From contig CAZILL010000001.1 in the NCBI GenBank assembly GCA_964540105.1, positions 315,649 through 379,648 of the forward strand: a stretch of 64,000 nucleotides of DNA, given 5' to 3'. The notes below the pieces were generated by a model. The model made no database searches. It saw only the letters and a list, made by a program, of their open reading frames with translations, and was not told the origin of the DNA. How positions within the stretch are numbered: position 1 is the first letter of the stretch; the number at the start of each line of letters is the position of its first letter. The position numbers were made by a program, and so were the translations under genes. The DNA comes from an uncultured Ignavibacteriales bacterium (lineage in GTDB: Bacteria; Zixibacteria; MSB-5A5; GN15; FEB-12). Positions 1 through 64,000 of this stretch are shown piece by piece.

Positions 1-813
1 CTGCATCGAGCCGAAACCCTTGAAAGCGAGATCGCCTCTCTCTATCAGGCGGGAGCGGCTGATTCTGTCGCCCTTCTTGAGATCGGTCTGGTCTTGTCAA
101 AGGCTCGATTCGCTCTCCGTCAGGCTGAGGTCAATCGACGCTCATCCGAGCTCCGCCTCTTGACTGTAGTCGGTCTCGAGCCGGCGGAACATCTCGCACC
201 TACAGACACTCTGCCGGTTCCAGCCGAGTTCCCATGGTCGGCAGCGGTGTCGGCGACCAAACCGGAACTGCTGGCGTCGACAGCTCTGGTTGCGGCCAAT
301 GAAGGTCGCTATCGACTTGCCCGAGCTGACTATCTTCCTACTCTCTCGGCCGTGACCGGTTACTCCTATGGCAAACCGAACCTCGATCGTTTCAATGACG
401 CGTGGAACGGTTACGCCACTGTGGGGGCCAGCCTGAACTGGTCGTTCAATCTCGGCGGGAAAACTGCGAGCAATCGTCGTCTCGCTCGCCACAATCTCAA
501 CTCCGCCCAGTACGATCGCGATCAGATCGCCGAGAATCTTGGTCGCGATGCACAGCTAGCGGTCGAGCAACTCAAACTCGCCCATGAACGCTACACCAAC
601 GCGCTTGAACAATACGAGATCGCCCAGGCTAATTATCGTCTGGCGACCAAACAGCATAGTGATGGTGTCCTGTCGTCGAATCGTCTGATCACCATCGAAG
701 CTGATCTCACCAGTGCGCAGGCGGCGACATTGGCCGCTCTCGTGGATTTTCATCTCGCGCGAAACACGTATGAATACGCTATCGGGTCGAATTGGATTGC
801 GAAAGGAAACTGA
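1..813 (+). CDS. TolC-family outer-membrane efflux protein (5' end cut by window edge)
   Basis: Frame 1 is open from nt 1 to the stop at 811-813. The helical/beta pattern is typical of outer membrane factor proteins (YLPTLSAVTGYSYGKPN, LARNTYEYAIG). It is the first gene of an operon with an HlyD adaptor and an ABC-2 exporter. Confidence 0.7.
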   Translation: MHRAETLESEIASLYQAGAADSVALLEIGLVLSKARFALRQAEVNRRSSELRLLTVVGLEPAEHLAPTDTLPVPAEFPWSAAVSATKPELLASTALVAANEGRYRLARADYLPTLSAVTGYSYGKPNLDRFNDAWNGYATVGASLNWSFNLGGKTASNRRLARHNLNSAQYDRDQIAENLGRDAQLAVEQLKLAHERYTNALEQYEIAQANYRLATKQHSDGVLSSNRLITIEADLTSAQAATLAALVDFHLARNTYEYAIGSNWIAKGN

Positions 814-817
814 CATC

Positions 818-1702
818 ATGAAATATCTCATCTCCGCGCTGATGCTCTTGATCAGCGCTGGCTTCAGCGGTTGTGGCAACGGAAAGATCGAAGCGGGTGG
901 GTCGGGATTCATTGAAGCTAACGACATAATCGTCTCGGCGGAGGCTTCCGGGCGCGTGTTGCGCCGTCTTTTTGATGAAGGCTCGATCGTGAATGCCGGG
1001 GACACGCTGTCAATCATCGACCCCAGTCGCCTTCAACTTGAACTCGCTTCCGCCGAGGCGGGGAGACGGGCAGGTTTGGCCGGGCTGGAGGCCGCACGGT
1101 TGCAGGTAAGTCGCGCTCAGGAAGCTCAGCAGTTTGCCCGCACCGAGCGTGATCGTGTCGAGCGACTTCTCTCCTCAGGATCGTCGACCCAGAAGCAGCT
1201 CGATCAACTCACATACGAATTGACCCAGGCGGCCAACGCCCGCAAGTCAGCCGAAGCCAATGTTCATGTCGTCGAAACTCAGATCGAGAAGATCGACGCC
1301 GACATCAATCGCATCAAGCGACAGCTGACTGACTGCTTTGTTCTCTCCCCAGCGGGAGGGACAACCGTGGAAGCGTATATTGAGTCAGGCGAACTGGTCT
1401 CCGTCGGAAAAGCTATAGCGAAGATCGCCAACCTCGACACGGTGTGGGTGAAGGTTTACCTGCCATCAGCTGAATTCAGTGTCGTAAAAGTGGGGGATCG
1501 CGCGAAGGTAAGCACAGAGGGTGGGGGGACGACCTATGACGGCGAAGTCATTTGGACTTCATCGGAGGCGGAGTTCACTCCCAAGAACGTGCAGACCGAC
1601 AAATCTCGAGCCAACCTTGTGTATGCCGTCAAGGTGCGCATTGCCAATAGTGACGGTCGTCTGAAAATCGGAATGCCGGTCTATGCGACGCTGGTGAAGT
1701 AA
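818..1702 (+). CDS. HlyD-family periplasmic adaptor (membrane fusion) lipoprotein
   Basis: I chose the ATG at 818 because it gives a lipoprotein signal (MKYLISALMLLISAGFSGC). The upstream part of the 713 ORF overlaps the TolC gene. The protein has a coiled-coil segment and a beta-barrel C-terminus typical of HlyD/YbhG-type adaptors. Confidence 0.8.
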   Translation: MKYLISALMLLISAGFSGCGNGKIEAGGSGFIEANDIIVSAEASGRVLRRLFDEGSIVNAGDTLSIIDPSRLQLELASAEAGRRAGLAGLEAARLQVSRAQEAQQFARTERDRVERLLSSGSSTQKQLDQLTYELTQAANARKSAEANVHVVETQIEKIDADINRIKRQLTDCFVLSPAGGTTVEAYIESGELVSVGKAIAKIANLDTVWVKVYLPSAEFSVVKVGDRAKVSTEGGGTTYDGEVIWTSSEAEFTPKNVQTDKSRANLVYAVKVRIANSDGRLKIGMPVYATLVK

Positions 1703-2616
1703 TGAGTTTCTTATCGATTCAGGAGATTTCCCGTTCCTATGGCTCGATCAAGGCTGTCGCCGGATTCTCTCTGGAAATCAATCGGGGTGAATTGTGCGCT
1801 CTGGTTGGACCGGATGGAGCCGGCAAGACGACCCTCTTGCGTGTGCTGTGCCATCTGCTTGATGCAGACAGCGGCCGTCTGCTGATCGACGGGCAGGAGG
1901 CCTTCAGCAATTTCGAGGCTATCAAACCTCGCCTCGGTTATATGCCGCAGAGTTTCTCGCTCTATCCGGACCTAAGCGTTGAGGAGAATCTGATCTTCTA
2001 TGCGGGTCTGTACGGTGTGACCGGCAGAGCCTTCCGTGAGAAACGGGATTACCTGTACGCGTTTTCGAATCTGCAACCGTTCGCGAAACGGCGCGCCGGA
2101 GCGCTCTCAGGTGGGATGAAGCAGAAGCTGGCGCTCTCGTGCGCGTTGGTGCATGATCCGCAACTACTCATTCTGGATGAACCAACCACCGGTGTCGATC
2201 CTCTCTCTCGTCGCCAGTTCTGGGAGATACTGCTGGATCTGCAGAAACGAGGGACAACCATCCTTGTTTCGACGCCGTACATGGATGAAGTCGCCCGCGC
2301 CAGCCGCGCGTGCTTCATGCTCGGTGGGCGCAAGCTCTCTGAAGGAACTCCGTCGGAACTGGCCGGACAATTTCGCGGACAGATTCTCTATCTGGACAAA
2401 GAGCCGACATCGAGTCTCGTTAAGCAACTGGGTTCGATCACTGGTCTTTCATCGCGACGGTTTGGCGCCGGTCTGCATATCTATCTGAGCGCCGACGACA
2501 ACATTGCAAACTATACCGACCGTTTGGATCGGGTGGGAGTCAATGTCGCCGACTTGACCCCTCTGGCGCCCGAATTGGAAGATCGATTCATTCAGTTGAT
2601 GGAGATCGGTCGATGA
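1702..2616 (+). CDS. ABC transporter ATP-binding protein
   Basis: Walker A GPDGAGKTT, signature LSGGMKQK and Walker B LLILDEPT. The start overlaps the adaptor stop. Confidence 0.9.
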   Translation: MSFLSIQEISRSYGSIKAVAGFSLEINRGELCALVGPDGAGKTTLLRVLCHLLDADSGRLLIDGQEAFSNFEAIKPRLGYMPQSFSLYPDLSVEENLIFYAGLYGVTGRAFREKRDYLYAFSNLQPFAKRRAGALSGGMKQKLALSCALVHDPQLLILDEPTTGVDPLSRRQFWEILLDLQKRGTTILVSTPYMDEVARASRACFMLGGRKLSEGTPSELAGQFRGQILYLDKEPTSSLVKQLGSITGLSSRRFGAGLHIYLSADDNIANYTDRLDRVGVNVADLTPLAPELEDRFIQLMEIGR

Positions 2617-3362
2617 CCGGGTATGCTCTCGAAATCGAGCATCTCACTCGCAAGTTCGGCTCTTTTACGGCGGTGGACGACCTCAGTTTGACCGTCGAGC
2701 GTGGTGAGATTTTCGGTTTTCTCGGGGCGAATGGTGCAGGAAAAACGACCGCCATCCGGATGCTCTGCGGTCTGCTGCTCCCGACGAGCGGGAACGGCCA
2801 TGTCGGCGGATTCGACGTTCTCACTCAGTACGAGCAGATCAAACGAACGATCGGCTATATGTCTCAGAAGTTCTCGCTCTATCCGGACTTGACCGCGCGT
2901 GAGAATCTCAGTTTCTATGGCCACGCGTACAATCTCGACAAGAGATCGCTCAGAAATCGCATTAACGAGCTGATCGAGCGCCTGTCGCTGGCGGAGTTCA
3001 TTGACCGACTGTCCGGCCCCCTCCCAGCCGGTTGGCGGCAGCGGCTCGCCCTGGCGGTGGCCATTATCCATCACCCCTCGATCCTGTTTCTCGACGAACC
3101 CACCGGTGGTGTCGATCCGGTGTTCCGGCGAACGTTTTGGTCGCTTCTCTATGATCTGGCCGAAGAGGGGGTAACGGTGTTCGTCACCACCCACTATATG
3201 GATGAAGCCGAGTATTGCGGGCGGATTTCAATCATGCACGCCGGCAAACTTGTTGAACTGGGCAGACCCTTGGATCTCGTAAGAAAACACCAAGCGGCAA
3301 ACCTTGAAGATATGTTCATCGATCTGATTCAGACCAAAGGGATAACCAGTGCGACAGATTAG
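2613..3362 (+). CDS. ABC transporter ATP-binding protein (second ATPase)
   Basis: Walker A GANGAGKTT and Walker B ILFLDEPTGGVD. It has an ATGA start/stop overlap with the preceding ATPase gene. Confidence 0.9.
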   Translation: MTGYALEIEHLTRKFGSFTAVDDLSLTVERGEIFGFLGANGAGKTTAIRMLCGLLLPTSGNGHVGGFDVLTQYEQIKRTIGYMSQKFSLYPDLTARENLSFYGHAYNLDKRSLRNRINELIERLSLAEFIDRLSGPLPAGWRQRLALAVAIIHHPSILFLDEPTGGVDPVFRRTFWSLLYDLAEEGVTVFVTTHYMDEAEYCGRISIMHAGKLVELGRPLDLVRKHQAANLEDMFIDLIQTKGITSATD

Positions 3363-4455
3363 ATTCATCGCTCAGAAAGAATTCTACCACATTCTGCGCG
3401 ACGTTCGCTCGCTCATGATCATCTTCGTTATGCCGGTCATGATGACCTTCCTCTACGGTTATGCCATCAATATGGATATCGAACATATCCCCCTCTCGGT
3501 AATCGATCGCGATCAGAGCGCGGAATCGCGATCGCTGGTTGAACACTTCTATCGCTCGACGTACTTCTACAAACCCGCGTACGAGCCGGACTATCACGAC
3601 CCGGATCAACTCATGCGCGCCTCCCACTCGGCGGCCGTGATGACCATTCGCCCGGGATTCGGAGCGGCTTTGCAGACCAAGCAGATGTTCGAGATTGGTC
3701 TGACAATTGACGGTTCCGAAGTGTCACAGGCTGCGGCCGTGCAGAGTTACGCCAACGGTCTGCTCAATCAGTTCCTGATGAATCGTCTCCCTCCCGGCAG
3801 CGGCATCCCCGGCGTCAAGTTGGCCCCGCAAGTGCTCTATAATCTGGATTTGAAATCATCGCACTTCTTCGTCCCGGGAATCGTCGCGATCATCCTCCTG
3901 ATGATCTCGGCGCTGCTGACCTCAATCACAATCGCGCGAGAAAAGGAGACCGGAACTTTGGAGCAGCTCCTCACCGCCCCGGTGACACCGCGTCAGATTC
4001 TGATCGGCAAACTACTGCCGTACATTGTGATCGCGTTTCTTGATGGGCTGCTTGTACTCCTGTTCGCCAAGGCGTTGTTTGCCGTTCCCTTTGTTGGGTC
4101 GCTCCCTTTGCTCCTGGCGTTTGAGCTGATCTATGTTGCGACCGCACTCTCGATTGGAATCCTGATCTCATCCGCCGTCGATACCCAGCAGGTTGCCATG
4201 CAGATGGCTTTGCTGGTCACCATGCTTCCGACCATCATGCTCTCCGGTTTCATCTTCGCCGTCAAGAATATGCCGATCCCCATGCAAGTCATCAGTCGCA
4301 TCGTACCCGCCACGTATTTTCTCAAGATGATTCGCGGGATTATGCTGAAAGGTTCGGGGCTTTCGATCCTGGCCCCTCAGGCTGGATTCCTCCTCATCCT
4401 GATGGCGATATTCCTGATATTGGCTGTTAAGCGCTTCAACACGAGGATCGGCTGA
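3349..4455 (+). CDS. ABC-2 type transporter permease
   Basis: It has an N-terminal TM helix, a large periplasmic loop and a C-terminal cluster of about 5 TM helices, which is YbhS/YbhR-like topology. It starts with GTG and overlaps the ATPase gene. Confidence 0.85.
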   Translation: MRQIRFIAQKEFYHILRDVRSLMIIFVMPVMMTFLYGYAINMDIEHIPLSVIDRDQSAESRSLVEHFYRSTYFYKPAYEPDYHDPDQLMRASHSAAVMTIRPGFGAALQTKQMFEIGLTIDGSEVSQAAAVQSYANGLLNQFLMNRLPPGSGIPGVKLAPQVLYNLDLKSSHFFVPGIVAIILLMISALLTSITIAREKETGTLEQLLTAPVTPRQILIGKLLPYIVIAFLDGLLVLLFAKALFAVPFVGSLPLLLAFELIYVATALSIGILISSAVDTQQVAMQMALLVTMLPTIMLSGFIFAVKNMPIPMQVISRIVPATYFLKMIRGIMLKGSGLSILAPQAGFLLILMAIFLILAVKRFNTRIG

Positions 4456-4456
4456 C

Positions 4457-5569
4457 ATGTGGCGCGCGTATCTCGGTGTGGTCAAGAAGGAATTCATACA
4501 GGCGATTCGCAATAGGAACAACCTGCGCATGCTGCTGGTGATGCCCGTCGTTCAGCTGATCGTGCTTGGGTATGCGATCAACACTGATGTCAAGCATCTG
4601 GCGCTTGATGTCTACGATTCCGACCAGTCCGCGCTGTCCCGAAGGCTGGTGGCGTCGCTGAAGGCGGCCGACTATTTCGTTGTCTCCGATCAGCAGAGTG
4701 CCGGCGATCGATCGCCACTCTGGTTTCTCGAGGATCGCTTTCGATCGGGACGATCAGAGATGGCCCTGATCATCCCACAGGATTTCTCGAAGCAGCTTAC
4801 CGCCAATGAGCCGGTCAGTATCGGCTGGATATCGGACGGCACCGACGCCAACGCGGCTCGAACCGGTATTGGGTACGCTTCACAGATCGTACGGAAGTTT
4901 TCAAACGCGATCACCGGGCTGAAACCGAATGTCGAAATCCGTTCGGACTTTCTCTATAATCCAGAGGCGGAGTCTGTCTATTTCATGGTCCCCGGTATTG
5001 TCGCTACACTCCTTACTATGCTCACCCTCATGATGACTTCCATGGCTATTGTGCGGGAGCGTGAACTGGGCACGCTTGAACAGGTCCTCGTCACGCCGAT
5101 AAGCACAGTGACGTTTCTATTCGGGAAAATCACCGCCTTCACGGTGACTTCCATGCTGATCATGGGCCTGGCGCTGAATGTTGGCGTCTGGTGGTTCAGG
5201 ATTCCGTTTGTTGGATCGCTGCCGCTGCTGATTCTGCTTTCGCTCTTGTATCTCATGACGACCCTTGGGATCGGCATGTTCTTTTCCACCGTCACGTCGA
5301 CCCAGCAGCAAGCGATGTTTATGGCCTGGTTCTTCTCCGTGTTCGCTATGCTCACGTCGGGTTACATGACCCCCATTGCCAATATGCCCGACTGGATGCA
5401 GAACGTCACGCTCGTTAACCCGATGCGCTACTACATCGAGATTGTTCGCGGAATCATGCTCAAGGGAGCCGGCGTGAAAGACCTCTACGAGAACATTGTT
5501 GCGCTCGGGATCTTCGGACCGGTAATTTTCACGTTTTCGGTGTTACGCTTCCACAAGCGGACAGCATAG
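4457..5569 (+). CDS. ABC-2 type transporter permease (paralogue)
   Basis: It has the same topology as the preceding permease and is clearly similar to it (RERE.GTLEQ.LVTP motif). Confidence 0.85.
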   Translation: MWRAYLGVVKKEFIQAIRNRNNLRMLLVMPVVQLIVLGYAINTDVKHLALDVYDSDQSALSRRLVASLKAADYFVVSDQQSAGDRSPLWFLEDRFRSGRSEMALIIPQDFSKQLTANEPVSIGWISDGTDANAARTGIGYASQIVRKFSNAITGLKPNVEIRSDFLYNPEAESVYFMVPGIVATLLTMLTLMMTSMAIVRERELGTLEQVLVTPISTVTFLFGKITAFTVTSMLIMGLALNVGVWWFRIPFVGSLPLLILLSLLYLMTTLGIGMFFSTVTSTQQQAMFMAWFFSVFAMLTSGYMTPIANMPDWMQNVTLVNPMRYYIEIVRGIMLKGAGVKDLYENIVALGIFGPVIFTFSVLRFHKRTA

Positions 5570-5578
5570 GAATTACGT

Positions 5579-6475
5579 ATGAGGATTCTTCTAAGCGGCG
5601 CATCCGGTCTCATCGGCTCCAACCTCGCTCCGTTTCTCGTCGAGCGTGGTCATGATGTCGTGCGACTTGTGCGCGGATCGTCGGGCAGGAGTGACAACGC
5701 GATTTTCTGGGATCCCGTCCTACACTCACTCACACTCCCCCCCGGCGATCACTTCGACGCCGTCATCAATCTAGCGGGTGAGAATCTTGGCGCGAAACGC
5801 TGGAGTCCGGAGCGTAAGAAAGAGCTCGTGGACAGCCGCATGGTCACGACGGCACTGCTCGCGGAAACGATCGCTGGACTGGAGAATCCTCCCGAGGTCT
5901 TCATCAATACTTCGGCGATCGGTTTCTACGGCGATCGAGGAGACGCCATGCTTACCGAAGATAACCACGCCGGAACCGGCTTTCTTGCCGATGTCTGTAC
6001 CGAATGGGAAGAGGCGACCACGCCAGCGCAACGCGTCGGCATTCGTACGGTGAAAGCTCGACTGGGGATGGTTCTTGCGCGTGATGGAGGCGCTCTGCCC
6101 AAGATGGCGCGCCCATTTCGATTCGGCCTCGGTGGCAAGCTCGGCAGCGGGCGGCAATACATGAGCTGGATCGCCATGCCCGACCTTCTGGAGGCTGTTT
6201 TGCACTGTCTCTACAAGACAGAACTCTCCGGTCCGGTCAACTTCGTATCGCCGAATCCGGTTACCAATGCCGAATTCACCCGCGAGTTGGCGCGCTGCCT
6301 CAGGCGCCCCGCCCTGTTCAGTGTCCCAAGCTGGTCGCTTGCGGCGCTGGTTGGGCCAGAGATGGCCGCTGAACTTCTTCTGTCAAGCACAAGGGTTGAA
6401 CCCGCAAAGCTGACCGCGTCGGGCTTTGATTTCTCTTGTCCGACTCTCGACGTGGCGCTCAAAGCCGTCTTGTAA
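5579..6475 (+). CDS. YfcH/TIGR01777-like NAD-binding epimerase-family (atypical SDR) protein
   Basis: N-terminal Rossmann motif ILLSGASGLIGSNL. The C-terminal region resembles the DUF1731 extension of YfcH-type proteins. Confidence 0.7.
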   Translation: MRILLSGASGLIGSNLAPFLVERGHDVVRLVRGSSGRSDNAIFWDPVLHSLTLPPGDHFDAVINLAGENLGAKRWSPERKKELVDSRMVTTALLAETIAGLENPPEVFINTSAIGFYGDRGDAMLTEDNHAGTGFLADVCTEWEEATTPAQRVGIRTVKARLGMVLARDGGALPKMARPFRFGLGGKLGSGRQYMSWIAMPDLLEAVLHCLYKTELSGPVNFVSPNPVTNAEFTRELARCLRRPALFSVPSWSLAALVGPEMAAELLLSSTRVEPAKLTASGFDFSCPTLDVALKAVL

Positions 6476-6588
6476 TCGAGAGAGGTGCGACTTGGTGCAC
6501 CGCGACGGCGATATCAATTCCGTTGCCTCGTGCGTTCAAATCCCTATATTCCCGAGGAAATTTGCGTCGTCGAGAAGAGAAAGAGATC

Positions 6589-8106
6589 ATGGTAGCTGAA
6601 GCTTTCAGAAAACGAACTCTGTTTAGGCACCCGCTGGCGGCTTTGGGGGGTGCGCTCACTCTCGCCGGCGGCTTCCTGTTTTTCATCCTGCTGCTTATCG
6701 ACCTTACAACAGGCAGCGACAATCCGTATCGCTCGCTGGTCACCTTCGTTATCGCGCCGGCGATCACGCTCATCGGGGTGATCCTGTTCCTCACTTCAAT
6801 CGCGATTCAGGTTCGCGCCGCCCGCAAGAAGGGTGAGAAGGTCAAATTCAACTTCTCAGTCGATCCGAGCGACCCCAGCTATGTTCGCAACCTCTGGCTC
6901 TTTCTTGGCTCTTCGGCTGTGCTGATTTCACTGGTGGCCTATAGCGGCTATCGCGCCTATGAGGCCACTGACTCCGTGGCCTTCTGCGGTGAGACCTGCC
7001 ACACCGTCATGGAACCCCAGTCGGTTACGTACAAGAACTCGCCCCACGCCCGCGTTCCGTGTGTAGAATGCCATATCGGGCCGGGGGCGTCGTTCTATGT
7101 AAAGGCGAAATTCGACGGCATCCGCCAGCTCTTTGCCACCGCCCTGAACAGCTATTCTCGTCCGACCGAAACGCCAGTTCACAACCTCCGCCCCGCGCAG
7201 GAGACCTGCGAGGGGTGCCACTGGCCGCGCCAGTTCTACGGAGAGAAGTTGGTCGAGCGGACATATTACAAGACCGACTCCGCCAACTCCCCCTGGACGG
7301 TCAATCTGCTCGTGAAAATCGGCGGCGGAAATCCGCGCACGGGCAAGCTCGAAGGAATTCACTGGCACATGCTCTCGGCTAACAAAGTCGAATACATCTC
7401 GACCGATCCCAAGCGTCAGAACATCCCGTGGATTCGCCTTACAAAAGAGAACGGCGAGGTTTCAGTCTATACTGACCCCAGTGTCCCTCCGCTCGATCTA
7501 ACTGATCCAAAGAACGAGATTCGCCGCTTTGACTGCATGGATTGCCACAATCGTCCGAGCCACAAATTCTTCGCGCCAGCCACCGCTCTGAATCTGGCGC
7601 TCTCGACGCGCGGTATCTCGCCCGCGCTGCCGTCAGTGCGGCAGATCGGTCTGGAATTACTGAACGCAAAGTATGAGACCCGCGAACAGGCGCAGGAGGC
7701 GATTGGAAAGGGACTGACCGAATACTATCAGACCAACTTCCCGTCGGTTCTGTCCAGTAATGCCAATGACATCACGCAGGCGACGGCGACTTTGCAGCGG
7801 ATCTATGCCGAGAATTTCTTTCCCGAAATGAAGACCGACTACCGCGCCCGCGAGAACAACTTGAGCCATTTTGTCAATGATGGCTGTTTCCGATGTCATG
7901 ATCGGGTCAAACAGAATGAGAAGGGGGAGCAGATCTCGACTGCCTGCACGACCTGTCATTTGATCGTGGCGCAGGGGGCATCGGAAAAGGTTTCAGAGCT
8001 GACCTCCAACATTGCCGGTCTTGAGTTTCATCATCCGGAAGAGATCGACGATGCCTGGAAAGAGACCAAGTGTACCGAGTGCCACACCCCCGAATCGGGT
8101 TATTGA
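6589..8106 (+). CDS. Membrane-anchored heptahaem c-type cytochrome, NapC/NirT family (ImcH-like architecture)
   Basis: I chose the ATG at 6589; the longer ORF from 6436 overlaps the upstream gene. There are three N-terminal hydrophobic helices. The NapC-like head is FCGETCHTVMEP...CVECH. In total there are 6 CXXCH sites (CVECH, CEGCH, CMDCH, CFRCH, CTTCH, CTECH) plus one CX3CH site (CGETCH). Confidence 0.8.
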   Translation: MVAEAFRKRTLFRHPLAALGGALTLAGGFLFFILLLIDLTTGSDNPYRSLVTFVIAPAITLIGVILFLTSIAIQVRAARKKGEKVKFNFSVDPSDPSYVRNLWLFLGSSAVLISLVAYSGYRAYEATDSVAFCGETCHTVMEPQSVTYKNSPHARVPCVECHIGPGASFYVKAKFDGIRQLFATALNSYSRPTETPVHNLRPAQETCEGCHWPRQFYGEKLVERTYYKTDSANSPWTVNLLVKIGGGNPRTGKLEGIHWHMLSANKVEYISTDPKRQNIPWIRLTKENGEVSVYTDPSVPPLDLTDPKNEIRRFDCMDCHNRPSHKFFAPATALNLALSTRGISPALPSVRQIGLELLNAKYETREQAQEAIGKGLTEYYQTNFPSVLSSNANDITQATATLQRIYAENFFPEMKTDYRARENNLSHFVNDGCFRCHDRVKQNEKGEQISTACTTCHLIVAQGASEKVSELTSNIAGLEFHHPEEIDDAWKETKCTECHTPESGY

Positions 8107-8210
8107 GGCACGGTGGCCATAGCTCTCCGTCCTGTCTCGAATGCGTGATGTGCGAGATGACACTGTAGCCCGACTCACACATTTCGCAGTCGCCGCAGAT
8201 CCTTTTCTTG

Positions 8211-8240
8211 TTGACAAAGGACACCGCGATAGCGTAGTAT
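8211..8240 (+). promoter_or_regulatory. Sigma70-like promoter candidate (TTGACA-N18-TAGTAT)
   Basis: TTGACA at 8211-8216 and TAGTAT at 8235-8240, about 70 nt upstream of the 8311 start. The promoter consensus in this lineage is unknown. Confidence 0.3.
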
Positions 8241-8310
8241 TCTTTTCAAACAACGCCCGTTGAAAATCATCTCGTAACGCCCACATGTTGGGTCACACTT
8301 GGGAGGGTGT

Positions 8311-10236
8311 ATGTCACCACTATTTCGACTCTTGCTGATTGTCGCTGTCATTGGCATGGCTGTCATGGTGTCGCCGAGCGCACTGGGCTCCGACTGGGGT
8401 AAAGTGTCGGACGAGGAATGGCAGACGGGACGACCGATCGATTTCCCAGATGCCAATGCTGTCGTCCTCTTCAGCCGCTGCAGCCTTTTGGTGTCAATCA
8501 CGGGGATCACCATGGATTGCCATGTTCGCATGAAAGTCTTCAACAAGACTGGTGCGACCGACATCGGCGATGTCGAGATTCCATACTATGACGGCGACAA
8601 GTTCAAAGTTCTCAAGGCGCAGACGATCACCCCGGACGGCAAGACGCTCAAGGTTGAAGGGCGCGACATGTTCGAGAAGAAAGCGGGTCATATCAAAGTT
8701 AAGTCGTTCTCATTTCCGGCTCTCGATAGCGGCTGTGTGGCGGAATATCGCTACAGCTGCTACCACAAACGCTATGCGCTGCTGGACCCGTGGTATTTCC
8801 AGGGGGCCATCTACGCCCTCCAATCGCAGTTTACGCTGATCCTGGCTCCTGGCTTCACCTACAGTTCGATCTTCTCCAAACCGAACGGCGGTTCGAGTGA
8901 AGCGGTTGAAGGAACACTGTCTAACATGGATGACCCCAGGCGTCCCCTCAAGACCTTCACCTGGACTCAGCGAAACCTGCCACCGATTACGAGTGAGCCG
9001 TACATGGGGGCCAGGGAGGACTACTGCTCGTCACTTCATTACCAGCTGGTCTCGTACAGCGACGCCGGCTATCATACATCGTTCGCAAAGGACTGGCTGG
9101 CGCTGGGGGAGTATCTGCAGGATTTTGTGGACGATTACGCCTCCGGAGGTGCAATCGACAAACTGCTTGCGCGGTTGGTGACACCAGACTCCACGAACGG
9201 AGAAAAGATTCGCAGGATCTATGACTGGGTTTCGGATTCCATCCAGACCAAAGATGACCCGAACAACGAGTGGTTCACCAACGAATCGATCGGTCAGCTG
9301 CTCAAGAACGGCTTTGGAACCGGCGCAGAGAAGAACATGCTGCTGGTGAAGATGGCCGGCAAGGCCGGTATGACAGCTCGACCGGTTTTCATCTCCACTC
9401 GTGGACATCGGCAGATCGATTCGAGATTGAGTCAACTGGAACAGTTCAATTACATGCTGTCCTATGTTGAGATTGATTCAGCCTCCGCCATGATTTTGGA
9501 CGGAGGTGCGAAGTATTGTCCCTATAGCATGTTGCCGGCTGAATGTCTGGTAGACGCCGGATTCCTCATTGATGGCAAGAAATCGCGCCTCATTCGCATC
9601 GGACGAGCCGATCCGAGAACCTATCGCCTTGACGCGACCGACATGGTCATCGATAGCGTCGGAGGGGCGTCCTGTACCACGACCAGCACATTCACCGGAT
9701 ATTTTGGTCCACAGTATGGGGAGTACAGCGATCGGAGCACACCGGATGAGTTCCTGCGCGAATATTTCCTGGACAAAGTCGACGAGCAGGCAATCATCGA
9801 CTCTCAGCATCTCGCCACCGATAGCCTGAATCGGTTCATCGTATATGCCGCTTACAAGATGGATGGATATGCGCGCCGGCTGGACAGTAACTTGGTCGTC
9901 AAGCCTCCCTATTTCCACTTGACCAGGAATCCCTTCAAGAGAGAGCGCCGCAGCTTCCCCGTCGATTTCAATTTTCCCTTTACCTACCACAGTGTCGTCC
10001 GTATTTCCACAACGGGAAAGCTGACAACAGCCAGCCTCCCTCACGACACCGCTTTTTCCATAGAAGGCGCGTCGTTTGTTCGGAGCAGCCAGATGCTCGA
10101 CGAGGTGGCAGTCGTCAGCAGCAAGTTGACCATTAGCGTTCCGGTTTTCGAGCCGACCAGGTATTCCGAATTGCGTAAACTTTTCGAACAGATAGTGCAG
10201 TCCGAGAGCGATGAAGCCATTCTTACCTGCGAGTAG
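8311..10236 (+). CDS. Secreted DUF3857-like protein with a degenerate transglutaminase-like domain
   Basis: The ATG at 8311 is preceded by GGGAGGG and gives the signal peptide MSPLFRLLLIVAVIGMAVMVSPSALG. The protein is a paralogue of the next gene. At the positions of the catalytic Cys and His it has GAEKN and FNYML. Confidence 0.6.
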   Translation: MSPLFRLLLIVAVIGMAVMVSPSALGSDWGKVSDEEWQTGRPIDFPDANAVVLFSRCSLLVSITGITMDCHVRMKVFNKTGATDIGDVEIPYYDGDKFKVLKAQTITPDGKTLKVEGRDMFEKKAGHIKVKSFSFPALDSGCVAEYRYSCYHKRYALLDPWYFQGAIYALQSQFTLILAPGFTYSSIFSKPNGGSSEAVEGTLSNMDDPRRPLKTFTWTQRNLPPITSEPYMGAREDYCSSLHYQLVSYSDAGYHTSFAKDWLALGEYLQDFVDDYASGGAIDKLLARLVTPDSTNGEKIRRIYDWVSDSIQTKDDPNNEWFTNESIGQLLKNGFGTGAEKNMLLVKMAGKAGMTARPVFISTRGHRQIDSRLSQLEQFNYMLSYVEIDSASAMILDGGAKYCPYSMLPAECLVDAGFLIDGKKSRLIRIGRADPRTYRLDATDMVIDSVGGASCTTTSTFTGYFGPQYGEYSDRSTPDEFLREYFLDKVDEQAIIDSQHLATDSLNRFIVYAAYKMDGYARRLDSNLVVKPPYFHLTRNPFKRERRSFPVDFNFPFTYHSVVRISTTGKLTTASLPHDTAFSIEGASFVRSSQMLDEVAVVSSKLTISVPVFEPTRYSELRKLFEQIVQSESDEAILTCE

Positions 10237-12112
10237 ATGGCGCCTGTGCCCGTTCCTGTGCAGCCTCCTCCTGGCCTCTTGGTTCTCGCAGGCTGGCAAT
10301 GCTGCTACAGCCGCAGTCGACGTCGCTCGCTTCGATTCGCTGTCACATCGCTGCTACGTAGAGGACAACGAGGCGGTGCTGCATGTCTTCAATCGAGTCA
10401 CGGTTCTCTCAGCGGCCGGAGAGGAATACGGCCGAGTCTGGGTTAGCGAGTCAAAATTCTCCAAACTGAAGTCAGTGGAGGTGCGTCTGATCGACGCCAC
10501 CGGCAGGGTGATGCTCAAGCGGAAGAAGGGAGACCTGACCAAACAGTGTGGTTTCGGCGATCACGGCGTGCTCTATTCGGACTATTGCTGGTACACTGCC
10601 GACCTCAGTGCTCCGGCCTATCCGTACAGCGTGGAGTGCGAGTATGAACAGGAATTGCGGTCTCTGTTCTTTGTGAACGGGGTCTCGCTTCAGCGCGGGA
10701 TTCCGATCCGTACGGCAGTAGTCGAGCTCAGCTTTTCATCTGATTACCCGATCGCCTATAAAGAATACGGATTCGATCGTGCACCGGTTGAACTGACGGA
10801 AAAGAAGCGTCGGACCCTGACCTGGACCCTGACCGACATTCCAGCCGGGGAGTCTTATTCGTACATACCGCCCGAGCATGTTGGCGGGATGCGACTGGAA
10901 CTCGTGGCTGAACGGTTTGATCTGGATGGACATACGTTCCACCAGAGATCGTGGAAGAATGTGGGGTTATGGGCAAAGGAGCTCTTTGACTCTCGCTATA
11001 ATGTAGGGTCGAAGCCGACAACCTCGCCCTCCCCGGACGAGGCGTTGAAGGCCGCGAAGCGAATCTACATGGACCTGATCCGTGCCGTCAGGTATGTGGC
11101 TGTGCAGATTGGAATCAGCGGCTGGCAGCCAAGCCTTGCGTCCGAAACTGAGGCAAAGAAGTACGGCGACTGCAAGGGGATGGCCGTCCTGCTGGTTTCA
11201 CAACTTCGTTCGGCGGGGATTGAAGCGTATCCGTGCCTCATTCTCACCAAAGGCGAAGGCGCCCTTGATACCAGCTTTGTCAATCTCGGATTCAACCATG
11301 TGATCGCCATGGCGCTGATTGGTCGGGACACACTCTGGATGGATCCCACCTGTGACGTTTGTCCTCCGGGAGATCTGCCCTCGAGTGACGAAGATAACAC
11401 TGTACTGATCATTACCGACCGCGGTGGAGTGCTGGTGAGAACTCCACGGCCAGTACCAAACGACAATCAGATCGTTAGAACTACTGCTTTGGAGGTCGAT
11501 GACACCGGCTTTGTCTCGATTGTCTCCAAGGTGTCGGTGACGGGCAACTATGCTCATAATATTCGGGCGAGCCTGCGGGAGTTGGCCAACGATGAAGCCG
11601 ACGAGTATATGCATACCTGGCTTCTCGGAGACAATCGCATGTTCAACCTCTCCCACTATACGACATCCAATCTCACCGATATCACCGTGCCACTTATCGT
11701 TGAAGCGCGGCTGAACAGTGTTCGACCGACAGACAGAATCGGACAGACTCACTATGTGCGTCCGATTCTGTTTTCGAGTCGAGACATATACGGCGACGCC
11801 AAGACGTCGGGACGATCGATACCGATTTCCCTGGGCTCCCCGCGATCAATAATTGACTCGGTCTTCATCCACGGCACGTCCCGGTTTCACATTGATTCGA
11901 TAGTTACACCAGTGAACGACTCAGCGATATGCCAGGGGGCCAGCGCGTCGATCAGTTTCACGCGCGACAGTACGGGCGCGACAGCCTGCTATGTCCAGGA
12001 GTTTCGCGGAGGTTCGGTGCCCACGGACCGCTTCGATGAGTTCACTCAATTCCTGGCTTTGCGTCGGAAGATTCTGGATACACCGGTGAAACTCCGGTCG
12101 GTTGCACGCTGA
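10211..12112 (+). CDS. Secreted DUF3857 + transglutaminase-like cysteine peptidase-fold protein
   Basis: It has a signal peptide. The transglutaminase-core triad context is present: YGDCKGMAVLL (Cys), FNHVIAMAL (His) and LWMDPT (Asp). The gene overlaps the preceding gene by 26 nt. Confidence 0.7.
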   Translation: MKPFLPASRWRLCPFLCSLLLASWFSQAGNAATAAVDVARFDSLSHRCYVEDNEAVLHVFNRVTVLSAAGEEYGRVWVSESKFSKLKSVEVRLIDATGRVMLKRKKGDLTKQCGFGDHGVLYSDYCWYTADLSAPAYPYSVECEYEQELRSLFFVNGVSLQRGIPIRTAVVELSFSSDYPIAYKEYGFDRAPVELTEKKRRTLTWTLTDIPAGESYSYIPPEHVGGMRLELVAERFDLDGHTFHQRSWKNVGLWAKELFDSRYNVGSKPTTSPSPDEALKAAKRIYMDLIRAVRYVAVQIGISGWQPSLASETEAKKYGDCKGMAVLLVSQLRSAGIEAYPCLILTKGEGALDTSFVNLGFNHVIAMALIGRDTLWMDPTCDVCPPGDLPSSDEDNTVLIITDRGGVLVRTPRPVPNDNQIVRTTALEVDDTGFVSIVSKVSVTGNYAHNIRASLRELANDEADEYMHTWLLGDNRMFNLSHYTTSNLTDITVPLIVEARLNSVRPTDRIGQTHYVRPILFSSRDIYGDAKTSGRSIPISLGSPRSIIDSVFIHGTSRFHIDSIVTPVNDSAICQGASASISFTRDSTGATACYVQEFRGGSVPTDRFDEFTQFLALRRKILDTPVKLRSVAR

Positions 12113-12228
12113 TCGCGGGCCTGGTGCGGGTACCTTTGCGTGAGGATTCAGATGTTGCCTTTGCTTCCCGGACTCTTCTCGGTTCTTCAAACTGAGTATG
12201 ACCTCAGAAACGGGAGAGGGTAGTCGGA

Positions 12229-13737
12229 ATGAATGAACGAAGCTCCATCGACTTCAAGTGGCTCTACTTGATCCTCGCGATGGCTAACCTGATTCCGATT
12301 CTATTTGTGAAGTACCCAGCCGGGCTTGACTTGCCCAACCATACCCTTGCTGCCGCCTTGCATTCGTTTGATCCGTCAGACCCGCGGCGGGAGTACTTTC
12401 ACGTGCAGTGGATTTCTTCTCCTTACATCCTCTTCTCTCTGCTCATGTTTCCGCTTCTCAAGTTGTTCGGATATCTTACTGCCTTGAAGATTGTCCTGTC
12501 GATGGTTATCGTTGCGATCCCTTTGAGCGCACTGTTCTTCATGAAGGTCTTCAAACCGAGAGATTGGGAGTTCGCGTTTGGGTCCTTTTTGTTCCTGTTC
12601 ACCTTTCACTTCGAATACGGATTCATACCATATCTTATGGGGATACCGTTGGTGCTGCTAGGGCTGGCGTTTCTTAGGCTCCTGATCCAGGGTCCGATAC
12701 AGCGACGGCTCACGATCATAACATCAGTAGTCATAGCGCTCGCTTACCTCAGTCACATCATCAACATTCTGGCCCTTATCCTCGGCGCCGCAGTCCTGAT
12801 AGTGAGTCGCCCGGATCGTCAGGATCACCTGCGAGAGGGTCAGCATGTCAACCGGTACGACAAGGCTTGGCGTGTCGCGGCGACATTTCTTCCGGCGCTG
12901 CTATTGTTCGGACTGTTCATGGCACAACTTCCCGACGCCGGCGCATCAGGTGCCCAGGCGTTGGCTGCAATGAAGTATCGCTCTCTTTTTCATCAGCTGC
13001 AGGGTCCGATTCGAGTCTTCTTCTCGGTCAATCCGATTTTCGATGTTGTCATGATGAGTTGCGTGCTCAGTGTGATCGCAGCGCTATTCCTGTTAAGGAA
13101 GCTCCGATGGGTAGGTGGAGTCCCCTTCTGGCTCAGCGCTACCTACGTCGCCGTGATTCTCTTGATGCCGCGAGTGCGTTTTCTGGGGGGAACTGATCTC
13201 AGCTCGCGACTTGCGCTCTTCGGATCGCTGTCGCTGCTGGCAAGCCTGGGATTCGTGTCGAGAGGCGCCCGAAACGCTCTGATCGCTGTGATGACGCTGT
13301 TCGTCATAGCCAATGTTTCGTTCCGCATACAATATTACTCTGCCGTTAGTCGTCTCACGGAGCAGTATGTGCAGGCTACGGAGGAGCACATTCCTCCTCG
13401 ACAGAAGGTGCTCACCACCCATTGTGGGTTTCCGTCGTCAAAGCTCAGACCGCTACTTCATGCCATTGGCTGGTATCACGTCGAGAAAGGTGGCGTCAGT
13501 CCGTTTCTGCTCTACGAAAACCCTGCAGCAACCGGGGTTTCAACTACAGTAAAGCTGCCGGCGCTTTCGGAAGAATGGGAAGACCGGGATACGTTGAAAT
13601 TGAATGATGTGCTGTCACACTACGATTACTTTGTGGCGACGACCTGCGGATCGGCCCTGCCACAGAGCTTGACTCAACTCCGCGATCCCGTTCTGTTTCA
13701 GGATTCGGTGTGTACCATCTGGAAAGTGAGCAGGTGA
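12229..13737 (+). CDS. Polytopic integral membrane protein, function unknown
   Basis: It is a 502-aa ORF with more than 10 hydrophobic helices followed by a soluble C-terminal region. I recognised no family motif. Confidence 0.55.
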   Translation: MNERSSIDFKWLYLILAMANLIPILFVKYPAGLDLPNHTLAAALHSFDPSDPRREYFHVQWISSPYILFSLLMFPLLKLFGYLTALKIVLSMVIVAIPLSALFFMKVFKPRDWEFAFGSFLFLFTFHFEYGFIPYLMGIPLVLLGLAFLRLLIQGPIQRRLTIITSVVIALAYLSHIINILALILGAAVLIVSRPDRQDHLREGQHVNRYDKAWRVAATFLPALLLFGLFMAQLPDAGASGAQALAAMKYRSLFHQLQGPIRVFFSVNPIFDVVMMSCVLSVIAALFLLRKLRWVGGVPFWLSATYVAVILLMPRVRFLGGTDLSSRLALFGSLSLLASLGFVSRGARNALIAVMTLFVIANVSFRIQYYSAVSRLTEQYVQATEEHIPPRQKVLTTHCGFPSSKLRPLLHAIGWYHVEKGGVSPFLLYENPAATGVSTTVKLPALSEEWEDRDTLKLNDVLSHYDYFVATTCGSALPQSLTQLRDPVLFQDSVCTIWKVSR

Positions 13738-13877
13738 GAGCCTGAAGCGGGCGCTTTCTCTGCTCCCGCGTTTCGCCACTTTCCGCTCGACTATCAGCTC
13801 GCAGTTGACTAATTTTCCGCCCTGATGAAACAACACACGAAAGCGAAGTTCGTTCTGCTTGTCCAAGGAATCGGCGC

Positions 13878-16028
13878 ATGAATCTCTATGCACTCACCCA
13901 TCGCTTCGTGATGGCTCTTCTTTTGAACAGCGCTGATATCAGCGCAGGTCAGACCGATACCGCCAGCTACCAGCTTGAGCCGATTGTCGTGACCGGCACG
14001 CGCATGCCGATTGACTGGCTTGACGCCCCGGTTGCGCTGACAGTGATCCCGCAGTCAGTTCTCAAACAGAGTCGAGGGTATGGAGTCGACGAACTGTTGT
14101 CGACCGTGCCGGGCGTGCTCGCGCAGTCTCGTTCGGGCAGCCACGATGTTCGTCTGACCGTTCGCGGGTTCGGCGCTCGCGGCGCAGGGGAACGCTCCAA
14201 TGCCGGAACGTCGCGTGGAATACGTGTGCTACTAGATGGTTTCCCCGAGACGGAGCCCGATGGCCGTACGGCTTTCGACCTGGTCGATCTCTCCTACGCA
14301 GGATCAGTCGAAGTGGTCCGTTCCAACGTTTCGTCGATCTGGGGAAACGCCGCCGGGGGGGTTATCAATGTTCTTTCGAACACAAGTTTCACGACCCCCT
14401 TCGCAGCAACGCAGGTAACGTTTGGCAGCTTTGGGTACCGTAAGGATCTCCTCACCGCCGGAGCCATGATCGGATCGGGGCGGCTCTTTCTCACGTTGAG
14501 CAACACGAACTTCGACGGCTGGCGCACGCATTCGCGAAGCGCTCGGTCACTATTAAACGCCGGTGTCGTTTCTCCCATAGGAGCGAGAACAACCCTGGGG
14601 CTCTATCTGACCGCCGCGAGTAATCTCTTTCGCATTCCGGGACCACTAACCCAAGCGCAATTCGACGCCGATCCACAACGGGCGCAGGATTCGGCATTCA
14701 ACGGAAAACCGAGCTACATTCAGCGCGACGAGCGACGCTTTGACCGCCTGGGGCGACTCGGATTCAAGCTGGCCCATGACTTTGACAGCGGCAATTCCCT
14801 CTCAGCGTCGGTTTTTGTTGGACCCAAGTATCTGCAGCGCTCTGAACGCAATTCGTTCCGCGACTTCACCCGCTATCATGTCGGCGGGAGCGCCCTCTAT
14901 CGCCACAGTTCGACGCTGGGGTCTCGCATGAAGAACACTTTGATGCTCGGCATGGATGAAGCCTATCAAGACGGGGCGATCCTCTTCCACAATCTCGTCG
15001 ATGGCCAGCGCGGAACAACCACACGAGACAACAAACGCGAGGGGGCGAACAACCTGGGGCTATTCATCGAAAACCAACTCACTATAGATAATCGTTCGAC
15101 GGTCTTGTTTGGCGGTCGCTATGACGATATCGTCTACTATTACGACGACTACCTGCGGCCGCAGCGGAACGACCGAAAGTCGTTCCGGAGATTCACGCCG
15201 AAAGTGGGAATGTCGTATCGGCTCAACGAGAAACAGAGCATCTATCTCAGTATCGGTGGAGGCGTCGAGGCGCCGGCCGGCAATGAAACCGATCCCGCTC
15301 CGACGAATGGTTTAGATACAGCCACCACCCTGAACCCGCTGCTGAAACCGATTCGTTCGACAACCTTTGAACTGGGCATCAAGCATATTGTGAACCCCGA
15401 CGGGGAACGATTCCTGCGACGTCTGACGTATGATATTGCGCTCTATTGGATCGAAGTTCGCGATGATATCGTTCCCTATGAGAGCGGGGGATTCTACTTT
15501 ACCGCAGGAAAGACCCGGCGACAGGGGCTCGAAGCCTCGATGGTAGCCGACCTGAGCAGCGGCGTATCAGTTCAAGGCGCCGTAACCTTTTCGCGAAATC
15601 GATATGTCCAATACCTGATTGACTCAGCATATTCCGGTTTTCATGCTGACTACCGTGACAACAAGATCGCCGGCACGCCCGACTTCTTCTTCAGGACATC
15701 GCTCAGATATGCGCCGCGCTGGGTCTCCGGTGTTTCGGGCGAGATCAGCGCCCAGGGTGTGAGCGGCTACTTCGCCGACGACGCCAACAGTGTCGCGGTG
15801 CCAGCCTACATAATAGCAAATGCGGCGTTCATGTTTCAGAATCTCTACGTGTATCAGCGTCACCTTGCGCTAAACGGTTCAATAGCTTTGAACAACCTGA
15901 CTAACCGGCAATACGCCGCTTCAGCCTTTGTGAATCCTGATCGAAACATCAGAAACGAGCCGATCTTCCTTGAGCCCGGGTTGCCTCGCAACTGGACTGT
16001 TTTGCTGTCACTTCGTTGGGATTTTTGA
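13878..16028 (+). CDS. TonB-dependent receptor
   Basis: Plug-domain start YQLEPIVVTGTR, a long beta-barrel body, and a C-terminal aromatic residue (LLSLRWDF). Confidence 0.85.
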   Translation: MNLYALTHRFVMALLLNSADISAGQTDTASYQLEPIVVTGTRMPIDWLDAPVALTVIPQSVLKQSRGYGVDELLSTVPGVLAQSRSGSHDVRLTVRGFGARGAGERSNAGTSRGIRVLLDGFPETEPDGRTAFDLVDLSYAGSVEVVRSNVSSIWGNAAGGVINVLSNTSFTTPFAATQVTFGSFGYRKDLLTAGAMIGSGRLFLTLSNTNFDGWRTHSRSARSLLNAGVVSPIGARTTLGLYLTAASNLFRIPGPLTQAQFDADPQRAQDSAFNGKPSYIQRDERRFDRLGRLGFKLAHDFDSGNSLSASVFVGPKYLQRSERNSFRDFTRYHVGGSALYRHSSTLGSRMKNTLMLGMDEAYQDGAILFHNLVDGQRGTTTRDNKREGANNLGLFIENQLTIDNRSTVLFGGRYDDIVYYYDDYLRPQRNDRKSFRRFTPKVGMSYRLNEKQSIYLSIGGGVEAPAGNETDPAPTNGLDTATTLNPLLKPIRSTTFELGIKHIVNPDGERFLRRLTYDIALYWIEVRDDIVPYESGGFYFTAGKTRRQGLEASMVADLSSGVSVQGAVTFSRNRYVQYLIDSAYSGFHADYRDNKIAGTPDFFFRTSLRYAPRWVSGVSGEISAQGVSGYFADDANSVAVPAYIIANAAFMFQNLYVYQRHLALNGSIALNNLTNRQYAASAFVNPDRNIRNEPIFLEPGLPRNWTVLLSLRWDF

Positions 16029-16084
16029 CCAAAATTGCCGCGATCGTATCCTCTTTCGCGCCGTTTTTTCGCGTGAAATTCTAA

Positions 16085-16114
16085 TTGCATCTGTTTTTAC
16101 ATACTCGTTATATA
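16085..16114 (+). promoter_or_regulatory. Sigma70-like promoter candidate (TTGCAT-N18-TATATA)
   Basis: TTGCAT at 16085-16090 and TATATA at 16109-16114. They lie upstream of the AAGGAGG RBS and TTG start of the small OMP gene. Confidence 0.3.
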
Positions 16115-16194
16115 GTGCTGAAAGAAAAGGACTTTGGGCGCATTGGATGACGCCGATAAGACAACTAACTGTTCGTATCATAAGGAGGTAAGGT

Positions 16195-16794
16195 TTGGGT
16201 AAACGAATTCTCATGGCAGCTGCGGCCCTTCTGCTGGCTGTTCCGGTTATCAGTTCTGCAAAGGATATGAAGGGGAGGTTCGGTTGTGGATTCAACAGTA
16301 GCCAGGCTCCAATCGGGGCGCGGTATTGGTTTTCAAATACTCTCGGCGCCGACCTCGGCATAGGTTTCGAGGCTGTCCGTTTCCCGAAGGGGAAGAACAC
16401 AGCCGAAAAGGCTGCTGAAAAAGAGGGGGCCAACAGTTTCTGGATAGAGGCCGGCATCCCTTTTGTGGTCTACCCGACCGAAAAGGCAAACCTGATGATT
16501 CATCTCAGCGGACTGCTTGGGTTCGAGGATGACAATCGGTACGAGTACCATCTGCCGCATCTCGGCGATACGATTACGTATACGATTACGGGACACACTT
16601 CTACTCGTTTCAGCATCAGACTCACGCCGACCGTGGAACTCTGGTTGACCGACAACTTTTCCCTTCAAGCCGGTCATGGTGTAGAGTTTCAGATCGTCAA
16701 CCCCTATAAGGAAACGAAGGTCGACGCGAGCTATCGTTTTGGTACTTTCGCCGCACCGATTACCGAATTCGGATTCCATTTCTACTTTAAGTAA
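16195..16794 (+). CDS. Small outer-membrane beta-barrel protein
   Basis: TTG start about 9 nt after AAGGAGG. Signal peptide MGKRILMAAAALLLAVPVISSA, alternating hydrophobic strands, and a C-terminal FGFHFYFK. Confidence 0.6.
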   Translation: MGKRILMAAAALLLAVPVISSAKDMKGRFGCGFNSSQAPIGARYWFSNTLGADLGIGFEAVRFPKGKNTAEKAAEKEGANSFWIEAGIPFVVYPTEKANLMIHLSGLLGFEDDNRYEYHLPHLGDTITYTITGHTSTRFSIRLTPTVELWLTDNFSLQAGHGVEFQIVNPYKETKVDASYRFGTFAAPITEFGFHFYFK

Positions 16795-16912
16795 GGGTAT
16801 CGTGCCGGCACGAGCCGAGCGCTGAAGAGATGAGGGCGGAAGAGAGAGCAGACCCTGTTCCTCGAACCGCCCTTGTTCTTTTGTCTGTGACAATCAAATA
16901 GTCCTATCGTTC

Positions 16913-17545
16913 ATGTCCAGGGAACGTACCTTTCCATTCGAATTCGAATCACGCAAGCCAGTCTATTTCTATCCCGCGCAACCGGAGCTGATTTCCGGTG
17001 ACGTTCTGGAGATCGGTCCGGGGCGGGGAGATCTGCTGCTCTCCGAGTCAGCCCAGCGCCCAGAACTCCGCTTCGTCGGGGTTGAGCTGAATGGCTTCCG
17101 TTTCCGCAAGCTCTCACGCCGCGCTGCAAAGCGAAATCTCGCAAATGTCCTGCTCATCAAGGGGAACGCCCGCATTGTCATCCCCCGCTTCTTCTCCGGT
17201 CCCACATTTGAGAAAATTTACGTGCTCTTCCCCGATCCCTGGCCCAAAGAGCGGCACGCCTTCAACCGCCTGTTGTCGATTGGATTCCTTCAGATCCTGA
17301 CCGATATCCTGCGCCCGAAGGGGGTGATAGTCGTCGCTACTGATGACGCACCATATGCCGAATGGGTCGCGGCCAACGGCGCGGCGATCAGGTCGCTGTC
17401 GTCAGGCGGTATTCAGGAAGTCGACGCGGGTTCAATCCTCCCGAGTGGCGAACAGACTTTCTTCGAAGAGCTTTGGCGCGAGAAGGGAAAACGGATCTAC
17501 CAGCTGCGCTTTGAGAAAATGCTATCGGGAGTCTCGTCGGGCTAA
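16913..17545 (+). CDS. trmB: tRNA (guanine-N7)-methyltransferase
   Basis: SAM-binding motif LEIGPGRGD and the diagnostic LFPDPWPKERHAFNRL motif. Confidence 0.8.
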   Translation: MSRERTFPFEFESRKPVYFYPAQPELISGDVLEIGPGRGDLLLSESAQRPELRFVGVELNGFRFRKLSRRAAKRNLANVLLIKGNARIVIPRFFSGPTFEKIYVLFPDPWPKERHAFNRLLSIGFLQILTDILRPKGVIVVATDDAPYAEWVAANGAAIRSLSSGGIQEVDAGSILPSGEQTFFEELWREKGKRIYQLRFEKMLSGVSSG

Positions 17546-17554
17546 CTTCGCCGA

Positions 17555-19132
17555 CTACCATTCATGGCACTGCTTGCAAGCCGTTTTGTCGATGTTGAGC
17601 TTGCCATGTTCTGCGACTGTGTGGCATGTGCTGCAGGCCAATTCGAGTTCCTTAATGTGCATTTGATGCGGCAATTTCTTGTTGTCGTACGGTACAGTTT
17701 CCGCGACGGGCTTAAGCTTGTGACAAAACGTGAGGCAACTGTTCTCGGGCTTCAATCCGGCTCCGCGGCCGGGCGCCTGAAATGAGCTGCTGAGGGCGGA
17801 CATCGCCCGCTCCATCCGGTCGGCGCCGGAATTCAACAGGTACAGGGCGTAGCGAATGTTGTGTGAGATGTGCCCTTCTTTCACAAATCCCAGATTGAAC
17901 TCGGCGCTGCTGATCGCCTCCTGAGCGCTGGTTCGCGCCCTTTGATTGCCACCGATTTTATCGAACGATGATTTAATCCCCGTGAGATATGCGTCGTAGT
18001 CGGCCAACACTCGCTTGCTTCCGTCGAGCCAGTTGTCGAACATCAGTTCGAAGCCCTCACCATGGCAGGTCACACATGATGCCCTTTGCGCCTCCTTTCG
18101 CTGCTGTAAAGCGAGCGGTTCCCCTTGCGGTGTGGAGTGCGTGTGGCAACCGGTGCAGGAGACCTGGGCGGCGAACATCGGACTTGGCATATCGAGCGTA
18201 TCGCGCCCACCAATGCCCATGTACATCTGCTTGGGTCGATTGTGCTGACGAAGGTGGCAGTTCTCGCACTGAATCTCCAGCGCGCTCACCATCTCAAAAT
18301 TGCCATGCTCTATGTCGGAGTGGCACTTGAAGCAATCGATCCCATTCGTCGTGACGTGGATAGAATGCAGCTGTTCGCGCGTGTATTCCTGTCGGGAGCG
18401 TTCGACATGGCACGAATAGCACTTTGCCTCAGGCACTGAGCCGTCCCCTTTGACAATGCGCGTGTGGCACTGTTTACACTCCACCTTAAGCTTCAGGTAC
18501 GGGGCGTGATCAAAGCTGAACCCGGCATGCTCGACGGTTGCCGTCGGCATCCCATGACAGGCGTCGCATCCGGTAATCGCCTCGCCCTGACCGGCATCCT
18601 TGAAGTGACAGACAAAGCAGCTCTTGTCGTTGACTGCCATATGTTCCTTCGAGATATCTTCATTGAACTGAACGATCTGATTATGGCACGAGGTGCAGCG
18701 GAGCTTCTCTCCGCGCAGAGGTTTTTCGAGATGTTTGGTGTGGTCGAAGGCGATTCCCTTGCGGTATTGAGTCGTCCCCTGGAGCAGGCGCAGTTGATGG
18801 CAGTCAGACGCCAGACAGCTCTCGTCGTGGACGTTTGCCTTTGGCCGACTATTGAAGGTTCCCGACCAGTACTTCAGGGTCGAGAGTGTAAGCCGCGCAA
18901 CGCCGTAATCATGGCACGCCACACAGGTCACTGACGCGTGGCCGGAGGTTTTCCAGTGGCGCACGTATGGTTCCATGTAGTGGCATGACTCGCAGAAACT
19001 CGCCTGATAAGTTTTGTACTTGAGCGCCGCTCCAACCAGAGCGAGCAGAACCACGAGAACCCCTGTCGCCATGATCAGTGTTCGGGCGTGACGCAGGAAG
19101 GTGGCGGAAAGGTCGCGAAAGAATGAGATCAT
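17555..19132 (-). CDS. N-terminally anchored multihaem c-type cytochrome with a NapC/NirT/NrfH-like head
   Basis: N-terminal TM helix (ATGVLVVLLALVGAAL). The head is FCESCHYMEP...CVACH. There are 13 CXXCH sites plus CLASDCH (CX4CH) and CLTFCH (CX3CH). The start overlaps the upstream cytochrome b stop (ATGA). Confidence 0.85.
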   Translation of the reverse strand: MISFFRDLSATFLRHARTLIMATGVLVVLLALVGAALKYKTYQASFCESCHYMEPYVRHWKTSGHASVTCVACHDYGVARLTLSTLKYWSGTFNSRPKANVHDESCLASDCHQLRLLQGTTQYRKGIAFDHTKHLEKPLRGEKLRCTSCHNQIVQFNEDISKEHMAVNDKSCFVCHFKDAGQGEAITGCDACHGMPTATVEHAGFSFDHAPYLKLKVECKQCHTRIVKGDGSVPEAKCYSCHVERSRQEYTREQLHSIHVTTNGIDCFKCHSDIEHGNFEMVSALEIQCENCHLRQHNRPKQMYMGIGGRDTLDMPSPMFAAQVSCTGCHTHSTPQGEPLALQQRKEAQRASCVTCHGEGFELMFDNWLDGSKRVLADYDAYLTGIKSSFDKIGGNQRARTSAQEAISSAEFNLGFVKEGHISHNIRYALYLLNSGADRMERAMSALSSSFQAPGRGAGLKPENSCLTFCHKLKPVAETVPYDNKKLPHQMHIKELELACSTCHTVAEHGKLNIDKTACKQCHEW

Positions 19133-20079
19133 GATCCTGCCTTTCGCTCAGATTCATTGTCGGTTTGTTCGCGAACGAGAGTCTCGCGTTCGGCGTTAAT
19201 GATCTCGGCATACTCAAGCGGGTGATGGTGTTTCATTTCGCTTTCGGTGAGCGTGCCGCGCCACCAGACCCAACTCATCGGGAAGACTTCGGGATTGAAG
19301 TGAACATTGTAGAAGTGCCAGACAATGATGGCCAGCGTGGCCAGAAGCCCTTCGTCGGAGTGGGCTTCCCGAGCGATATCAAAGATATCTTTCGCAAAGT
19401 TCTCCTTGAACCACAGGATCAGCCCCGACCCGATCATGACTACCATGCCCCAGTAGACCGCCCAGTAGTCGAATTTTTCGATGAACGAAAAGCGCCCAAA
19501 TTTCGGTCCCGAGGTTTTTCGACCGAGATAGTACATGATGGTCTGGAACGCGTCAACGGCGTCGCGTGGTCGCGGGATCATCAGGAAGAAATCGCGCCGC
19601 CCCATCCGGGAGGCAACGATATAGACCAGATGCCACCCTCCGACGATGATCAGTCCCGTGGCGGCGATGCGATGCACGAGCGTGGAGCTTTGCAGTCCTC
19701 CGAAAATATTGATGATGATAAACTTGGAGATGCCAAACGACGGGAACTTGAGCGGAATGCCGGTGATGATCAGGAAGATAACCGACACGAACATGAGCAT
19801 GTGTTGCGCTCGGAAGTTTTTGCCGAAGCGAAGAAATGTCCGCTCGGTGGCGTCGACAATCACCCGGGCCTTTCGAACGCCGAAGCGGGTGACTACTTCA
19901 CTGAACGCGACGTTGGCCTCGAATCGAAGTCGCTCGTTGATTTCAGCGGAGGCTTTGTTGAGCTCATCCGTACTGATTTTGGGATCAATAAGCGGGCGGG
20001 CCGAGTCGATGATGCTCTGAGTTAAGTCATCGACCAGCTGATCACGTTTATGCTGTCGTTCGCGCGTGTTGTCGTCCAT
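19129..20079 (-). CDS. Four-TM b-type cytochrome, FdnI/HydC/PhsC-like
   Basis: The entry motif is RFGKNFRAQH, followed by 4 hydrophobic helices. His residues lie in TM1 (QHML), TM2 (VHRIA...GGWH) and TM4 (VWHFYNVH). There is an N-terminal hydrophilic extension of about 85 aa. Confidence 0.7.
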   Translation of the reverse strand: MDDNTRERQHKRDQLVDDLTQSIIDSARPLIDPKISTDELNKASAEINERLRFEANVAFSEVVTRFGVRKARVIVDATERTFLRFGKNFRAQHMLMFVSVIFLIITGIPLKFPSFGISKFIIINIFGGLQSSTLVHRIAATGLIIVGGWHLVYIVASRMGRRDFFLMIPRPRDAVDAFQTIMYYLGRKTSGPKFGRFSFIEKFDYWAVYWGMVVMIGSGLILWFKENFAKDIFDIAREAHSDEGLLATLAIIVWHFYNVHFNPEVFPMSWVWWRGTLTESEMKHHHPLEYAEIINAERETLVREQTDNESERKAGS

Positions 20080-20082
20080 AGC

Positions 20083-21135
20083 TTACTGTTTGGCGCGAGC
20101 CGCCTTGGCTCTCCGGAAGAGGTCCAGAAGGATGAACAGAAACAATCCGATTAGAGTCGAAATGGTCAGAATGGCAAAGAACTTGGTTATATAGTACAGT
20201 AATCCGGAGTCTTCGCTCTCGGGATCGACGTGGATTTTCCCTGACGCGAACTGGGGCGTAGCTTCGGGATGGCACCCCGCTTTCCCACAGGTTGTGACAA
20301 TATTTCCGGCGTTGATCGACGACTTTGGATCTTCGGCGCGTCGAATGTCGTGAACACCGTGACACGACGCGCAGTTTGCGACAGTCGTGTTTTGCATCAC
20401 CCGGGCGATTCCGTGGAACGAATGCTCATAGGTCGCCGAGCGATCGGTCTTGATGCCGTACTTGGCAACCACACCGACCGGACCGTGACATTTTGTGCAT
20501 GTACCGGCAATATTGGTGGCGGCGACCTGTGATGATGGGTCGTCGGGACGTCGGATATTGTGCTCGCCATGACAGGAGGAGCAATCCGGGGCATCCAGAA
20601 TTCCCTTGGCAAGCGCTGCTCCGTGAACCGACTCGCGATACGTAGCGTAGATTTCTATGTGGCATCGCCCGCACGTCTTCGGGCGGTTCATTTTGAAGAT
20701 CGTTGATTTGGAAGAGTCAGGAGGCAGAACGTCGTGGGTACCGTGACAATCCTGACAGACCGGGGCTTTGGCGTTCCCTTTGATCACTTCCATGCCGTGA
20801 ACCGAATGTTCGTATTGGTCGTAGAGTTCACCTTGAGGGGCGCCAACGGGATTCCCGGAGTAGTGACAACGTTTACAGTTGACCTTCTGTACCTCCTTGT
20901 GCGGAATCGCGACGACATCGATGTGACAGTCGGTGCACGGCCGCGCAGCGTGGGTGGAACCCTTCAGGACGGATTCGTCGACAAACAGACTTACCTTGCG
21001 ACCGGTCAATTCAGTTTTCGAGAAATCGCTTTTCCCATGGCACAACAGGCACTTCTCGACCGCTCTGCCGTCGATCGCGCATGACAATAGCGCGATGAGC
21101 CCAACAGAATACAGGCGCACTCTGAATCGCTGCAT
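20083..21135 (-). CDS. C-terminally anchored multihaem c-type cytochrome (8 CXXCH + 1 CX4CH)
   Basis: It has a signal peptide. Haem sites are CLLCH, CTDCH, CKRCH, CQDCH, CGRCH, CSSCH, CTKCH and CASCH, plus CGKAGCH. A recurring S.HG...C..CHG.H unit is present. The C-terminal TM helix is followed by a basic tail. Confidence 0.85.
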   Translation of the reverse strand: MQRFRVRLYSVGLIALLSCAIDGRAVEKCLLCHGKSDFSKTELTGRKVSLFVDESVLKGSTHAARPCTDCHIDVVAIPHKEVQKVNCKRCHYSGNPVGAPQGELYDQYEHSVHGMEVIKGNAKAPVCQDCHGTHDVLPPDSSKSTIFKMNRPKTCGRCHIEIYATYRESVHGAALAKGILDAPDCSSCHGEHNIRRPDDPSSQVAATNIAGTCTKCHGPVGVVAKYGIKTDRSATYEHSFHGIARVMQNTTVANCASCHGVHDIRRAEDPKSSINAGNIVTTCGKAGCHPEATPQFASGKIHVDPESEDSGLLYYITKFFAILTISTLIGLFLFILLDLFRRAKAARAKQ

Positions 21136-21140
21136 GCCGC

Positions 21141-22337
21141 CTATGCCACCCTCTTGATGCGTCGCCGGTATTCGAGCACACGGTATGTGATGAAGCCGAG
21201 GATCAGGATCGAGATGAACCAGATATAGAACTTACGAACGTAGAACTGCCCGCCGGAACTCGGCTCGGTGGCCGAACTGTGCACGGTTCCCTTGGCGAAA
21301 TCGGCCGGAAGGTCCTGATGACACTGGCCGCAGGTCGTCTCCACATTTGCAGTGTTGATCATCGAGCGAGGATCGGTCTGTGGGTATATATTGTGAACGC
21401 CGTGGCAGGATGCGCAATTCGCAACCCGCTTGTCCCCGAGTTCTCCGGCCGCTCCGTGAAATGACTCCTTGAATGTTCCGATCCGATCGGATTTGAGACC
21501 GTACTTGGCAACAATCTTCTCCGAGGCATGACAGTCCGAACAGGTCCTCGACACACTGGTTGTAAAGACACGCGATGTTGGATCCAGATGCGCCTTGATG
21601 TCATGCTCACCATGGCAATTGGTGCAGGTCGGAGAATCAAGAACTCCTTTGTCCAGCGCCACTCCGTGCACCGATTCGGAATAGAGTTTGGCAATATCAC
21701 CATGACACTTAGCACAGGTGGATGCGATGTGAGTCTTGTAGATAGGACTCCCCGGCTGGTCGGCCGGGAGAAAAGAATGGCTGCCATGACAGTCGACACA
21801 GGCCGGCGCGCCTGCTTTTCCGTCGACCATGAGAGCCCGGCCATGAATCGAGTTCTCATACGCTTTGATCACGGTCGGTTTGGGCAGATTTGCGACCTGC
21901 TCGGTAAGGTTCTGGTCTTCATGACAGGCGACGCAAATCTTCACTGAATTCTTGTGATTCGTATGTGCGTTAGGATTCGCGATCGCCAGCACATCGTGCC
22001 CGCCGTGACAGGTCACGCACGTTGGGATTCTCTCAATGTTTGCCTTCCGGCCGGCCACGTGTGGCGACTGGTTGTATCCCTCTGCTTCTGCAGCATGGCA
22101 CTGACCGCAGAAGACGACTTTCGTTCCTTTGTGATTTTTCGCCGGATCTACCGTGTGGCATTCAGTACAAGGCAAGGAAGCATGAATCGAACCCTTCAGC
22201 ACAGACGTATCGACGACGACAGCTTTCGATAGTCCCTTGGGTCGCCCCTGTCCGTGACAGGTAAGGCATCGGTCATCCGGCGCTGGGGCAGCGGTCGCCA
22301 GCAAGAGCACAATTGCCGCGACATAAAAAGGATTCAT
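21141..22337 (-). CDS. C-terminally anchored undecahaem c-type cytochrome
   Basis: I chose the ATG at 22337, which is preceded by AAGGAA and gives the signal peptide MNPFYVAAIVLLLATAAPA. There are 11 CXXCH motifs. A C-terminal TM helix (FYIWFISILILGFITYRVL) is followed by a basic tail. Confidence 0.85.
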   Translation of the reverse strand: MNPFYVAAIVLLLATAAPAPDDRCLTCHGQGRPKGLSKAVVVDTSVLKGSIHASLPCTECHTVDPAKNHKGTKVVFCGQCHAAEAEGYNQSPHVAGRKANIERIPTCVTCHGGHDVLAIANPNAHTNHKNSVKICVACHEDQNLTEQVANLPKPTVIKAYENSIHGRALMVDGKAGAPACVDCHGSHSFLPADQPGSPIYKTHIASTCAKCHGDIAKLYSESVHGVALDKGVLDSPTCTNCHGEHDIKAHLDPTSRVFTTSVSRTCSDCHASEKIVAKYGLKSDRIGTFKESFHGAAGELGDKRVANCASCHGVHNIYPQTDPRSMINTANVETTCGQCHQDLPADFAKGTVHSSATEPSSGGQFYVRKFYIWFISILILGFITYRVLEYRRRIKRVA

Positions 22338-22375
22338 AACACCATTCCTTGTTAGTTTTTTCACAAACTCCCCTA

Positions 22376-22403
22376 AATATATCGATATAGATTTGTAACG
22401 CAA
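22376..22403 (-). promoter_or_regulatory. Sigma70-like promoter candidate for the cytochrome operon (TTGCGT-N16-TATATT)
   Basis: Read on the minus strand, TTGCGT lies at 22403-22398 and TATATT at 22381-22376, about 40 nt upstream of the 22337 start. It overlaps a 10-bp palindrome, ATATCGATAT. Confidence 0.3.
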
Positions 22404-22465
22404 CAGGATTCTCTGGAGTCGCCTGTCTTTATTGCTGATTTCCTGCGCCGTGAGGGCGGGTGAAC

Positions 22466-23155
22466 CTACTTGTTGCCGTTACCGTTTAGGTCAATCTGGC
22501 CATCTTTGAGGCGAACGATGCGAGTGGTCTGCTTGGCGATATTGGCGTCGTGCGTGATAATGATGATCGTCTTACCCGAATTCCAGAGCTCGTAGAATAA
22601 CTTGACAATCTCTCCACCCGACTTGCTGTCCAGATTGCCGGTTGGCTCATCGGCCAGAATGATGTCCGGTTCGTTGGCCAGGGCGCGCGCAATGGCTACC
22701 CGTTGCATCTCACCGCCCGACATTTCCGTGGGCTTGTTGTTGACCTTGTCGCTCAGCCCGACCCGCATGAGCAGCTCCATAATCCGATCGCGACGTTTAC
22801 GAGCGTTGGTGCGGGCGAAGAGCAGTGGCAGCTCGACGTTCTCATAGGCTGTGGCATAGGGAAGCAGGTTGAACGCCTGAAACACAAACCCGATCCGCTG
22901 ATTTCGGATGTCGGCAAGCTGGTTTGGACTCAGCGTGTTGACCAGACTCCCGTCGAGACGGTATTCTCCCTCGGATGGGATATCGAGGCAGCCGATGATA
23001 TTCATCAGTGTTGATTTCCCCGAACCTGACGGACCGACGACGGCGATCAGTTCACCACGTTTGACCTCGAAGTCGACCCCTTTGAGAGCCTGGAAGGGAA
23101 CTTTGCCCGTCAGGTAGTTCTTCTCGACTCGCTTCATATCGATGATAGTGTTCAT
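22466..23155 (-). CDS. ABC transporter ATP-binding protein, MacB/LolD-type
   Basis: Walker [10 protein letters not shown], signature MSGGEMQR and Walker [14 protein letters not shown] preferred the ATG at 23155 over the GTG at 23167 because of its spacing to GAGGTGG. Confidence 0.9.
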
Positions 23156-23175
23156 TCCGCTTTCCACCTCGCCTG

Positions 23176-24423
23176 CTATTCGTACCTGAGCGAATCGACC
23201 GGATTCACCTTTGAGGCCTTGAGCGCCGGGAACAGCCCCGACAAGACGCCCATAACACCCAGGATCAACACCACGACCAACCCGATCTGGAAGGAGATGG
23301 TAGGCCGACCGAGCCAGTCAAAGATCTCCGATTTGATCGGCACGCGCTTGAAAGCCTCCGTTCCGAGGTAGCTGATGAACATCCCTCCGAATCCCCCGAT
23401 CACCGTGATGATCATCGCTTCCACTAGAAACTGCGCTGTGATGTATGAACGGCGCGCTCCAAGAGCCATCTTAATACCGATCTCCCGGGTGCGCTCTTTG
23501 ATCGACACGTACATGATATTCGCGACACCAACACCGGCGATGAGCAGGGTCAGACCGCCGATGATCCCAAGGAACATCTGCAGGCCGATCATAATCTTTC
23601 CCAGCACGGCGTTCTCTTCGTTAAGATCCCAGACATTGATGGCGCGCTCGTCAGACGGGTCGAACTTGTACTTTGCCGCCAGAACTTCACGGACGCGCTG
23701 CTCCGCGCTCTTGATGTTGGTTTCGGGGAACGGCTTATACATCACCAGTTGCAGGTATCTGTACCCAAAGAGGGTGGAGAAAGTGGTAGCCGGAATCGAT
23801 CCCTTGTTGGCGTCGGGACCGCTGTACATGTTGTTCTGAATCTTGTGAATCATCACCCCAATTACTGTGAAGGGGGTGTTGTTGATAAGGATCTGCTTAC
23901 CAAGCGCGTCTTCGTCGCCGAAAAGAGAGGTCTTCAGTTCGTCCCCAAGAAAGATGACGCGCCGTTTGAGCTGCATGTCGAGATTGTTGATCATGCGCCC
24001 TCCCGATTGCGGATAATGAGTGCGCATTTCCTCGTAGTTGGGATAGATACCGGTCAGATGACCACTCATCACTTTCTCTTTGTAGCGATAAGTGATTCCC
24101 CAATCGGCATATTCACCCCCGACCAGTTTGAGCTCCGGCATTCGCGACTTGAGCAGTTCGACATCCTCAGCCGTGAAGCGAATCCGCCTCCCTTTGTTGA
24201 GCCCTTTGTACGGCTTCGTCGTTTGGCCGGGCCACAGCATGATGATCCCTTCGCCAAGACCTCTCGAATTGATGGTCATCTGGCGTTTCAGCCCTTCACC
24301 GAACGCAAGCAGGAGCATGATCGAGACCGTTCCCCAACCAAGCGCCAGCAACGTGAGCGTGATCCTCTTCTTCTGCTTCCGAAAGTCCCGCAGGAACACG
24401 TTCACGATAATGGTCAACCGCAT
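23176..24423 (-). CDS. ABC transporter permease, FtsX/MacB-type
   Basis: It has an N-terminal TM helix, a large periplasmic domain and a C-terminal FtsX-like 3-TM bundle. Confidence 0.85.
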   Translation of the reverse strand: MRLTIIVNVFLRDFRKQKKRITLTLLALGWGTVSIMLLLAFGEGLKRQMTINSRGLGEGIIMLWPGQTTKPYKGLNKGRRIRFTAEDVELLKSRMPELKLVGGEYADWGITYRYKEKVMSGHLTGIYPNYEEMRTHYPQSGGRMINNLDMQLKRRVIFLGDELKTSLFGDEDALGKQILINNTPFTVIGVMIHKIQNNMYSGPDANKGSIPATTFSTLFGYRYLQLVMYKPFPETNIKSAEQRVREVLAAKYKFDPSDERAINVWDLNEENAVLGKIMIGLQMFLGIIGGLTLLIAGVGVANIMYVSIKERTREIGIKMALGARRSYITAQFLVEAMIITVIGGFGGMFISYLGTEAFKRVPIKSEIFDWLGRPTISFQIGLVVVLILGVMGVLSGLFPALKASKVNPVDSLRYE

Positions 24424-24429
24424 AGCACC

Positions 24430-25665
24430 TCAGAAGAGTTTGATTGCCTGCACAGGCTGCAGGTTGGCGGCTCGCCGCGCCGGGAAGTAGCCGGCGATGA
24501 GCCCAACCACTCCGAGCAGCAAGGTTGTGAAGATGCCGTTGGTAATATCGACGCGGGGCACGCCAATGTACTCTTCGAACTTGAGCAATGGGAACACCGA
24601 GGCGATGAGGTAGGCAAACAGAAACCCGAATATGCCGCCGGTGAAAGTGATCAACAGGGTCTCGAATAGAAACTGGCCGAGGATCATCCCCTTGCGAGCT
24701 CCGAGAGCAATCTTGATTCCGATCTCCTTGGTCCGCTCCTCGATAACGACATGCATGATGTTGGAGACGCCGATTCCACCCGTGATGAGCGTGGCCCCTC
24801 CGATCCCAACGAGGAAGATTTGAAAGGCCATGAAAAAGGTCTTGAGGAATTTGATCCCCTCGGTCGTGTCCCAAATCTGAAGCGCTTCCTTGTCGTCTGG
24901 GTCGTACTTGTATTTCGCGCCCATGATCCGGTGAAGCTCTGCTTTCGCCGTCAGCATAGGCTGGTCAGGTTTGGTTTGCAGGATGAGATTGTCTAAGTAG
25001 ACGCGGGAGTACATCCCGTGAAAGGTCGTCGACGGAATCCAGGCGCGGCGTTCGTCGCGCTGACTGTACGAACTCTGCTGGACTTTGGGTTGCATGACGC
25101 CGATCACCGTGAACGGCACACCGTTGACGAGAAGATTCTCGCCCACCGGGTCAGTCGAACCAAACAGGTCGTTCGCGATCTTATCGCCAAGAAAAACGAC
25201 TCGGCGCTTCGCTTCCATGTCGAGCTCGTTTAGGAATCGTGAACCGGGGCCGGGTATGATGTTGCGCATCTCCGCATATTCCGGCCAGACACCGGCGACA
25301 TTCTGAAGAAAAGTCTTCTTCCCGTTCTGAAGGTTCACGCCCCACTTCATGTATTCCGGAGAAAGCCTGTAGATAGAGTTTGCACGTGTCTTCAGAAGGG
25401 TGGCATCCTCCTCGGTGAAACGGATGTTCCGACCTTTGGGGAGCCCCTGAAAAGTTTTCGACGTGACCCCCGGCCAGATGATCGCGATATCTTCGCCCAA
25501 ACCTCGTTGTCCCTTGATCTGCTGCTCACCGAGCCCTTTACCAAACGCGAAGAGAAGTACAATCGAGCAGGTTCCCCAAAAGATTCCGAACATGGTAAGC
25601 AGCGTGCGCAGCTTCTGACGCCGCATATCGTTCAGGAATTGTCTGACTGAAAGGAGGGGGACCAT
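24430..25665 (-). CDS. ABC transporter permease, FtsX/MacB-type (paralogue)
   Basis: It has the same topology as the 23176-24423 product and is clearly similar to it. Confidence 0.85.
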   Translation of the reverse strand: MVPLLSVRQFLNDMRRQKLRTLLTMFGIFWGTCSIVLLFAFGKGLGEQQIKGQRGLGEDIAIIWPGVTSKTFQGLPKGRNIRFTEEDATLLKTRANSIYRLSPEYMKWGVNLQNGKKTFLQNVAGVWPEYAEMRNIIPGPGSRFLNELDMEAKRRVVFLGDKIANDLFGSTDPVGENLLVNGVPFTVIGVMQPKVQQSSYSQRDERRAWIPSTTFHGMYSRVYLDNLILQTKPDQPMLTAKAELHRIMGAKYKYDPDDKEALQIWDTTEGIKFLKTFFMAFQIFLVGIGGATLITGGIGVSNIMHVVIEERTKEIGIKIALGARKGMILGQFLFETLLITFTGGIFGFLFAYLIASVFPLLKFEEYIGVPRVDITNGIFTTLLLGVVGLIAGYFPARRAANLQPVQAIKLF

Positions 25666-25680
25666 CGGGTGATTCCTTGC

Positions 25681-26778
25681 CTACTCGCCCTTGATCTCTT
25701 TGGGCGGACGTTCCACGAGTAGTTCCCCTTCCTTGAGCCCCTCCTTCACTTCGATGTTCACACCGTCGGAGAGACCGGTCACGACCACGCGTGGCGTGAC
25801 AACGCCCATACTGTCCTTAATCTCGACCGTGCTCGACGAATCGGTCATCTTCACCAGCCGCTCTGGAGCAATGAGAATGTCTTCCTTCTTATTGATCACG
25901 ACGTTGCCGTTCGCGCTGTAGCCGGCACGCAGATTCCCCTGCGAAATAGACGTGATCGACATCTCCACGTCGAACAAAGTGGAGCCCTCTTCCTTATGCG
26001 CCTTCGGAGATATCCTGGAGAGCTGAGCCGACACCTTGGTAGTCGGGAGAGCGCCGATCTCAATCTCGGCCGACATCCCTTCGCGGAGCTTGCCAACATC
26101 GATCTCGTCAACGGTCCCCTTGAACATGAGATCATCCATCGCCGCCAGAGTCATGAGTTCAGTTCCGGCCTGATACGAGGTCAGCGGCACGACCGGATCG
26201 CCGACTTGCACAAGCCGCGAGAGAACGGTTCCGGTGATCGTCGATTTGATCACATTGTCGACCTGGCGATTTGCGATTTGCGTGCGTCCGGTCTCGGTCA
26301 AGGCGAGCTTCTCGCGCGACAGCTTCAACCTCAGCTCCGCCTCGTCATATGCCGCTTGACGGGTGTCAAATTCCTGATTGGAGATAAGCCCTTTCTGGCT
26401 CAGGGTGGTGGCCCGATCGAATTCGCGCTTCAGATTGTCGAACGTGACCTGCGCCAATTCCACCTGGCGCTTGGCGTCGGCATATTCAATCGGAGTCGGG
26501 TCGGGCGCGATGTCGAACAAGGGATCACCGATCGTGACTTTGTCGCCGACATCAGCGTAGATCTTCTTGACCAGACCGCCTACTTTCGACTTCACGGAAA
26601 TCTCGTGACGCGGCTGGATTCGTCCGACCGCCAGCGCCTTGTCGATAATTGTTCCCTTCTTCACCGGAACGGTCTTGAGGATATCTTCCTTCTTAGCCGA
26701 ACCGTCCCCGACAAAGAAGAAGACAATGGCTCCGACCGCGATCAGAGGAATTGTGATATAGAGGACTTTCTTGAGCAT
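25681..26778 (-). CDS. Efflux periplasmic adaptor (MacA/HlyD family)
   Basis: It has an N-terminal TM helix, lipoyl-like halves, a coiled-coil hairpin and a beta-barrel. It is the first gene of the MacAB-like operon. Confidence 0.85.
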   Translation of the reverse strand: MLKKVLYITIPLIAVGAIVFFFVGDGSAKKEDILKTVPVKKGTIIDKALAVGRIQPRHEISVKSKVGGLVKKIYADVGDKVTIGDPLFDIAPDPTPIEYADAKRQVELAQVTFDNLKREFDRATTLSQKGLISNQEFDTRQAAYDEAELRLKLSREKLALTETGRTQIANRQVDNVIKSTITGTVLSRLVQVGDPVVPLTSYQAGTELMTLAAMDDLMFKGTVDEIDVGKLREGMSAEIEIGALPTTKVSAQLSRISPKAHKEEGSTLFDVEMSITSISQGNLRAGYSANGNVVINKKEDILIAPERLVKMTDSSSTVEIKDSMGVVTPRVVVTGLSDGVNIEVKEGLKEGELLVERPPKEIKGE

Positions 26779-26943
26779 GACGTGCGACTCCCGTGAGCTG
26801 GGGTTTTATTCACGATACCTACTTTGACTTCTACGATATCAGAGGGGATAAAGTTTCCCTACGGCGACAAGGTTGGACATATTATTCCCTTGCCATCCGA
26901 GCGGTGGCCGGAAAGTGACGCCCATGAGTACATGGGACAACGA

Positions 26944-26967
26944 AATAGTGTTGTCCCAATTTGCTGA
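26944..26967 (-). terminator. Stem-loop immediately after the pepF stop
   Basis: There is an 8-bp perfect stem, GGGACAAC/GTTGTCCC, with an 8-nt loop. No clear U-tract follows, so function as a terminator is uncertain. Confidence 0.3.
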
Positions 26968-26968
26968 C

Positions 26969-28783
26969 TCAGGTCTTTTGTGCCAGCCTCACGAACGTAT
27001 CGACCTGCGACAGCGAGCGATTTACGGCGTCGTTCCAGAACTCTTCTTTCGTCAGATCAACGCCGAGGTGTTTCAACGCGACGTCTTCAGTTGACATACG
27101 ACCGCTATCTTCCAATAGGGCACGGTAGCGGGAAGCAAACGACGATCCTTCTCTCTTAGCGCGATCGAACACGCCCCCGGCAAACAGGTAGCCGAAGGTA
27201 TAGGGGAAGTTGTAGAACGGCTGGTCGGTCATGAAGAAATGCAGCTTGGAGCACCAAAACAGGGGATGATAGCCGGATTCGTCGAGCAGGCTTCCGTAGG
27301 CCTTTCGCTGGGCCTCGATCATGAGTGCATTTAGTCGATCCTTGCCGACAATCCCGTTGCGGCGTTCTTCATAGAATGATTGATCAAACAGATACCGGCA
27401 GTGAATGTCAGTGAAGAAGACATATGCCTGCTGGAGGATCTGATCGACCAGCATTAGCTTCTGCTTCGGGTCAGACGTTTGCCCAAGCGCGGCATCGTTG
27501 ACGAGCGTCTCGCTGAAGATCGAGGCGGTCTCGGCCAAGGTCATCGGGTAGAACTTGGAAAAATAGGGAACCTCGCGCAGCGCATAGGTGTGGTAGGCGT
27601 GACCCAATTCATGCGCCAGCGTCAGCAGGTTCTCATAGGTACCCGCGTAGGTCATGAAAATACGGCTCTGCTTGAAAGTGGGCAGGTAGGTGCAGAACCC
27701 GCCGGCCGCTTTGCCAGAGCGATCCTCAGCCTCGATCCAGCGTTGGTCGATGGCCGTCTGATAGAAATCGGCCATGTGCGGCGAAAAGGTTCGGACATTG
27801 TCAATAATGAATGACGCCGCTTCGTCATAGGGATACTTCCTGTCGACGTGTCCGCAGGCGGCAAATTCGTCATACCAACGGAACTTATCGATCCCCAGAA
27901 GTTTCTTCTTGGCTTCGACGTAGGGAGCGAGGCGGCCGCTCTCACGACTGATGACATGCCACATGCAGTCAAGCGACGCCTGCGATAAACGGCAGTTCCG
28001 CAGTGGTTCATACAGGAACGAATCCCACCCGCGCCGTTGGTAGAGAGAGAGGCGAAATCCTGCCTGCGCGTTCAATGTCATCGCCGCCAGGTCAGCCCGG
28101 GAACTCCACGACGCGACGATCGTCTCAAAGGCTCGACGTCGTACGGAACGGTCCGGATTATCCATGAAAGTCGCCAGCTGTCCCATCGACATGCTCTTGG
28201 TTTCACCGTTCACTTCGAAGTCGGCGCGAAGATCGCCTGCCATCTTGTCGTAGAGACGATTCCAGGCGTGGTAACCGTTGACGGACAGCTCCAGCACCAG
28301 CGATTCTTGCTCAACCGGGAGTTTACGACGAGCGTGCTCGCGCAGTTCGTTCATGAAGAACATGACGCCGCTCAGTTCAGGTGTGGCCACAAAGGCACCC
28401 CATGATGCCTCGGGCTGTTTGAGAGAGATTGCCTCGAGTCGCGACTTGAGTTGCTCCCACTGCGAAACGAGAAGATCCCCTTCGCCCGTGATACTCTGAG
28501 CTTCGCTGTCATCCACATTCTGCGCGAGCAAGCAACCCGAAAACGAGCTGATAACATGAATCTGCTCAGCCACTGATTGCAGGCGCAGCACAAAGGACAC
28601 CCAGGCGTCACGTTTCGAATCGATCATATCGGGGAGATCAGCAAGGGTCTTGGCCAGGTCGGTAAGATCGGCCTTGGCTCTGGTGCGAAAAGCAAGGAAC
28701 TGCGGGGACTTGCTTCCGCCGGGAAAGAGCGCTTCCAGATCCCAGGCTGGGGCGGGCGGAACTTTGGTCGCGGTGGTCATCAT
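26969..28783 (-). CDS. pepF: M3-family oligoendopeptidase F
   Basis: It is 604 aa with the zinc motif HELGHAYH in an M3B-like context. Confidence 0.8.
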   Translation of the reverse strand: MMTTATKVPPAPAWDLEALFPGGSKSPQFLAFRTRAKADLTDLAKTLADLPDMIDSKRDAWVSFVLRLQSVAEQIHVISSFSGCLLAQNVDDSEAQSITGEGDLLVSQWEQLKSRLEAISLKQPEASWGAFVATPELSGVMFFMNELREHARRKLPVEQESLVLELSVNGYHAWNRLYDKMAGDLRADFEVNGETKSMSMGQLATFMDNPDRSVRRRAFETIVASWSSRADLAAMTLNAQAGFRLSLYQRRGWDSFLYEPLRNCRLSQASLDCMWHVISRESGRLAPYVEAKKKLLGIDKFRWYDEFAACGHVDRKYPYDEAASFIIDNVRTFSPHMADFYQTAIDQRWIEAEDRSGKAAGGFCTYLPTFKQSRIFMTYAGTYENLLTLAHELGHAYHTYALREVPYFSKFYPMTLAETASIFSETLVNDAALGQTSDPKQKLMLVDQILQQAYVFFTDIHCRYLFDQSFYEERRNGIVGKDRLNALMIEAQRKAYGSLLDESGYHPLFWCSKLHFFMTDQPFYNFPYTFGYLFAGGVFDRAKREGSSFASRYRALLEDSGRMSTEDVALKHLGVDLTKEEFWNDAVNRSLSQVDTFVRLAQKT

Positions 28784-28855
28784 AAACTCCTGAACGAAAT
28801 ACGGTACTACTTGGAACGAAAGATAGGGTCAGCTGACCCCAGAAACAAGAGCTTC

Positions 28856-29209
28856 ATGGGTATTTTGTCACTCGTTGATGTCAGCCGTACGCTATATATT
28901 TCGTGTAGTGCGATTATGATTGGGAATACTGGACAGGATGATGAACCGCTGGAGTATCATATTGACGGAACCCTCGACCTGCATCAGTTTTCGCCACATC
29001 AAACACGGGCGATTGTCACCGAGTACATCGCCGCTTGTCTGGAACGCAGACTGTTCACCCTGAGGATTATCCACGGCAAGGGGATCGGCGTTCAACGTGA
29101 GATTGTCCGGTCGCTCCTTGAAAAGCATCCCGATGTGATCTCGATTCGTCACGAAGAAGGAGCCGGCGGGTGGGGGGCGACAATCGTCGATTTGAAACGC
29201 CCCCGCTAA
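28856..29209 (+). CDS. Smr (small MutS-related) domain protein
   Basis: Smr motifs LDLHQ....A and RIIHGKGIG. The start is uncertain: ATG 28856 or ATG 28916. The longer ORF from 28577 runs antisense into pepF and was discarded. Confidence 0.65.
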   Translation: MGILSLVDVSRTLYISCSAIMIGNTGQDDEPLEYHIDGTLDLHQFSPHQTRAIVTEYIAACLERRLFTLRIIHGKGIGVQREIVRSLLEKHPDVISIRHEEGAGGWGATIVDLKRPR

Positions 29210-29220
29210 CGCCGGAAACA

Positions 29221-29255
29221 AAAAGCCCCGTATCTCGACGGGGCTTTTCGCTTTT
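29221..29255. terminator. Bidirectional rho-independent terminator
   Basis: The stem is GCCCCG (29225-29230) paired with CGGGGC (29239-29244). It is flanked by AAAA on the left and TTTTCGCTTTTC on the right. It lies between the convergent Smr gene and the giant gene. Confidence 0.6.
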
Positions 29256-29268
29256 CAGAGGGTGGTTG

Positions 29269-32200
29269 CTACTTGAGCAAGACCATCTTCTTGGTGGCGC
29301 TGAAACCACCTGACGTCAGTCGATACAGGTAGACACCTGAAGCGTGTCTACTGGCATCCCACTGAATCTTGTAATAGCCGGCGTCGGCTTTCTCGTTAGA
29401 CCAACTATTGACCTCTTGTCCGAGAACATTGTACACCACGAGGCGCCACGATCCCGCCGCGGGCAGGGCGAATTCGATCGTGGTCATCGGATTGAACGGA
29501 TTGGGATAGTTCTGCGACAGCGAATAGTGATCGGGCAGAGTCGAAACGGTCGTTTTCATAACCGCCCCGTCGAAACTTCCCAGCTCGACCGACTTCACCG
29601 ATTTGGCCCCATTCAGATACAGGACCGGCCCACTGCCAAGCGAACTCTTTCCCTTACTATTGTAGACGAGGACACGAGTCTCTTTGCCGTCATAATTGCT
29701 GAGCAATTCCATATCCGAGGCTTCTGGGTGAAGTTCGGGATGAACTTCCCCTTCAAGGATAATGAACATCGCGCCAATTCGCGTATTCGATTTGCTAACC
29801 TCGAGGATTCCGTCGCTGACATCAACCGTCGCCTCAAAGGTCACGCTCGGATCGAGTTTTGGAAGCGCGCTGGCGTCGCCGACGAGAACGCGAATCAGAT
29901 ACACCAGGTCGGCCACGCCGAGCGGCATTCCGTCGCCGTTGACATCAGAAGCGGCGATCGCGCCCTGCTGCTGCTGGGCGTTGCCAAAGGCGCTGAGACC
30001 ATGTATGAAGTAGTTCGTGAACATTACCACGTCGGCCACTTCGTACGCGATGCCATTGAGATTCAGATCACCGCGAGCGTCGATAGCCGTATCGCAGATG
30101 ATATCCACGCCGCCGTTGGTGAAGTCCACACAGCGCTGAGGACCGGGCTTTCCAAAGCCGGGGTTGGTCAGGCAGATATCCGGAATCCCCAGACTTCCGG
30201 GAAGACCGTACCCGTGGTTGGTGATATTGTTCAATTCGAAGTCAAAGACCTTGCGTTCCACCCAGAGAGTGTCGCCGTTCTTTGATGACAGCGAGTTGTC
30301 GTTGCACGTGGTCCAGTAGAACCAGACCGGCGCAAACAGGCAATTGAGATTGCGGTCGTTGGAGACCAGAAAATCGATCGTCGCCAGCGAACCGACCTGA
30401 CCGTCAAAGAAACAGCCCGGATGATAGGCGCCGTTGTTGGTTTCAGCTAAACCGACAATCCGAATCAGGCCGGCTGGGCATGTCGCGCAGTTGCCGTTGG
30501 GTCCAAAGCGATATGAGAAATATTCCCAACCGCAACCCTGGAACAATGAGCCCGGGTTGACAATACTCGGCGTGAGCGCCGATACATCGTAGGCGATCAG
30601 GAAATCAAAACCGCCCAACTTCTTGCCGGAACCGTTCAGGAAGATGTTCACCAGGTTGTGCTGACCCTGATACACTTTGTGGGTTTTCTCAATCTGAACG
30701 TGAATGCACTCGTCGACTACAACCTGAATGCAGACGGTATCGGTTTTGGTCAGGCCGCACATGTCTGTAGCCGTGATATAGAGGCAGTAGTGACCGGTGC
30801 TGTCAGCATTGAAACAGACCTGGTGGGTGATCGGATTGTAGGAACCGATCGGGGTGACGCCGTAGTTGCTCAGGTTCCCGTCGACGTCATGGATGTCCAC
30901 GTCGAAACAGAGCTGTCCGACCTGCTCCAGGTATGCCGTGAAGTCGGGTGGTCCAAGCACTACCGGCGCGCTATTGGAGGTAACTATAATGGCCGTTGTA
31001 TCGTACTTGACTGCCCCGCAGGCGTCGGTCGCTTTCACGACAAATGCGTATTGTGTAGTTTGGCCGCTGGTGAACGGCGCCTGATAGCAGATCTGGTGCG
31101 TCGTCGGATTGTAGGTCCCAAGAGGTGAAATCAGCTCGACAGTCGATAGGTTATTGTCGGGATCGCTCGCGCTTACATTCCAGCACAGGGTTGTACTGTT
31201 GCAAAGGAAGTAGGTAGTATCTTTACCCGCGCTGACGATTGGCGCTGAGTTGATCCGGAAATTAACCGTGAAGGAATCCTTACACACCGAACCGCATAGG
31301 TCGAGGCACTGGATGACGACCTTGCGAGTTTCAGTCACCGATGGGGTGTAGACCCAGAAACCATTTACGATCGAACCCGGACCGGTCACGATTTCGCAAT
31401 GATCGAAATTGTTGTTCGGGTCAGTCGCGCTGACCGCCATGCTGACCTGAGTGGGAACACACTGGAAAAAGGTCGTGTCGTTCGGAAGATTGCAGATCGG
31501 AGCGCTGTTCATGGTGACTATGATCTTGGCGGTGTCGACCGCAATCGCACCACATTGATCCTTCGCCTGCAAGACGAACGTAAAGGTTCCCGCTGAGCTG
31601 GGTGTAAAGCAGATTGTTGTCCCATTATAGGTTCCGGGGCCGACAATCAGCTTCGTGCTGTCGAGATTACCGTCCGGATCACTGCTTGAAACAGGCCAGC
31701 AGATCTGTGTGGGTGAGCACTGGAACAAAGTCTGGTCTGAACCGGCATTGACTACCGGTGGATGATTCATTGAAACCACAACCGCCAGCGTATCGTGGCC
31801 GGTGGCACCACAGGCATCGGTGGCGCCAATCGTAAACACGTAGGTGCCGGCGGTCGGCGGCGTGAAACAGACCTTGTTCTGTGCCGTGTCGACCGCCCCG
31901 ATTCCGGACAGGAGCGCTTCAAGCGTCACATTGTTCTGCAGATCGGTGACCGTGTACGGCAGACAAACCTGCTGACTACTGCAGACAAATACACTGTAGG
32001 GGTTGTACGCACTCGTGAAGAGAATAGCCGGCGCCGTATTCATCGCGACGTTGTACGTGATACTGGCCGTGTCAGCCGCACCGCACGAGTCCTGCACTTT
32101 GACGACCGCGGAGTAGAATCCAGCCGCAGAAGTCGTGAAGCACCAGAGACCGCCAACTGTTAGCGTTCCGTCGCCGGACAGTTTGGTCCAGACCAGGGAA

Positions 32201-35200
32201 CCGCCATTGGGGTCAGTCGCGAGGAACTGGTAGCAAACCTGACCGGCCACGCACAAGAAGGTGTCGCGTACGGCAGGGTTTGGATTAGTCGCTACCGGCG
32301 GCGCATTGAGGGTGACATCGACCGTCACGAAGCATGAGTCGCTGCCACACGAGGTCGTGGCCTTAATCTTGAGGACATAATGCCCCGCGGTGTCGGCTGG
32401 GAAGCAGAGGTCCCCTGACGCGTAGGTTCCGATCGGCGAGACCGTTACCGTTGATCCCTGTCCGACGACCCCGACCGGCACACAGATCGGTCCGGCTTGA
32501 CAGAGGAATTTTGACTGCGGCGCCGGACAGGTGAGCTGTGGAGCACCGCCGATGTTAACAGAAAATGTCAACTGGCAGGTATCAGCGCCGCAGGTTGTAC
32601 TGGCAATGACTGTAATCTGGTACGTACCGGTGGTGTCGGCCTGGAAACAGAGAGTGCCGCCGCTATACGTGCCGTACGAGAGGGTGAGGGTTGCGGAAGG
32701 CGGGGTGATAGTCAGCTGCTGACACACTTGCCCCGGACCGCAAAGTGAAGCCGCGATCGGTCCAGTAGGACAGGCAATATCGGCCAAATCGCCGAAGGTC
32801 ACCGTTACTTTCGCGGTATCGAGCCCAATCGCTCCACATGGATCAATCGTCTTGATGATGAATTGATACACGCCCGCCGCGGTAGGGGTGAAACAGACTT
32901 TGTTGGCGGCCGTGTCAATGGCGCCATAGCCGGACACCATATACTCACTGAGGCCACTGGAGCCATTCGGGTCAGTCGCACTATAAGTGAGACAAATCTC
33001 CTGGGGCAGGCACAAGGCAAGAGTCGTGTCGTTGCCGAACGCGATTGTGGGCGACGCGTTGAGCGTCACGGCGATCAGCGTTGTGTCGGACTTGGTAGCT
33101 CCACAGGCATCGGTAGCCGTCAGGATAAACTGATACGTTCCCGAGGCGGTCGGCGTGAAACAGATCGATGTCCCGTCATATGAGCCCGGTCCGGTAAGAG
33201 CGCAATCGATCAGATTGTTGTCGACGTCCTGGCACGACGCCGGCCAGCAGATCTGGGCAGCCGTACACTGGAACAACGTCTGGTCAGGTCCCGCACTGGC
33301 GGTCGGAGCCGAGTTCAACGTCACGACCACACTGCTCGTATCCTGATCAGTAGCTCCGCACGCGTCTTCGATCTTGATGATGAACGTATAGGTGCCACTG
33401 GCCGGAGGCGTGAAACAGACCCGTGAGGCCAGCGTATCAAGCGTGCCGCTTCCGGATACCAACGAAACCGTACGCCCCTGAGGGGCGTCAGGATCGGACG
33501 CCGCGTAATCAAGGCAAATCTGCGCGCTCGCACACAAGAAGACTGGAGCGTGCTGCGCAAAGGCAATGGTCGGAGGGCGGTTAATGTTGATCTGAACATT
33601 GAACGACGATTCGCAGAATGCGCCGCAAGAGTCTTCACACCGCAGTTGCACGGTCACCAGCTGGCTGGCGCTGGGTGTGTAGCACCAGTTTCCACCGCTC
33701 AGTGTCCCAGGACCGGCGATAATCTGGCATGATTTCAGATTGCCATCGGCATCAGTCGCGCTTGCCGGCAAGCATATTGCGGTCGGAACACATTGCCAGA
33801 TGGTCGTATCTCTCGGAACGGCGCAGACCGGCGCGCTATTCAAAGTCACGGTGATAACGGCCGTATCAAGCCCGATCGCTCCGCACGCATCGGTCGCCTC
33901 CATGATGAAGCTGAAGGTTCCCGAAACGGTCGGCGTGAAGCAGATTTGTCCTGCACTGTAGCTGCCAACTCCGGAAATGAGTGAACAGCCGGCCAGGTTG
34001 CCGTTGGCGTCTGTACATGAGACCGGCCAGCAGATTTGAGTCGGCACGCACTGAAACAGAGTCTGGTTAGGTCCCGCATGTGCCACAGGCGGTATGTTCA
34101 GCGTGTAGTAAATGACTACAGTGTCATAGTCGGTCAGCCCGCAGGCGTCGGTCGCTTTAAGCACGAATTCGTAGTTGAGAGTGCCCGTTGGTGTAAAGCA
34201 GATCTGCCCCGCACTGTACGTTCCCGGGCCGGTGACCAATTGCACCGAGGTCAGATTGCCGTCGATATCCGTCGCTCCCGCCGGCCAACAGATTGGCAGA
34301 GCGGAACATTGGAAGACTGTCTGATCGGGACCGGCATTCGCCACCGGCGCATTGTCCAGCTGCACCGTGACATTGATCGTATCCAGTTTAGTGGCCCCGC
34401 ACGCATCGGTGGCAGAAGCAATGAACTGGAGCGTGCCGGTGCCAGCAGGGGTGAAACAGAGTTGATTCGGGTTTGTGCTGACGGTTCCGATTCCGGCCAG
34501 AAGCGCGACGCCGGTGATGTTGTTGTTGGCGTCACTCAATGTAAATGGCAGACAAATCGGGCCGGAGGCGCACATAAAGACGGTTGTGTCGTTGCCGAGC
34601 GACAGCGACGGGGCTGTGTTCAGCGTAACATTATATGTTAGGGAGACTGTATCGGCCTTGCCGCATGAATCGCTTACCTTCGCTAACACGGCATACGCTC
34701 CCGCGGTCGAGGCAGTAAAGCACCAGAGACCGCTGCCGCTCACCGTCCCGCTTCCAGACAGGCGGGTCCACGTCAAGGTGCCGCCGTTCACATCAGTCGC
34801 CGAAAACTGCCGGCAGATCTGCGCTGCCCCGCAGATGAAGGTATCGACTGGTGTGGGCGGGTCAACAGCAACCGGCTTCGAATCGATAGTTACATCAACG
34901 ATGAGGTTGCACGAATCGGTTCCGCAGGGGGTGCTGGCCTTTACCTTCAGAACATAGTGTCCCGAGCTGTCAGCTGGGAAGCAGACATTGCCCGATGAAA
35001 ACGAACCGATCGGGGTGACCGTCCAGGTCGCGATCGGCGCTCCCCCGACGGGTATGCAGACCTGTCCGGTCTGACAGATGAACAGATTCTGCGATCCGGG
35101 GCAAACCAAGTCCGGGGGTTGGCTGATGGTCACAACGAAAGTCAACGTGCACGATGACGAACCACACGGAACACTCGCGTTGAGATGAATCACATATGTA

Positions 35201-38055
35201 CCCGATGTGTCGGCCTGAAAGCAAAGCTGGCCGGCAGAAAATGTACCAAATGACGTCGTGATCGTCGCCGAAGGCGGGGTGATCGTGACAGCCTGGCAGA
35301 CCGGTCCCGCCGCACAGAGGGTCAGGTTGATTGGTTGGGTCGGACAAGTGATCTGGGCCCCCTGACCGAAGGTCACCGTGACATTGATCGTGTCCCGATC
35401 AGATGCACCACACGAATCAGTTACAGCGCCGACAAACTGATACGTTCCAGCCCCAGAAGGAGTGAAACAGATCTTCTTGGTCGTCGTGTCGAGCGTTCCA
35501 TAGCCAGAGATCATAGAAACAACGAGTCTGTTCAGACCCTGAGGGTCGGAAAGCGTGTATGGAAGACAAATCTGCTGCGGCGCACACAATGATAGTGAAC
35601 TGTCGTTGCCGAACGCGATCGCGGGTGGGCCGTTGAGCGAAATGTTATAAGTCAGGTTGGTCGTGTCGGCCTTGCCGCATGAATCCGTGACCGAAACGCT
35701 GATCGAATAGCTGCCGGCGCCACTGGGGGTGAAGCACCAATTGCCTGATGTGGTCACCGTGCCCGATCCGCTCAGCTTGTTCCACGTGAGCGGTCCGCCG
35801 TTGACATCGCTCGCGGCAAACTGGTAGCAGACCTGCTGCGGGTCGCACTGGAAGAGCGAGACCGGCGTGATCGGGTTGACCGCCACCGGCGCCGAGTTCA
35901 TCGTGATCGTATAGGAAATCGAGGTCGTATCTTTCGTCCCGCACGAGTCCGCGACGGTCACCACCGCACTGAATAGTCCGGGTCCCGTCGGGGTGAAGCA
36001 GAATTGACCGGCAGAGGTAATGCTCCCCGAACCCGAGATCTTGGACCAGGTAAGCGTCCCGCCATCAGCATCGGTGGCGACAAACTGGTAGCACAGCTGG
36101 GTCGGAGCGCACATGTACTTCGTCACGGGCGGAGGATCAACGGCTACTGGTCGGCTGTTCAACGACACTGTGACATTGATGGTATCCTGATCGACAAGAC
36201 CGCACGAGTCGGTTGCCTTCAGAATGAATGTTGAGACACCGGAAACACTCGGCGTGAAACAGACCTGGCCACTCCCCAACGTCCCTGGGCCGGAGATCAG
36301 CTGAGATGTCTTCAGATTACCGTCGGGATCAGAGAATGTGACCGGGAAACAGATGGCCGCAGAGGTACAAAGCACCCGACTGAAGTCGGCCCCGGCATTG
36401 ACGACCGGCGGACGATTCACGATCACAGTTACATGCGTAGTGTCCGCTCCGATGTGACCGCAGTGGTCGTGGGCGGAAGCGATGATAGTGTAAACACCTG
36501 AGGTGTCAGCCTGGAAACAGGTGTCGCGAGTGCTGGGATCCGATGAGCTGCGAGCAGCGACGCCATCGATTTCAATATCACCGCTCAGACATTTGATCTC
36601 GATCTGATTATACGTGATACCGTCGGGCAGATTGATGTTCACGCCCCCCCTACCGGGATTCTGATCATTGCCGCTGATAGTGCGCACACAGGCATAGGCC
36701 GGAATACCATGACGCTTGAAAAGAAACTCTACGGTCCCGCCATTTCGGCTGCTTGAAAACATCACAAGATCTTCGTCGTCATCATCGCACGAGTTCTCGT
36801 CGTCTGAAAACTCCAGCACCGTTCGGTTCCCCGGGCCGAATTCGACCGTCCCATCACCGTTGCCGCCGTCGGGGCCTCCGGCTCCGGTGAGCGTGAATTT
36901 CAGGCCGGTTGGAGCGCCGACAAGCTGATCGGCAGAAAGCGGGGAGTTGAACCCACGCGGAAATGACCCGTAGTCAGCCACACGAGTGGCGAACTTATAG
37001 CCGGGGAGGGTCACACTCAGACCAGACTGGGTATTGATGGAAGGCACAAAGTCGCCAGAATGCAGGAGCTTCTTGCCGGAAGCGCCGCCGCCCACCTGCC
37101 ACACAAGTCCCCCAAGCTGGTTGATCTGTCTGATCTGATCGAACGAGAGCGCCGGACCGACAGCCATAATGGAATGATCATCGTCATCTTCGACGTCACA
37201 ATCCTGGTCATCAATCTGCATCGGCAGGCAGATCTGGCCGGGTGCGCAGAGACGGATGGTCGTATCCGGGGGAAGAGTCACTACCGGCGCATGGCCGTAG
37301 TTCCCAATCTCTATGCCCTGACATTCATTGGACGCAGATAGCTCTGTTCTTCTGGAAGGATCGCATGCGCTGTTGGGAGGGGAAGATAGTGCGGGCTTGT
37401 CCTCGCCTCTGAACTTGATTCGAATCGAGTAGTGCCCGGGGCTATTAGGGAGAGTCAAGCTCGCACAAGCCAGTCCGTTGGCGTCGGTTATCGCGGAGTC
37501 ATCGGCCACCTGACTGATATTGTTCCCGCAGTTGCCGCTATTGATAAAGAAGAGGATCTCGCGGCCCGGAAGCGGTGCATACGTGCTATTGCCACAATTC
37601 TCGGACAAGTAACCGCAAACATTCAGCACCTGACCCGGACAGAGGCTGTCCCCATGGAAATCTTGTGAAAACTCAAGCTTGGTATTGCAGTCCGTGAAGA
37701 TTGTCGTGGACACGATCCCCGAACTCAAGCCGGTGGCTGTAACCCGAAAGGTCTGGTCGACCCCGTCACCGGGGACTATCCAGAATGTCATGAACGCGCC
37801 GCTGGGGTCGCAGGTCACATTCCAGGGGGGCCGAGTATCGCCAACACCCGGATTGAAGACGTTCTTGACTTGGACAGTGACCATCTCATTGGGCCAATAA
37901 GCAGAGCCGGTTATGAATACCGTATCGCCGGGGGCATAATCCGCGGTGTCTGTCTTGACGATGTACGCATTGAGCTGAGCTGACTTAACGGGAACAGCGA
38001 GCGCCGCTACGCACAACAGGCACGCAACAGCAGCGAATAGAGAACGAAGTTTCAT
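29269..38055 (-). CDS. Giant (2928 aa) secreted repeat protein: Ig-like N-terminal domains, 22 tandem Cys-rich ~86-aa repeats, cohesin-like and dockerin-like modules, T9SS C-terminal sorting domain
   Basis: This is a single uninterrupted ORF with the signal peptide MKLRSLFAAVACLLCVAALAVPVKSA. The repeat consensus is N.(A/P)P....(G.D)....C....IC....A.D.(D/N)GNL......G.G......CFTP...G.Y.F...A.D.CGA...DT..V.V.L. The C-terminus is described in the sub-features below. Confidence 0.9.
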   Translation of the reverse strand: MKLRSLFAAVACLLCVAALAVPVKSAQLNAYIVKTDTADYAPGDTVFITGSAYWPNEMVTVQVKNVFNPGVGDTRPPWNVTCDPSGAFMTFWIVPGDGVDQTFRVTATGLSSGIVSTTIFTDCNTKLEFSQDFHGDSLCPGQVLNVCGYLSENCGNSTYAPLPGREILFFINSGNCGNNISQVADDSAITDANGLACASLTLPNSPGHYSIRIKFRGEDKPALSSPPNSACDPSRRTELSASNECQGIEIGNYGHAPVVTLPPDTTIRLCAPGQICLPMQIDDQDCDVEDDDDHSIMAVGPALSFDQIRQINQLGGLVWQVGGGASGKKLLHSGDFVPSINTQSGLSVTLPGYKFATRVADYGSFPRGFNSPLSADQLVGAPTGLKFTLTGAGGPDGGNGDGTVEFGPGNRTVLEFSDDENSCDDDDEDLVMFSSSRNGGTVEFLFKRHGIPAYACVRTISGNDQNPGRGGVNINLPDGITYNQIEIKCLSGDIEIDGVAARSSSDPSTRDTCFQADTSGVYTIIASAHDHCGHIGADTTHVTVIVNRPPVVNAGADFSRVLCTSAAICFPVTFSDPDGNLKTSQLISGPGTLGSGQVCFTPSVSGVSTFILKATDSCGLVDQDTINVTVSLNSRPVAVDPPPVTKYMCAPTQLCYQFVATDADGGTLTWSKISGSGSITSAGQFCFTPTGPGLFSAVVTVADSCGTKDTTSISYTITMNSAPVAVNPITPVSLFQCDPQQVCYQFAASDVNGGPLTWNKLSGSGTVTTSGNWCFTPSGAGSYSISVSVTDSCGKADTTNLTYNISLNGPPAIAFGNDSSLSLCAPQQICLPYTLSDPQGLNRLVVSMISGYGTLDTTTKKICFTPSGAGTYQFVGAVTDSCGASDRDTINVTVTFGQGAQITCPTQPINLTLCAAGPVCQAVTITPPSATITTSFGTFSAGQLCFQADTSGTYVIHLNASVPCGSSSCTLTFVVTISQPPDLVCPGSQNLFICQTGQVCIPVGGAPIATWTVTPIGSFSSGNVCFPADSSGHYVLKVKASTPCGTDSCNLIVDVTIDSKPVAVDPPTPVDTFICGAAQICRQFSATDVNGGTLTWTRLSGSGTVSGSGLWCFTASTAGAYAVLAKVSDSCGKADTVSLTYNVTLNTAPSLSLGNDTTVFMCASGPICLPFTLSDANNNITGVALLAGIGTVSTNPNQLCFTPAGTGTLQFIASATDACGATKLDTINVTVQLDNAPVANAGPDQTVFQCSALPICWPAGATDIDGNLTSVQLVTGPGTYSAGQICFTPTGTLNYEFVLKATDACGLTDYDTVVIYYTLNIPPVAHAGPNQTLFQCVPTQICWPVSCTDANGNLAGCSLISGVGSYSAGQICFTPTVSGTFSFIMEATDACGAIGLDTAVITVTLNSAPVCAVPRDTTIWQCVPTAICLPASATDADGNLKSCQIIAGPGTLSGGNWCYTPSASQLVTVQLRCEDSCGAFCESSFNVQININRPPTIAFAQHAPVFLCASAQICLDYAASDPDAPQGRTVSLVSGSGTLDTLASRVCFTPPASGTYTFIIKIEDACGATDQDTSSVVVTLNSAPTASAGPDQTLFQCTAAQICWPASCQDVDNNLIDCALTGPGSYDGTSICFTPTASGTYQFILTATDACGATKSDTTLIAVTLNASPTIAFGNDTTLALCLPQEICLTYSATDPNGSSGLSEYMVSGYGAIDTAANKVCFTPTAAGVYQFIIKTIDPCGAIGLDTAKVTVTFGDLADIACPTGPIAASLCGPGQVCQQLTITPPSATLTLSYGTYSGGTLCFQADTTGTYQITVIASTTCGADTCQLTFSVNIGGAPQLTCPAPQSKFLCQAGPICVPVGVVGQGSTVTVSPIGTYASGDLCFPADTAGHYVLKIKATTSCGSDSCFVTVDVTLNAPPVATNPNPAVRDTFLCVAGQVCYQFLATDPNGGSLVWTKLSGDGTLTVGGLWCFTTSAAGFYSAVVKVQDSCGAADTASITYNVAMNTAPAILFTSAYNPYSVFVCSSQQVCLPYTVTDLQNNVTLEALLSGIGAVDTAQNKVCFTPPTAGTYVFTIGATDACGATGHDTLAVVVSMNHPPVVNAGSDQTLFQCSPTQICWPVSSSDPDGNLDSTKLIVGPGTYNGTTICFTPSSAGTFTFVLQAKDQCGAIAVDTAKIIVTMNSAPICNLPNDTTFFQCVPTQVSMAVSATDPNNNFDHCEIVTGPGSIVNGFWVYTPSVTETRKVVIQCLDLCGSVCKDSFTVNFRINSAPIVSAGKDTTYFLCNSTTLCWNVSASDPDNNLSTVELISPLGTYNPTTHQICYQAPFTSGQTTQYAFVVKATDACGAVKYDTTAIIVTSNSAPVVLGPPDFTAYLEQVGQLCFDVDIHDVDGNLSNYGVTPIGSYNPITHQVCFNADSTGHYCLYITATDMCGLTKTDTVCIQVVVDECIHVQIEKTHKVYQGQHNLVNIFLNGSGKKLGGFDFLIAYDVSALTPSIVNPGSLFQGCGWEYFSYRFGPNGNCATCPAGLIRIVGLAETNNGAYHPGCFFDGQVGSLATIDFLVSNDRNLNCLFAPVWFYWTTCNDNSLSSKNGDTLWVERKVFDFELNNITNHGYGLPGSLGIPDICLTNPGFGKPGPQRCVDFTNGGVDIICDTAIDARGDLNLNGIAYEVADVVMFTNYFIHGLSAFGNAQQQQGAIAASDVNGDGMPLGVADLVYLIRVLVGDASALPKLDPSVTFEATVDVSDGILEVSKSNTRIGAMFIILEGEVHPELHPEASDMELLSNYDGKETRVLVYNSKGKSSLGSGPVLYLNGAKSVKSVELGSFDGAVMKTTVSTLPDHYSLSQNYPNPFNPMTTIEFALPAAGSWRLVVYNVLGQEVNSWSNEKADAGYYKIQWDASRHASGVYLYRLTSGGFSATKKMVLLK
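29272..29529 (-). other. Type IX secretion system C-terminal sorting domain (aa ~2843-2928)
   Basis: LSQNYPNPFNPMTTIEFALP...WRLVVYNVLGQEV...GVYLYRLTSGGFSATKKMVLLK matches the Por-secretion-tail pattern. Confidence 0.8.
29881..30714 (-). other. Cohesin-like module followed by dockerin-like double EF-hand segment (aa ~2448-2725)
   Basis: The cohesin-like signature is LGGFDFLIAYDVSALT. Two dockerin-type Ca-binding repeats follow: DLNLNGIAYEVADVVMFTNYF and DVNGDGMPLGVADLVYLIRVLVG. Confidence 0.6.
30715..36417 (-). repeat. Tandem array of 22 divergent ~80-92-aa domain repeats (aa 547-2447 of the giant protein)
   Basis: I set the repeat boundaries by hand from the translated sequence. Every unit keeps at least 4 Cys (..C....(I/V)C.. 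and ..CF(T/Q/P).. ..D.CG..), except repeats 20 and 22, which have lost some. Similarity is visible at protein level only, not as exact DNA repeats. Confidence 0.85.
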
Positions 38056-38357
38056 GGGGCCGTCCTATATAGACACAACATTTTTCTCGAGAATAAAAAA
38101 GAGGGGAGAGTCGCCGCCATGCTATCCGCGCTATCCGCGCAACACGTCGCAAATAGCTGCGTGCGATGTGACATGGATGATACGACTATCGTTGAATGAC
38201 TTTGATACGAAGCGAACCGTGAGCAAATGCCCATGTTCTCTCCCTGTGCTTACCTAATTTATATCAGTCCAGTATTGAGTGCACCAATCGAGGTATTAGT
38301 CCTGTTGTCGAACCCGCGAGCACCTGAGTCCGAGTGCACTACAACTATCTACTGGTA

Positions 38358-38386
38358 ATGATAACCTGCGGACTTAGGTCTGTCAA
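38358..38386 (-). promoter_or_regulatory. Near-consensus sigma70-like promoter (TTGACA-N17-TATCAT) about 300 nt upstream of the giant gene
   Basis: Read on the minus strand, TTGACA lies at 38386-38381 and TATCAT at 38363-38358 with a 17-nt spacer. It sits in the 528-nt thyX/giant-gene spacer. Confidence 0.4.
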
Positions 38387-38583
38387 GGGGAAAACGGCTA
38401 AACAGCAAGGTTTTTTGGAGTTAAGAGGTGAGAGATAGAGTCAGCGCCGGAGATATTGGACATAATAGGTCAATGTATTACTGAATCTCTTGATCGATTT
38501 GTCGGAAACGCTTCAGGTCGCAATGTCAGTCCCCGCGTAACTCGTTGTCTTATAGTGAATACGAATAATCGCTCGACGCGCGG

Positions 38584-39444
38584 CTACTTTGTCTTTAGCC
38601 CCCTGATCTTGTCGGCAAGCTCCGTTGCTTCTCTCTTTGAGAGACCCCGACCGACAAGCGCCTCAATGCCCAGATCAACTCCGGTGAAATGCGCAGCCAG
38701 GATTTCCATCTCCGGCCCACTGAAACTCAGCGAATTGACGTAGTAATCGATAAATGCTTCGTAAGCGAGGGGACAGACTCCTCTGACCATATCCGCCATA
38801 ATCACGGCATAGGCGCGAATCTCCTTCTGGGCATGTGAGTCCAGACGTAACCTCAGGAAATGAAACAGGTTGTGGAGATCTATCTTCCAGTACCATTCCG
38901 TATAGAGCGACAAGGGGAGGTTTATTCGTGCCAACTCACGCGCGATATTGTCACCGAGGGCGCCCTGATACTCGGCGTACGCTCTTTCCTGCAGCTGTTG
39001 GAGCGATTCGAGGAAGGCGGTCCTGATTGATTCCGGAAGTTCCTCTTCCGAGCGCCCCTGCTTGTTTTGCTGCGACTGAGTCTGAATGTCCTCCAACTTC
39101 GGCCGATAGAATTCATCCTTCATAACCGAATAGCGACCCGAGTACTCATTGACATTCGCTGAGCGGTGGCGAATCCATTGCCGCGCGACAAAAATCGGAA
39201 GCTTGACATGGAATTTGAATTCAACCATCTCGAATGGGGTCGTGTGACGATGCCGCATGAGATACCGAATTAGTCCGCGATCTTCCTGGACTTTCTTTGT
39301 TCCGTCGCCGTAACTGACCCGAGCCGCCTGAACAATCGCATCGTCATTGCCCATGTAGTCAACAAGACGAACAAAGCCATGATCCAGGACCTTGAATTCT
39401 CTATCGAGCAGACTGTCGGCCACTGCTGAATGCGCTTTTCCCAT
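38584..39444 (-). CDS. thyX: FAD-dependent thymidylate synthase
   Basis: The ThyX signature RHRSANVNEYSGRYS (RHRxxSxxxxSxR) is present, and overall length and motifs are typical of ThyX. Confidence 0.9.
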   Translation of the reverse strand: MGKAHSAVADSLLDREFKVLDHGFVRLVDYMGNDDAIVQAARVSYGDGTKKVQEDRGLIRYLMRHRHTTPFEMVEFKFHVKLPIFVARQWIRHRSANVNEYSGRYSVMKDEFYRPKLEDIQTQSQQNKQGRSEEELPESIRTAFLESLQQLQERAYAEYQGALGDNIARELARINLPLSLYTEWYWKIDLHNLFHFLRLRLDSHAQKEIRAYAVIMADMVRGVCPLAYEAFIDYYVNSLSFSGPEMEILAAHFTGVDLGIEALVGRGLSKREATELADKIRGLKTK

Positions 39445-39631
39445 GTTCTTCCCTGGTCCCAGTTATCCTCTGAACACCTGTGCGAGAGGAATATATGGCG
39501 GCTCAGCGCGCGGCTCAATCGTTTTTGTCGACAGCAGATTGCTTTTGCTCACCCCATCCCCTATTATGCCGCACGACGAGTCTTGTTCGATCAAGGCCCG
39601 GAGACCCGGATACTTATGTAAGGAGATCTTT

Positions 39632-41149
39632 ATGACACCCCAACAAGCGTATGATGAACTGATCCAGAAGAACAAAGAGATCGCGATCCTTGGATCGTGC
39701 GGCTCCATGTTGTCCTGGGATCAGCGAACCTATATGCCGCGCGGCGGTTCTGAGCACCGCTCGAATCAGCTCAGCTTGATCGCAGGCATGAGCCATGCCA
39801 AGTTCACCGACCCGCGCATAGGAGAACTTCTCTCGACAATCGAGCAGTCCGATCTGGTGAAAACGCCCGATTCCGACGCCGCCGCAAATGTCCGCGAGAT
39901 TCGCCACCTGTACGACAAAGCCACCAAGTTGCCTCAGAAGCTGGTCGAAGAGCTGGTGCGGGTGACCTCGCTGGCCGAAACCGAGTGGGAAACAGCCCGA
40001 CATAAGCGGGATTTCGCCCTGTTCAAGCCTTGGCTGGAGAAGATCGTCGATCTGACCCGACAGGTTGCCGAAGCGTATGGATACAAGGGAGAACCGTATA
40101 ATGCGCTCCTGGACAACTACGAAACCGGCGCCACGGTCGCCGAGATCGTCAGCGTGTTCGAGCCCTTGCGCGTCGAGCTGGTTGAACTCATCGCCAAGAT
40201 CAAAGAGGCTCCGAAACGCCCCGATGTGAGCATCGTAGAGAGAGCGTACGACGTGGAACGGCAGCGGCTCTTCGGCGAAAGCGTAGCCGCTGCGATCGGT
40301 TTCGACTTCCAGCTGGGGCGCCTCGATGTCACTACCCACCCGTTCTGCTCCGGCATGGGAGCCGGTGATACCCGGATCACGACTCGATACAATCCAAATC
40401 GTCTCAACGACGCCCTTTTCGGGATCATGCACGAAGCGGGTCACGCGCTGTATGAAATGGGGCTGGACAAGAAGAAGCACTTCGGCACGCCTTTGGGAGA
40501 GGCAGTTTCTCTCGGATTCCACGAATCCCAGTCTCGGATGTGGGAAAATCAGGTGGGGCGCTCGAAGTCGTTTTGGGCCTATTTCCTGCCTCAGGCCAAG
40601 AGGATGTTCCGGGAATCACTGACCGGGGTCAGTCTGGACGACTTCTACGGAGCCATCAACGATGTCCGCCCGTCGTACATTCGCGTCGAGGCCGACGAAG
40701 CCACCTACAACCTGCACATTCTCCTTCGTTTCGAGCTGGAACGCGCCATGATCAAGGGGGATCTGAAACCGGCCGACGTGCGGAGTGAGTGGAACAGCCG
40801 CTTTGAAAAATACTTCGGGATGAAAGTCGACCATGATGGGAACGGATGCCTTCAGGATGTCCATTGGTCGGCGGGACTTATCGGGTACTTCCCAACGTAC
40901 ACGCTCGGAAACCTGTATTCCGCACAGTTCTTCGCCAAAGCCAAAGCCGACATTCCTGACCTGATGGGGCTGTTCGAGCGCGGCAACTTTGCCCCTCTCC
41001 TGCAATGGCTTCGCGACAATATCCACAAGCACGGCCAGCGCTATCGCGCGAAACAACTGGGCGAGAAGATAACCGGACAGCCCTTGTCCCATAAGCCGCT
41101 CATGCAATATATGTACGCCAAGTACGGAGAAATCTACGGTATCAAGTGA
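39632..41149 (+). CDS. M32 family carboxypeptidase (Taq-type)
   Basis: The ATG at 39632 follows an AAGGAG RBS. Motifs present are HEAGHALYE (HEXXH), HESQSRMWEN, IRVEADEATYNLHI and GCLQDVHWSAG..GYFPTYTLG. Confidence 0.9.
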   Translation: MTPQQAYDELIQKNKEIAILGSCGSMLSWDQRTYMPRGGSEHRSNQLSLIAGMSHAKFTDPRIGELLSTIEQSDLVKTPDSDAAANVREIRHLYDKATKLPQKLVEELVRVTSLAETEWETARHKRDFALFKPWLEKIVDLTRQVAEAYGYKGEPYNALLDNYETGATVAEIVSVFEPLRVELVELIAKIKEAPKRPDVSIVERAYDVERQRLFGESVAAAIGFDFQLGRLDVTTHPFCSGMGAGDTRITTRYNPNRLNDALFGIMHEAGHALYEMGLDKKKHFGTPLGEAVSLGFHESQSRMWENQVGRSKSFWAYFLPQAKRMFRESLTGVSLDDFYGAINDVRPSYIRVEADEATYNLHILLRFELERAMIKGDLKPADVRSEWNSRFEKYFGMKVDHDGNGCLQDVHWSAGLIGYFPTYTLGNLYSAQFFAKAKADIPDLMGLFERGNFAPLLQWLRDNIHKHGQRYRAKQLGEKITGQPLSHKPLMQYMYAKYGEIYGIK

Positions 41150-41179
41150 GGTCGCGGCGACGACTGAAGATCACGAACA

Positions 41180-41218
41180 GGGCGGTCGACTCTACACGGG
41201 TCAACCGCCTCTTTTTTT
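41180..41218 (+). terminator. Rho-independent terminator after the M32 carboxypeptidase gene
   Basis: GGCGGT (41181-41186) pairs with ACCGCC (41204-41209), followed by CTCTTTTTTT. Confidence 0.55.
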
Positions 41219-41283
41219 GCTTGCACGATTCATGGAGCGGCGTATCTTGATCGAGTGATACCTCTACTTTCTACGGCGGGCGT

Positions 41284-41724
41284 ATGATCACTCCGGAAGT
41301 ACTGGCACAACTCGACCAGCTGCTCAAGCAGCTGGCTCAGGAAGAAACCCGCTTTCAGACGCGGGCGTGCGAGATGCTGATCGACGACCGCAAAATGGTC
41401 TCTGTGCATTCGCAGATGCTGGCGACACTGGGCGAGCGGCATAGTCACGTCAGGCTCAAGGAAGTTCACGAGGCGATGTTCAAGGTTCATCGCAAGATTC
41501 AGAAGAAGCACCAACAGGCGATTCAGCAGGGGATCATCCTTCGCGAACGAGTGCGCGAGGGGCTTTACGAGGATGCTGACCTGACCGCCAGGATTGAGCG
41601 GCTTCGGCTGCTCTTCATCAAGATCAGGGATGAACACGATGAGATGGAACGCGAGCGGATAAAGATCCTCAGCGAACACCGAGCCTACGCCAGCTCTCTT
41701 GGTCTGGGCGCTACCGAGGGATGA
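41284..41724 (+). CDS. Hypothetical helical/coiled-coil protein
   Basis: This 146-aa ORF has a charged, heptad-like composition. The antisense ORF at 41230-41679 is of similar length but has a less protein-like composition. The strand choice is tentative. Confidence 0.4.
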   Translation: MITPEVLAQLDQLLKQLAQEETRFQTRACEMLIDDRKMVSVHSQMLATLGERHSHVRLKEVHEAMFKVHRKIQKKHQQAIQQGIILRERVREGLYEDADLTARIERLRLLFIKIRDEHDEMERERIKILSEHRAYASSLGLGATEG

Positions 41725-41938
41725 CTTCCCGAAAAATCAGATATGGGATCAGCACGTAGAGAATGAGATCGCGAATCAGATAGAACAATACAAACCCCAC
41801 GACGAACCTCCACCCCAATGCCCGGACTTCTGTCCAGGTTTTCGGATATCGCATAAACCGCCGCCATCCCGCTCTCCTCTTGGTCCGGGGTAGTTCAGGC
41901 GAATCCGATGGCTCTGGCGTCGCACACGTCATCTTCAA
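41711..41938 (-). CDS. Possible small membrane protein
   Basis: This 75-aa ORF has a basic N-terminal region and a hydrophobic C-terminal half (WRFVVGFVLFYLIRDLILYVLIPYLIF). There is no supporting homology. Confidence 0.25.
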   Translation of the reverse strand: MKMTCATPEPSDSPELPRTKRRAGWRRFMRYPKTWTEVRALGWRFVVGFVLFYLIRDLILYVLIPYLIFREVIPR

Positions 41939-42056
41939 TTGCTGCCCAAACTACTTAGCACCTTCGAAACCAACCCTTTCGTTTGACGTTACAAGGGGAA
42001 CGGTTTTGTCGTATCCTTGGAAGATCGTACATTGACCATTAGAGAGCAAAGATAAG

Positions 42057-43262
42057 ATGCGCGTTTTCTTCCCAATCCTCTTTTTCGCGGCCGTGATACT
42101 CATTTTCGGGCTGCTCGAGCTGCTCTTCCTGCGTGTTCTCAACAGGACCTGGTGGCGGAAGAGATATCTCCGTCGTCTGGCCTGGCTGCTGCCGATCACC
42201 GGGTTCATGCTCGTCCTGATCTGGGGGATGGGAGAATACTTCTCTCAGAGCTGGCTTTCGTACCCGGCCTCAATACTGCTCGCGCTGGTCTTTGTTCTTG
42301 AGGCAGGACTGATGATCTCCCTTCCGATTTCCGGTTTGTTTCATGGGCTCAACCATCTCGTCGATCGCATCATCAGGCATCGCCAGCCCGAGACTTCAGT
42401 CGAGCCGATCGACAGCCGACGTCGCACCTTTCTCAAAGGAATGGCCGCTGCCACGCCGGTTCTGAGCCTGGCCGCCGGAACCGGCGGTCTGGCGACCGCG
42501 TTCACCCCGGTTCGTGTCTTTGTACTGCCAATCTTCTTCGATAACCTGCCCCTTGATCTTGAAGGGAAGCGAATCCTGCACGTCTCTGATGTTCACCTCC
42601 GCCACTACGTCACGCTCGACACGGTCGAACAGGTTGTGGCGTCGTCCCGTGCGTTTTCACCGGACCTGATCCTGATCACCGGCGACCTGGCCGACGATCT
42701 CGCGCAGCTTCCAGGGGCATTGACGCTCCTGCACGAGCTGCAGGCGCCGCTGGGCGCGTTTGCGGCTTTAGGCAACCACGAGTATTTCCAGGGGGTCGCT
42801 GAGGTTCGGCGACTCTTCGATGCTTCTCCGATTCCCCTGCTTGTAAATCGCGGGACCCTCATCCCGGTCGGTGGCAGCAAGTTGTTTGTCGGAGGGATCG
42901 ACGATCCGCGCCGCATGGGCGCCAAGGATCTCCCGTTCTTCGAGCGCGCTATCGACGCAACTCTGCGCGACGCCGACTCCGGTGCCTTTCGCATTCTGAT
43001 GAGCCATCGGCCCGACGGTTTCGAGATTGCGTCACAGCGAGGCGTTCATCTCACCCTGGCAGGACATACCCACGGCGGTCAGATCGGTCTCTTTGGACGT
43101 TCGATCTTCGAGTCCTCGCGGCCCGATCGGTATCTGTGGGGACATTACCAGATCGGCGCTGCGCATCTGTATACATCAGCGGGCGCTGGTCACTGGTTCC
43201 CGTTTCGTCTGGGCTGTCCGGCCGAAGCGCCGGTGATTGAACTGCGTCGAACCGTTGCATGA
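42057..43262 (+). CDS. Membrane-associated metallophosphoesterase
   Basis: Calcineurin-like motifs HVSDVHL, TGDLAD, GNHEY and GHTHGGQ. There are N-terminal hydrophobic helices and an internal RRTFLK twin-arginine-like motif. Confidence 0.8.
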   Translation: MRVFFPILFFAAVILIFGLLELLFLRVLNRTWWRKRYLRRLAWLLPITGFMLVLIWGMGEYFSQSWLSYPASILLALVFVLEAGLMISLPISGLFHGLNHLVDRIIRHRQPETSVEPIDSRRRTFLKGMAAATPVLSLAAGTGGLATAFTPVRVFVLPIFFDNLPLDLEGKRILHVSDVHLRHYVTLDTVEQVVASSRAFSPDLILITGDLADDLAQLPGALTLLHELQAPLGAFAALGNHEYFQGVAEVRRLFDASPIPLLVNRGTLIPVGGSKLFVGGIDDPRRMGAKDLPFFERAIDATLRDADSGAFRILMSHRPDGFEIASQRGVHLTLAGHTHGGQIGLFGRSIFESSRPDRYLWGHYQIGAAHLYTSAGAGHWFPFRLGCPAEAPVIELRRTVA

Positions 43263-43484
43263 ACGAACGAGGCGACGCGAGTCCTTCTTTGATCGCGATT
43301 TGAAAACGCAATTTTTTTTCTTCAATTTGAATATTTTTTCTTGCAAAAAATTTTTATATGTGATTATGTTTCGCTCGGACGAAGGGAAAAGATGCAAATC
43401 AGGGAAGCATTTTTCGTCCGGTAAGAATGTGAGAACCAGAGCAACACAAACCCAAACCAACCTGTAATGCTAAAGGAGCAACAC

Positions 43485-43925
43485 ATGGCAACCAAGAAGG
43501 CAACCAAGAAGGCAACCAAGAAGGCCACCAAGAAGTCCACCGCGAAGAAGAAATCCACAGCGAAGAAGGCCACCAAGAAGGCTGCCCCTAAGAAGAAAAC
43601 ACCTGCTCGACCAAAAAAGGCGGCGCCAAAAAAAAAGGTAGCTAAGAAAGCTGCCAAGCGGGCGCCGAGTACTCGTAAACCCAATGCGGCGTTCATGCGC
43701 CCTATGACTCCGTCCCCTGAGCTGGGTGCTATCATTGGCTCGAGCCCGATGCCCCGCACGGAAGTCACGAAAAAGCTTTGGGCTTACATCAAGAGATACT
43801 CACTGCAGGACAGTGTCAATCGGCGCATGATTAATGCCGACGACAAACTGCAGGGAATCTTCGGTGGAAGAAAACAGGTATCCATGTTTGAAATGACCAA
43901 ACTGGTATCGAAACACATGAAGTGA
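43485..43925 (+). CDS. SWIB/MDM2-domain protein with N-terminal Lys/Ala-rich histone-H1-like tail
   Basis: The ATG at 43485 follows AAGGAG. The tail is (KKAT)n ... PKKAAPKKKVAKKAAK. The C-terminal segment SPELGAIIG...RTEVTKKLWAYIKRYSLQD..NRRMINADDKLQGIFG...VSMFEMTKLVSKHM fits the SWIB consensus. Confidence 0.8.
   Translation: MATKKATKKATKKATKKSTAKKKSTAKKATKKAAPKKKTPARPKKAAPKKKVAKKAAKRAPSTRKPNAAFMRPMTPSPELGAIIGSSPMPRTEVTKKLWAYIKRYSLQDSVNRRMINADDKLQGIFGGRKQVSMFEMTKLVSKHMK
43488..43535 (+). repeat. Four tandem 12-bp units (GCAACCAAGAAG x3, GCCACCAAGAAG), in-frame ATKK repeats
   Basis: Read directly from the sequence. Degenerate copies continue to about 43590. Confidence 0.85.
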
Positions 43926-43950
43926 TTCTTTTGACACTGGCAACTCTAAG

Positions 43951-43980
43951 CAGGTCGGCATCAGCCGGCCTGTTTTTTTT
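43951..43980 (+). terminator. Rho-independent terminator after the SWIB gene
   Basis: The stem is CAGGTCGGC/GCCGGCCTG with one G-U pair and an ATCA loop, followed by T8. Confidence 0.7.
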
Positions 43981-44093
43981 GACGTCAGTGCGTCCTCGAC
44001 AAATCTGTTGTCTTTTCGGGAAGCTTCGGTATCTTGTCGAAGCTGTGAATTCGTTCACAAAAGTGTCCAGATGTTCTTGAGGAGAGTTGGCCT

Positions 44094-45338
44094 GTGTCGA
44101 ATGTTCGCCCGTTTCGTGGTTTACGCCCAAAGCCCGAATACGCCTCGCAAATAGCCTGCCCCCCCTATGATGTCCTGAGCACGACCGAAGCGCGCGCCGC
44201 AGCGCAGGGGAACCCAATCTCATTTCTGCGTGTCAACAAAGCCGAGCTGGAATTCCCCGATACGGCCAATCAGTACAGCTCCGAGATCTACCTGCGCGCC
44301 CGGGAAAACCTCATCCGCCTTGAGCATGACGGCTACATGGTCCGCGACGCCCACCCATGCTATTACTTGTATCGCTTGACGATGAACGGTCGCAGCCAGA
44401 CCGGCCTAGTGGCGCTTACCTCGGTGGACGAATACGATCGCGGTTTGATCAAGAAACATGAGCATACTCGACCGGAAAAAGTGGCCGACCGTGCCAACCA
44501 TATCATTGAAGTCCAGGCCCAGGTCGGTCCGGTATTCACCGCCTTTCGTTTCAATCCTGAAATCGACGCAATCTTCACGGCGGTGATCGCGGAACGTCCG
44601 AACATCAACTTCACCAGCGAGGACGAGATTCGCCACGAGCTTTGGGTCATTGAGAATGAATCCACCATCCAGACTATCGCGGCGGCTTTCGGACGCCTTC
44701 CCTGCACCTATATCGCCGATGGACATCACCGGAGCGAGGCGGCATCGGAAGTGGCTCGCCGCTTGCGATCGGCCGAATCGGGAGTACGACAGAGTGACGG
44801 AGCAGGGTACTTTCTCAATGTTCTTTTTCCGGATCGTGAGCTTCACATCATGCCGTATAACCGCGTCGTCCGAGATCTGAATGGGCTGAGTCTCACTGAA
44901 TTATTGAGTAGCGCCGGGCGCTCGTTTGAAATCTCAACCCATGAGGGGGAACTGACCCCCGCGCATGTGCACGAATTCGGGCTTTACTGCGAAAAGAAAT
45001 GGTATCTCCTGAAAGCCAAGTCAGGCAGTTTTGAACCAGATCATCCCACTCGTTCCATCGACGCCTCGATCCTCTCTGCGAATCTCCTTGATCCCATTCT
45101 GGCCATCACCAATCCTCGGACCGACAAGCGAATCGACTTTGTCGGTGGGATCAGAGGGACCGCTGAGTTGAAGCGGCTTGTGGATTCTGGGGACTACCAG
45201 ATCGCCTTTTCGCTCTTTCCTACATCCATTGAACAGTTGCTCAAGGTCGCCGACGCCGGCGAGGTTATGCCTCCCAAGTCGACCTGGTTTGAGCCGAAGC
45301 TTCGCGACGGAATGGTCGTGAATCTCTTAACCGACTGA
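44094..45338 (+). CDS. DUF1015 family protein
   Basis: GTG start 7 nt after GGAGAG. The N-terminus MSNVRPFRGLRP....A..IACPPYDV is characteristic of DUF1015. It lies upstream of serA/serC. Confidence 0.75.
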   Translation: MSNVRPFRGLRPKPEYASQIACPPYDVLSTTEARAAAQGNPISFLRVNKAELEFPDTANQYSSEIYLRARENLIRLEHDGYMVRDAHPCYYLYRLTMNGRSQTGLVALTSVDEYDRGLIKKHEHTRPEKVADRANHIIEVQAQVGPVFTAFRFNPEIDAIFTAVIAERPNINFTSEDEIRHELWVIENESTIQTIAAAFGRLPCTYIADGHHRSEAASEVARRLRSAESGVRQSDGAGYFLNVLFPDRELHIMPYNRVVRDLNGLSLTELLSSAGRSFEISTHEGELTPAHVHEFGLYCEKKWYLLKAKSGSFEPDHPTRSIDASILSANLLDPILAITNPRTDKRIDFVGGIRGTAELKRLVDSGDYQIAFSLFPTSIEQLLKVADAGEVMPPKSTWFEPKLRDGMVVNLLTD

Positions 45339-45358
45339 TACCACAAGGGGAAGATATC

Positions 45359-46237
45359 ATGCTTATTCTTATCGCCGACAAATTCGACGCCACCCTGCCG
45401 AAAACGCTCTCGAAGTATGGCGAAGTCACGGACGACAAGAACCGTCTGGCGCAAGCCGACATTATCCTCGTCCGCAGCAAGACCAAAGCCAACAAGGAGT
45501 ATCTCGACAGCGCGACCAATCTCAAGTTGATCATCCGTGGCGGAGTAGGACTGGACAACATCGACGCCATCCACGCACACAAGAAGGGTATTCTGGTCAA
45601 GAACACCGCTGAAGCTTCAACGACTGCAGTAGCTGAACTGGCCTTTGCCCTGATGATTGCCCTGCCCAATCATATCACCGCGGCCGACCGCTCAATGAAA
45701 GAGGGTAAATGGCTGAAGACCGAACTCGAACGCACGGAACTGTTCGGCAAGACTCTCGGCATCCTGGGTATGGGACGCATCGGAACCGCTCTCGCGGTGC
45801 GTGCGCGGGCTTTCAATATGCGCGTGCTGGCCTGGCATCCCGATGTCTTCTTCTCCGACTTTGCCGATATTCACGGCCCTCTCGACGAAGTGCTTCACAT
45901 GTCCGATTTTGTCTCCATGCACATGCCGGCGCTGCCTGAAACGAGGGGATTCATCAATAGGACGACGCTCGCGCAGTTCAAGGATGGCGCCTATCTTGTC
46001 AATACCGGACGAGGCGAATGCATCGTGGAAGAGGATGTGGTTGAGGCGCTCAAGTCCGGCAAACTCGCCGGATTCGGCAATGATGTCTGGGCGTCTGATC
46101 CGCCGGTCAATTCGCCACTGGTGAACGCGCCGAACTGCATCCTCACCCCACACACGGGCGCGTCGACCAAGGAGAACATGCTCCGCATCGGCTACGTCGT
46201 TGAAGGGATCATTTCGGAATTCGTGGCCAGAAAATAG
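45359..46237 (+). CDS. serA: D-3-phosphoglycerate dehydrogenase-like 2-hydroxyacid dehydrogenase (short form, no ACT domain)
   Basis: NAD-binding motif GILGMGRIGTA and a D-isomer 2-hydroxyacid dehydrogenase catalytic region (PHTGAST). It sits beside serC. Substrate specificity is not provable from sequence alone. Confidence 0.65.
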   Translation: MLILIADKFDATLPKTLSKYGEVTDDKNRLAQADIILVRSKTKANKEYLDSATNLKLIIRGGVGLDNIDAIHAHKKGILVKNTAEASTTAVAELAFALMIALPNHITAADRSMKEGKWLKTELERTELFGKTLGILGMGRIGTALAVRARAFNMRVLAWHPDVFFSDFADIHGPLDEVLHMSDFVSMHMPALPETRGFINRTTLAQFKDGAYLVNTGRGECIVEEDVVEALKSGKLAGFGNDVWASDPPVNSPLVNAPNCILTPHTGASTKENMLRIGYVVEGIISEFVARK

Positions 46238-46277
46238 GCCTGTGATATATTACCAAACCTGTTGAACGAGTGATAGT

Positions 46278-47363
46278 ATGGCGAAAAAGGTATACAATTT
46301 CAATCCAGGACCGGCGATCCTTCCCCGAGACGTGCTGGAGATCGTCCAGTCGGAGTTGCTCGATTACAACGGAACGGGCATGTCAGTGCTTGAAATATCG
46401 CACCGTTCCGCGGAATACGAGGAGATCAACAATCGCGCGATGTCCCTCCTGCTTGAGCTGATGCAGTTGGACGGTCAGTACAAAGTGCTCTTTCTCGGCG
46501 GAGGGGCCTCAACTCAATTTGCAATGCTCCCCATGAATTTCCTTAGCAAGGGGCAAACGGCGGCGTATGTCGATACCGGCGAGTGGGCCGCGAAAGCAGC
46601 CAAGGAGGCGAAGCTGTTTGGGACCGTCCACGTCGCAGCCTCTACCAAAGAAGAGAAATATCGTCGAATCCCCAGGCTTGCCGAGATCAGGTATCCGTCC
46701 GAAGTCGCCTATTTGCACTTGACCTCGAACAACACGATCTATGGCTCTCAGTTTCACTGGTGGCCGGAAACCGGAAACGTGCCGTTAGTCTGCGACATGT
46801 CGTCCGATATTCTCTCGCGAAAGCTCGACTTCTCACAGTTCTCCATGATCTATGCCGGCGCCCAGAAGAATCTCGGACCCGCGGGCGTGACGGTGGTCAT
46901 TGTTCGCGACACCTTCCTGGCTAAAGCCCAGAGCAACCTGCCGACCATGCTCAGTTACAAGACCCATGCCGACAAGCTGTCGTTGTACAATACGCCACCG
47001 GTCTTCGCGGTCTATATCTTGAAACTCGTGCTGGAGTGGATTAAGAAGTCGGGCGGGTTGTCTGCCATCGAGAAGGCAAACGTCGCCAAGAAAGAGCGAA
47101 TCTACCAGATGATGGATCTCTTCCCTGATTTCTATCGGGGGACTGTCGACGCCGATAGCCGGAGCTGGATGAACCTCACCATGCGCCTCCCGAGTGAAGA
47201 TTTGGAGAAGAAGTTCCTTTCTGAGGCCAAAGCGAGCGGATTGATTGGACTGAAAGGACACCGCGATGTCGGCGGCATTCGTGTCTCACTGTACAATGCG
47301 ATGTCACTCGAAGGCGCTACGCGCTTGAACGAATTCATGGATGCGTTCAAGAAGAACACCTGA
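46278..47363 (+). CDS. serC: 3-phosphoserine aminotransferase
   Basis: The N-terminus YNFNPGPAILP and the overall class-V aminotransferase pattern (GAQKNLGPAG) are typical of SerC. Confidence 0.85.
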   Translation: MAKKVYNFNPGPAILPRDVLEIVQSELLDYNGTGMSVLEISHRSAEYEEINNRAMSLLLELMQLDGQYKVLFLGGGASTQFAMLPMNFLSKGQTAAYVDTGEWAAKAAKEAKLFGTVHVAASTKEEKYRRIPRLAEIRYPSEVAYLHLTSNNTIYGSQFHWWPETGNVPLVCDMSSDILSRKLDFSQFSMIYAGAQKNLGPAGVTVVIVRDTFLAKAQSNLPTMLSYKTHADKLSLYNTPPVFAVYILKLVLEWIKKSGGLSAIEKANVAKKERIYQMMDLFPDFYRGTVDADSRSWMNLTMRLPSEDLEKKFLSEAKASGLIGLKGHRDVGGIRVSLYNAMSLEGATRLNEFMDAFKKNT

Positions 47364-47389
47364 GAGTTGCGAATCGTGCGGGAACAATC

Positions 47390-47430
47390 GTAGGTCGAGG
47401 CCACAGCAGGTTTCGACCTACTCCTTTTTC
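47390..47430 (+). terminator. Rho-independent terminator after serC
   Basis: The 9-bp stem GTAGGTCGA (47390-47398) pairs with TCGACCTAC (47413-47421), followed by TCCTTTTTC. Confidence 0.6.
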
Positions 47431-47438
47431 GAGTTTCT

Positions 47439-49439
47439 ATGAACACCGAAACATCCGGTTCGAACTCACCGATCTCCGCGATCAAGTCCCTTCGGACTCA
47501 TTGTCGTCGCCTTAGAGTTACAATTCTTGCCTCCTGCGCAGTCTCACGCACTGCACTTAGTTTTGCCATCATCGCGCTGCTTGCGGACTTTGCCCTCACG
47601 GAGCTTCTTCTGGTGCAAGGGTACGACCTCACCCCGGCTCACCTCATCGGATATACCCTCGGATTCGTCGTTCAGAGCGTCATCATAGCGAAAACATTGA
47701 GAGCGAGCTCTTCTTCACAAAGGAAATGGCACTACATCGCCATCTGGCTCGCGCTTGGGCTGATGGTCGCTTCCTTGCGAACAGGATCGCTGGTTGTCGC
47801 AACTCAACTCTGGGGTTGGTCAGAATTCTGGGCCGTTACCACACGAATGCTCGTTTCCCAAGCGCTCCTGTTCGGGGCTGCGGTTCTCCTCTCGAGTCCG
47901 GCGAGAACAGAGAGCGTGAAATCAGCGAGGCTTTTCCGAATCCTTCCTTTTGTAGTTATTGGCCACCTTGCTCTCCTGCGCCTTCTCTATCTCGGTCTGG
48001 GTGATCTTCTGGTCGAAGAAGCCTATTACTGGAACTATGCTCAGCATCTCGACTGGGGCTACCTCGATCACCCCCCGATGGTGGCCTGGCTGATCGGCGC
48101 CGGGACAACTGCCCTTGGTCAGAATGAGTTTGCGGTGAGAATCGGGACGTTCATTGCCTGGTGCATCGCAGCCTGGTTTCTTTTCAAGCTGGCTCGGGAT
48201 TTGTATGGCCGAACAGTGGCGATTCGAGCCATCATGCTCATCTCCTCCCTCCCCTTCTTCTTCGGGGTCGGTCTGATCGCCACCCCCGACGCTCCCCTTG
48301 TTGCTTGTTGGGCGGGACTGCTCTACTTCCTCCAAAGAGCGTTACTTGGTCAGCATTCCCACGCTTGGTGGGGAGTGGGCATTTGCCTTGGCCTCGGATT
48401 ACTTTCGAAATATACGATCGGACTGCTTGTCCCCGCCTCCCTGCTGTTCATGCTAACAGACTCGCGAGCTCGTCACTGGTTTCGCAGGCCTCAGCCGTAT
48501 CTGGCCCTCGCGTTGGCGGGTCTGCTCTTCGCGCCGGTCATCTTTTGGAATGCCCAACATGAATGGGTTTCGTTTCTGTTCCAGAGCGCGCGCCGTCTGC
48601 GGGAAACACCCCAGTTTTCTCTCCATCTGCTGTTGGCGTCCGCTTTGTTTCTCATAACCCCGACCGGCTTTTTGGCCGCCATCACCGCCCTGTTCCGCTC
48701 ACGGCTTTCACTGGGAGTAAGAAACACATTCTCCGGTCAGTCTTCTTCAACGCGACTGCTATTCGAAGCGTTCCTCTGTGCAGTACCGCTGAGTGTCTTT
48801 GCCGCCTTTAGCCTCACTCATGAACCCAAGCTCAACTGGACAGGTCCCGCCTGGCTGGCCCTGCTACCAATCATGGCCGCCGGCTTGACTTTCACGCGCG
48901 ACGAGGATTCCAATGCTCTCCGGAGATTCGTTCGACGAATGTGGGTACCCACAATCCTGTCTATGGTTGTCCTCTATGGCGCTGCCTTGAACTGGCTCAC
49001 GCCGGGTCTTTGCGGTCTGCCCTACCCGTCGTCGATGAAAGATGTCGCGGGCTGGAAGCAACTCGGTGCCCAGGTAGACACAGTTATTCGGCACGTTGCT
49101 GAGTCTACCGGCAGGAAACCACTGATCGTCGGTCTCGACCGCTACAACATTTCCAGCGAGCTGGCTTTTTACGCGCAAGAAGCGGGCCCTTCGCAATGCG
49201 CCGGTGTCCACCTGTTCGAGCAAAACGGCCTGATGTATCGCTATTGGTTCCCCGCCCAACAACAGGTCGGCCGAGATATTGTCATGGTCGCGCGAACAGC
49301 TCAGCGCTTATCAGAGTCGGAACAAACAAGCCACTTCGACTCTCTTTCAACAATCAGCGAGTTGCCCGTTACACTCAACGGAATCCCCATCGGTTCCTAT
49401 TTCACGCGGGTCGGCTTCAGCTACCGAGTGAATAGGTAG
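47439..49439 (+). CDS. GT-C fold glycosyltransferase, family 39/ArnT-like, with extra N-terminal ~130-aa 4-TM (GtrA-like?) segment
   Basis: The segment EEAYYWNYAQHLDWGYLDHPPMVAWLIG...GQNEFAVRIGT is typical of the first periplasmic loop of ArnT/PMT-type enzymes. The protein has many TM helices and a soluble C-terminal domain. Confidence 0.65.
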   Translation: MNTETSGSNSPISAIKSLRTHCRRLRVTILASCAVSRTALSFAIIALLADFALTELLLVQGYDLTPAHLIGYTLGFVVQSVIIAKTLRASSSSQRKWHYIAIWLALGLMVASLRTGSLVVATQLWGWSEFWAVTTRMLVSQALLFGAAVLLSSPARTESVKSARLFRILPFVVIGHLALLRLLYLGLGDLLVEEAYYWNYAQHLDWGYLDHPPMVAWLIGAGTTALGQNEFAVRIGTFIAWCIAAWFLFKLARDLYGRTVAIRAIMLISSLPFFFGVGLIATPDAPLVACWAGLLYFLQRALLGQHSHAWWGVGICLGLGLLSKYTIGLLVPASLLFMLTDSRARHWFRRPQPYLALALAGLLFAPVIFWNAQHEWVSFLFQSARRLRETPQFSLHLLLASALFLITPTGFLAAITALFRSRLSLGVRNTFSGQSSSTRLLFEAFLCAVPLSVFAAFSLTHEPKLNWTGPAWLALLPIMAAGLTFTRDEDSNALRRFVRRMWVPTILSMVVLYGAALNWLTPGLCGLPYPSSMKDVAGWKQLGAQVDTVIRHVAESTGRKPLIVGLDRYNISSELAFYAQEAGPSQCAGVHLFEQNGLMYRYWFPAQQQVGRDIVMVARTAQRLSESEQTSHFDSLSTISELPVTLNGIPIGSYFTRVGFSYRVNR

Positions 49440-49637
49440 TTACCCTGCAGACGGCCAGCACTGCTCCTCGACTTAGAGCCTTGTCGCAGAGTGAGCGCTT
49501 GCCTGGAGTGTGGATGACTACACGCCAACAGGTTGCGAGAAATAGCGCCCGTTGAGCTATTTGCTTGACAAGACTATGTGGAGACTGTTTTTTTGCAGGT
49601 TGTGGTTTGAATCAGTACCTCTCCAAAAGGAGCCTTT

Positions 49638-50864
49638 TTGAAAGCCGAACCGAAGGCAGAGGTCGCGTATCGCGACTTGTTCGACAAGTGTTTTAGTTTC
49701 CACGACGCTGACAACATTAAGCAACTGGGCATCTACCCATACTTCCACCCGGTTCAATCTGCCCCCGGTGACGAGGTCGTCATCGACGGCAAAGAGTGCA
49801 TCATGGTTGGCTCCAACAACTACCTTGGACTGGTGAATCATCCCAAAGTAAAGGAAGCGGCAGCCAAAGCGGCGATTGAATTCGGTTCCGGATGCACAGG
49901 CTCCCGATTCCTCAACGGTACCCTCGATTTTCATCTGGAACTGGAACGTCGCCTGGCCAAGTTCGTTCATAAGGATGCGGCTCTTGTGTTTTCTACCGGC
50001 TTCCAGACAAACCTGGGGACGATCTCCTGTCTCGTCGGTAAGAACGACTCGATCATCATTGACCGTCAGGTGCACGCCTGCATCGTTGATGGCTGCCGCC
50101 TATCGTACGGAAAGACCTATAAGTTCGCTCATAATGACATGAAAGACCTGGAGCGGGTCATCCAGAATGTTCGTCGGATCAACAGTCGCGGCGGCATACT
50201 CATCGTCGTGGACGGCATCTTCTCAATGGAGGGGGATATTATCAACCTCCCTGATCTGGTGAGCGTGGCCGGACAGTATGGGGCACGGGTGATGGTTGAC
50301 GACGCCCACTCGATTGGAGTACTGGGAGCAACCGGCGCCGGAACTGCTGAGCACTTCGGTCTGAACGATAAGGTCGACCTCATCATGGGGACCTTCTCGA
50401 AGTCATTCGCAGCGCTCGGGGGCTTCATCGCCGGTGAACACAAGGTTCTTGATTACATCCAGCACACAGCTCGCTCACTTATTTTCTCGGCGTCTATCAC
50501 CCCGTCATCGGCAGCCGCGGTTCTGGCCGCGCTCGACATTGTAGAGGCCGAACCGGAGCGGCGCGATCACTTGTGGAAGAATGCCCGCCGCATGCAGCGG
50601 GAGTTCCGTAACCTCGGATTCAATATCGGCCACACGGCCAGCCCTATCGTTCCGATCGTGGTCGGCGAGAACATTGATACCTTCTCTTTCTGGAAGGACC
50701 TCTTCGATAACGGCATCTTCACCAACCCGGTTGTGAGCCCGGCCGTAGCCCCGGGACAGGCCATGATCCGCACTTCGTACACAGCCACCCATACCGACGC
50801 CCAGTTGAGCCGCGTCGTTGAAGTGATCGCCCGCGTTGGCCGTCAGCGAGGACTCATTCCGTAA
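49638..50864 (+). CDS. PLP-dependent alpha-oxoamine synthase, serine palmitoyltransferase-like
   Basis: TTG start 5 nt after AAGGAG. Motifs present are GSNNYLGL, SRFLNGTLDFHLELE, FSTGFQTNLG and the Lys motif GTFSKSFAALGGF. By eye it is closer to SPT than to BioF or Kbl. Confidence 0.7.
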   Translation: MKAEPKAEVAYRDLFDKCFSFHDADNIKQLGIYPYFHPVQSAPGDEVVIDGKECIMVGSNNYLGLVNHPKVKEAAAKAAIEFGSGCTGSRFLNGTLDFHLELERRLAKFVHKDAALVFSTGFQTNLGTISCLVGKNDSIIIDRQVHACIVDGCRLSYGKTYKFAHNDMKDLERVIQNVRRINSRGGILIVVDGIFSMEGDIINLPDLVSVAGQYGARVMVDDAHSIGVLGATGAGTAEHFGLNDKVDLIMGTFSKSFAALGGFIAGEHKVLDYIQHTARSLIFSASITPSSAAAVLAALDIVEAEPERRDHLWKNARRMQREFRNLGFNIGHTASPIVPIVVGENIDTFSFWKDLFDNGIFTNPVVSPAVAPGQAMIRTSYTATHTDAQLSRVVEVIARVGRQRGLIP

Positions 50865-50868
50865 GCCT

Positions 50869-51996
50869 ATGGCCGCAATCGAGATTGTCGAGGTCGAATC
50901 CTCTTCTCAGCTGAAGCAGTTCATCACCTATCCTAACACGCTCTACCGAAAAGAGCCGCACTATGTGACCCCACTTATGGTGGAACGCAAGGAGTTCTTC
51001 GATCTCGAGAAGAACCCATTCTATCGCACCGCGAAAGTCAAACTGTTCCTGGCTATGGACGGCACAAAAGTGTGCGGTCGGATAGCAACCTGCATCAACT
51101 TCACGCACAACGATTACCATCATGAAAAGACCGGGTTCTTCGGTTTCTTTGACTCTGTCGATGATTTCGACATTGCCTCCAAGTTGCTCAAAGTCGCTAT
51201 GATCACGCTCAAGCGGGAGGGAATGGACAGAATGCGGGGGCCGATGAATTTCTCCACCAATCACGAAATCGGCTTTCTCATCGAGGGCTTCGACTATGCA
51301 CCGACCGTCATGATGCCCTACAACTACCCCTACCAGCCGCGGCTGGCCGAGAAATTCGGTCTGAAGAAAGTGATGGATCTGCTCGGGTTTCAGGTCACGA
51401 ACAAGGAGCCGATTTCTCCCCGTATACAGGCCGTCGTGGATCGCCTCCAGGCTCGTGCCCGAATCACGATGCGCACGATGAACTTTTCGGATTTCGACAA
51501 TGAAGTACAGCGAATAAACAAAGTGTATAACCAGGCCTGGGCGCCCAACTGGGGCTTTGTTCCTATGGATGAAGCCGAGTTTACGGCCATGTGCAAGAAC
51601 CTCAAGCAGATTGCCGAACCAAAGCTGATTTTCATCGCCGAACACGAGGGGGTGCCGGTCGCTTTTTCGGTCGCGCTGCCCGATATCAATCAGGCTCTGA
51701 TTCACCTGAAGGGCCGACTATTTCCAGTAGGGCTTTTGAAACTCCTCTGGCACACCAAGATTAGGAACAAGATCAACGGTCTGCGGCTCATCACGATGGG
51801 GGTTGTGCCGGCTTTCCAGAAACGCGGGATCGATTTGATGTTCTTCACCAAGACATACAATGCCGGACTCGAACTTGGGTATTTCTGGGGTGAGCTCTCC
51901 TGGATACTTGAAACTAACGAATTGATGTGCCGTGCCGCCGAGGAGATGGGGGGAAAAGTGTACAAGAAATATCGCATCATGGAAATGCCGCTGTAG
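50869..51996 (+). CDS. Large (375 aa) GNAT-fold acyltransferase-like protein
   Basis: The ATG at 50869 lies 4 nt after the preceding stop. A C-terminal GNAT motif-A-like segment, VVPAFQKRGIDLMFF, is present. The N-terminal half is unassigned. Confidence 0.5.
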   Translation: MAAIEIVEVESSSQLKQFITYPNTLYRKEPHYVTPLMVERKEFFDLEKNPFYRTAKVKLFLAMDGTKVCGRIATCINFTHNDYHHEKTGFFGFFDSVDDFDIASKLLKVAMITLKREGMDRMRGPMNFSTNHEIGFLIEGFDYAPTVMMPYNYPYQPRLAEKFGLKKVMDLLGFQVTNKEPISPRIQAVVDRLQARARITMRTMNFSDFDNEVQRINKVYNQAWAPNWGFVPMDEAEFTAMCKNLKQIAEPKLIFIAEHEGVPVAFSVALPDINQALIHLKGRLFPVGLLKLLWHTKIRNKINGLRLITMGVVPAFQKRGIDLMFFTKTYNAGLELGYFWGELSWILETNELMCRAAEEMGGKVYKKYRIMEMPL

Positions 51997-52086
51997 CCCA
52001 CCGGCTTCCCCTTTCCTCGCCGTCCGTCTTCCGCCCCGATTTGACTTCCCCTCTAACAGAGCGTATACTTGCCACGTCATATAAGT

Positions 52087-52650
52087 ATGCACTCTGGAAA
52101 CACTATGCCCCGCTTGCTTCTTGTTCTTCTGGTAGTTCTCTCATCTCTGGCGGCATTCCCGGTCAGCTGCACGAGTCGCTATCGACTCGACATGTACCTG
52201 ACCTCTGAACAACCGCGCAAGAAGGTCAGCGTGGAACAGACCGATTACGCGGCCAATACTATCCTGCGCGGACCTGAAGCCGAGAACAAGCTGACTCCCG
52301 GACCCGGTAATTGCGTGATCGTCGCACTTGGCACACGCGGAGCTCGTCAAAGCACACAGTTCGGAAGTGTGCTGGGATACGACGAATACCTCAGGTATCA
52401 AGTGTATCTGCAGCTTCCCGCCACCCTGAGACAGGAGACCGTTGCTCTGGTCGGAAACTCCTTTGTCACCCTGCTCGGAAAGTATGAACAACCAGTGAGC
52501 GCCACACTCTACATACCGGAGTCGGGAGAGCTAACCATCGATTCGGTTCTGACGAAGTACTTCTTCGCCACGTGTCGGGGAGAATTCAAGAATGCCAACG
52601 GAAGATCACTCTTGATCGATGGACGATTCAGGGTAAGGACTGCTCCCTGA
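52087..52650 (+). CDS. Hypothetical lipoprotein
   Basis: Signal peptide plus lipobox (LLLVLLVVLSSLAAFPVSC). The start may be 52069, 52087 or 52105. Confidence 0.5.
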   Translation: MHSGNTMPRLLLVLLVVLSSLAAFPVSCTSRYRLDMYLTSEQPRKKVSVEQTDYAANTILRGPEAENKLTPGPGNCVIVALGTRGARQSTQFGSVLGYDEYLRYQVYLQLPATLRQETVALVGNSFVTLLGKYEQPVSATLYIPESGELTIDSVLTKYFFATCRGEFKNANGRSLLIDGRFRVRTAP

Positions 52651-52662
52651 GCCGCTCCGCAA

Positions 52663-53172
52663 TCAGTCATCCTCTTTCAGCGCTTCACTGAACAGCTTGT
52701 AACCGAATTCATCGAATACACAAAACTGAATCCGCGCGAGCGATTGAGCCTTCCCCTCAAAACTGCGCACTGCGGTTGTCATAATGTGCGCACACGCTTT
52801 CATCGGGAAGCCACCAACACCCGTGCCGAAAGCAGGGAAGGAAATCGATCTCATCGAGAGTTTCTCTGCCAGCACGAGGCTGGCGATTGTGGCCTGCCGT
52901 ATCAGTTTGTCTGAAGTCCGCAAATCCTGCCCCATCACCGCCGCATGAATGATATACCTGAAACGCAAGCCGCCTGCGCCAGTGTAGATCGCTTCTCCCG
53001 GCATAACCGGTCCCTTCGCTACCGCCTGCTCTTCAATACTCTTTCCCCCGGCCGCTTTTATAGCTCCAGCCACGCCGGAACCCATCCAGAAACGGTTGTT
53101 CGCCGCATTGACAATGCAGTCGGTGTCGGTCCGCGTTATATCTCGCTGGACAACTTCAATCTCGAACGACAT
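52663..53172 (-). CDS. Macro domain (ADP-ribose binding/hydrolase) protein
   Basis: DCIVNAANN....GSGVAGAI and SISFPAFGTGVGGFP are canonical macro-domain motifs. Confidence 0.85.
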   Translation of the reverse strand: MSFEIEVVQRDITRTDTDCIVNAANNRFWMGSGVAGAIKAAGGKSIEEQAVAKGPVMPGEAIYTGAGGLRFRYIIHAAVMGQDLRTSDKLIRQATIASLVLAEKLSMRSISFPAFGTGVGGFPMKACAHIMTTAVRSFEGKAQSLARIQFCVFDEFGYKLFSEALKEDD

Positions 53173-53752
53173 GCGAAATTACTCTCTCGTAGGTTACAGC
53201 CATTGCGATCGCTACGGTGAATCCGACAACACAACCAACGAGTATGTCGGCCGGATAATGCACACCAACGAAGATTCTGCTCAGAGAAACCACCAAGGCC
53301 GCACAATACAGATGAACCCGGTACTTCGGGTATCGAATGGCGAACAATCCGGCCTGGGCAAACATATTCGCCGCGTGCGACGAAGGCATGGAAAAACCCG
53401 AGCCGCAGGTGACCAGAAGGTGGATGTTGGTCAGCGTATGGCACGGGCGATCACGGGCGATCCAGTGTTTGAGGAAATTACTGCTTAACTGATCAGTCAG
53501 CAGTACGGTTAAGGCCGAGAACCCCACCAGCCAGCGCAGGCGGGTGTTTCCTTTCCACAGAAGAATCAGCATGGCGGCTGCATACAGAGTGCGCAGAACA
53601 TTGTCGGAAGTGACGATCGGCATGATCAGATCAGTCACCGGGTTGGCCAGATCGACATTAATGCTATAGAACAGGCTCCGGTCAAAACCGCGAAGTGTCT
53701 CAAGCATTAGTAGGTCGCTTTCGAGATAGAGAATCACGTCCCGCAGACGCAT
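53156..53752 (-). CDS. PAP2-family lipid phosphatase
   Basis: The three PAP2 motifs are present: KHWIARDRP, PSSH and SRIFVGVHYPADILVG. There are multiple TM helices. Confidence 0.8.
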   Translation of the reverse strand: MRLRDVILYLESDLLMLETLRGFDRSLFYSINVDLANPVTDLIMPIVTSDNVLRTLYAAAMLILLWKGNTRLRWLVGFSALTVLLTDQLSSNFLKHWIARDRPCHTLTNIHLLVTCGSGFSMPSSHAANMFAQAGLFAIRYPKYRVHLYCAALVVSLSRIFVGVHYPADILVGCVVGFTVAIAMAVTYERVISHVVRD

Positions 53753-53841
53753 CCTCCATTTCCCCTGCTCGCCGGAATTTAACCGCGGAACGGATAATCT
53801 CAGGTAACAGGATCACCGCTCCCGGACGGTCAATCGTCTGC

Positions 53842-54459
53842 TCAGTCTTCGAGAGGCTCAATAATCCCCTTTCCGGCCGTGAGCTCGATGAAGGCCGCGC
53901 ACAGTTGCTCTGCTCGGCCCGCCCGCACCGACAGATCCATGACTACGTTTGCCGCAAACTCTGTGTGTGGAGCCACAGCCTGCAAGCTGCTCATTACCTG
54001 ACGCCAGCGTTCATAGTGAGTGAACTCAAGCGCCATTCGGAATCGCCGGGTTATGAAATTCTCCTGTACTCCTGATTGGACGATCACAGCCTGTGCGGCT
54101 GAACCATACGCACGCGAAAGCCTTCCGGGGCCAAGTTTGGTCCCTCCGAAGTAGCGCGTAACGACCACCATGCTGTTGGTCAGATCGGCCCCGGACAAGA
54201 CAGCATAGATTGGCTTTCCGGCCGTTCCTGTCGGTTCGCCGTCGTCGGAGTACTTGAACAGGATATCGGGGGCAGTTCCGACACGATAGGCAAAGCAGTG
54301 GTGAGTGGCCGCGTGTTCCCGCTTCCGAATCTGATCAAGACGGGCCTGGGCCGACGCGGCATCGGCGACCAGGCAACTCTCGGCGATAAACCGCGATCCG
54401 ACAACCTTGGTTTCCACCAGCGCCTCATTCTTGATGGTCAGGTAGCGGTCATCCTCCAT
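53842..54459 (-). CDS. yigZ: YigZ/IMPACT-family protein
   Basis: Motifs present are GSRFIAES, ATHHCFAYRVG, DDGEPTGTAGKPI and VVVTRYFGGTKLG. Confidence 0.8.
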   Translation of the reverse strand: MEDDRYLTIKNEALVETKVVGSRFIAESCLVADAASAQARLDQIRKREHAATHHCFAYRVGTAPDILFKYSDDGEPTGTAGKPIYAVLSGADLTNSMVVVTRYFGGTKLGPGRLSRAYGSAAQAVIVQSGVQENFITRRFRMALEFTHYERWRQVMSSLQAVAPHTEFAANVVMDLSVRAGRAEQLCAAFIELTAGKGIIEPLED

Positions 54460-54465
54460 ATGTTG

Positions 54466-55371
54466 TCAGACCAGCGATCTGATGATATCGTCGACGTGAT
54501 CCGCCCCGTCGATCAGAATCGCTCCGCACTTGAGCGCCCGCGCAAGGCTGGCATCGTCGACCAGTACGCCGTAGCGCTCATCGGCGATGACAAATGACAG
54601 TTTCCCGATGCTCGCGCAGAAATCGAGCAGGTCCAGAGCCCGTGCAGAGTCATGATACAACTCGGTGACCACGACCCCCTGCGAAAACCCCACCACGATT
54701 CGGTTGGCCGCTTCAAGGGTAGCGGCGGTTGGCGGTGCTTCCGGAGAGTATTCCGAGATGAGACCGCCAGCCTTGACAATGTCATTGGCTAGCGGAACCT
54801 GCCATTCTGCATTGATCTGATCGAGTCCCCGGTCAAGCACAGCATACGACTTCCCTCCCGCAACACGGCTTGCCAGATGCGCCGCGGTATCAATGCCTCC
54901 GCTCAACGTTGAGATGATCTGCACCTTGTTGCCCGAGAACGCCTTCGTCAGGAGCGTGGTCAGTCCCAGGCCGTTGCTGGTCGCCTGCTCGGCGCCGATT
55001 ATCGCAACTGATTTCTGAGACGCCGCTGGCAGTGAGCCCCGGAAATAGAGCACATTGGGCGGATCATTCAGCTCAAACAGCAATTGACTGTAGTCTGGCT
55101 CGAAGCGTGAGGTGACATTGATCCCGCGACCATTCAGCGTCGCCAGAATCTTTTCGGCCTCTCCGAGGTGATCTCCGACTGCTCCAATTCGCGCAATCCA
55201 CGAGTCAGGCAACCCGGTCACTTTCCGCAGCTGCTCCTCTTCGGCCATGAAGATCGCTTCGAGACTTCCGAAACGGGTCATAAGGGCATCGAAGGCACGT
55301 GGACCAACGGCTCCGAAACGGCTCAAAGCCAGCATCTGAATAGTAGAACTGTACTGCTTCGATCTCTTCAC
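54466..55371 (-). CDS. dprA: DprA-like DNA-processing protein (divergent)
   Basis: It has an N-terminal helical domain, a Rossmann-like core with VAIIGAEQAT and LSGGIDTAAH, and GGLISEY. The usual RNRI motif reads ANRI here. Confidence 0.65.
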   Translation of the reverse strand: MKRSKQYSSTIQMLALSRFGAVGPRAFDALMTRFGSLEAIFMAEEEQLRKVTGLPDSWIARIGAVGDHLGEAEKILATLNGRGINVTSRFEPDYSQLLFELNDPPNVLYFRGSLPAASQKSVAIIGAEQATSNGLGLTTLLTKAFSGNKVQIISTLSGGIDTAAHLASRVAGGKSYAVLDRGLDQINAEWQVPLANDIVKAGGLISEYSPEAPPTAATLEAANRIVVGFSQGVVVTELYHDSARALDLLDFCASIGKLSFVIADERYGVLVDDASLARALKCGAILIDGADHVDDIIRSLV

Positions 55372-55472
55372 TCGACTAAGGTAGCGATTTATCGCCTCAA
55401 GTCAAACTGGGCTGGTCTCGGGAAGTCAATCAGGCTATATCTTTGTGAAGTCGGAGGTACAGGAGAAAACCA

Positions 55473-55865
55473 GTGGCGCTGAGAGTCCTCGTTCGGTTAA
55501 AGAAATGGGCACAGGCTATCAAGCAGGATCTGCACGCCCTCTATCTGGCGACTCGCGATCCACGAATACCCTGGTATGTAAAGGCGACGGCGCTCTTCAT
55601 CGTTGGGTACGCCCTTTCACCCATAGACCTGATTCCAGACTTTGTCCCCGTTCTCGGGTATCTCGACGACATCGTGATTGTTCCGTTGGGCGTTCTACTT
55701 GTTGTTAAGATGATCCCTGATAATCTCATGGCTGAATATCGAGCCGCCGCAACACGTGCGGAAAAGAGACCTCGATGCGTGGTCGCGGCATTCGTGATTG
55801 TTGCCGTGTGGATCGTTCTCTCTACCGCCTGCCTGTGGTTGGCCTATCGAAGTTTTTCGGTCTGA
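55473..55865 (+). CDS. DUF1232 (YkvA-family) membrane protein
   Basis: YALSPIDLIPDFVPVLGYLDDIVIVPLG is the DUF1232 signature. The gene starts with GTG. Confidence 0.75.
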   Translation: MALRVLVRLKKWAQAIKQDLHALYLATRDPRIPWYVKATALFIVGYALSPIDLIPDFVPVLGYLDDIVIVPLGVLLVVKMIPDNLMAEYRAAATRAEKRPRCVVAAFVIVAVWIVLSTACLWLAYRSFSV

Positions 55866-55925
55866 CCGTCCACCCACCGGTGAGACTTGAAATACCCAGA
55901 AGTATTCCATATCTTGACCACTAAG

Positions 55926-56783
55926 ATGATACACCGCCGATTCGCTCTGCTTTGCACAGTATTGCTCGGATTCCTTCTTGCCTCGGGCTGTTCTGATGGT
56001 GAGAACTCCGCAGAGAAACTTCAGGCCGCCGGACAAAAAGCGTTTCTGAACGGCAAGTATGCTGAGGCGCGGCGAAACTTCATCAAGGGGTTGGCGCTAA
56101 AACCGTCCGACCGCCCCCTTCTCTATTTCACAGGCCTGAGTTACAAGCGGGACTATCTGTATGATTCAGCTCTGATCTACCTCAAACGGGCGGACATCCT
56201 GTACCCGGGAGATCGCGAAATCAATCTGGAGTTGTATGAAACCGCGATTGCAACGAACAGCTACGAATACGCCATCAACGCCATCCACATTCTGAACAAG
56301 ACGGGCGATCCTGAAATTAGACACATCAACAAACTGATTGAGCTGTACGCCGCTACCGAAGATCCGATGAATGTCGTCTACTACGCCCGCCGCGCGATTC
56401 GGCTGCAACCGGACAGCACCTCCAATTATCTGCGTTTGGTTGGGGCTCTCATCGCGGTTGATTCGGTCCAGACAGCCGAGTCCATGAGCGATTCCGCCTT
56501 CGCTCGATTTGGCGAGCGAGACGAACTGATCGCGCTGAAAGCGAATGTTGCCGCGTACAAAGGGGACTATCAAGGCGCCGAGAAAGTATTCCGAACCCTG
56601 ATCGAAAAGTCCCCCGCCGAGGCGCATCGCTACAAGATGAACCTGGCCAACGTGCTTTCGATGCAATCCGCAGTTGAGAAGCGAAGAGAAGCCCTGTCGC
56701 TGTATCGCGAAATCAAGGGAAGATTCGGCCCGCAATTCAAAACCGACTCTCTCATTCAGGCCCTTGAGAGCGAACTCAAGTAG
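55926..56783 (+). CDS. TPR-repeat lipoprotein
   Basis: The ATG at 55926 gives the signal/lipobox MIHRRFALLCTVLLGFLLASGC. TPR-like helical repeats recur throughout. Confidence 0.65.
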   Translation: MIHRRFALLCTVLLGFLLASGCSDGENSAEKLQAAGQKAFLNGKYAEARRNFIKGLALKPSDRPLLYFTGLSYKRDYLYDSALIYLKRADILYPGDREINLELYETAIATNSYEYAINAIHILNKTGDPEIRHINKLIELYAATEDPMNVVYYARRAIRLQPDSTSNYLRLVGALIAVDSVQTAESMSDSAFARFGERDELIALKANVAAYKGDYQGAEKVFRTLIEKSPAEAHRYKMNLANVLSMQSAVEKRREALSLYREIKGRFGPQFKTDSLIQALESELK

Positions 56784-56805
56784 TCAATCCGCCTATTAAG
56801 AAAAG

Positions 56806-56875
56806 GAAACGCCGGCTGTAAGGGACGTAGCCGGCGTTTTTGATATTCGGCTCGGGTCGCGGACCGAGCCGAATA
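56806..56875. terminator. Two consecutive strong hairpins between convergent genes (bidirectional terminator region)
   Basis: Hairpin 1 is AACGCCGGCT (56808-56817) paired with AGCCGGCGTT (56829-56838), followed by TTTT. Hairpin 2 is a perfect 12-bp stem, TATTCGGCTCGG (56844-56855) paired with CCGAGCCGAATA (56864-56875). Confidence 0.6.
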
Positions 56876-56906
56876 GGTGGTGGTCAATCTTCGTCAGTTC
56901 AAGTGG

Positions 56907-58064
56907 TCAGTGTCCTCCCCGACCATGACCATTATCTTCCCGCATCCCATGCTCGAAGTCCTCGGAATGATCCTCGAACCGATCGTCATCTTTGCCTTCC
57001 ATGCCGTCGTCGTCACGCCCGAAGCAGCCAACTCTCCAACGCCCCTGCATGAAGCCATTAGGCCGCTTTTCGGAGCTCTGGAACTTCCCTTTGACAATCC
57101 CAATCAGCTGGACGTTGGCATTGTAGATACCGCCGCGGAACCAACCGCCGGCGCGCAAAAATGCCATGCTATCCGCGTGCTCATTGGGCCTCTGGCCCCA
57201 GAAACCGCGCAGCAAGCCTTCGAAGCGTCCATCTTTGTCGATCCACTTGCCAAAGAATATCTTCTTGCCGGAGTCGTTCGTCCCGAAGCTCCCGCGCAGA
57301 TATCCGTCGATCAGGCCGCCGCGCGAAATCCACATGCCATCGAACACACCCGCGCCGGTGGAATCATAACCCCAATGACCGTTCAGGAAACCGCGCGGGC
57401 AGAAAAGCCGCTCGTAGCGGAAGGCGTGAAAGGCCACGGCGTTTGAATCTTCCAGATTCACTATCGTATCAAGGGCAAATAGCTCGCTCAATAGGAAGGT
57501 GCGAGAATAAGGACCGGTCTCAAAGCGGACGGTCACAGGACCCGCCACTCCTGAATCCAATAACCACATAGCCGGCGGGACAATAAGATCGACCGCGATA
57601 CCGTCGTTGCATGGTCCGGTCTGTGAAATCCACGAGACCGTCTTGCGGTCTGTACGCGGCAGGATTGTGTCCGTGCGGTGTTCGAAGCGGACCTTGCGAC
57701 GCACAATCAACGCTCCGCGGGAGATCGAGAGCGATCCGTTCCAATTAGTAATACTCGTCACGGTGGAATCACAGGGAATCCGCCCCCACATAACGCGCAG
57801 GTGATAGACCCCGGAGTTGCTATCGGCCAAGAGTGAATCGATCAGACCCAGATTCGCAATCGGGTCATTCACGGATTTCTCATTGGCAACCGACGCGGCC
57901 ACAGTCGGATCTCCGAATCCGGGCGCTTCGGGTGATGTCGTGAACCCGCCGAATTGCGATTCAATACTCTTATTATTCCCCGGCTGGGTTGGGCTGTTTG
58001 AGCAGCCCGCCAGCCACACCAGTAGGGTAGCGCTCAAAGCAACCAAGACGACTTTTCTGAACAT
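56907..58064 (-). CDS. Hypothetical lipoprotein with acidic/His-rich C-terminal tail
   Basis: Signal/lipobox MFRKVVLVALSATLLVWLAGC. The C-terminal tail is DDDGMEGKDDDRFEDHSEDFEHGMREDNGHGRGGH. Confidence 0.6.
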   Translation of the reverse strand: MFRKVVLVALSATLLVWLAGCSNSPTQPGNNKSIESQFGGFTTSPEAPGFGDPTVAASVANEKSVNDPIANLGLIDSLLADSNSGVYHLRVMWGRIPCDSTVTSITNWNGSLSISRGALIVRRKVRFEHRTDTILPRTDRKTVSWISQTGPCNDGIAVDLIVPPAMWLLDSGVAGPVTVRFETGPYSRTFLLSELFALDTIVNLEDSNAVAFHAFRYERLFCPRGFLNGHWGYDSTGAGVFDGMWISRGGLIDGYLRGSFGTNDSGKKIFFGKWIDKDGRFEGLLRGFWGQRPNEHADSMAFLRAGGWFRGGIYNANVQLIGIVKGKFQSSEKRPNGFMQGRWRVGCFGRDDDGMEGKDDDRFEDHSEDFEHGMREDNGHGRGGH

Positions 58065-58405
58065 ATACCATTCTCCTTTCGATCAAACGTTCCTGACTCG
58101 GTATCAGCGTAGTACATAACAACTCCCGTGCCGGCTACCGAGACAGATGTAACTTGTTGACTATTATCATGATAATGGAAAGCAGAGAACTCTTGTCGCT
58201 GATTTTCCCCGTACCATTTGGTACAGCTGTTGATTTGTGAACCAGACGGGACGTGGGAAGCTCGCTGGGATGGCTCAGTTTCGCTCGGGGCGAAGCGGTT
58301 GATTCTCATGAACGCAGGCGAAACCACGTAACCGACCACCCGAGTTTGACTTTTGCCCGCTTCAACGCTACTTTGCGGACGAGCCTATAATTGTAGAAAG
58401 AGGAC

Positions 58406-59845
58406 ATGGAGAACGGCAAGACCGAAATACGCAAACCCGCTGTGGCCGGGAAATTCTACCCCGGCAGCCCTGTTGAACTGACCAAGACCATTGCCGGCCT
58501 ATTTGCCGAAGTCGACAAGGTCTCAGGTGTTGGCCGACCGATCGGGCTGATCGCCCCGCATGCCGGCTACCCGTATTCCGGCAAGACGGCCGCCAAAGCT
58601 TATAAGGCTCTACAGGGGGAGGAATTCGAAACGGTCGTCGTAATTTCCCCATCGCACACCGTGTTCTTTTCCGGCTCGTCGGTTTACTCCGGGGGGGGCT
58701 ACGAAACACCCATCGGCGTGGTCGAAACCGACACAAAGCTGGCCGAGAAGATCACAGCCATCAGCCCGTCAGTCTACTTCTCGGCAATGGGACATGCCAG
58801 CGGCTCGACTCGCGGCGAGCACGCCCTCGAAGTCCAGCTTCCGTTTCTCCAGATTGTCCTGGGCAAATTCAAATTAGTGGCGATTGTGATGGGGGATCAG
58901 GAACGAAACTCAGTCAATCAGTTGGGCGAGGCGCTAGCGGCTGCTCTCAAAGGAACCAACAGCCTGCTGGTGGCATCAACCGATCTTTCACACTTTCATT
59001 CCGAACGGGATGCCCGGCGGCTTGACTTTGCCGTTCAGAGTGCGATCGAAAAATACGACCCTGATCTTCTCATGGATACACTTGAAAATGGCCGAGGGGA
59101 AGCGTGCGGGGGTGGGCCGGTGTCGGCGGTCATGATCGCGGCTCGCAAGCTCGGTGGCAAGGAAATGAAATTTATCGATTACACGACCTCCGGCTCCGCA
59201 ACCGGCGACTTCGAGGAAGTAGTCGGATATCTCTCGGCGGTGATCTTCAGGGGAAGCGAAAAGCAGGTGGCTCGCCCGGAGATTGGTTCCCCGCGCGCGA
59301 CCGAAACCCAGACCGATGATCTCACCGAATCTGACAAGAACAAACTCCGCGCCATCGCCCGCGAGGCCATCGCAGCACGCCTGGAGGGACGGACTTATAC
59401 CCCGTCCGACGACGAGCGCCTGCGCACCAAACGCGGCGCCTTTGTTACGCTCAAGATCGACGGCGAGCTCCGCGGTTGTATCGGCCAAATCCGTGGGCGC
59501 GAGCCGCTGTCAAAGACGGTCGCCGAAATGGCGTGCGCGGCTGCCTTTGAGGACCCGCGCTTTGATAAGTTGGAGGAAAACGAGCTGGAGCGGATGGAGT
59601 TCGAAATCTCAGTCCTCTCACGGCTGGATCGAATCCACGATTTCGCCGCGATCAAGATTGGCCGCGACGGTCTGATGATAAAACTCGATCAGCATTCCGG
59701 ACTGCTGCTCCCTCAGGTGGCGGCCGAGTATGGTTGGTCTGTGACAGAGTTTTTGCAGCAGACCTGTCTCAAGGCCGGTCTGCCCAAAAACAGCTATCAG
59801 AATAAGCACGCGGAAATTTATCGTTTCACCGCAGATATCTTCTGA
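58406..59845 (+). CDS. Fusion of Memo-like (AmmeMemoRadiSam system protein B) and AMMECR1 (protein A) domains
   Basis: The N-terminal part, AVAGKFYPG...LIAPHAGYPYSG...VISPSH, is Memo-like. The C-terminal part, GAFVTLKIDGELRGCIGQI...AAFEDPRF, is AMMECR1-like. Confidence 0.75.
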   Translation: MENGKTEIRKPAVAGKFYPGSPVELTKTIAGLFAEVDKVSGVGRPIGLIAPHAGYPYSGKTAAKAYKALQGEEFETVVVISPSHTVFFSGSSVYSGGGYETPIGVVETDTKLAEKITAISPSVYFSAMGHASGSTRGEHALEVQLPFLQIVLGKFKLVAIVMGDQERNSVNQLGEALAAALKGTNSLLVASTDLSHFHSERDARRLDFAVQSAIEKYDPDLLMDTLENGRGEACGGGPVSAVMIAARKLGGKEMKFIDYTTSGSATGDFEEVVGYLSAVIFRGSEKQVARPEIGSPRATETQTDDLTESDKNKLRAIAREAIAARLEGRTYTPSDDERLRTKRGAFVTLKIDGELRGCIGQIRGREPLSKTVAEMACAAAFEDPRFDKLEENELERMEFEISVLSRLDRIHDFAAIKIGRDGLMIKLDQHSGLLLPQVAAEYGWSVTEFLQQTCLKAGLPKNSYQNKHAEIYRFTADIF

Positions 59846-59875
59846 TCGAAACGATCCTCTGCCGGCGGCATTACG

Positions 59876-60436
59876 CTACTTCTTGTACGGAATCTTCTCC
59901 CGGTCGTAGAACGCTTTGATCTTCCCTTCGGCCGAACCTATCCACGCGAAAACAGTATCTTGTCGGGCTCCCTCGATGAGAGTGCCCCAGTGCATCATCC
60001 GGTACGCGAGGGGTGGCATATCCCCCTTCTTGATTTCAGAGTGCATGTGTTTCAGAGTTTTCAGAACGCTCTCCTTGCCGGAAAACGGGAAACCGTTGGA
60101 AAAATCCAGATGCTCGCGCCCCTCTTCGATGTCCGACGCAATGAACCCTTTGATTAGCGGGAGCTTCGCATACCACGGATAGCGAGTTGATGAACTATGG
60201 CAGTCGTAGCAGCTTTTCTCCAAAATCGGCTTTACGGTCGGGAAGGATTGATTGATGAGCGCAAATAGGCTATCCTGCCGTGCCCGTACGTCCCCATCTG
60301 TCGGAGACGATTCCGTCTGGGCCGGCGAATCTTCTTTGTCATCTTCGTCTGCCGACGTCAATTCAAAAGAAAGAACTAATCCAAGCAGTGCGGCCGCAAC
60401 CAGCGGCAGAAACATCTGCGTGCGACGATGATTCAT
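59876..60436 (-). CDS. Haem-binding-domain (Haem_bd-like) protein
   Basis: I chose the ATG at 60436, preceded by GGAAGGAG, which gives the signal MNHRRTQMFLPLVAAALLGLVL. Motifs present are CYDCHSSSTRYPWYAKLP and GREHLDFS. The longer ORF would overlap murQ. Confidence 0.65.
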   Translation of the reverse strand: MNHRRTQMFLPLVAAALLGLVLSFELTSADEDDKEDSPAQTESSPTDGDVRARQDSLFALINQSFPTVKPILEKSCYDCHSSSTRYPWYAKLPLIKGFIASDIEEGREHLDFSNGFPFSGKESVLKTLKHMHSEIKKGDMPPLAYRMMHWGTLIEGARQDTVFAWIGSAEGKIKAFYDREKIPYKK

Positions 60437-60458
60437 GATAGTATCTCCTTCCTGAAAG

Positions 60459-61370
60459 TCACGTAATGCGTGATATGAAACCTCCGGCCTCGGACAGCCT
60501 TCGGGCAGCTTCGTGTTGATTGATCCCGAAGCGATGCATGACAATGGCCAACTTCACCGAACCGCCTGCTTGCTCGAGAAGCTTCTCAGCGTCTCCAAGA
60601 GAAACGCCGAGGAGATCAATGAGAATCTTGCGCGAACGTGCCGCTAACTTTTCCGAACGAGCCTTCAGATCGACCATCAGATTGCCGCAGGTCTTCCCCA
60701 GCAGAATCATGGCTGTGGTCGAGATCATATTCAATGTCATTTTCTGTGCGGTTCCCGATTTCATCCGGGTCGAACCGGTGATCACCTCCGGTCCCACGGG
60801 CAGCTCAATGAGAACATCCGGACGCAAGTGCAGAGAACCGGCTCGGTTGCAGATTATGAACGCCGTCGCGCATCCCACGGAAGTGGCATATTCCAGCGCC
60901 GCCCGGGTGTAGGGGGTGCGACGCGATGCGGCAAGTCCGATCACGAAATCGTTCCGAGTCAGTTGGAGCTTCTCAAGATCGCGCCGGGCGGCAATCGGAT
61001 CATCCTCGACCCCTTCCTGCGAGAGCGTCAGTGACCCGTAGCCACCAGCGATCACTCCGATGACCTGGCTGGGGTCGGTCCCAAAAGTGGGCGGACATTC
61101 TGCAGCGTCAAGTACGCCGAGTCGCCCGGAAGTACCGGCTCCGACGTATAGCGCTCTTCCACCATTGGCAATGCTCAGCGCGAACATTTCTGCACACTTC
61201 GCTATCTGGGGAAGCGCCTGTTCCACAACCGAGGCGACCACTTTGTCCTCGGCGTTGATCCGGCGGGTAACCTCCAGCGCGGAGAGTTTATCAATATCTG
61301 TCGTGTTTGGGTTTGGCTGTTCGGTGTCTAGTCCGGCGAGTTGGCTGACTAATTCCCTGAAATCACTCAT
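60459..61370 (-). CDS. murQ: N-acetylmuramic acid 6-phosphate etherase
   Basis: N-terminal TEQPNPNTTDIDKLS and the SIS-domain motif GAGTSGRLG. The length of about 300 aa fits MurQ. Confidence 0.8.
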   Translation of the reverse strand: MSDFRELVSQLAGLDTEQPNPNTTDIDKLSALEVTRRINAEDKVVASVVEQALPQIAKCAEMFALSIANGGRALYVGAGTSGRLGVLDAAECPPTFGTDPSQVIGVIAGGYGSLTLSQEGVEDDPIAARRDLEKLQLTRNDFVIGLAASRRTPYTRAALEYATSVGCATAFIICNRAGSLHLRPDVLIELPVGPEVITGSTRMKSGTAQKMTLNMISTTAMILLGKTCGNLMVDLKARSEKLAARSRKILIDLLGVSLGDAEKLLEQAGGSVKLAIVMHRFGINQHEAARRLSEAGGFISRIT

Positions 61371-61446
61371 CGACCTATGGTAAAGCGGTCCGAGTGTGTC
61401 GGCAATCTAAAAAGGGGAGAGCGGTAATGAGGCCGGTTGGTCGGTG

Positions 61447-62250
61447 TCAGTATCTCACGTGGACCGAATCGCGTGCGGCGACTCTGATCATTCCGTAGCG
61501 CCCATTGATATCCTGGCGACCGGTGATATTGTCGGTCAATTGGTGCGGAAACGGAACCGGCAAGAGCCCTGCGGTGAGACTGCTATCGGGAACGCCGCTG
61601 TATGCATAGACATACACATAGTACCAGCCGGTATCAGGCAGAGGTCCGGGGCTTAGCGAGAAGGCCTCGGGTGGGAACGTGCCATTGGTATTAAACGATG
61701 TCACAAAGGTGCTGTAGCCGGACTTCAAGTAGGCGTCCTTCTTGAGAACCGCGGCCATCGCATATCCCCGCGCACTGTCCGACGTCGACCAGGCAAGCGA
61801 AACCTGCAGACTTCCGTGTGCGTCCCGATTGGTAGGGAAGATCTGCGTAATCGAGAACGTGTCGGTCACCGTTATCGGAAAAGTGTCACGGAACAGGGCA
61901 GAATCGTTCACGACCAACCTGTTGGCGCCCAACGAATATCGTGAGGACGAGGGAAACTGTGCCGAAAAGAGAGAATCGGGGCTAAATCCAGGTTTGTTGA
62001 AGCGCAGGGAATCCGCCCCGAACAGAAGGATTGCAGCCGGTCGCTGCGCCACCCCTTTAGTGAAGTCCGCAATGACTGTGGAACGTCCAACGCTCTGATC
62101 GATTATACAAGTGGCAGCTATCCGAAAGGCCTGATTATCATTAGATTCGGTTGGAGTTCCGTTGCAACTCAAGAAATAGGGAATAATTCCGATCAGCATT
62201 ACACCCATTATACGCCTGGGTAATATTCTCTCAACGTGACGTGATTTCAT
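61447..62250 (-). CDS. Hypothetical lipoprotein
   Basis: A signal peptide with lipobox (IIPYFLSC) and beta-rich composition. I recognised no family. Confidence 0.5.
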   Translation of the reverse strand: MKSRHVERILPRRIMGVMLIGIIPYFLSCNGTPTESNDNQAFRIAATCIIDQSVGRSTVIADFTKGVAQRPAAILLFGADSLRFNKPGFSPDSLFSAQFPSSSRYSLGANRLVVNDSALFRDTFPITVTDTFSITQIFPTNRDAHGSLQVSLAWSTSDSARGYAMAAVLKKDAYLKSGYSTFVTSFNTNGTFPPEAFSLSPGPLPDTGWYYVYVYAYSGVPDSSLTAGLLPVPFPHQLTDNITGRQDINGRYGMIRVAARDSVHVRY

Positions 62251-62673
62251 ACTTCTAAGTATCGGTAGCGTCTCCGCTTTTGTTTAGTTTCTCTCAAAAT
62301 AGGCTTTTTCTCCTTCAGAATTGAGGAATAAGTAGATTTCCCCGAAAAAATCATTGGAATCTCAAAAAAAAGCCTTGAATATTCAGAGGCAGCTTGTTTA
62401 TTATACTCGACTGTAAGCCAATTAACAGAAGCTACAGTATTGAGGGAGATAGAGCCTCAATGACTACTGACCTGTACTTGTTGGAGAAGATATATTTTCT
62501 AAAGATGGCTTTTTTTGAAACCAAGTAGTTACTAATTTGGTTACAAAAGTATGGCGACCCCGTGTCGCCTACTTCGCCCTGTGCCGTTCCCCCTCCCCCC
62601 CGGCGCGGGGCGTTTTATTTCTGGGAAGAAGGCGCGCAGCCTCGCATCACTGGAACCACGACTTGGGGGGTGA

Positions 62674-64000
62674 TCAGAATTTCGCCCAACCGGGTACACG
62701 CGGGAAGGGAACAACGTCGCGGATATTGGTCATGCCGGTTATATACATGAGCGATCGTTCGAACCCGAGTCCGAAACCGGCGTGTGGCACTGAGCCGTAC
62801 TTGCGGATATCAAGATACCATTGATAGCCTTCCGTGTTCGTAATCCCTTTTTTCTTCATTCTCTCCACGAGAACGTCGTGACGCTCTTCGCGTTGGCTTC
62901 CGCCGATGATTTCGCCGATTCGCGGCACAAGAACATCCATCGCTCTTACGGTCTTGCCGTCGTCGTTTAGGCGCATATAGAAGGCTTTGATCTCTTCGGG
63001 ATAATTGAACACGATCACCGGTTTCTTGAACACCTGCTCGGTGAGATACCGCTCGTGCTCCGACTGCATATCAAGCCCCCACTCAACGGGGTATTCAAAC
63101 TTCTTTCCGGATTTCTGGAGAATGCTGATCGCCTCGGAATATGGAAGTCGTTCGAACTGAGCCTTGACAACGGACTCAAGGGTGCTGATGACTTGGGGGT
63201 CAATCCGTTGGTTGAAGAACGCCATGTCGTCGGCGCATTCTTCCAGAGCGTAGCGGAAAAGGTACTTCAGGAAGTCCTCCGCCAAATCCATGTTGTCGGT
63301 CAATTCGGCCCAGGCCATTTCCGGTTCGATCATCCAGAACTCCGAGGCGTGCCGCGTCGTGTTGGAGTTTTCGGCGCGGAAAGTTGGCCCAAAGGTGTAA
63401 ATGTCCCCGAGCGCTGTCGCCAGAAGCTCCCCTTCGAGCTGACCGGAGACTGTGAGAAACGCCTCGCTGCCAAAGAAATCGGAACTCCAGTCGATCTCTT
63501 GGTCTTTTCGCGGGATGTTGTGAAAATCAAGAGTCGAAACCCTAAACATGTCTCCCGCTCCCTCGCAGTCGGACGCTGAGATGATCGGCGTGTGAATGTA
63601 GTAGAATCCCCGTTCCTGGTAGTATTTGTGGATCGCGTACGCAATCCGCGAGCGGGTTCGATTGACCGCGCCAAATGTATTCGAGCGCGGACGCAAGTGG
63701 GCAATCTCACGCAGAAACTCCCACGAGTGCTGTTTCTTCTGCAGGGGGAAACTGCTGTCGGCAGCACCGACCAGCGTCAGCTGCTCGATGCCGACCTCGT
63801 ATTTCTGACCTTTCCCCTGCGACAGAAGCAACCGTCCCTGTACGCGAACCGCCGCACCGGTCAGGATCTCACTCAAAATGGGGAATCGCGATGGATCGGC
63901 GGCGACGGCCTGCAGGTTTCTCATACAGGATCCGTCATTGATTTCAATAAAGGCGACTTCCTTCCCGACTCGAACGGTGCGCACCCATCCCAGGATCGTC
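62674..64000 (-). CDS. asnS: Asparagine--tRNA ligase (N-terminus beyond window edge)
   Basis: Class II aaRS motifs are present: [31 protein letters not shown] and [16 protein letters not shown]. The frame stays open to nt 63999 (..[12 protein letters not shown]..), so the true start lies outside the window. Confidence 0.9.

Follow-up and report, generated by a model that had tools for sequence, protein, structure and literature searches.

A four-gene cytochrome operon of a Zixibacteria-like bacterium as a possible haem wire between the quinone pool and the periplasm

What function is served by an operon that encodes three multihaem c-type cytochromes together with a cytochrome b, and no catalytic subunit? 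This question is raised by four tightly packed open reading frames, referred to here as g1 to g4 (Table 1), in a 64-kb stretch of DNA (the window) from an uncultured Zixibacteria-like sediment bacterium. Successive genes on the minus strand are separated by 5 nt and 3 nt and, lastly, overlap by 4 nt (ATGA), as described in a first-pass annotation of this DNA, and the haem sites, put there at about 35, number exactly 35, viz. 11 CXXCH in g1, 8 CXXCH and CGKAGCH (CX4CH) in g2, and 13 CXXCH, CLASDCH (CX4CH) and CLTFCH (CX3CH) in g4. No CXXCK was detected by motif scan in the four proteins. For g1, an ATG at 22337, preceded 8 nt upstream by an RBS-like AAGGA, is a likelier start than the TTG of the longer frame; it gives a protein of 398 aa, which is also the length and start in the source-contig record. 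As every c-haem motif is invariant in the homologues of these proteins (113 for g4, 60 for g2 and 47 for g1), and the gene order recurs across phyla, these motifs are not due to chance.

Table 1. Genes of the cytochrome operon and a further multihaem cytochrome gene, with their positions in the window
Gene and product	Position	Strand	Remarks
g1, 11-haem c-type cytochrome	21141..22403	-	420 aa from TTG start
g2, 9-haem c-type cytochrome	20083..21135	-	350 aa
g3, FdnI/HydC-type dihaem cytochrome b	19129..20079	-	316 aa
g4, 15-haem c-type cytochrome	17555..19132	-	525 aa
ImcH-like 7-haem NapC/NirT-type cytochrome	6589..8106	+	outside operon; 9.4 kb away; Pfam NNT 1.7e-6

[quoted passage not shown] The conserved His residues outside the motifs (11 in g1, 9 in g2 and 14 in g4, versus 11, 9 and 15 haems) suffice for bis-His coordination of all haems except haem 1 of g4, and hence these proteins look like wires and not enzymes. 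The His counts thus fit the pure electron-wire module envisaged in the first-pass annotation.

The cytochrome b, g3, contains neither a haem c motif nor a cysteine. It matches Pfam PF01292 (2.4e-11), and a profile of the g3 family aligns over the full length with FdnI (1kqf_C; E 3.3e-19); three of its transmembrane (TM) segments are clear from hydropathy, and the fourth is backed by the FdnI alignment. Residues H93, H136, H240, and H255 align with the His of four FdnI blocks, which we take to be the ligands His18, His57, His155, and His169. By these profile matches g3 belongs to the FdnI-type dihaem cytochromes b, with all four canonical His ligands present, and its initial description as a four-TM protein of the FdnI/HydC/PhsC kind is well founded. 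Although FdnI (1KQF chain C) shares with g3 the four TM helices and the His at all four ligand blocks, g3 has in addition H150, the fifth of its invariant His, and an N-terminal cytoplasmic extension of 85 residues, and the direction of electron flow may be reversed.

Both g1 and g2 carry an N-terminal signal and a C-terminal TM helix (hydropathy), and with 37% identity (E 6e-74) they are paralogues by alignment, in agreement with their earlier description as tail-anchored proteins with a Sec signal; a two-haem insert in g1 is absent from g2. The Pfam matches of g1 are to Cytochrome_C7, c3_2, and Paired_CXXCH. In its 47 homologues 11 motifs, 11 other His and the C-terminal hydrophobic helix are all kept, whereas in the 60 homologues of g2 the 9 motifs are accompanied by exactly 9 other His, 100% kept. 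These are periplasmic 11- and 9-haem proteins on C-terminal TM helices, with His just sufficient for bis-His ligation. Either of them resembles FdnH, a periplasmic electron-transfer subunit with a C-terminal TM anchor, but with c-haems in place of four [4Fe-4S] clusters and with no catalytic alpha subunit. By analogy with FdnH and FdnI, g2 is likely the partner of the cytochrome b.

The protein g4 is anchored by a single N-terminal TM helix (hydropathy). Its residues 21–74 match NrfH (TIGR03153, 9e-9; PDB 2j7a_C, 9e-7), as do residues 21–76 in a profile match (E 4.4e-10), and its score with Pfam NapC/NirT (23.6 bits) is 0.5 bit short of the cut-off of 24.1. As in NrfH, NapC, CymA, and ImcH, the helix is followed by haem 1 with its CXXCHXM signature (M53 is kept in at least 90% of the 113 homologues), by SxHA and by haem 2 at the NrfH spacing, and a P-side quinol site is a property of this family. 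In contrast to NrfH and CymA with 4 haems and ImcH with 7, however, g4 contains 15, of which only the first two align well with NrfH, and an enzyme partner is lacking. Residues 491–519 weakly match NrfH haems 3–4 as well, which suggests that the NrfH core of g4 is split by an insertion of about 420 residues. The NapC/NirT/NrfH-type head indicated by the first-pass annotation is thus upheld, but g4 is more than such a head followed by generic haems, since residues 217–441 are homologous to residues 267–502 of OcwA from Thermincola potens (6I5B; E 4.7e-16; about 2e-3 against NrfA), including the C-terminal three-helix bundle. This middle part, including the bundle (residues 361–447), is followed by three further haems at the C-terminal end. 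Unlike the cell-surface protein OcwA, g4 is anchored in the inner membrane, and as compared with the family of OcwA, NrfA, and MccA it lacks CXXCK, is predicted to contain no penta-coordinate haem and has additional haems flanking the homologous region on either side. The 113 homologues share all 15 motifs without exception, together with 14 conserved His outside the motifs, so that every haem other than haem 1 has a conserved distal His.

At least 581 species-level genomes contain relatives of g4, and the 80 loci listed, as well as every match with an organism name, are all from MAGs. In 60 of 66 evaluable loci, genes for a 9-haem c-type cytochrome and a cytochrome b are located immediately upstream of the g4 relative. 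The cluster is present in more than 10 phyla, in most of them as a five-gene form with the order c11-b-c9-b-c18 (c, c-type cytochrome with its number of haems; b, cytochrome b), whereas in the Zixibacteria, in relatives of which a survey recovered the same four genes, the first b is absent. Judged by gene order, this widespread, uncharacterised cluster is present in the window in reduced form, and the initial view that its arrangement is unmatched does not hold, a similar “cluster 1” having also been published (PMC9386147). Nor is the combination of NapC-type and b-type quinone modules without parallel, as in Rhodoferax ferrireducens two cymA genes form a cluster with mtrH and mtrABC, where a NapC-type module is placed beside a b/c-type module (PMC6295460). 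The g2-g3-g4 order and the start-stop overlap of g3 and g4 are kept across phyla; of 42 loci, 21 show the 4-nt overlap (ATGA), and in 41 the two genes either overlap or lie no more than 2 nt apart. Of the 69 loci in which a b immediately precedes g4, 68 have the long form that bears the cytoplasmic extension, the lone exception (L017) being a truncated hit.

Of the known systems, Geobacter Cbc-type modules, which had been named as the nearest concept, remain so, the kinship to CbcL, ImcH, and CbcBA being judged by architecture and not by alignment. In CbcL (Cbc1, GSU0274) a periplasmic multihaem c part, with nine haems as in g2, is N-terminal to a HydC/FdnI-like dihaem b part; neither is accompanied by an FeS, flavin or Mo partner, and the setting is likewise the inner membrane and extracellular electron transfer. 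If the g2 anchor is taken as helix 1, helix 5 carries the paired His, as in the published description of CbcL. Additionally, a truly fused c11 and FdnI-like b protein of 657 aa lies beside the operon in Zixibacteria relatives and, as a Rosetta-stone link, supports the pairing of c and b. In contrast to CbcL, the c and b parts are separate here and the c part is self-anchored (1 + 4 TM instead of 6), five His are invariant in g3, which also has the cytoplasmic extension, and the pair is locked to a gene for an NrfH-headed 15-haem protein. CbcBA (Cbc5) is similar in having a separate 4-TM b and a multihaem c on a C-terminal TM helix, but CbcA has 7 haems, and CbcB has three His, the fourth coming from the CbcA anchor, whereas g3 has all four and the anchors none. 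CbcB and CbcL are reportedly non-homologous.

Under the haem-wire reading, g2 would dock on g3 as FdnH does on FdnI, its last haem, about 20 residues ahead of the C-terminal anchor, probably facing the periplasmic b-haem, and the pair would correspond, in split form, to the fused CbcL/MtrH/MtoC proteins. Two routes would then leave the quinone pool. In one of these, g4 would oxidise menaquinol at its NrfH-type, periplasm-facing site, and this route would be electroneutral, with protons released to the periplasm, by the logic of CymA and of ImcH, which is electroneutral with release on the P side (bioRxiv 10.1101/2023.05.03.539133). In the other, through g2-g3, electrons would cross the membrane via the b-haems, so that less energy would be kept and acceptors of lower potential could be reached; this is the logic of CbcL, where a b cytochrome is joined to a multihaem c with no other cofactors and H+/e- is lowered (bioRxiv 10.1101/2022.08.31.506072). 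Both routes would feed a common periplasmic haem network, in which g1 would serve as an additional anchored wire, the Zixibacteria lineage having presumably lost the b that paired with it, and which in relatives would lead to an OmcK/MtrA and MtrB-type outer-membrane conduit, i.e., to extracellular electron transfer. We infer the association of g4 and g1 with g2-g3 only from synteny and translational coupling.

The absence of a catalytic subunit extends beyond the operon. No Mo, Fe-S, HAO or porin gene adjoins it in the window, where it is flanked by an ABC exporter and TrmB and lies next to no outer-membrane conduit genes, and no catalytic neighbour is conserved in any related locus examined. 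The first-pass account of the surroundings agrees with this, but it had passed over the ImcH-like gene (Table 1), which encodes 3 N-terminal TM helices and 7 haem motifs; its maximal frame starts at 6436, the start near 6589 having been placed by alignment. This protein shows 68% identity to the product of the gene immediately upstream of g1 in the Zixibacteria chromosome CP070777 (L015). A neighbouring protein of 2928 aa bears a Por_Secre_tail, in keeping with the assignment to a T9SS-bearing lineage. Adjoining the core in Zixibacteria relatives are genes for an OmcK/MtrA-type decahaem protein (GSU2203/OmcK family, 329 bits), an MtrB/PioB-type barrel (GSU2204 family, 561 bits; annotated as such in PMC13188914), an ImcH-like protein and the fused CbcL-like protein, and GSU2203 and GSU2204 of Geobacter are both iron-oxide-induced (PMC4070692). 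These flanks support the role in extracellular electron transfer that had been proposed for the operon.

It is also conceivable, although we consider it rather doubtful, that the genes encode co-expressed but independent modules: g2-g3, a split CbcL-like unit, and g4, a stand-alone CymA/ImcH-like protein with a long haem tail, would each be a quinol oxidase, g1 would be a membrane-tethered periplasmic shuttle, and a promoter would be shared because the same pathway is served and not for assembly. ImcH, CbcL, and CbcBA of Geobacter are indeed separate proteins (bioRxiv 10.1101/2021.04.15.440034), and cymA and mtrH of Rhodoferax are separate genes of one cluster (PMC6295460). No fusion of g3 with g4 was seen among the 240 g3 and g4 matches listed, and g1 is present in 0, 1 or 2 copies, in Acidobacteriota on the opposite strand. 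However, independence does not account well for the g3/g4 overlap kept across phyla or for the near-constant position of the long b upstream of g4, and the cytoplasmic N-terminus of g4 has a majority-consensus (not invariant) MxxFxxDxxxxxxxHxxxL in the 113 homologues, which one would not expect in a free anchor.

A self-contained redox loop or electron-uptake module appears unlikely. Here g3 would run canonically, reducing menaquinone at the cytoplasmic face with electrons that g1 and g2 receive from a periplasmic or extracellular donor (for instance Fe(II), periplasmic c3-type carriers, reduced humics or a syntrophic partner), and the NrfH-type head of g4 would re-oxidise menaquinol at the periplasmic face and pass its electrons to a higher-potential acceptor, 2 H+ being moved per 2 e- without a pump. 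FdnI, the closest solved relative of g3, itself reduces quinone on the N side (Fdn-N). A loop would explain why two translationally coupled quinone modules are kept so strictly together, and it suits the occurrence of the cluster family in Methylomirabilis, Gemmatimonadota and other groups that are not known to respire metals. NrfH sites face the P side (bioRxiv 10.1101/2023.05.03.539133), and homologues of CbcL, MtoC and MtrH are found in Fe(II) oxidisers and reducers alike, but those of ImcH are reported only from Fe(III) reducers (PMC6295460). Furthermore, no hydrogenase, formate dehydrogenase or Cyc2 is conserved near the related loci, the counterparts in Geobacter of the Zixibacteria flanking genes serve outward transfer, and the sequence itself fixes no direction of flow. 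Lastly, it is highly improbable that g4 catalyses the reduction of nitrite, hydroxylamine, sulfite or another small oxyanion as an NrfA/OcwA-family enzyme, fused to its own NrfH-type quinol dehydrogenase in a substrate-specific respiratory operon, for although OcwA, which has no CXXCK haem, does reduce nitrite and hydroxylamine (PMC6703420), and NrfA and MccA are the best Foldseek matches of the g4 AF2 model (pLDDT 80), these matches are weak and partial (about 160 columns, E >0.05), CXXCK is lacking, the 14 conserved His for the 14 haems besides haem 1 predict no open-coordination site, and the NCBIfam NrfA and Otr models give no match, the Nrf, Tor, Hmc, and DmsE models all scoring far below their cut-offs with the operon proteins.

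The module favored here, a haem wire from the menaquinone pool to the periplasm, may be compared with “cluster 1” of Ca. Deferrimicrobium borealis SHF-111, which comprises four multihaem c and two 4-TM b cytochromes and was proposed to be a quinol-oxidising Fe(III)-reduction complex (PMC9386147). By description, its composition fits the order c11-c11-b-c9-b-c18 seen in Deferrimicrobiaceae loci, whereas in the window there is only a single b and a single c11, and g4 is shorter, with 15 haems instead of 18. The largest cytochrome of cluster 1 was placed at the outer membrane (PMC9386147), but an inner-membrane location is more in keeping with its N-terminal NrfH-type anchor. A cluster with this make-up has already been described in Ca. 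Deferrimicrobium, and the four-gene form of the Zixibacteria is a trimmed variant of the cluster found in many phyla.

The four minus-strand genes of the operon, referred to here as g1 to g4, are listed in the table together with other features of the window. Their positions and junctions, viz. spacers of 5 nt (g1/g2) and 3 nt (g2/g3) and a 4-nt ATGA overlap of g3 and g4, are exactly those of the first-pass annotation, and the haem motif counts that it gave for each gene were reproduced by a motif scan, which yielded 35 c-haem sites in total and in which CXXCK was absent from all four gene products. Hydropathy analysis placed an N-terminal signal and a C-terminal transmembrane (TM) helix in both g1 and g2 and a single N-terminal TM helix (residues 12–42) in g4, matching the anchors previously ascribed to these proteins. 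The window matches a Logan assembly contig (SRR13723393), from which a second set of gene calls and precomputed Pfam assignments was available. For g1, an ATG at 22337, which gives a protein of 398 aa, is more likely to be the start than that of the 420-aa ORF, because AAGGA and an AT-rich stretch lie just before it and the gene call of the source contig agrees with it. The closest named relatives are Candidatus Zixiibacteriota MAGs (60–74% identity). A scan of positions 17300–22800 for promoter and terminator consensus patterns gave no excess over shuffled sequences and none at the operon ends, these patterns being probably unsuited to the lineage.

Positions and characteristics of the features of the window
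Feature	Position	Strand	Characteristics
ABC export system	713-5569	plus	HlyD-like protein, two ATPases, two ABC-2 permeases
ImcH-like cytochrome	6436-8106 (likely start near 6589)	plus	three N-terminal TM helices, 7 haems, NapC/NirT 1.7e-6
DUF3857 protein, first tandem paralogue	8299-10236	plus	~640 aa, DUF3857 + transglutaminase-like core
DUF3857 protein, second tandem paralogue	10211-12112	plus	~640 aa, DUF3857 + transglutaminase-like core
Multi-TM protein, after the DUF3857 pair			502 aa, no family match
TonB-dependent receptor	13878-16028	plus	adjoins the 199-aa protein
Signal-peptide protein	16195-16794	plus	199 aa, beta-barrel-like C-terminus, no family match
g4	17555-19132	minus	525 aa, 13 CXXCH + CX4CH (C106-H112) + CX3CH (C466-H471)
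g3	19129-20079	minus	316 aa, no haem motif, no cysteine
g2	20083-21135	minus	350 aa, 8 CXXCH + one CX4CH
g1	21141-22403	minus	420-aa ORF, 11 CXXCH
ABC export system	22466-26778	minus	HlyD-like protein, two MacB/FtsX permeases, ATPase
Secreted protein	29269-38055	minus	2928 aa, PKD/Big-type repeats, Por_Secre_tail (precomputed Pfam, source contig)
Memo-AMMECR1 protein	58406-59845	plus	single ORF, Memo-like domain fused to AMMECR1 domain

The proposal that g3 is a cytochrome b of the FdnI/HydC type is borne out by its match to Pfam PF01292 (2.4e-11; 44.2 bits, cut-off 30.1) and by the alignment of a g3-family profile (17 members) with E. coli FdnI (1kqf_C; E 3.3e-19, residues 3–215 of 217). Single-sequence searches of the PDB with g3 and with g1 gave no useful match, that of g3 to FdnI having come from the profile. 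Four His residues of g3 (H93, H136, H240, and H255) are invariant in the 17 sequences and align to the His of the four FdnI blocks, where we take the ligands to be His18, His57, His155, and His169; the ligand set for two b-haems (one His each on TM1 and TM2, and two on TM4) is hence complete in g3. A fifth invariant His, H150 on TM2, has no counterpart in FdnI. Both forms of the b protein, short and long, belong to one family with the b domain of a fused protein found in related loci; the five invariant His are common to all of them, and H150 sits in the cytoplasmic half of TM2 throughout the family. The N-terminal extension of g3 comprises 85 residues and is cytoplasmic; a charged extension of this kind is seen only in the "long" b that adjoins g4. 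The cytoplasmic N-terminus of g4 has the majority-consensus pattern MxxFxxDxxxxxxxHxxxL. For H150, the extension, and the g4 N-terminus, a cytoplasmic g3–g4 contact or a role as third haem or quinone ligand is possible.

The tail-anchored cytochromes g1 and g2 are indeed paralogues, as had been suggested (37% identity; E 6e-74), with a two-haem insert of g1 missing from g2. Every haem motif is at least 90% conserved both in the g1-type (n = 47) and in the g2-type sequences (n = 60), and the same holds for exactly 11 and exactly nine other His, respectively, a pattern that, judged by the number of available ligands, is the signature of putative electron-transfer haems that are all bis-His coordinated. 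A C-terminal hydrophobic helix is present in every sequence of both types, and no His occurs in these helices of the window g1 and g2. A reading of g2 as a lipoprotein, considered for an LLSC near its N-terminus, was dropped because the Cys is not conserved.

The NapC/NirT/NrfH-type head that the first-pass annotation recognized in g4 is confirmed by the TM helix and by the match of residues 21–76 to NrfH (2j7a_C; 9.3e-7 in the single-sequence and 4.4e-10 in the profile search), the features common to both being CXXCHXM, an SxHA motif, and the spacing of haem 2. In NrfH, the Met of CXXCHXM binds the haem of the quinol site as its proximal ligand (bioRxiv 10.1101/2023.05.03.539133). Among 113 g4 homologues, M53 is kept in at least 90% and all 15 haem motifs are invariant. 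The conserved His outside these motifs number 14 (11 invariant, plus H164, H202, and H209), and therefore ligands suffice for all g4 haems except the NrfH-type haem 1. Against family models, g4 scored 23.6 bits for PF03264 (NapC/NirT; cut-off 24.1), which is present in many orthologues, and 35.5 for TIGR03153 (NrfH; cut-off 134), and none of the curated NCBIfam models for Nrf, Tor, Hmc, and DmsE came near its cut-off.

The body of g4 is related to a different family. Residues 217–441 match OcwA of Thermincola (6i5b; E 4.7e-16), the match to NrfA being weak; OcwA (6I5B) is itself of the NrfA family and has a three-helix bundle (PMC6703420). An AF2 model based upon 113 sequences (pLDDT 80.2), which was used instead of one based upon 17 sequences (pLDDT 55), places a three-helix bundle with confidence at 361–447, in addition to the TM helix and a helix at the N-terminus. 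The best Foldseek matches of this model in the PDB were NrfA and MccA, but they were partial and weak (E 0.08–0.5), and hence corroborative rather than decisive. The resemblance of g4 to NrfA and OcwA is limited to the helical-bundle region. Additionally, residues 491–519 aligned weakly with NrfH haems 3–4 in the profile search, and due to this second match the NrfH tetrahaem core may be split in g4 by an insertion of ~420 residues with 11 haems. This segment corresponds to the final two haem motifs of the protein, at C500 and C519, which lie 19 residues apart.

Relatives of g4 were detected in at least 581 species-representative genomes. The best 80 g4 loci of these are all from MAGs and are distributed among the Zixibacteria, Calditrichota, Ignavibacteria, Methylomirabilis, Gemmatimonadota, Deferrimicrobiaceae, other "Deltaproteobacteria," Acidobacteriota, Latescibacterota, Aminicenantia, Aquificota, and Poribacteria. 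Among 1.84 billion representatives searched exhaustively with HMMER, 282 clusters (50% identity) were found at E ≤ 1e-30. When a cultured host was sought with g4, g3, and a Holophagae g4, every organism-named match was a MAG and none was Geobacter. In all loci the ORFs were re-called from stop to stop and assigned by phmmer envelopes, longest-ORF calling being unfit for high-GC loci. In the gene orders that follow, b is an FdnI-type cytochrome b gene and c with a number a multihaem c gene with that many haems. Of the 66 loci whose upstream sequence is long enough, 60 have a c9 and a long b immediately before g4. The genes g3 and g4 overlap by 4 nt in 21 of 42 loci, and in 41 of them they either overlap or are at most 2 nt apart. 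The survey of genomes for the four-gene order, which the first-pass annotation had suggested, found the order of the window (c11-c9-b-c15) in 16 loci, all of them of Zixibacteria/FCB type. The arrangement c11-b(short)-c9-b(long)-c18 also occurs in 16 loci, with a second c11 added in front in Deferrimicrobiaceae, and b-c9-b-c18 in about fifteen. On the basis of these gene orders, the window operon is a cut-down form of a cluster of five genes that is widespread, the first b of which was presumably lost in the Zixibacteria lineage.

In the window, the operon is flanked by a MacB-type ABC exporter, TrmB, a small OMP-like ORF, and the TonB receptor. The second ABC system shares the strand of the operon and ends 62–128 nt before g1, so that read-through transcription into the operon is possible. 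Just downstream of g4, on the opposite strand, the 199-aa protein and the TonB receptor are of outer-membrane but not of porin-cytochrome type. The earlier statements that no porin gene lies in or beside the operon, and that the lineage bears a T9SS, both hold, a T9SS sorting domain being present in the neighboring 2928-aa protein. A beta-barrel gene beside a periplasmic decahaem gene is absent from the window operon, but it is present beside the orthologous core in Zixibacteria relatives. There, an island surrounds the core in L015 (734–11585), a locus of the Zixibacteria chromosome CP070777, and in about ten other Zixibacteria-type loci (among them L007, L013, L016, L021–L024, and L058). The island comprises a GSU2203/OmcK-family decahaem protein of the DmsE/MtrA family (329 and 232 bits), a GSU2204-family protein (561 bits, one CXXCH), a gene of ~130 aa without known function, an ImcH-like gene, g1–g4, and, downstream, a 657-aa protein in which an 11-haem c domain is fused to an FdnI-like b (9612–11585 in L015), the architecture of CbcL. 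The GSU2204 family is annotated as an outer-membrane barrel of the MtrB/PioB type (PMC13188914), and GSU2203 and GSU2204 are induced by haematite and magnetite in G. sulfurreducens (PMC4070692). The ImcH-like gene of the window is 68% identical to that directly upstream of g1 in CP070777, and therefore the window genome has moved it 9.4 kb from the operon.

Outside this group, an Aminicenantia locus has a porin-like OMP (Porin_4) and cytochromes with 8–10 haems beside the core. Three Ignavibacteria loci (L067, L068, and L079; MAGs) are expanded and hold a 19-haem c, two short b, c9, a long b, a 20-haem g4, an 18-haem second g4 paralogue, and an MtrC-like 15-haem protein, after which come Fer4_11 and NrfD subunits. 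These loci hence carry an additional quinone module of another, NrfCD-like type; in related loci the NrfD and Fer4_11 pair was found only as this Ignavibacteria extra, and no NrfD-type membrane subunit with an FeS (Mo-like) subunit occurs in the window operon or its flanks. In the remaining phyla, unrelated housekeeping genes surround the core. No catalytic neighbor is conserved across the lineages, where the recurrent large neighbors include a GGDEF regulator, DnaE, peptidases, and sugar kinases. The earlier proposal that the operon has no catalytic subunit is therefore not contradicted by any conserved catalytic gene beside the core in the related loci.

The first-pass annotation could match the operon to no characterized complex. 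This stands insofar as no characterized complex is of the same composition: the subunits or motifs that define Nrf, Otr, Hao, ACIII, Qrc, and Hmc were each looked for in the operon and are absent. However, the arrangement has precedents. The Deferrimicrobium "cluster 1," with four multihaem c (9–16 motifs) and two 4-TM cytochromes b, has been read as a putative quinol-oxidizing complex for iron reduction (PMC9386147); its published composition, rather than the sequence of SHF-111, matches the Deferrimicrobiaceae loci of this study. In Rhodoferax ferrireducens, a single mtr cluster includes two cymA genes along with one mtrH (PMC6295460). In CbcL, a c domain with nine haems precedes a HydC/FdnI-like b, and the protein was called unique in that b is joined to a multihaem c without other cofactors (PMC6295460; bioRxiv 10.1101/2022.08.31.506072). 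In contrast to CbcL, MtrH, and MtoC, in which an N-terminal multihaem c domain and a C-terminal b domain of 4–6 TM helices form one polypeptide, g2 and g3 are encoded apart, the two ORFs being divided by a stop codon and the 3-nt gap; the fused form is present in relatives but not in the window. As they are unfused, g2 and g3 are not members of the CbcL family in the strict sense, and the likeness, with CbcL known by description, is one of architecture. In CbcBA, three His ligands belong to the b subunit and a fourth is contributed by the C-terminal anchor of the c subunit (bioRxiv 10.1101/2021.04.15.440034), whereas g3 holds all four FdnI-type His and the anchors of g1 and g2 none; hence the operon, compared with CbcBA by description, is not CbcBA.

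Our functional readings are based upon homology, ligand counting, and gene context. The reading that we favor, with a probability of about 0.55, is that the operon would let electrons leave the quinone pool by two exits with different coupling, both leading into a single periplasmic haem network that most likely serves extracellular electron transfer. In the first exit, g2 would dock onto g3 through its tail anchor, as FdnH does on FdnI, with the last g2 haem (distal ligand H302), just before the anchor, probably facing the periplasmic b-haem; the g2–g3 pair would be a split counterpart of CbcL. This b-route would carry electrons across the membrane, with less energy conserved; when CbcL is in operation, cell yield falls by ~50% (bioRxiv 10.1101/2022.08.31.506072). 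In the second, g4 would oxidize menaquinol at a NrfH-type site on the periplasmic side, like ImcH, which is electroneutral and releases protons to the periplasm (bioRxiv 10.1101/2023.05.03.539133).

Some weight may be given to the less probable view that the operon encodes independent, co-expressed modules, which overlaps with that of two exits. It is unlikely that the FdnI-type b reduces quinone, as is canonical for it, with the system then serving as a redox loop or for electron uptake. More doubtful still is one supercomplex in which an FdnI-type quinone site on the cytoplasmic side and an NrfH-type site on the periplasmic side are wired by the 35 c-haems; if true, such an assembly could act as a proton-motive redox loop, complete in itself, from periplasmic or extracellular donors to acceptors, or as a "gearbox" by which electrons leave the quinone pool, depending on acceptor potential, either with energy conserved or driven by the membrane potential. 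In Geobacter, this switching involves three separate proteins. Lastly, a catalytic reductase like NrfA or OcwA is very improbable, as the NrfA/octahaem hallmarks are lacking in g4 (no CXXCK, and no NCBIfam Nrf, Otr, or Hao model at cut-off) and 14 distal His are conserved for the 14 non-NrfH haems.

Inner-membrane quinol:cytochrome c modules set how much energy metal-respiring cells keep and which acceptor potentials they reach. To our knowledge, the only such modules studied experimentally are ImcH, CbcL, and CbcBA of Geobacter and CymA of Shewanella. The cluster would be a conserved alternative to them, widespread and strictly conserved in uncultured lineages, among which are also the Deferrimicrobiota and Methylomirabilota. 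Its variants show an apparently modular evolution, in which c–b pairs are split or fused and an NrfH head was probably grafted onto an NrfA/OcwA-like body. As a genomic marker, the cluster could point to quinone-linked electron transfer, be it periplasmic or extracellular, in lineages of sediments and the subsurface, and its strict pairing of an FdnI-type with an NrfH-type module poses a directly testable question of energy coupling.

Follow-up and report, generated by a model that had tools for sequence, protein, structure and literature searches.

Giant repeat proteins are common and are usually labelled "Ig-like, function unknown". Cohesin–dockerin docking is known from Gram-positive cellulosomes. 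The protein described here appears to bring together three known kinds of system: a fibrillar adhesin, a type IX secretion system (T9SS) cargo and a cohesin–dockerin system. The RTX adhesins of Marinomonas primoryensis (MpIBP) and Aeromonas hydrophila (PMC7493085, PMC12077191) share with it a stalk of great length, built from beta-sandwich domains in tandem, and they resemble our reading of it in that inter-repeat Ca2+ stiffens the stalk and distal ligand-binding domains emerge from split domains. However, RTX adhesins leave by type I secretion and are held by their N-terminus, whereas the protein here is a T9SS cargo predicted to be held by its C-terminus, so that the polarity is reversed. 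RTX repeats are also devoid of Cys, whereas nearly every junction here appears to bear a disulfide, and RTX adhesins have neither the cohesin nor the dockerin present here. With its 51 Ig-like domains, the giant surface adhesin of Mobiluncus mulieris, a bacterium linked to bacterial vaginosis, likewise has repeats that are reported to be covalently cross-linked for mechanical strength (PMC10619420). Its ester, isopeptide, disulfide and thioester cross-links are described there per domain, whereas the extra bond proposed here would join neighbours. The repeat families of the two proteins also differ.

At the level of individual modules, the solved structures closest to the repeats in sequence are the PKD-like domains of the clostridial collagenases ColG and ColH (E 0.003–0.006). 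These carry the same Ca2+ ligand set as the repeats (the Asn of the linker, DxDG and an Asp ahead of the F–G turn), but in the alignments they have none of the four core Cys and they occur singly or in pairs rather than as a 23-domain rod. Cellulosomal scaffoldins (C. thermocellum CipA and Acetivibrio cellulolyticus ScaB; 4fl4, 5nrm, 3ul4) have in common with our protein the cohesin fold (target TM-score up to 0.81), a duplicated Ca-loop dockerin and the placement of both modules on one secreted chain, a likeness that extends to multi-cohesin relatives of the protein. They differ in that anchoring is by SLH domains or sortase rather than by a T9SS in a diderm. Most members here, moreover, have one cohesin per protein; Cys-rich loops add about 65 aa to that cohesin, and the dockerin loops follow a 13-residue pattern, one residue longer than the canonical 12. 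Carbohydrate-binding modules are absent, and enzymes were not seen among the passengers. The scaffoldin-like protein of Ca. Stygibacter (Cloacimonadota; PMC8542988), from an uncultured FCB-group member as here, also combines cohesin/dockerin modules with a T9SS C-terminal domain; its cohesins and dockerins, however, lie on separate proteins, with the dockerins on enzymes, whereas here one fixed cassette ends non-enzymatic giants. Against this background, the new elements are a split 23rd repeat, a distinctive pattern of Cys co-loss, junctions with conserved Ca2+ ligands and 5-residue linkers, and the spread of the cassette through more than 1700 clusters.

Domain layout and distal head

The gene is an intact single ORF (29269..38055, minus strand) in the window, the whole 64,000-nucleotide stretch of DNA from an uncultured Zixibacteria bacterium analysed here, and encodes a 2928-aa protein of 293 kDa. 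It starts with ATG, upstream of which the frame stays open for just 3 more codons. The initial annotation had described a single giant ORF with around one hundred Cys in its repeats; we counted 136 in the protein (4.64%), 107 of them within aa 547–2447, against a median Cys content of 0.98% for the other long ORFs in the window (n=28). The features are as follows:

38358..38386, minus strand: promoter-like site TTGACA-N17-TATCAT
37981..38055, minus strand: Sec signal peptide, aa 1–25 (read from the sequence)
37693..37980, minus strand: N-terminal beta-sandwich domain 1, aa 26–121
37297..37692, minus strand: N-terminal beta-sandwich domain 2, aa 122–253, weakly filamin-Ig-like
37189..37296, minus strand: split repeat R0, N-terminal part, aa 254–289 (strands A, A' and B; Cys C1 and C2)
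36586..37188, minus strand: inserted domain of about 200 aa within R0, aa 290–490
36424..36585, minus strand: split repeat R0, C-terminal part, aa 491–544 (strands E, F and G; Cys C3 and C4)
30721..36423, minus strand: array of 22 full PKD/Big_9-like repeats, R1–R22, aa 545–2445, with four core Cys each
33589..35640, minus strand: higher-order cassette copy 1, R4–R11, aa 806–1489 (type string c-a-a-b-c-d-d-e)
31258..33066, minus strand: higher-order cassette copy 2, R14–R20, aa 1664–2266 (type string c-a-a-b-c-d-e)
30085..30720, minus strand: cohesin-fold domain, aa 2446–2657, with Cys-rich loops and 8 conserved Cys
29866..30084, minus strand: divergent dockerin, aa 2658–2730, with a tandem pair of EF-hand-like Ca-loop/helix segments (GDLNLNGIAYEVAD... 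and SDVNGDGMPLGVAD...)
29521..29865, minus strand: "post" beta-sandwich, aa 2731–2845
29272..29520, minus strand: T9SS type A C-terminal sorting domain, aa 2846–2928

The signal peptide and the two Ig-like N-terminal domains of the initial annotation both hold up. The former has a basic n-region (MKLR), a hydrophobic core and a predicted VKSA/Q cleavage site, and lacks a lipobox. In the AF2 model (m7d51bcd12352), domain 1 is a seven-stranded beta-sandwich (pLDDT mostly 78–93); domain 2, with its own AF2 strands and 7 conserved Cys, gives weak profile matches to filamin Ig repeats (E 0.012–0.03), and Pfam Filamin was matched at this position in 4 of 13 relatives. A Pfam scan of aa 1–547 returned no match, head and R0 insert had neither a Pfam nor a PDB sequence match, and a fold search with the whole N-terminal model recovered generic macroglobulin/complement Ig arrays alone (TM ~0.15, rmsd ~41 Å).

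Near the distal tip lies a 23rd repeat, R0, split by the inserted domain: positions 1–33 of a profile built from the protein itself align to aa 257–289 (E 2.4e-11) and positions 29–82 to aa 491–544 (E 1.6e-15). The inserted domain is mostly beta (AF2 pLDDT ~70–90), is flanked by acidic clusters containing Cys and keeps 40–49% identity across most paralogue classes. Since split-domain inserts are reported to mark the ligand-binding domains of RTX adhesins (PMC12077191), we regard it as a candidate ligand-binding module; the distal tip, comprising the two Ig-like domains and this insert, is likely the ligand-binding end. The span from aa 254 to 546, covering split repeat and insert, does not figure in the initial annotation.

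Taken as a whole, the gene encodes a real secreted protein that probably forms a rigid fibre, stapled covalently and anchored at the cell surface, whose tip would bind ligands and whose base would serve for docking. Its 23 repeats and T9SS sorting domain correspond to the long tandem-repeat stalk and surface anchor of fibrillar adhesins. After export, the C-terminal sorting domain would be expected to be cleaved off and the outer membrane to hold the protein by a tether, leaving the N-terminus facing outward; the 23 beta-sandwich domains of PKD/Big_9 type would make up a rod-shaped body, roughly 80–100 nm long if each contributes about 4 nm. The ORF, its domains and folds, the co-variation of Cys and Ca ligands and the distribution of the cassette are observations; disulfide chemistry, surface anchoring, rod length, adhesion and cohesin–dockerin binding are predictions, and the role as fibre, adhesin or scaffold that the initial annotation offered is likewise one that we infer.

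C-terminal cassette and proposed docking base

The C-terminal modules proposed initially, namely a cohesin-like module, a dockerin-like module and a T9SS sorting domain, were each recovered, the first by fold, the second by profile and the third by curated models. AF2 (pLDDT mostly 85–97) and Foldseek give the nine-stranded jelly-roll fold of cohesins for aa 2446–2657, with nearly all top PDB matches being cohesins (E 3e-8 to 1e-6, target TM-score 0.71–0.81). At the sequence level, Pfam Cohesin (PF00963) reaches 16.5 bits, below its cut-off of 24.1, and covers profile positions 2–55 only. It was matched at E <0.01 in 12 of 44 relatives (best 5.3e-5), a profile search retrieved PDB cohesins at E 0.2–0.3 only, and phmmer with the C-terminal 481 aa found no match among PDB sequences. 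In the dockerin, loop positions 1, 3, 5 and 13 are invariant or nearly invariant D/N across 24 diverse copies. Five of the six PDB matches of its profile are dockerins (among them 3ul4_B, E 0.0093; 5nrk_B, 0.015; and 4dh2_B, 0.042), with which both Ca loops align. Pfam Dockerin_1 (PF00404) scores 15.1 bits, below its cut-off of 22.9, and at E <0.03 it is found in 3/44 and 4/24 relatives only; AF2 places three helices where expected, at low confidence (pLDDT 39–60). The "post" beta-sandwich (AF2 pLDDT 80–95), delimited by its sub-HMM architecture, always accompanies the dockerin, and hhalign found it similar to none of the modules compared, namely repeats, sorting domain and cohesin. The sorting domain exceeds the cut-offs of TIGR04183 (44.7 bits against 23) and PF18962 Por_Secre_tail (37.7–39.9 bits against 27, aa 2850–2925), and its profile matches the solved sorting domain 8glj_D.

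Together, cohesin, dockerin and beta-sandwich make up a cassette of about 400 aa ahead of the sorting domain. In all of the 1718 clusters (50% identity) in which it was recovered, it sits about 80 aa from the C-terminal end; more than 6388 shorter proteins have it as well. This cassette, common to thousands of proteins of the phylum, is named by no database: it has no Pfam or NCBIfam model, is not mentioned in searchable papers, and a literature search returned no paper on dockerin or type IX secretion in Zixibacteria. The fixed cohesin–dockerin–post unit is present in 321 of 363 proteins. Tandem and cohesin-only arrangements occur in about 35 proteins, some of whose tandem cassettes resemble scaffoldins, and deviant orders include four cohesins followed by one dockerin as well as dockerin–post lacking a cohesin. 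Passenger domains of the family are of adhesion type (VWA, HYR, He_PIG, PKD), with no enzymes seen. A one-sequence query of the genome contigs yielded two loci only, and the gene for a three-cassette scaffoldin-like relative has no gene cluster around it.

Two other roles for this base have to be weighed. The protein might be a display scaffold rather than an adhesin, with the rod as a spacer and the cohesin holding dockerin-tagged secreted enzymes or binding proteins in a cellulosome-like manner; this overlaps our preferred explanation and differs in emphasis. The well-supported cohesin fold, the relatives with 2–4 extra cohesin copies and no matching dockerin, and the T9SS-anchored scaffoldin cohesin/dockerin system proposed in Cloacimonadota (PMC8542988) all point that way; yet there is one cohesin only per 293-kDa protein, the conserved head and split-repeat insert are left without a role, and the passengers are of adhesion type instead of enzymatic, which makes this role unlikely. 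About equally doubtful is a rigid basal pedestal in which cohesin and dockerin of the same chain bind each other and take no part in intermolecular contacts. Their adjacency with almost no linker, and the fixed unit block-repeated in tandem proteins, would suit such an arrangement, but it is at odds with the surplus-cohesin and cohesin-less orders, and AF2 (pTM just 0.48) predicts no confident packed unit for the poorly modelled dockerin.

Under the fibre reading with a docking base, the cell-proximal cohesin-fold domain, divergent dockerin and small beta-sandwich would most likely attach the rod to further copies of itself, to scaffoldin-like proteins with several cohesins or to secreted proteins bearing a dockerin tag, and such docking would yield a protein network on the cell surface. 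More tentatively, and at rather less than an even chance, the locus could belong to an undescribed, phylum-wide surface system of Zixibacteria. In that system, thousands of T9SS cargo would be chained via the fixed cassette to one another and to multi-cohesin scaffoldin-like proteins, and the giant rods would have every junction closed by a disulfide beside a Ca2+ site. The cassette suggests that cohesin–dockerin docking may organise the cell surface throughout an uncultured diderm phylum, and a profile for it would at once better annotate thousands of "T9SS sorting domain-containing" proteins.

Repeat array and its proposed junctions

The self-derived profile delineates exactly 22 full repeats at aa 550–2445, in agreement with the 22 consecutive Cys-rich repeats (aa 547–2447) counted initially, each with a core of about 82 aa and a linker of 5–6 aa. 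Pairwise identity between repeats ranges from 19 to 62%, with the four Cys columns conserved. The best profile matches are to PKD-like domains, namely those found in KIAA0319L and in the clostridial collagenases. Pfam assigns the repeats to Big_9 (138.2 bits against a cut-off of 23.6, in 10 stretches), K319L-like_PKD (74.5 against 27) and PKD (31.9 against 23.5); of the suggestion that they are PKD/K319L- or HYR-like, the first part therefore stands and the HYR assignment is rejected, as HYR is not among the Pfam matches. The protein also falls outside the NCBIfam tandem-95 repeat family (NF012211; 50.9 bits against a curated cut-off of 90). An HMM scan, as the initial annotation had advised, puts the protein in no functionally characterised adhesin family, so that reading is not overturned by such an assignment. 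Within the array, the two higher-order copies correspond repeat by repeat: R4–R8 and R14–R18 share 51–62% identity, R10 and R19 58%, and R11 and R20 47%.

Cys co-variation was followed over 2431 repeats, taken from 363 relatives. Loss of C2 goes with loss of C3 (phi 0.98; CCCC in 1963 repeats, C..C in 264), and there are 0 cases in which C1 and C4 of one repeat are lost together. The internal losses of C4 are few; all eight of them, spread over at least five junction types, come after a repeat lacking C1 (Fisher 4e-19, the relatives being non-independent samples). In 6 cases C1 is absent and the next C4 retained, which counts against C1–C4 pairing. The array ends agree: among 124 proteins, C1 is missing from the final repeat in 106, and C4 from the first repeat detected in 34. 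Even Cys numbers occur in 91% of 2409 distinct repeats, and extra Cys arise in pairs (columns 5 and 76, 3 and 74, 25 and 35).

The positions of these residues place them at the domain ends. C4 lies two residues past the Asp that aligns with Asp844 of ColH s2b, an axial Ca2+ ligand adjoining the N-terminal linker in a domain whose ligand identities are known (PMC4356367). C1, in turn, follows strand A', 13 residues ahead of the DxDG motif, and therefore sits at the opposite domain end from C4. The linker is 5 aa long at 1772 junctions and its Asn is 94% conserved. All three acidic Ca2+ ligands are present in 1961 of the 2431 repeats and all are absent in 263; repeat subtypes that lack the Ca2+ site have an extra Cys pair at the same domain end.

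This pattern indicates an intradomain C2–C3 bond and, at nearly every junction, an interdomain bond from C1 of one repeat to C4 of the next. The chemistry appears so from sequence, the interdomain bond resting on co-variation and topology. An intradomain C1–C4 disulfide was rejected, as the two are never co-lost and occupy opposite ends of the domain. The disulphide-stapled rod of the initial annotation is thereby supported and sharpened: the even counts and co-loss suggest that half of the core Cys bridge adjacent domains instead of stapling single ones. It is highly improbable that the Cys instead serve as free thiols, as metal or mineral ligands or as intermolecular cross-links, for instance attaching the cell to rock minerals in an anoxic habitat. 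The sample was a rock metagenome, multihaem cytochrome genes lie nearby and Zixibacteria are often anaerobes, all of which would suit such a role; however, C2 and C3 go missing strictly as a pair, as do C1(n) and C4(n+1), and this behaviour, together with the even counts and the paired extras, fits covalent pairs rather than independent ligands.

In the disulfide-stapled rod, rigidity at each junction would come from three elements: a fixed 5-residue linker with its conserved Asn; a PKD-type Ca2+ site composed of linker Asn, DxDG and the Asp of TDxCG; and a disulfide that runs from C1 at the C-terminal end of domain n to C4 at the N-terminal end of domain n+1. Within each domain, C2–C3 would form a further disulfide between strands B and E. 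A literature search returned no paper on an inter-domain disulfide in PKD domains. To our knowledge, an interdomain disulfide beside a Ca2+ site as a stiff, tension-proof fibre design is not known from other bacterial adhesins. If true, interdomain disulfides together with Ca2+-stiffened linkers would represent a separate way to make a fibre of about 90 nm rigid, and some 2400 repeats point to such disulfides.

Gene integrity and genomic setting

Short-read assembly is known to be weak at repeat arrays, but a collapsed or chimeric array, or a dead gene, has a negligible probability here and was rejected, because TRF found no DNA-level tandem repeat in the gene, whose repeats share no more than 62% identity at the protein level, and because in each of four runs one contig spans the gene with 0 differences, the frame being intact and all domains conserved. 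That contig, of about 102.6 kb, covers positions 28500–38800 in independent metagenome assemblies, all four of them short-read rather than long-read, with 0 gaps at 31–80x depth. The 22-repeat type order is identical in four proteins, namely the query plus three relatives, and orthologues from other sources preserve the order of repeats.

The gene was not found in any RNA run examined. The promoter-like site, about 300 nt upstream of the start codon, agrees with the consensus at 11 of 12 positions; we read it as a consensus match only, since such sites are no commoner in the region than in shuffles. The genes adjoining the ORF are housekeeping genes that give no clue to function, and the multihaem cytochrome genes are found in the same vicinity.

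The giant gene and its repeat array

The initial annotation described a single gene encoding a 2928-residue, very Cys-rich T9SS cargo built of 22 tandem repeats, an observation that our analysis confirmed and a reading that it supported. The giant gene is one unbroken ORF (29269..38055, minus strand; 2928 codons) with nothing unusual in G+C content or skew; AGGA lies 7 nt ahead of its ATG, upstream of which the frame stays open for just three codons. The giant protein contains 136 Cys (4.64%), 107 of them within aa 547-2447, and the median for the 28 other long ORFs of the window is 0.98%. Without signal peptide and sorting domain, the mature protein has a mass of ~293 kDa and a pI of 4.3. The adjoining genes are housekeeping in nature (M3 oligopeptidase, ThyX, M32 carboxypeptidase and a MacB-type efflux system). 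Two further features of the surroundings are as follows:

17558-22478, minus strand: three Cys-rich ORFs (5.4-5.7% Cys), the sole other Cys-rich products of the window
38052-38234, minus strand: putative upstream ORF of 60 codons, with its stop in an ATGA that overlaps the giant gene's start codon

The Cys-rich ORFs have no relation to the giant protein; Pfam, run on one of the three (21141-22403), identified a multihaem cytochrome, which carries CXXCH-type motifs. The candidate 60-codon ORF sits downstream of a near-consensus promoter-like site (38358-38386).

TRF detected no tandem DNA repeat in the giant gene. All its sampled words were present in four rock-metagenome runs of one study, short-read assemblies that possibly include the sample of origin, and in each run a single ~102.6 kb contig covered 28500-38800 with 0 differences, 0 gaps and 31-80x depth. 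The order of repeat types is identical in four proteins (the giant protein and three relatives), and collapse or chimerism of the array is very unlikely. Each of the four runs also contains several further contigs (0.2-17 kb) that have words of 18-35 nt in common with 29483-29522 and 29738-29962, which fall in the sorting-domain- and dockerin-coding parts; these contigs probably represent other genes of the same community that bear the C-terminal cassette described below.

A repeat profile seeded on one repeat and iterated over the giant protein itself recovered the 22 full repeats (R1-R22, aa 550-2445), with a core of 82 residues and linkers of 5-6 residues, together with a 23rd repeat near the N-terminal tip that is split into two pieces (aa 257-289, profile 1-33; aa 491-544, profile 29-82). 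Identity between repeats is 19-62%. The resemblance of R4-R8 to R14-R18, R10 to R19 and R11 to R20 shows that a block of 7-8 repeats was duplicated long ago within the array. The repeats had been likened to PKD/K319L or HYR domains: the former resemblance was borne out by Pfam (Big_9, 138 bits; K319L-like_PKD, 74.5 bits; also PKD), which returned no HYR match in the repeats, and the giant protein scored under the cut-off of NF012211. Among proteins of solved structure, clostridial collagenases, through their PKD-like domains, and KIAA0319L, through its PKD domains, come closest in sequence. Copies of the tripeptide D-[ST]-[AILVMT], the O-glycosylation motif of Bacteroidota, number 36 in the giant protein versus 14.6 ± 3.5 in shuffles, mostly at one recurring spot close to the repeat end, and this excess may reflect structural conservation alone.

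Predicted calcium sites and probable cysteine pairing in the stalk

[quoted passage not shown] When our repeats were aligned with these domains, TDPDG matched DxDG and TDxCG matched VxDxxG. Conservation of the linker Asn reaches 94% across the family repeats, and linkers of 5 aa occur at 1772 junctions. All three acidic ligands are kept in 1961 repeats; in 263 none is, and these site-less repeats (types like R5, R6, R15 and R16) are the ones with an extra Cys pair at profile columns 5 and 76.

For the analysis of cysteines, 2431 repeats from 363 family proteins were aligned to the repeat profile, and Cys was found in 89-98% of copies at each of four core columns: C1 (column 14), C2 (column 20), C3 (column 51) and C4 (column 70). 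The joint loss of C2 and C3 (phi 0.98; 1963 CCCC and 264 C..C repeats) indicates, at the level of sequence covariation, a C2-C3 disulfide within the repeat; the AF2 model locates these residues in strands B and E. Within the same repeat, C1 and C4 are never jointly lost (0 cases; 128 C1-only and 47 C4-only losses). Across contiguous junctions, C1(n) and C4(n+1) are both present in 2033 cases and both absent in 8 (Fisher 4e-19), the latter spread over at least five junction types, with C1(n) alone absent in 6 and C4(n+1) alone in 0. C4 lies two residues past the axial Asp, which puts it at the domain's N-terminal end; C1 directly follows strand A', 13 residues ahead of DxDG, which puts it at the C-terminal end. 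From this co-loss and position, we consider it quite probable that a C1(n)-C4(n+1) disulfide bridges nearly every domain junction. An intradomain C1-C4 bond is sterically implausible, because the two residues occupy opposite domain ends.

C1 is missing from the last repeat in 106 of 124 proteins, C4 is missing from the first detected repeat in 34 of 124, and R22 of the giant protein lacks C1. Additional Cys come as pairs (columns 5 and 76, 3 and 74, 25 and 35), and the Cys count is even in 91% of repeats. Full pairing of the 134 Cys in the mature giant protein would be consistent with the counts for its head and for R22 together with the cohesin domain.

The base cassette and the distal tip

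[quoted passage not shown]

aa 2446-2657: cohesin-like
aa 2658-2730: dockerin-like
aa 2731-2845: 'post' beta-sandwich
aa 2846-2928: sorting domain

Both the cohesin-like and the dockerin-like modules proposed initially gained support. An AF2 model of this region (44-sequence alignment; mean pLDDT 82.7) is confident in every part but the dockerin, and its top Foldseek matches in the PDB are nearly all cohesins (E 3e-8 to 1e-6; target TM-score 0.71-0.81), including an Archaeoglobus cohesin and clostridial type I cohesins. The cohesin-like domain is ~65 aa bigger than the matched cohesins and has eight conserved Cys. A dockerin-like profile of 24 diverse segments gave six PDB matches, five of them dockerins (E-values of 0.0093 for 3ul4_B, 0.015 for 5nrk_B and 0.042 for 4dh2_B); the alignment to solved dockerins spans the two Ca loops and the two helices, each loop being one residue over the canonical length. 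Since both modules of the giant protein score under the Pfam gathering cut-offs, we use the terms cohesin-fold domain and divergent dockerin, leaving their membership of those Pfam families uncertified. By hhalign, no similarity links the 'post' domain to the other parts, sorting domain included, or to the repeats.

At the opposite end, the AF2-modelled stretch aa 24-633 (mean pLDDT 77.9) comprises two beta-sandwich domains, the second weakly filamin-like, followed by the split repeat, whose mostly-beta insert spans ~200 aa, and R1. The insert has no match in Pfam or among PDB sequences, and generic Ig arrays dominate the fold search with the tip. The split repeat and insert retain 40-49% identity across most paralogue classes; the first two tip domains are common to a subset of classes only. 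By analogy with RTX adhesins, in which the ligand-binding domains are those emerging from split repeats (PMC12077191), this tip is likely the binding end.

Relatives, cassette distribution and proposed mode of action

A search limited to the last 483 aa of the giant protein yielded 895 giant relatives, the named ones being 'T9SS type A sorting domain-containing', 'VWA domain-containing' or 'Ig-like' proteins of Candidatus Zixiibacteriota metagenome-assembled genomes. They carry 13-32 repeats (classes of 20, 22, 23, 26, 28, 29 and 32) and always continue for ~480 aa after the last one. The same four repeat types close the array before the cassette in all members compared, and longer relatives contain extra triplets of repeat types (abc or adc); the stalk therefore seems, judging from family proteins P0003-P0120, to grow three domains at a time.

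A full HMMER pass with the cassette over 1.84 billion representatives located it in 1718 clusters (822 under 1e-30), in host proteins of 470-3700 aa and nearly always ending ~80 aa from the C-terminus. Among shorter proteins, 6388 clusters (90% identity) match the cassette; precomputed Pfam annotation in most of these is the sorting domain alone, and the majority carry the source name Zixibacteria, some others GN15, Calditrichaeota or FCB group. One cohesin-dockerin-post-sorting-domain unit is present in 321 of the 363 family proteins, and in ~35 there are either two or three units in tandem or additional cohesins, as in the order cohesin x4, dockerin, post, cohesin, dockerin, post, dockerin, post, sorting domain. 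Examples are:

P0002 (locus L003:10001-15181), P0034, P0121, P0125, P0128: scaffoldin-like relatives with 2-3 cohesin-dockerin-post units in tandem or with as many as four extra cohesins

Most of these terminate in a T9SS sorting domain. The P0002 gene is solitary on its contig, with an S9 peptidase gene on one side and three sulfatase genes on the other.

Combining these parts with established knowledge of T9SS and cohesin-dockerin systems, we propose that the giant protein would be exported by Sec, fold and become oxidized in the periplasm, and then pass through the T9SS and be tethered by its C-terminus. Ca2+ and disulfides would staple it into a stiff projecting rod, with ligand binding as the candidate function of its tip, and its base would dock into a protein network by cohesin-dockerin contacts. 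Binding in trans is favoured by relatives with surplus cohesins and others with dockerins but no cohesin; a purely intramolecular cohesin-dockerin clasp is a less likely alternative. Two features deserve experimental attention, the probable interdomain-disulfide rod and the cohesin-dockerin cassette, which is unannotated and phylum-wide.

Our literature search retrieved no paper connecting Zixibacteria to dockerins or to T9SS; a T9SS-anchored scaffoldin features in the cohesin/dockerin system proposed for a Cloacimonadota genus (PMC8542988). A cultured host of a cassette protein would be valuable. The cassette-bearing relative P0110 (2204 aa, on a 9.6 kb contig) is labelled Gemmatimonas aurantiaca at NCBI, and a few more relatives are labelled Acidobacteriota or Candidatus Acidoferrum; these labels are probably binning or labelling errors.
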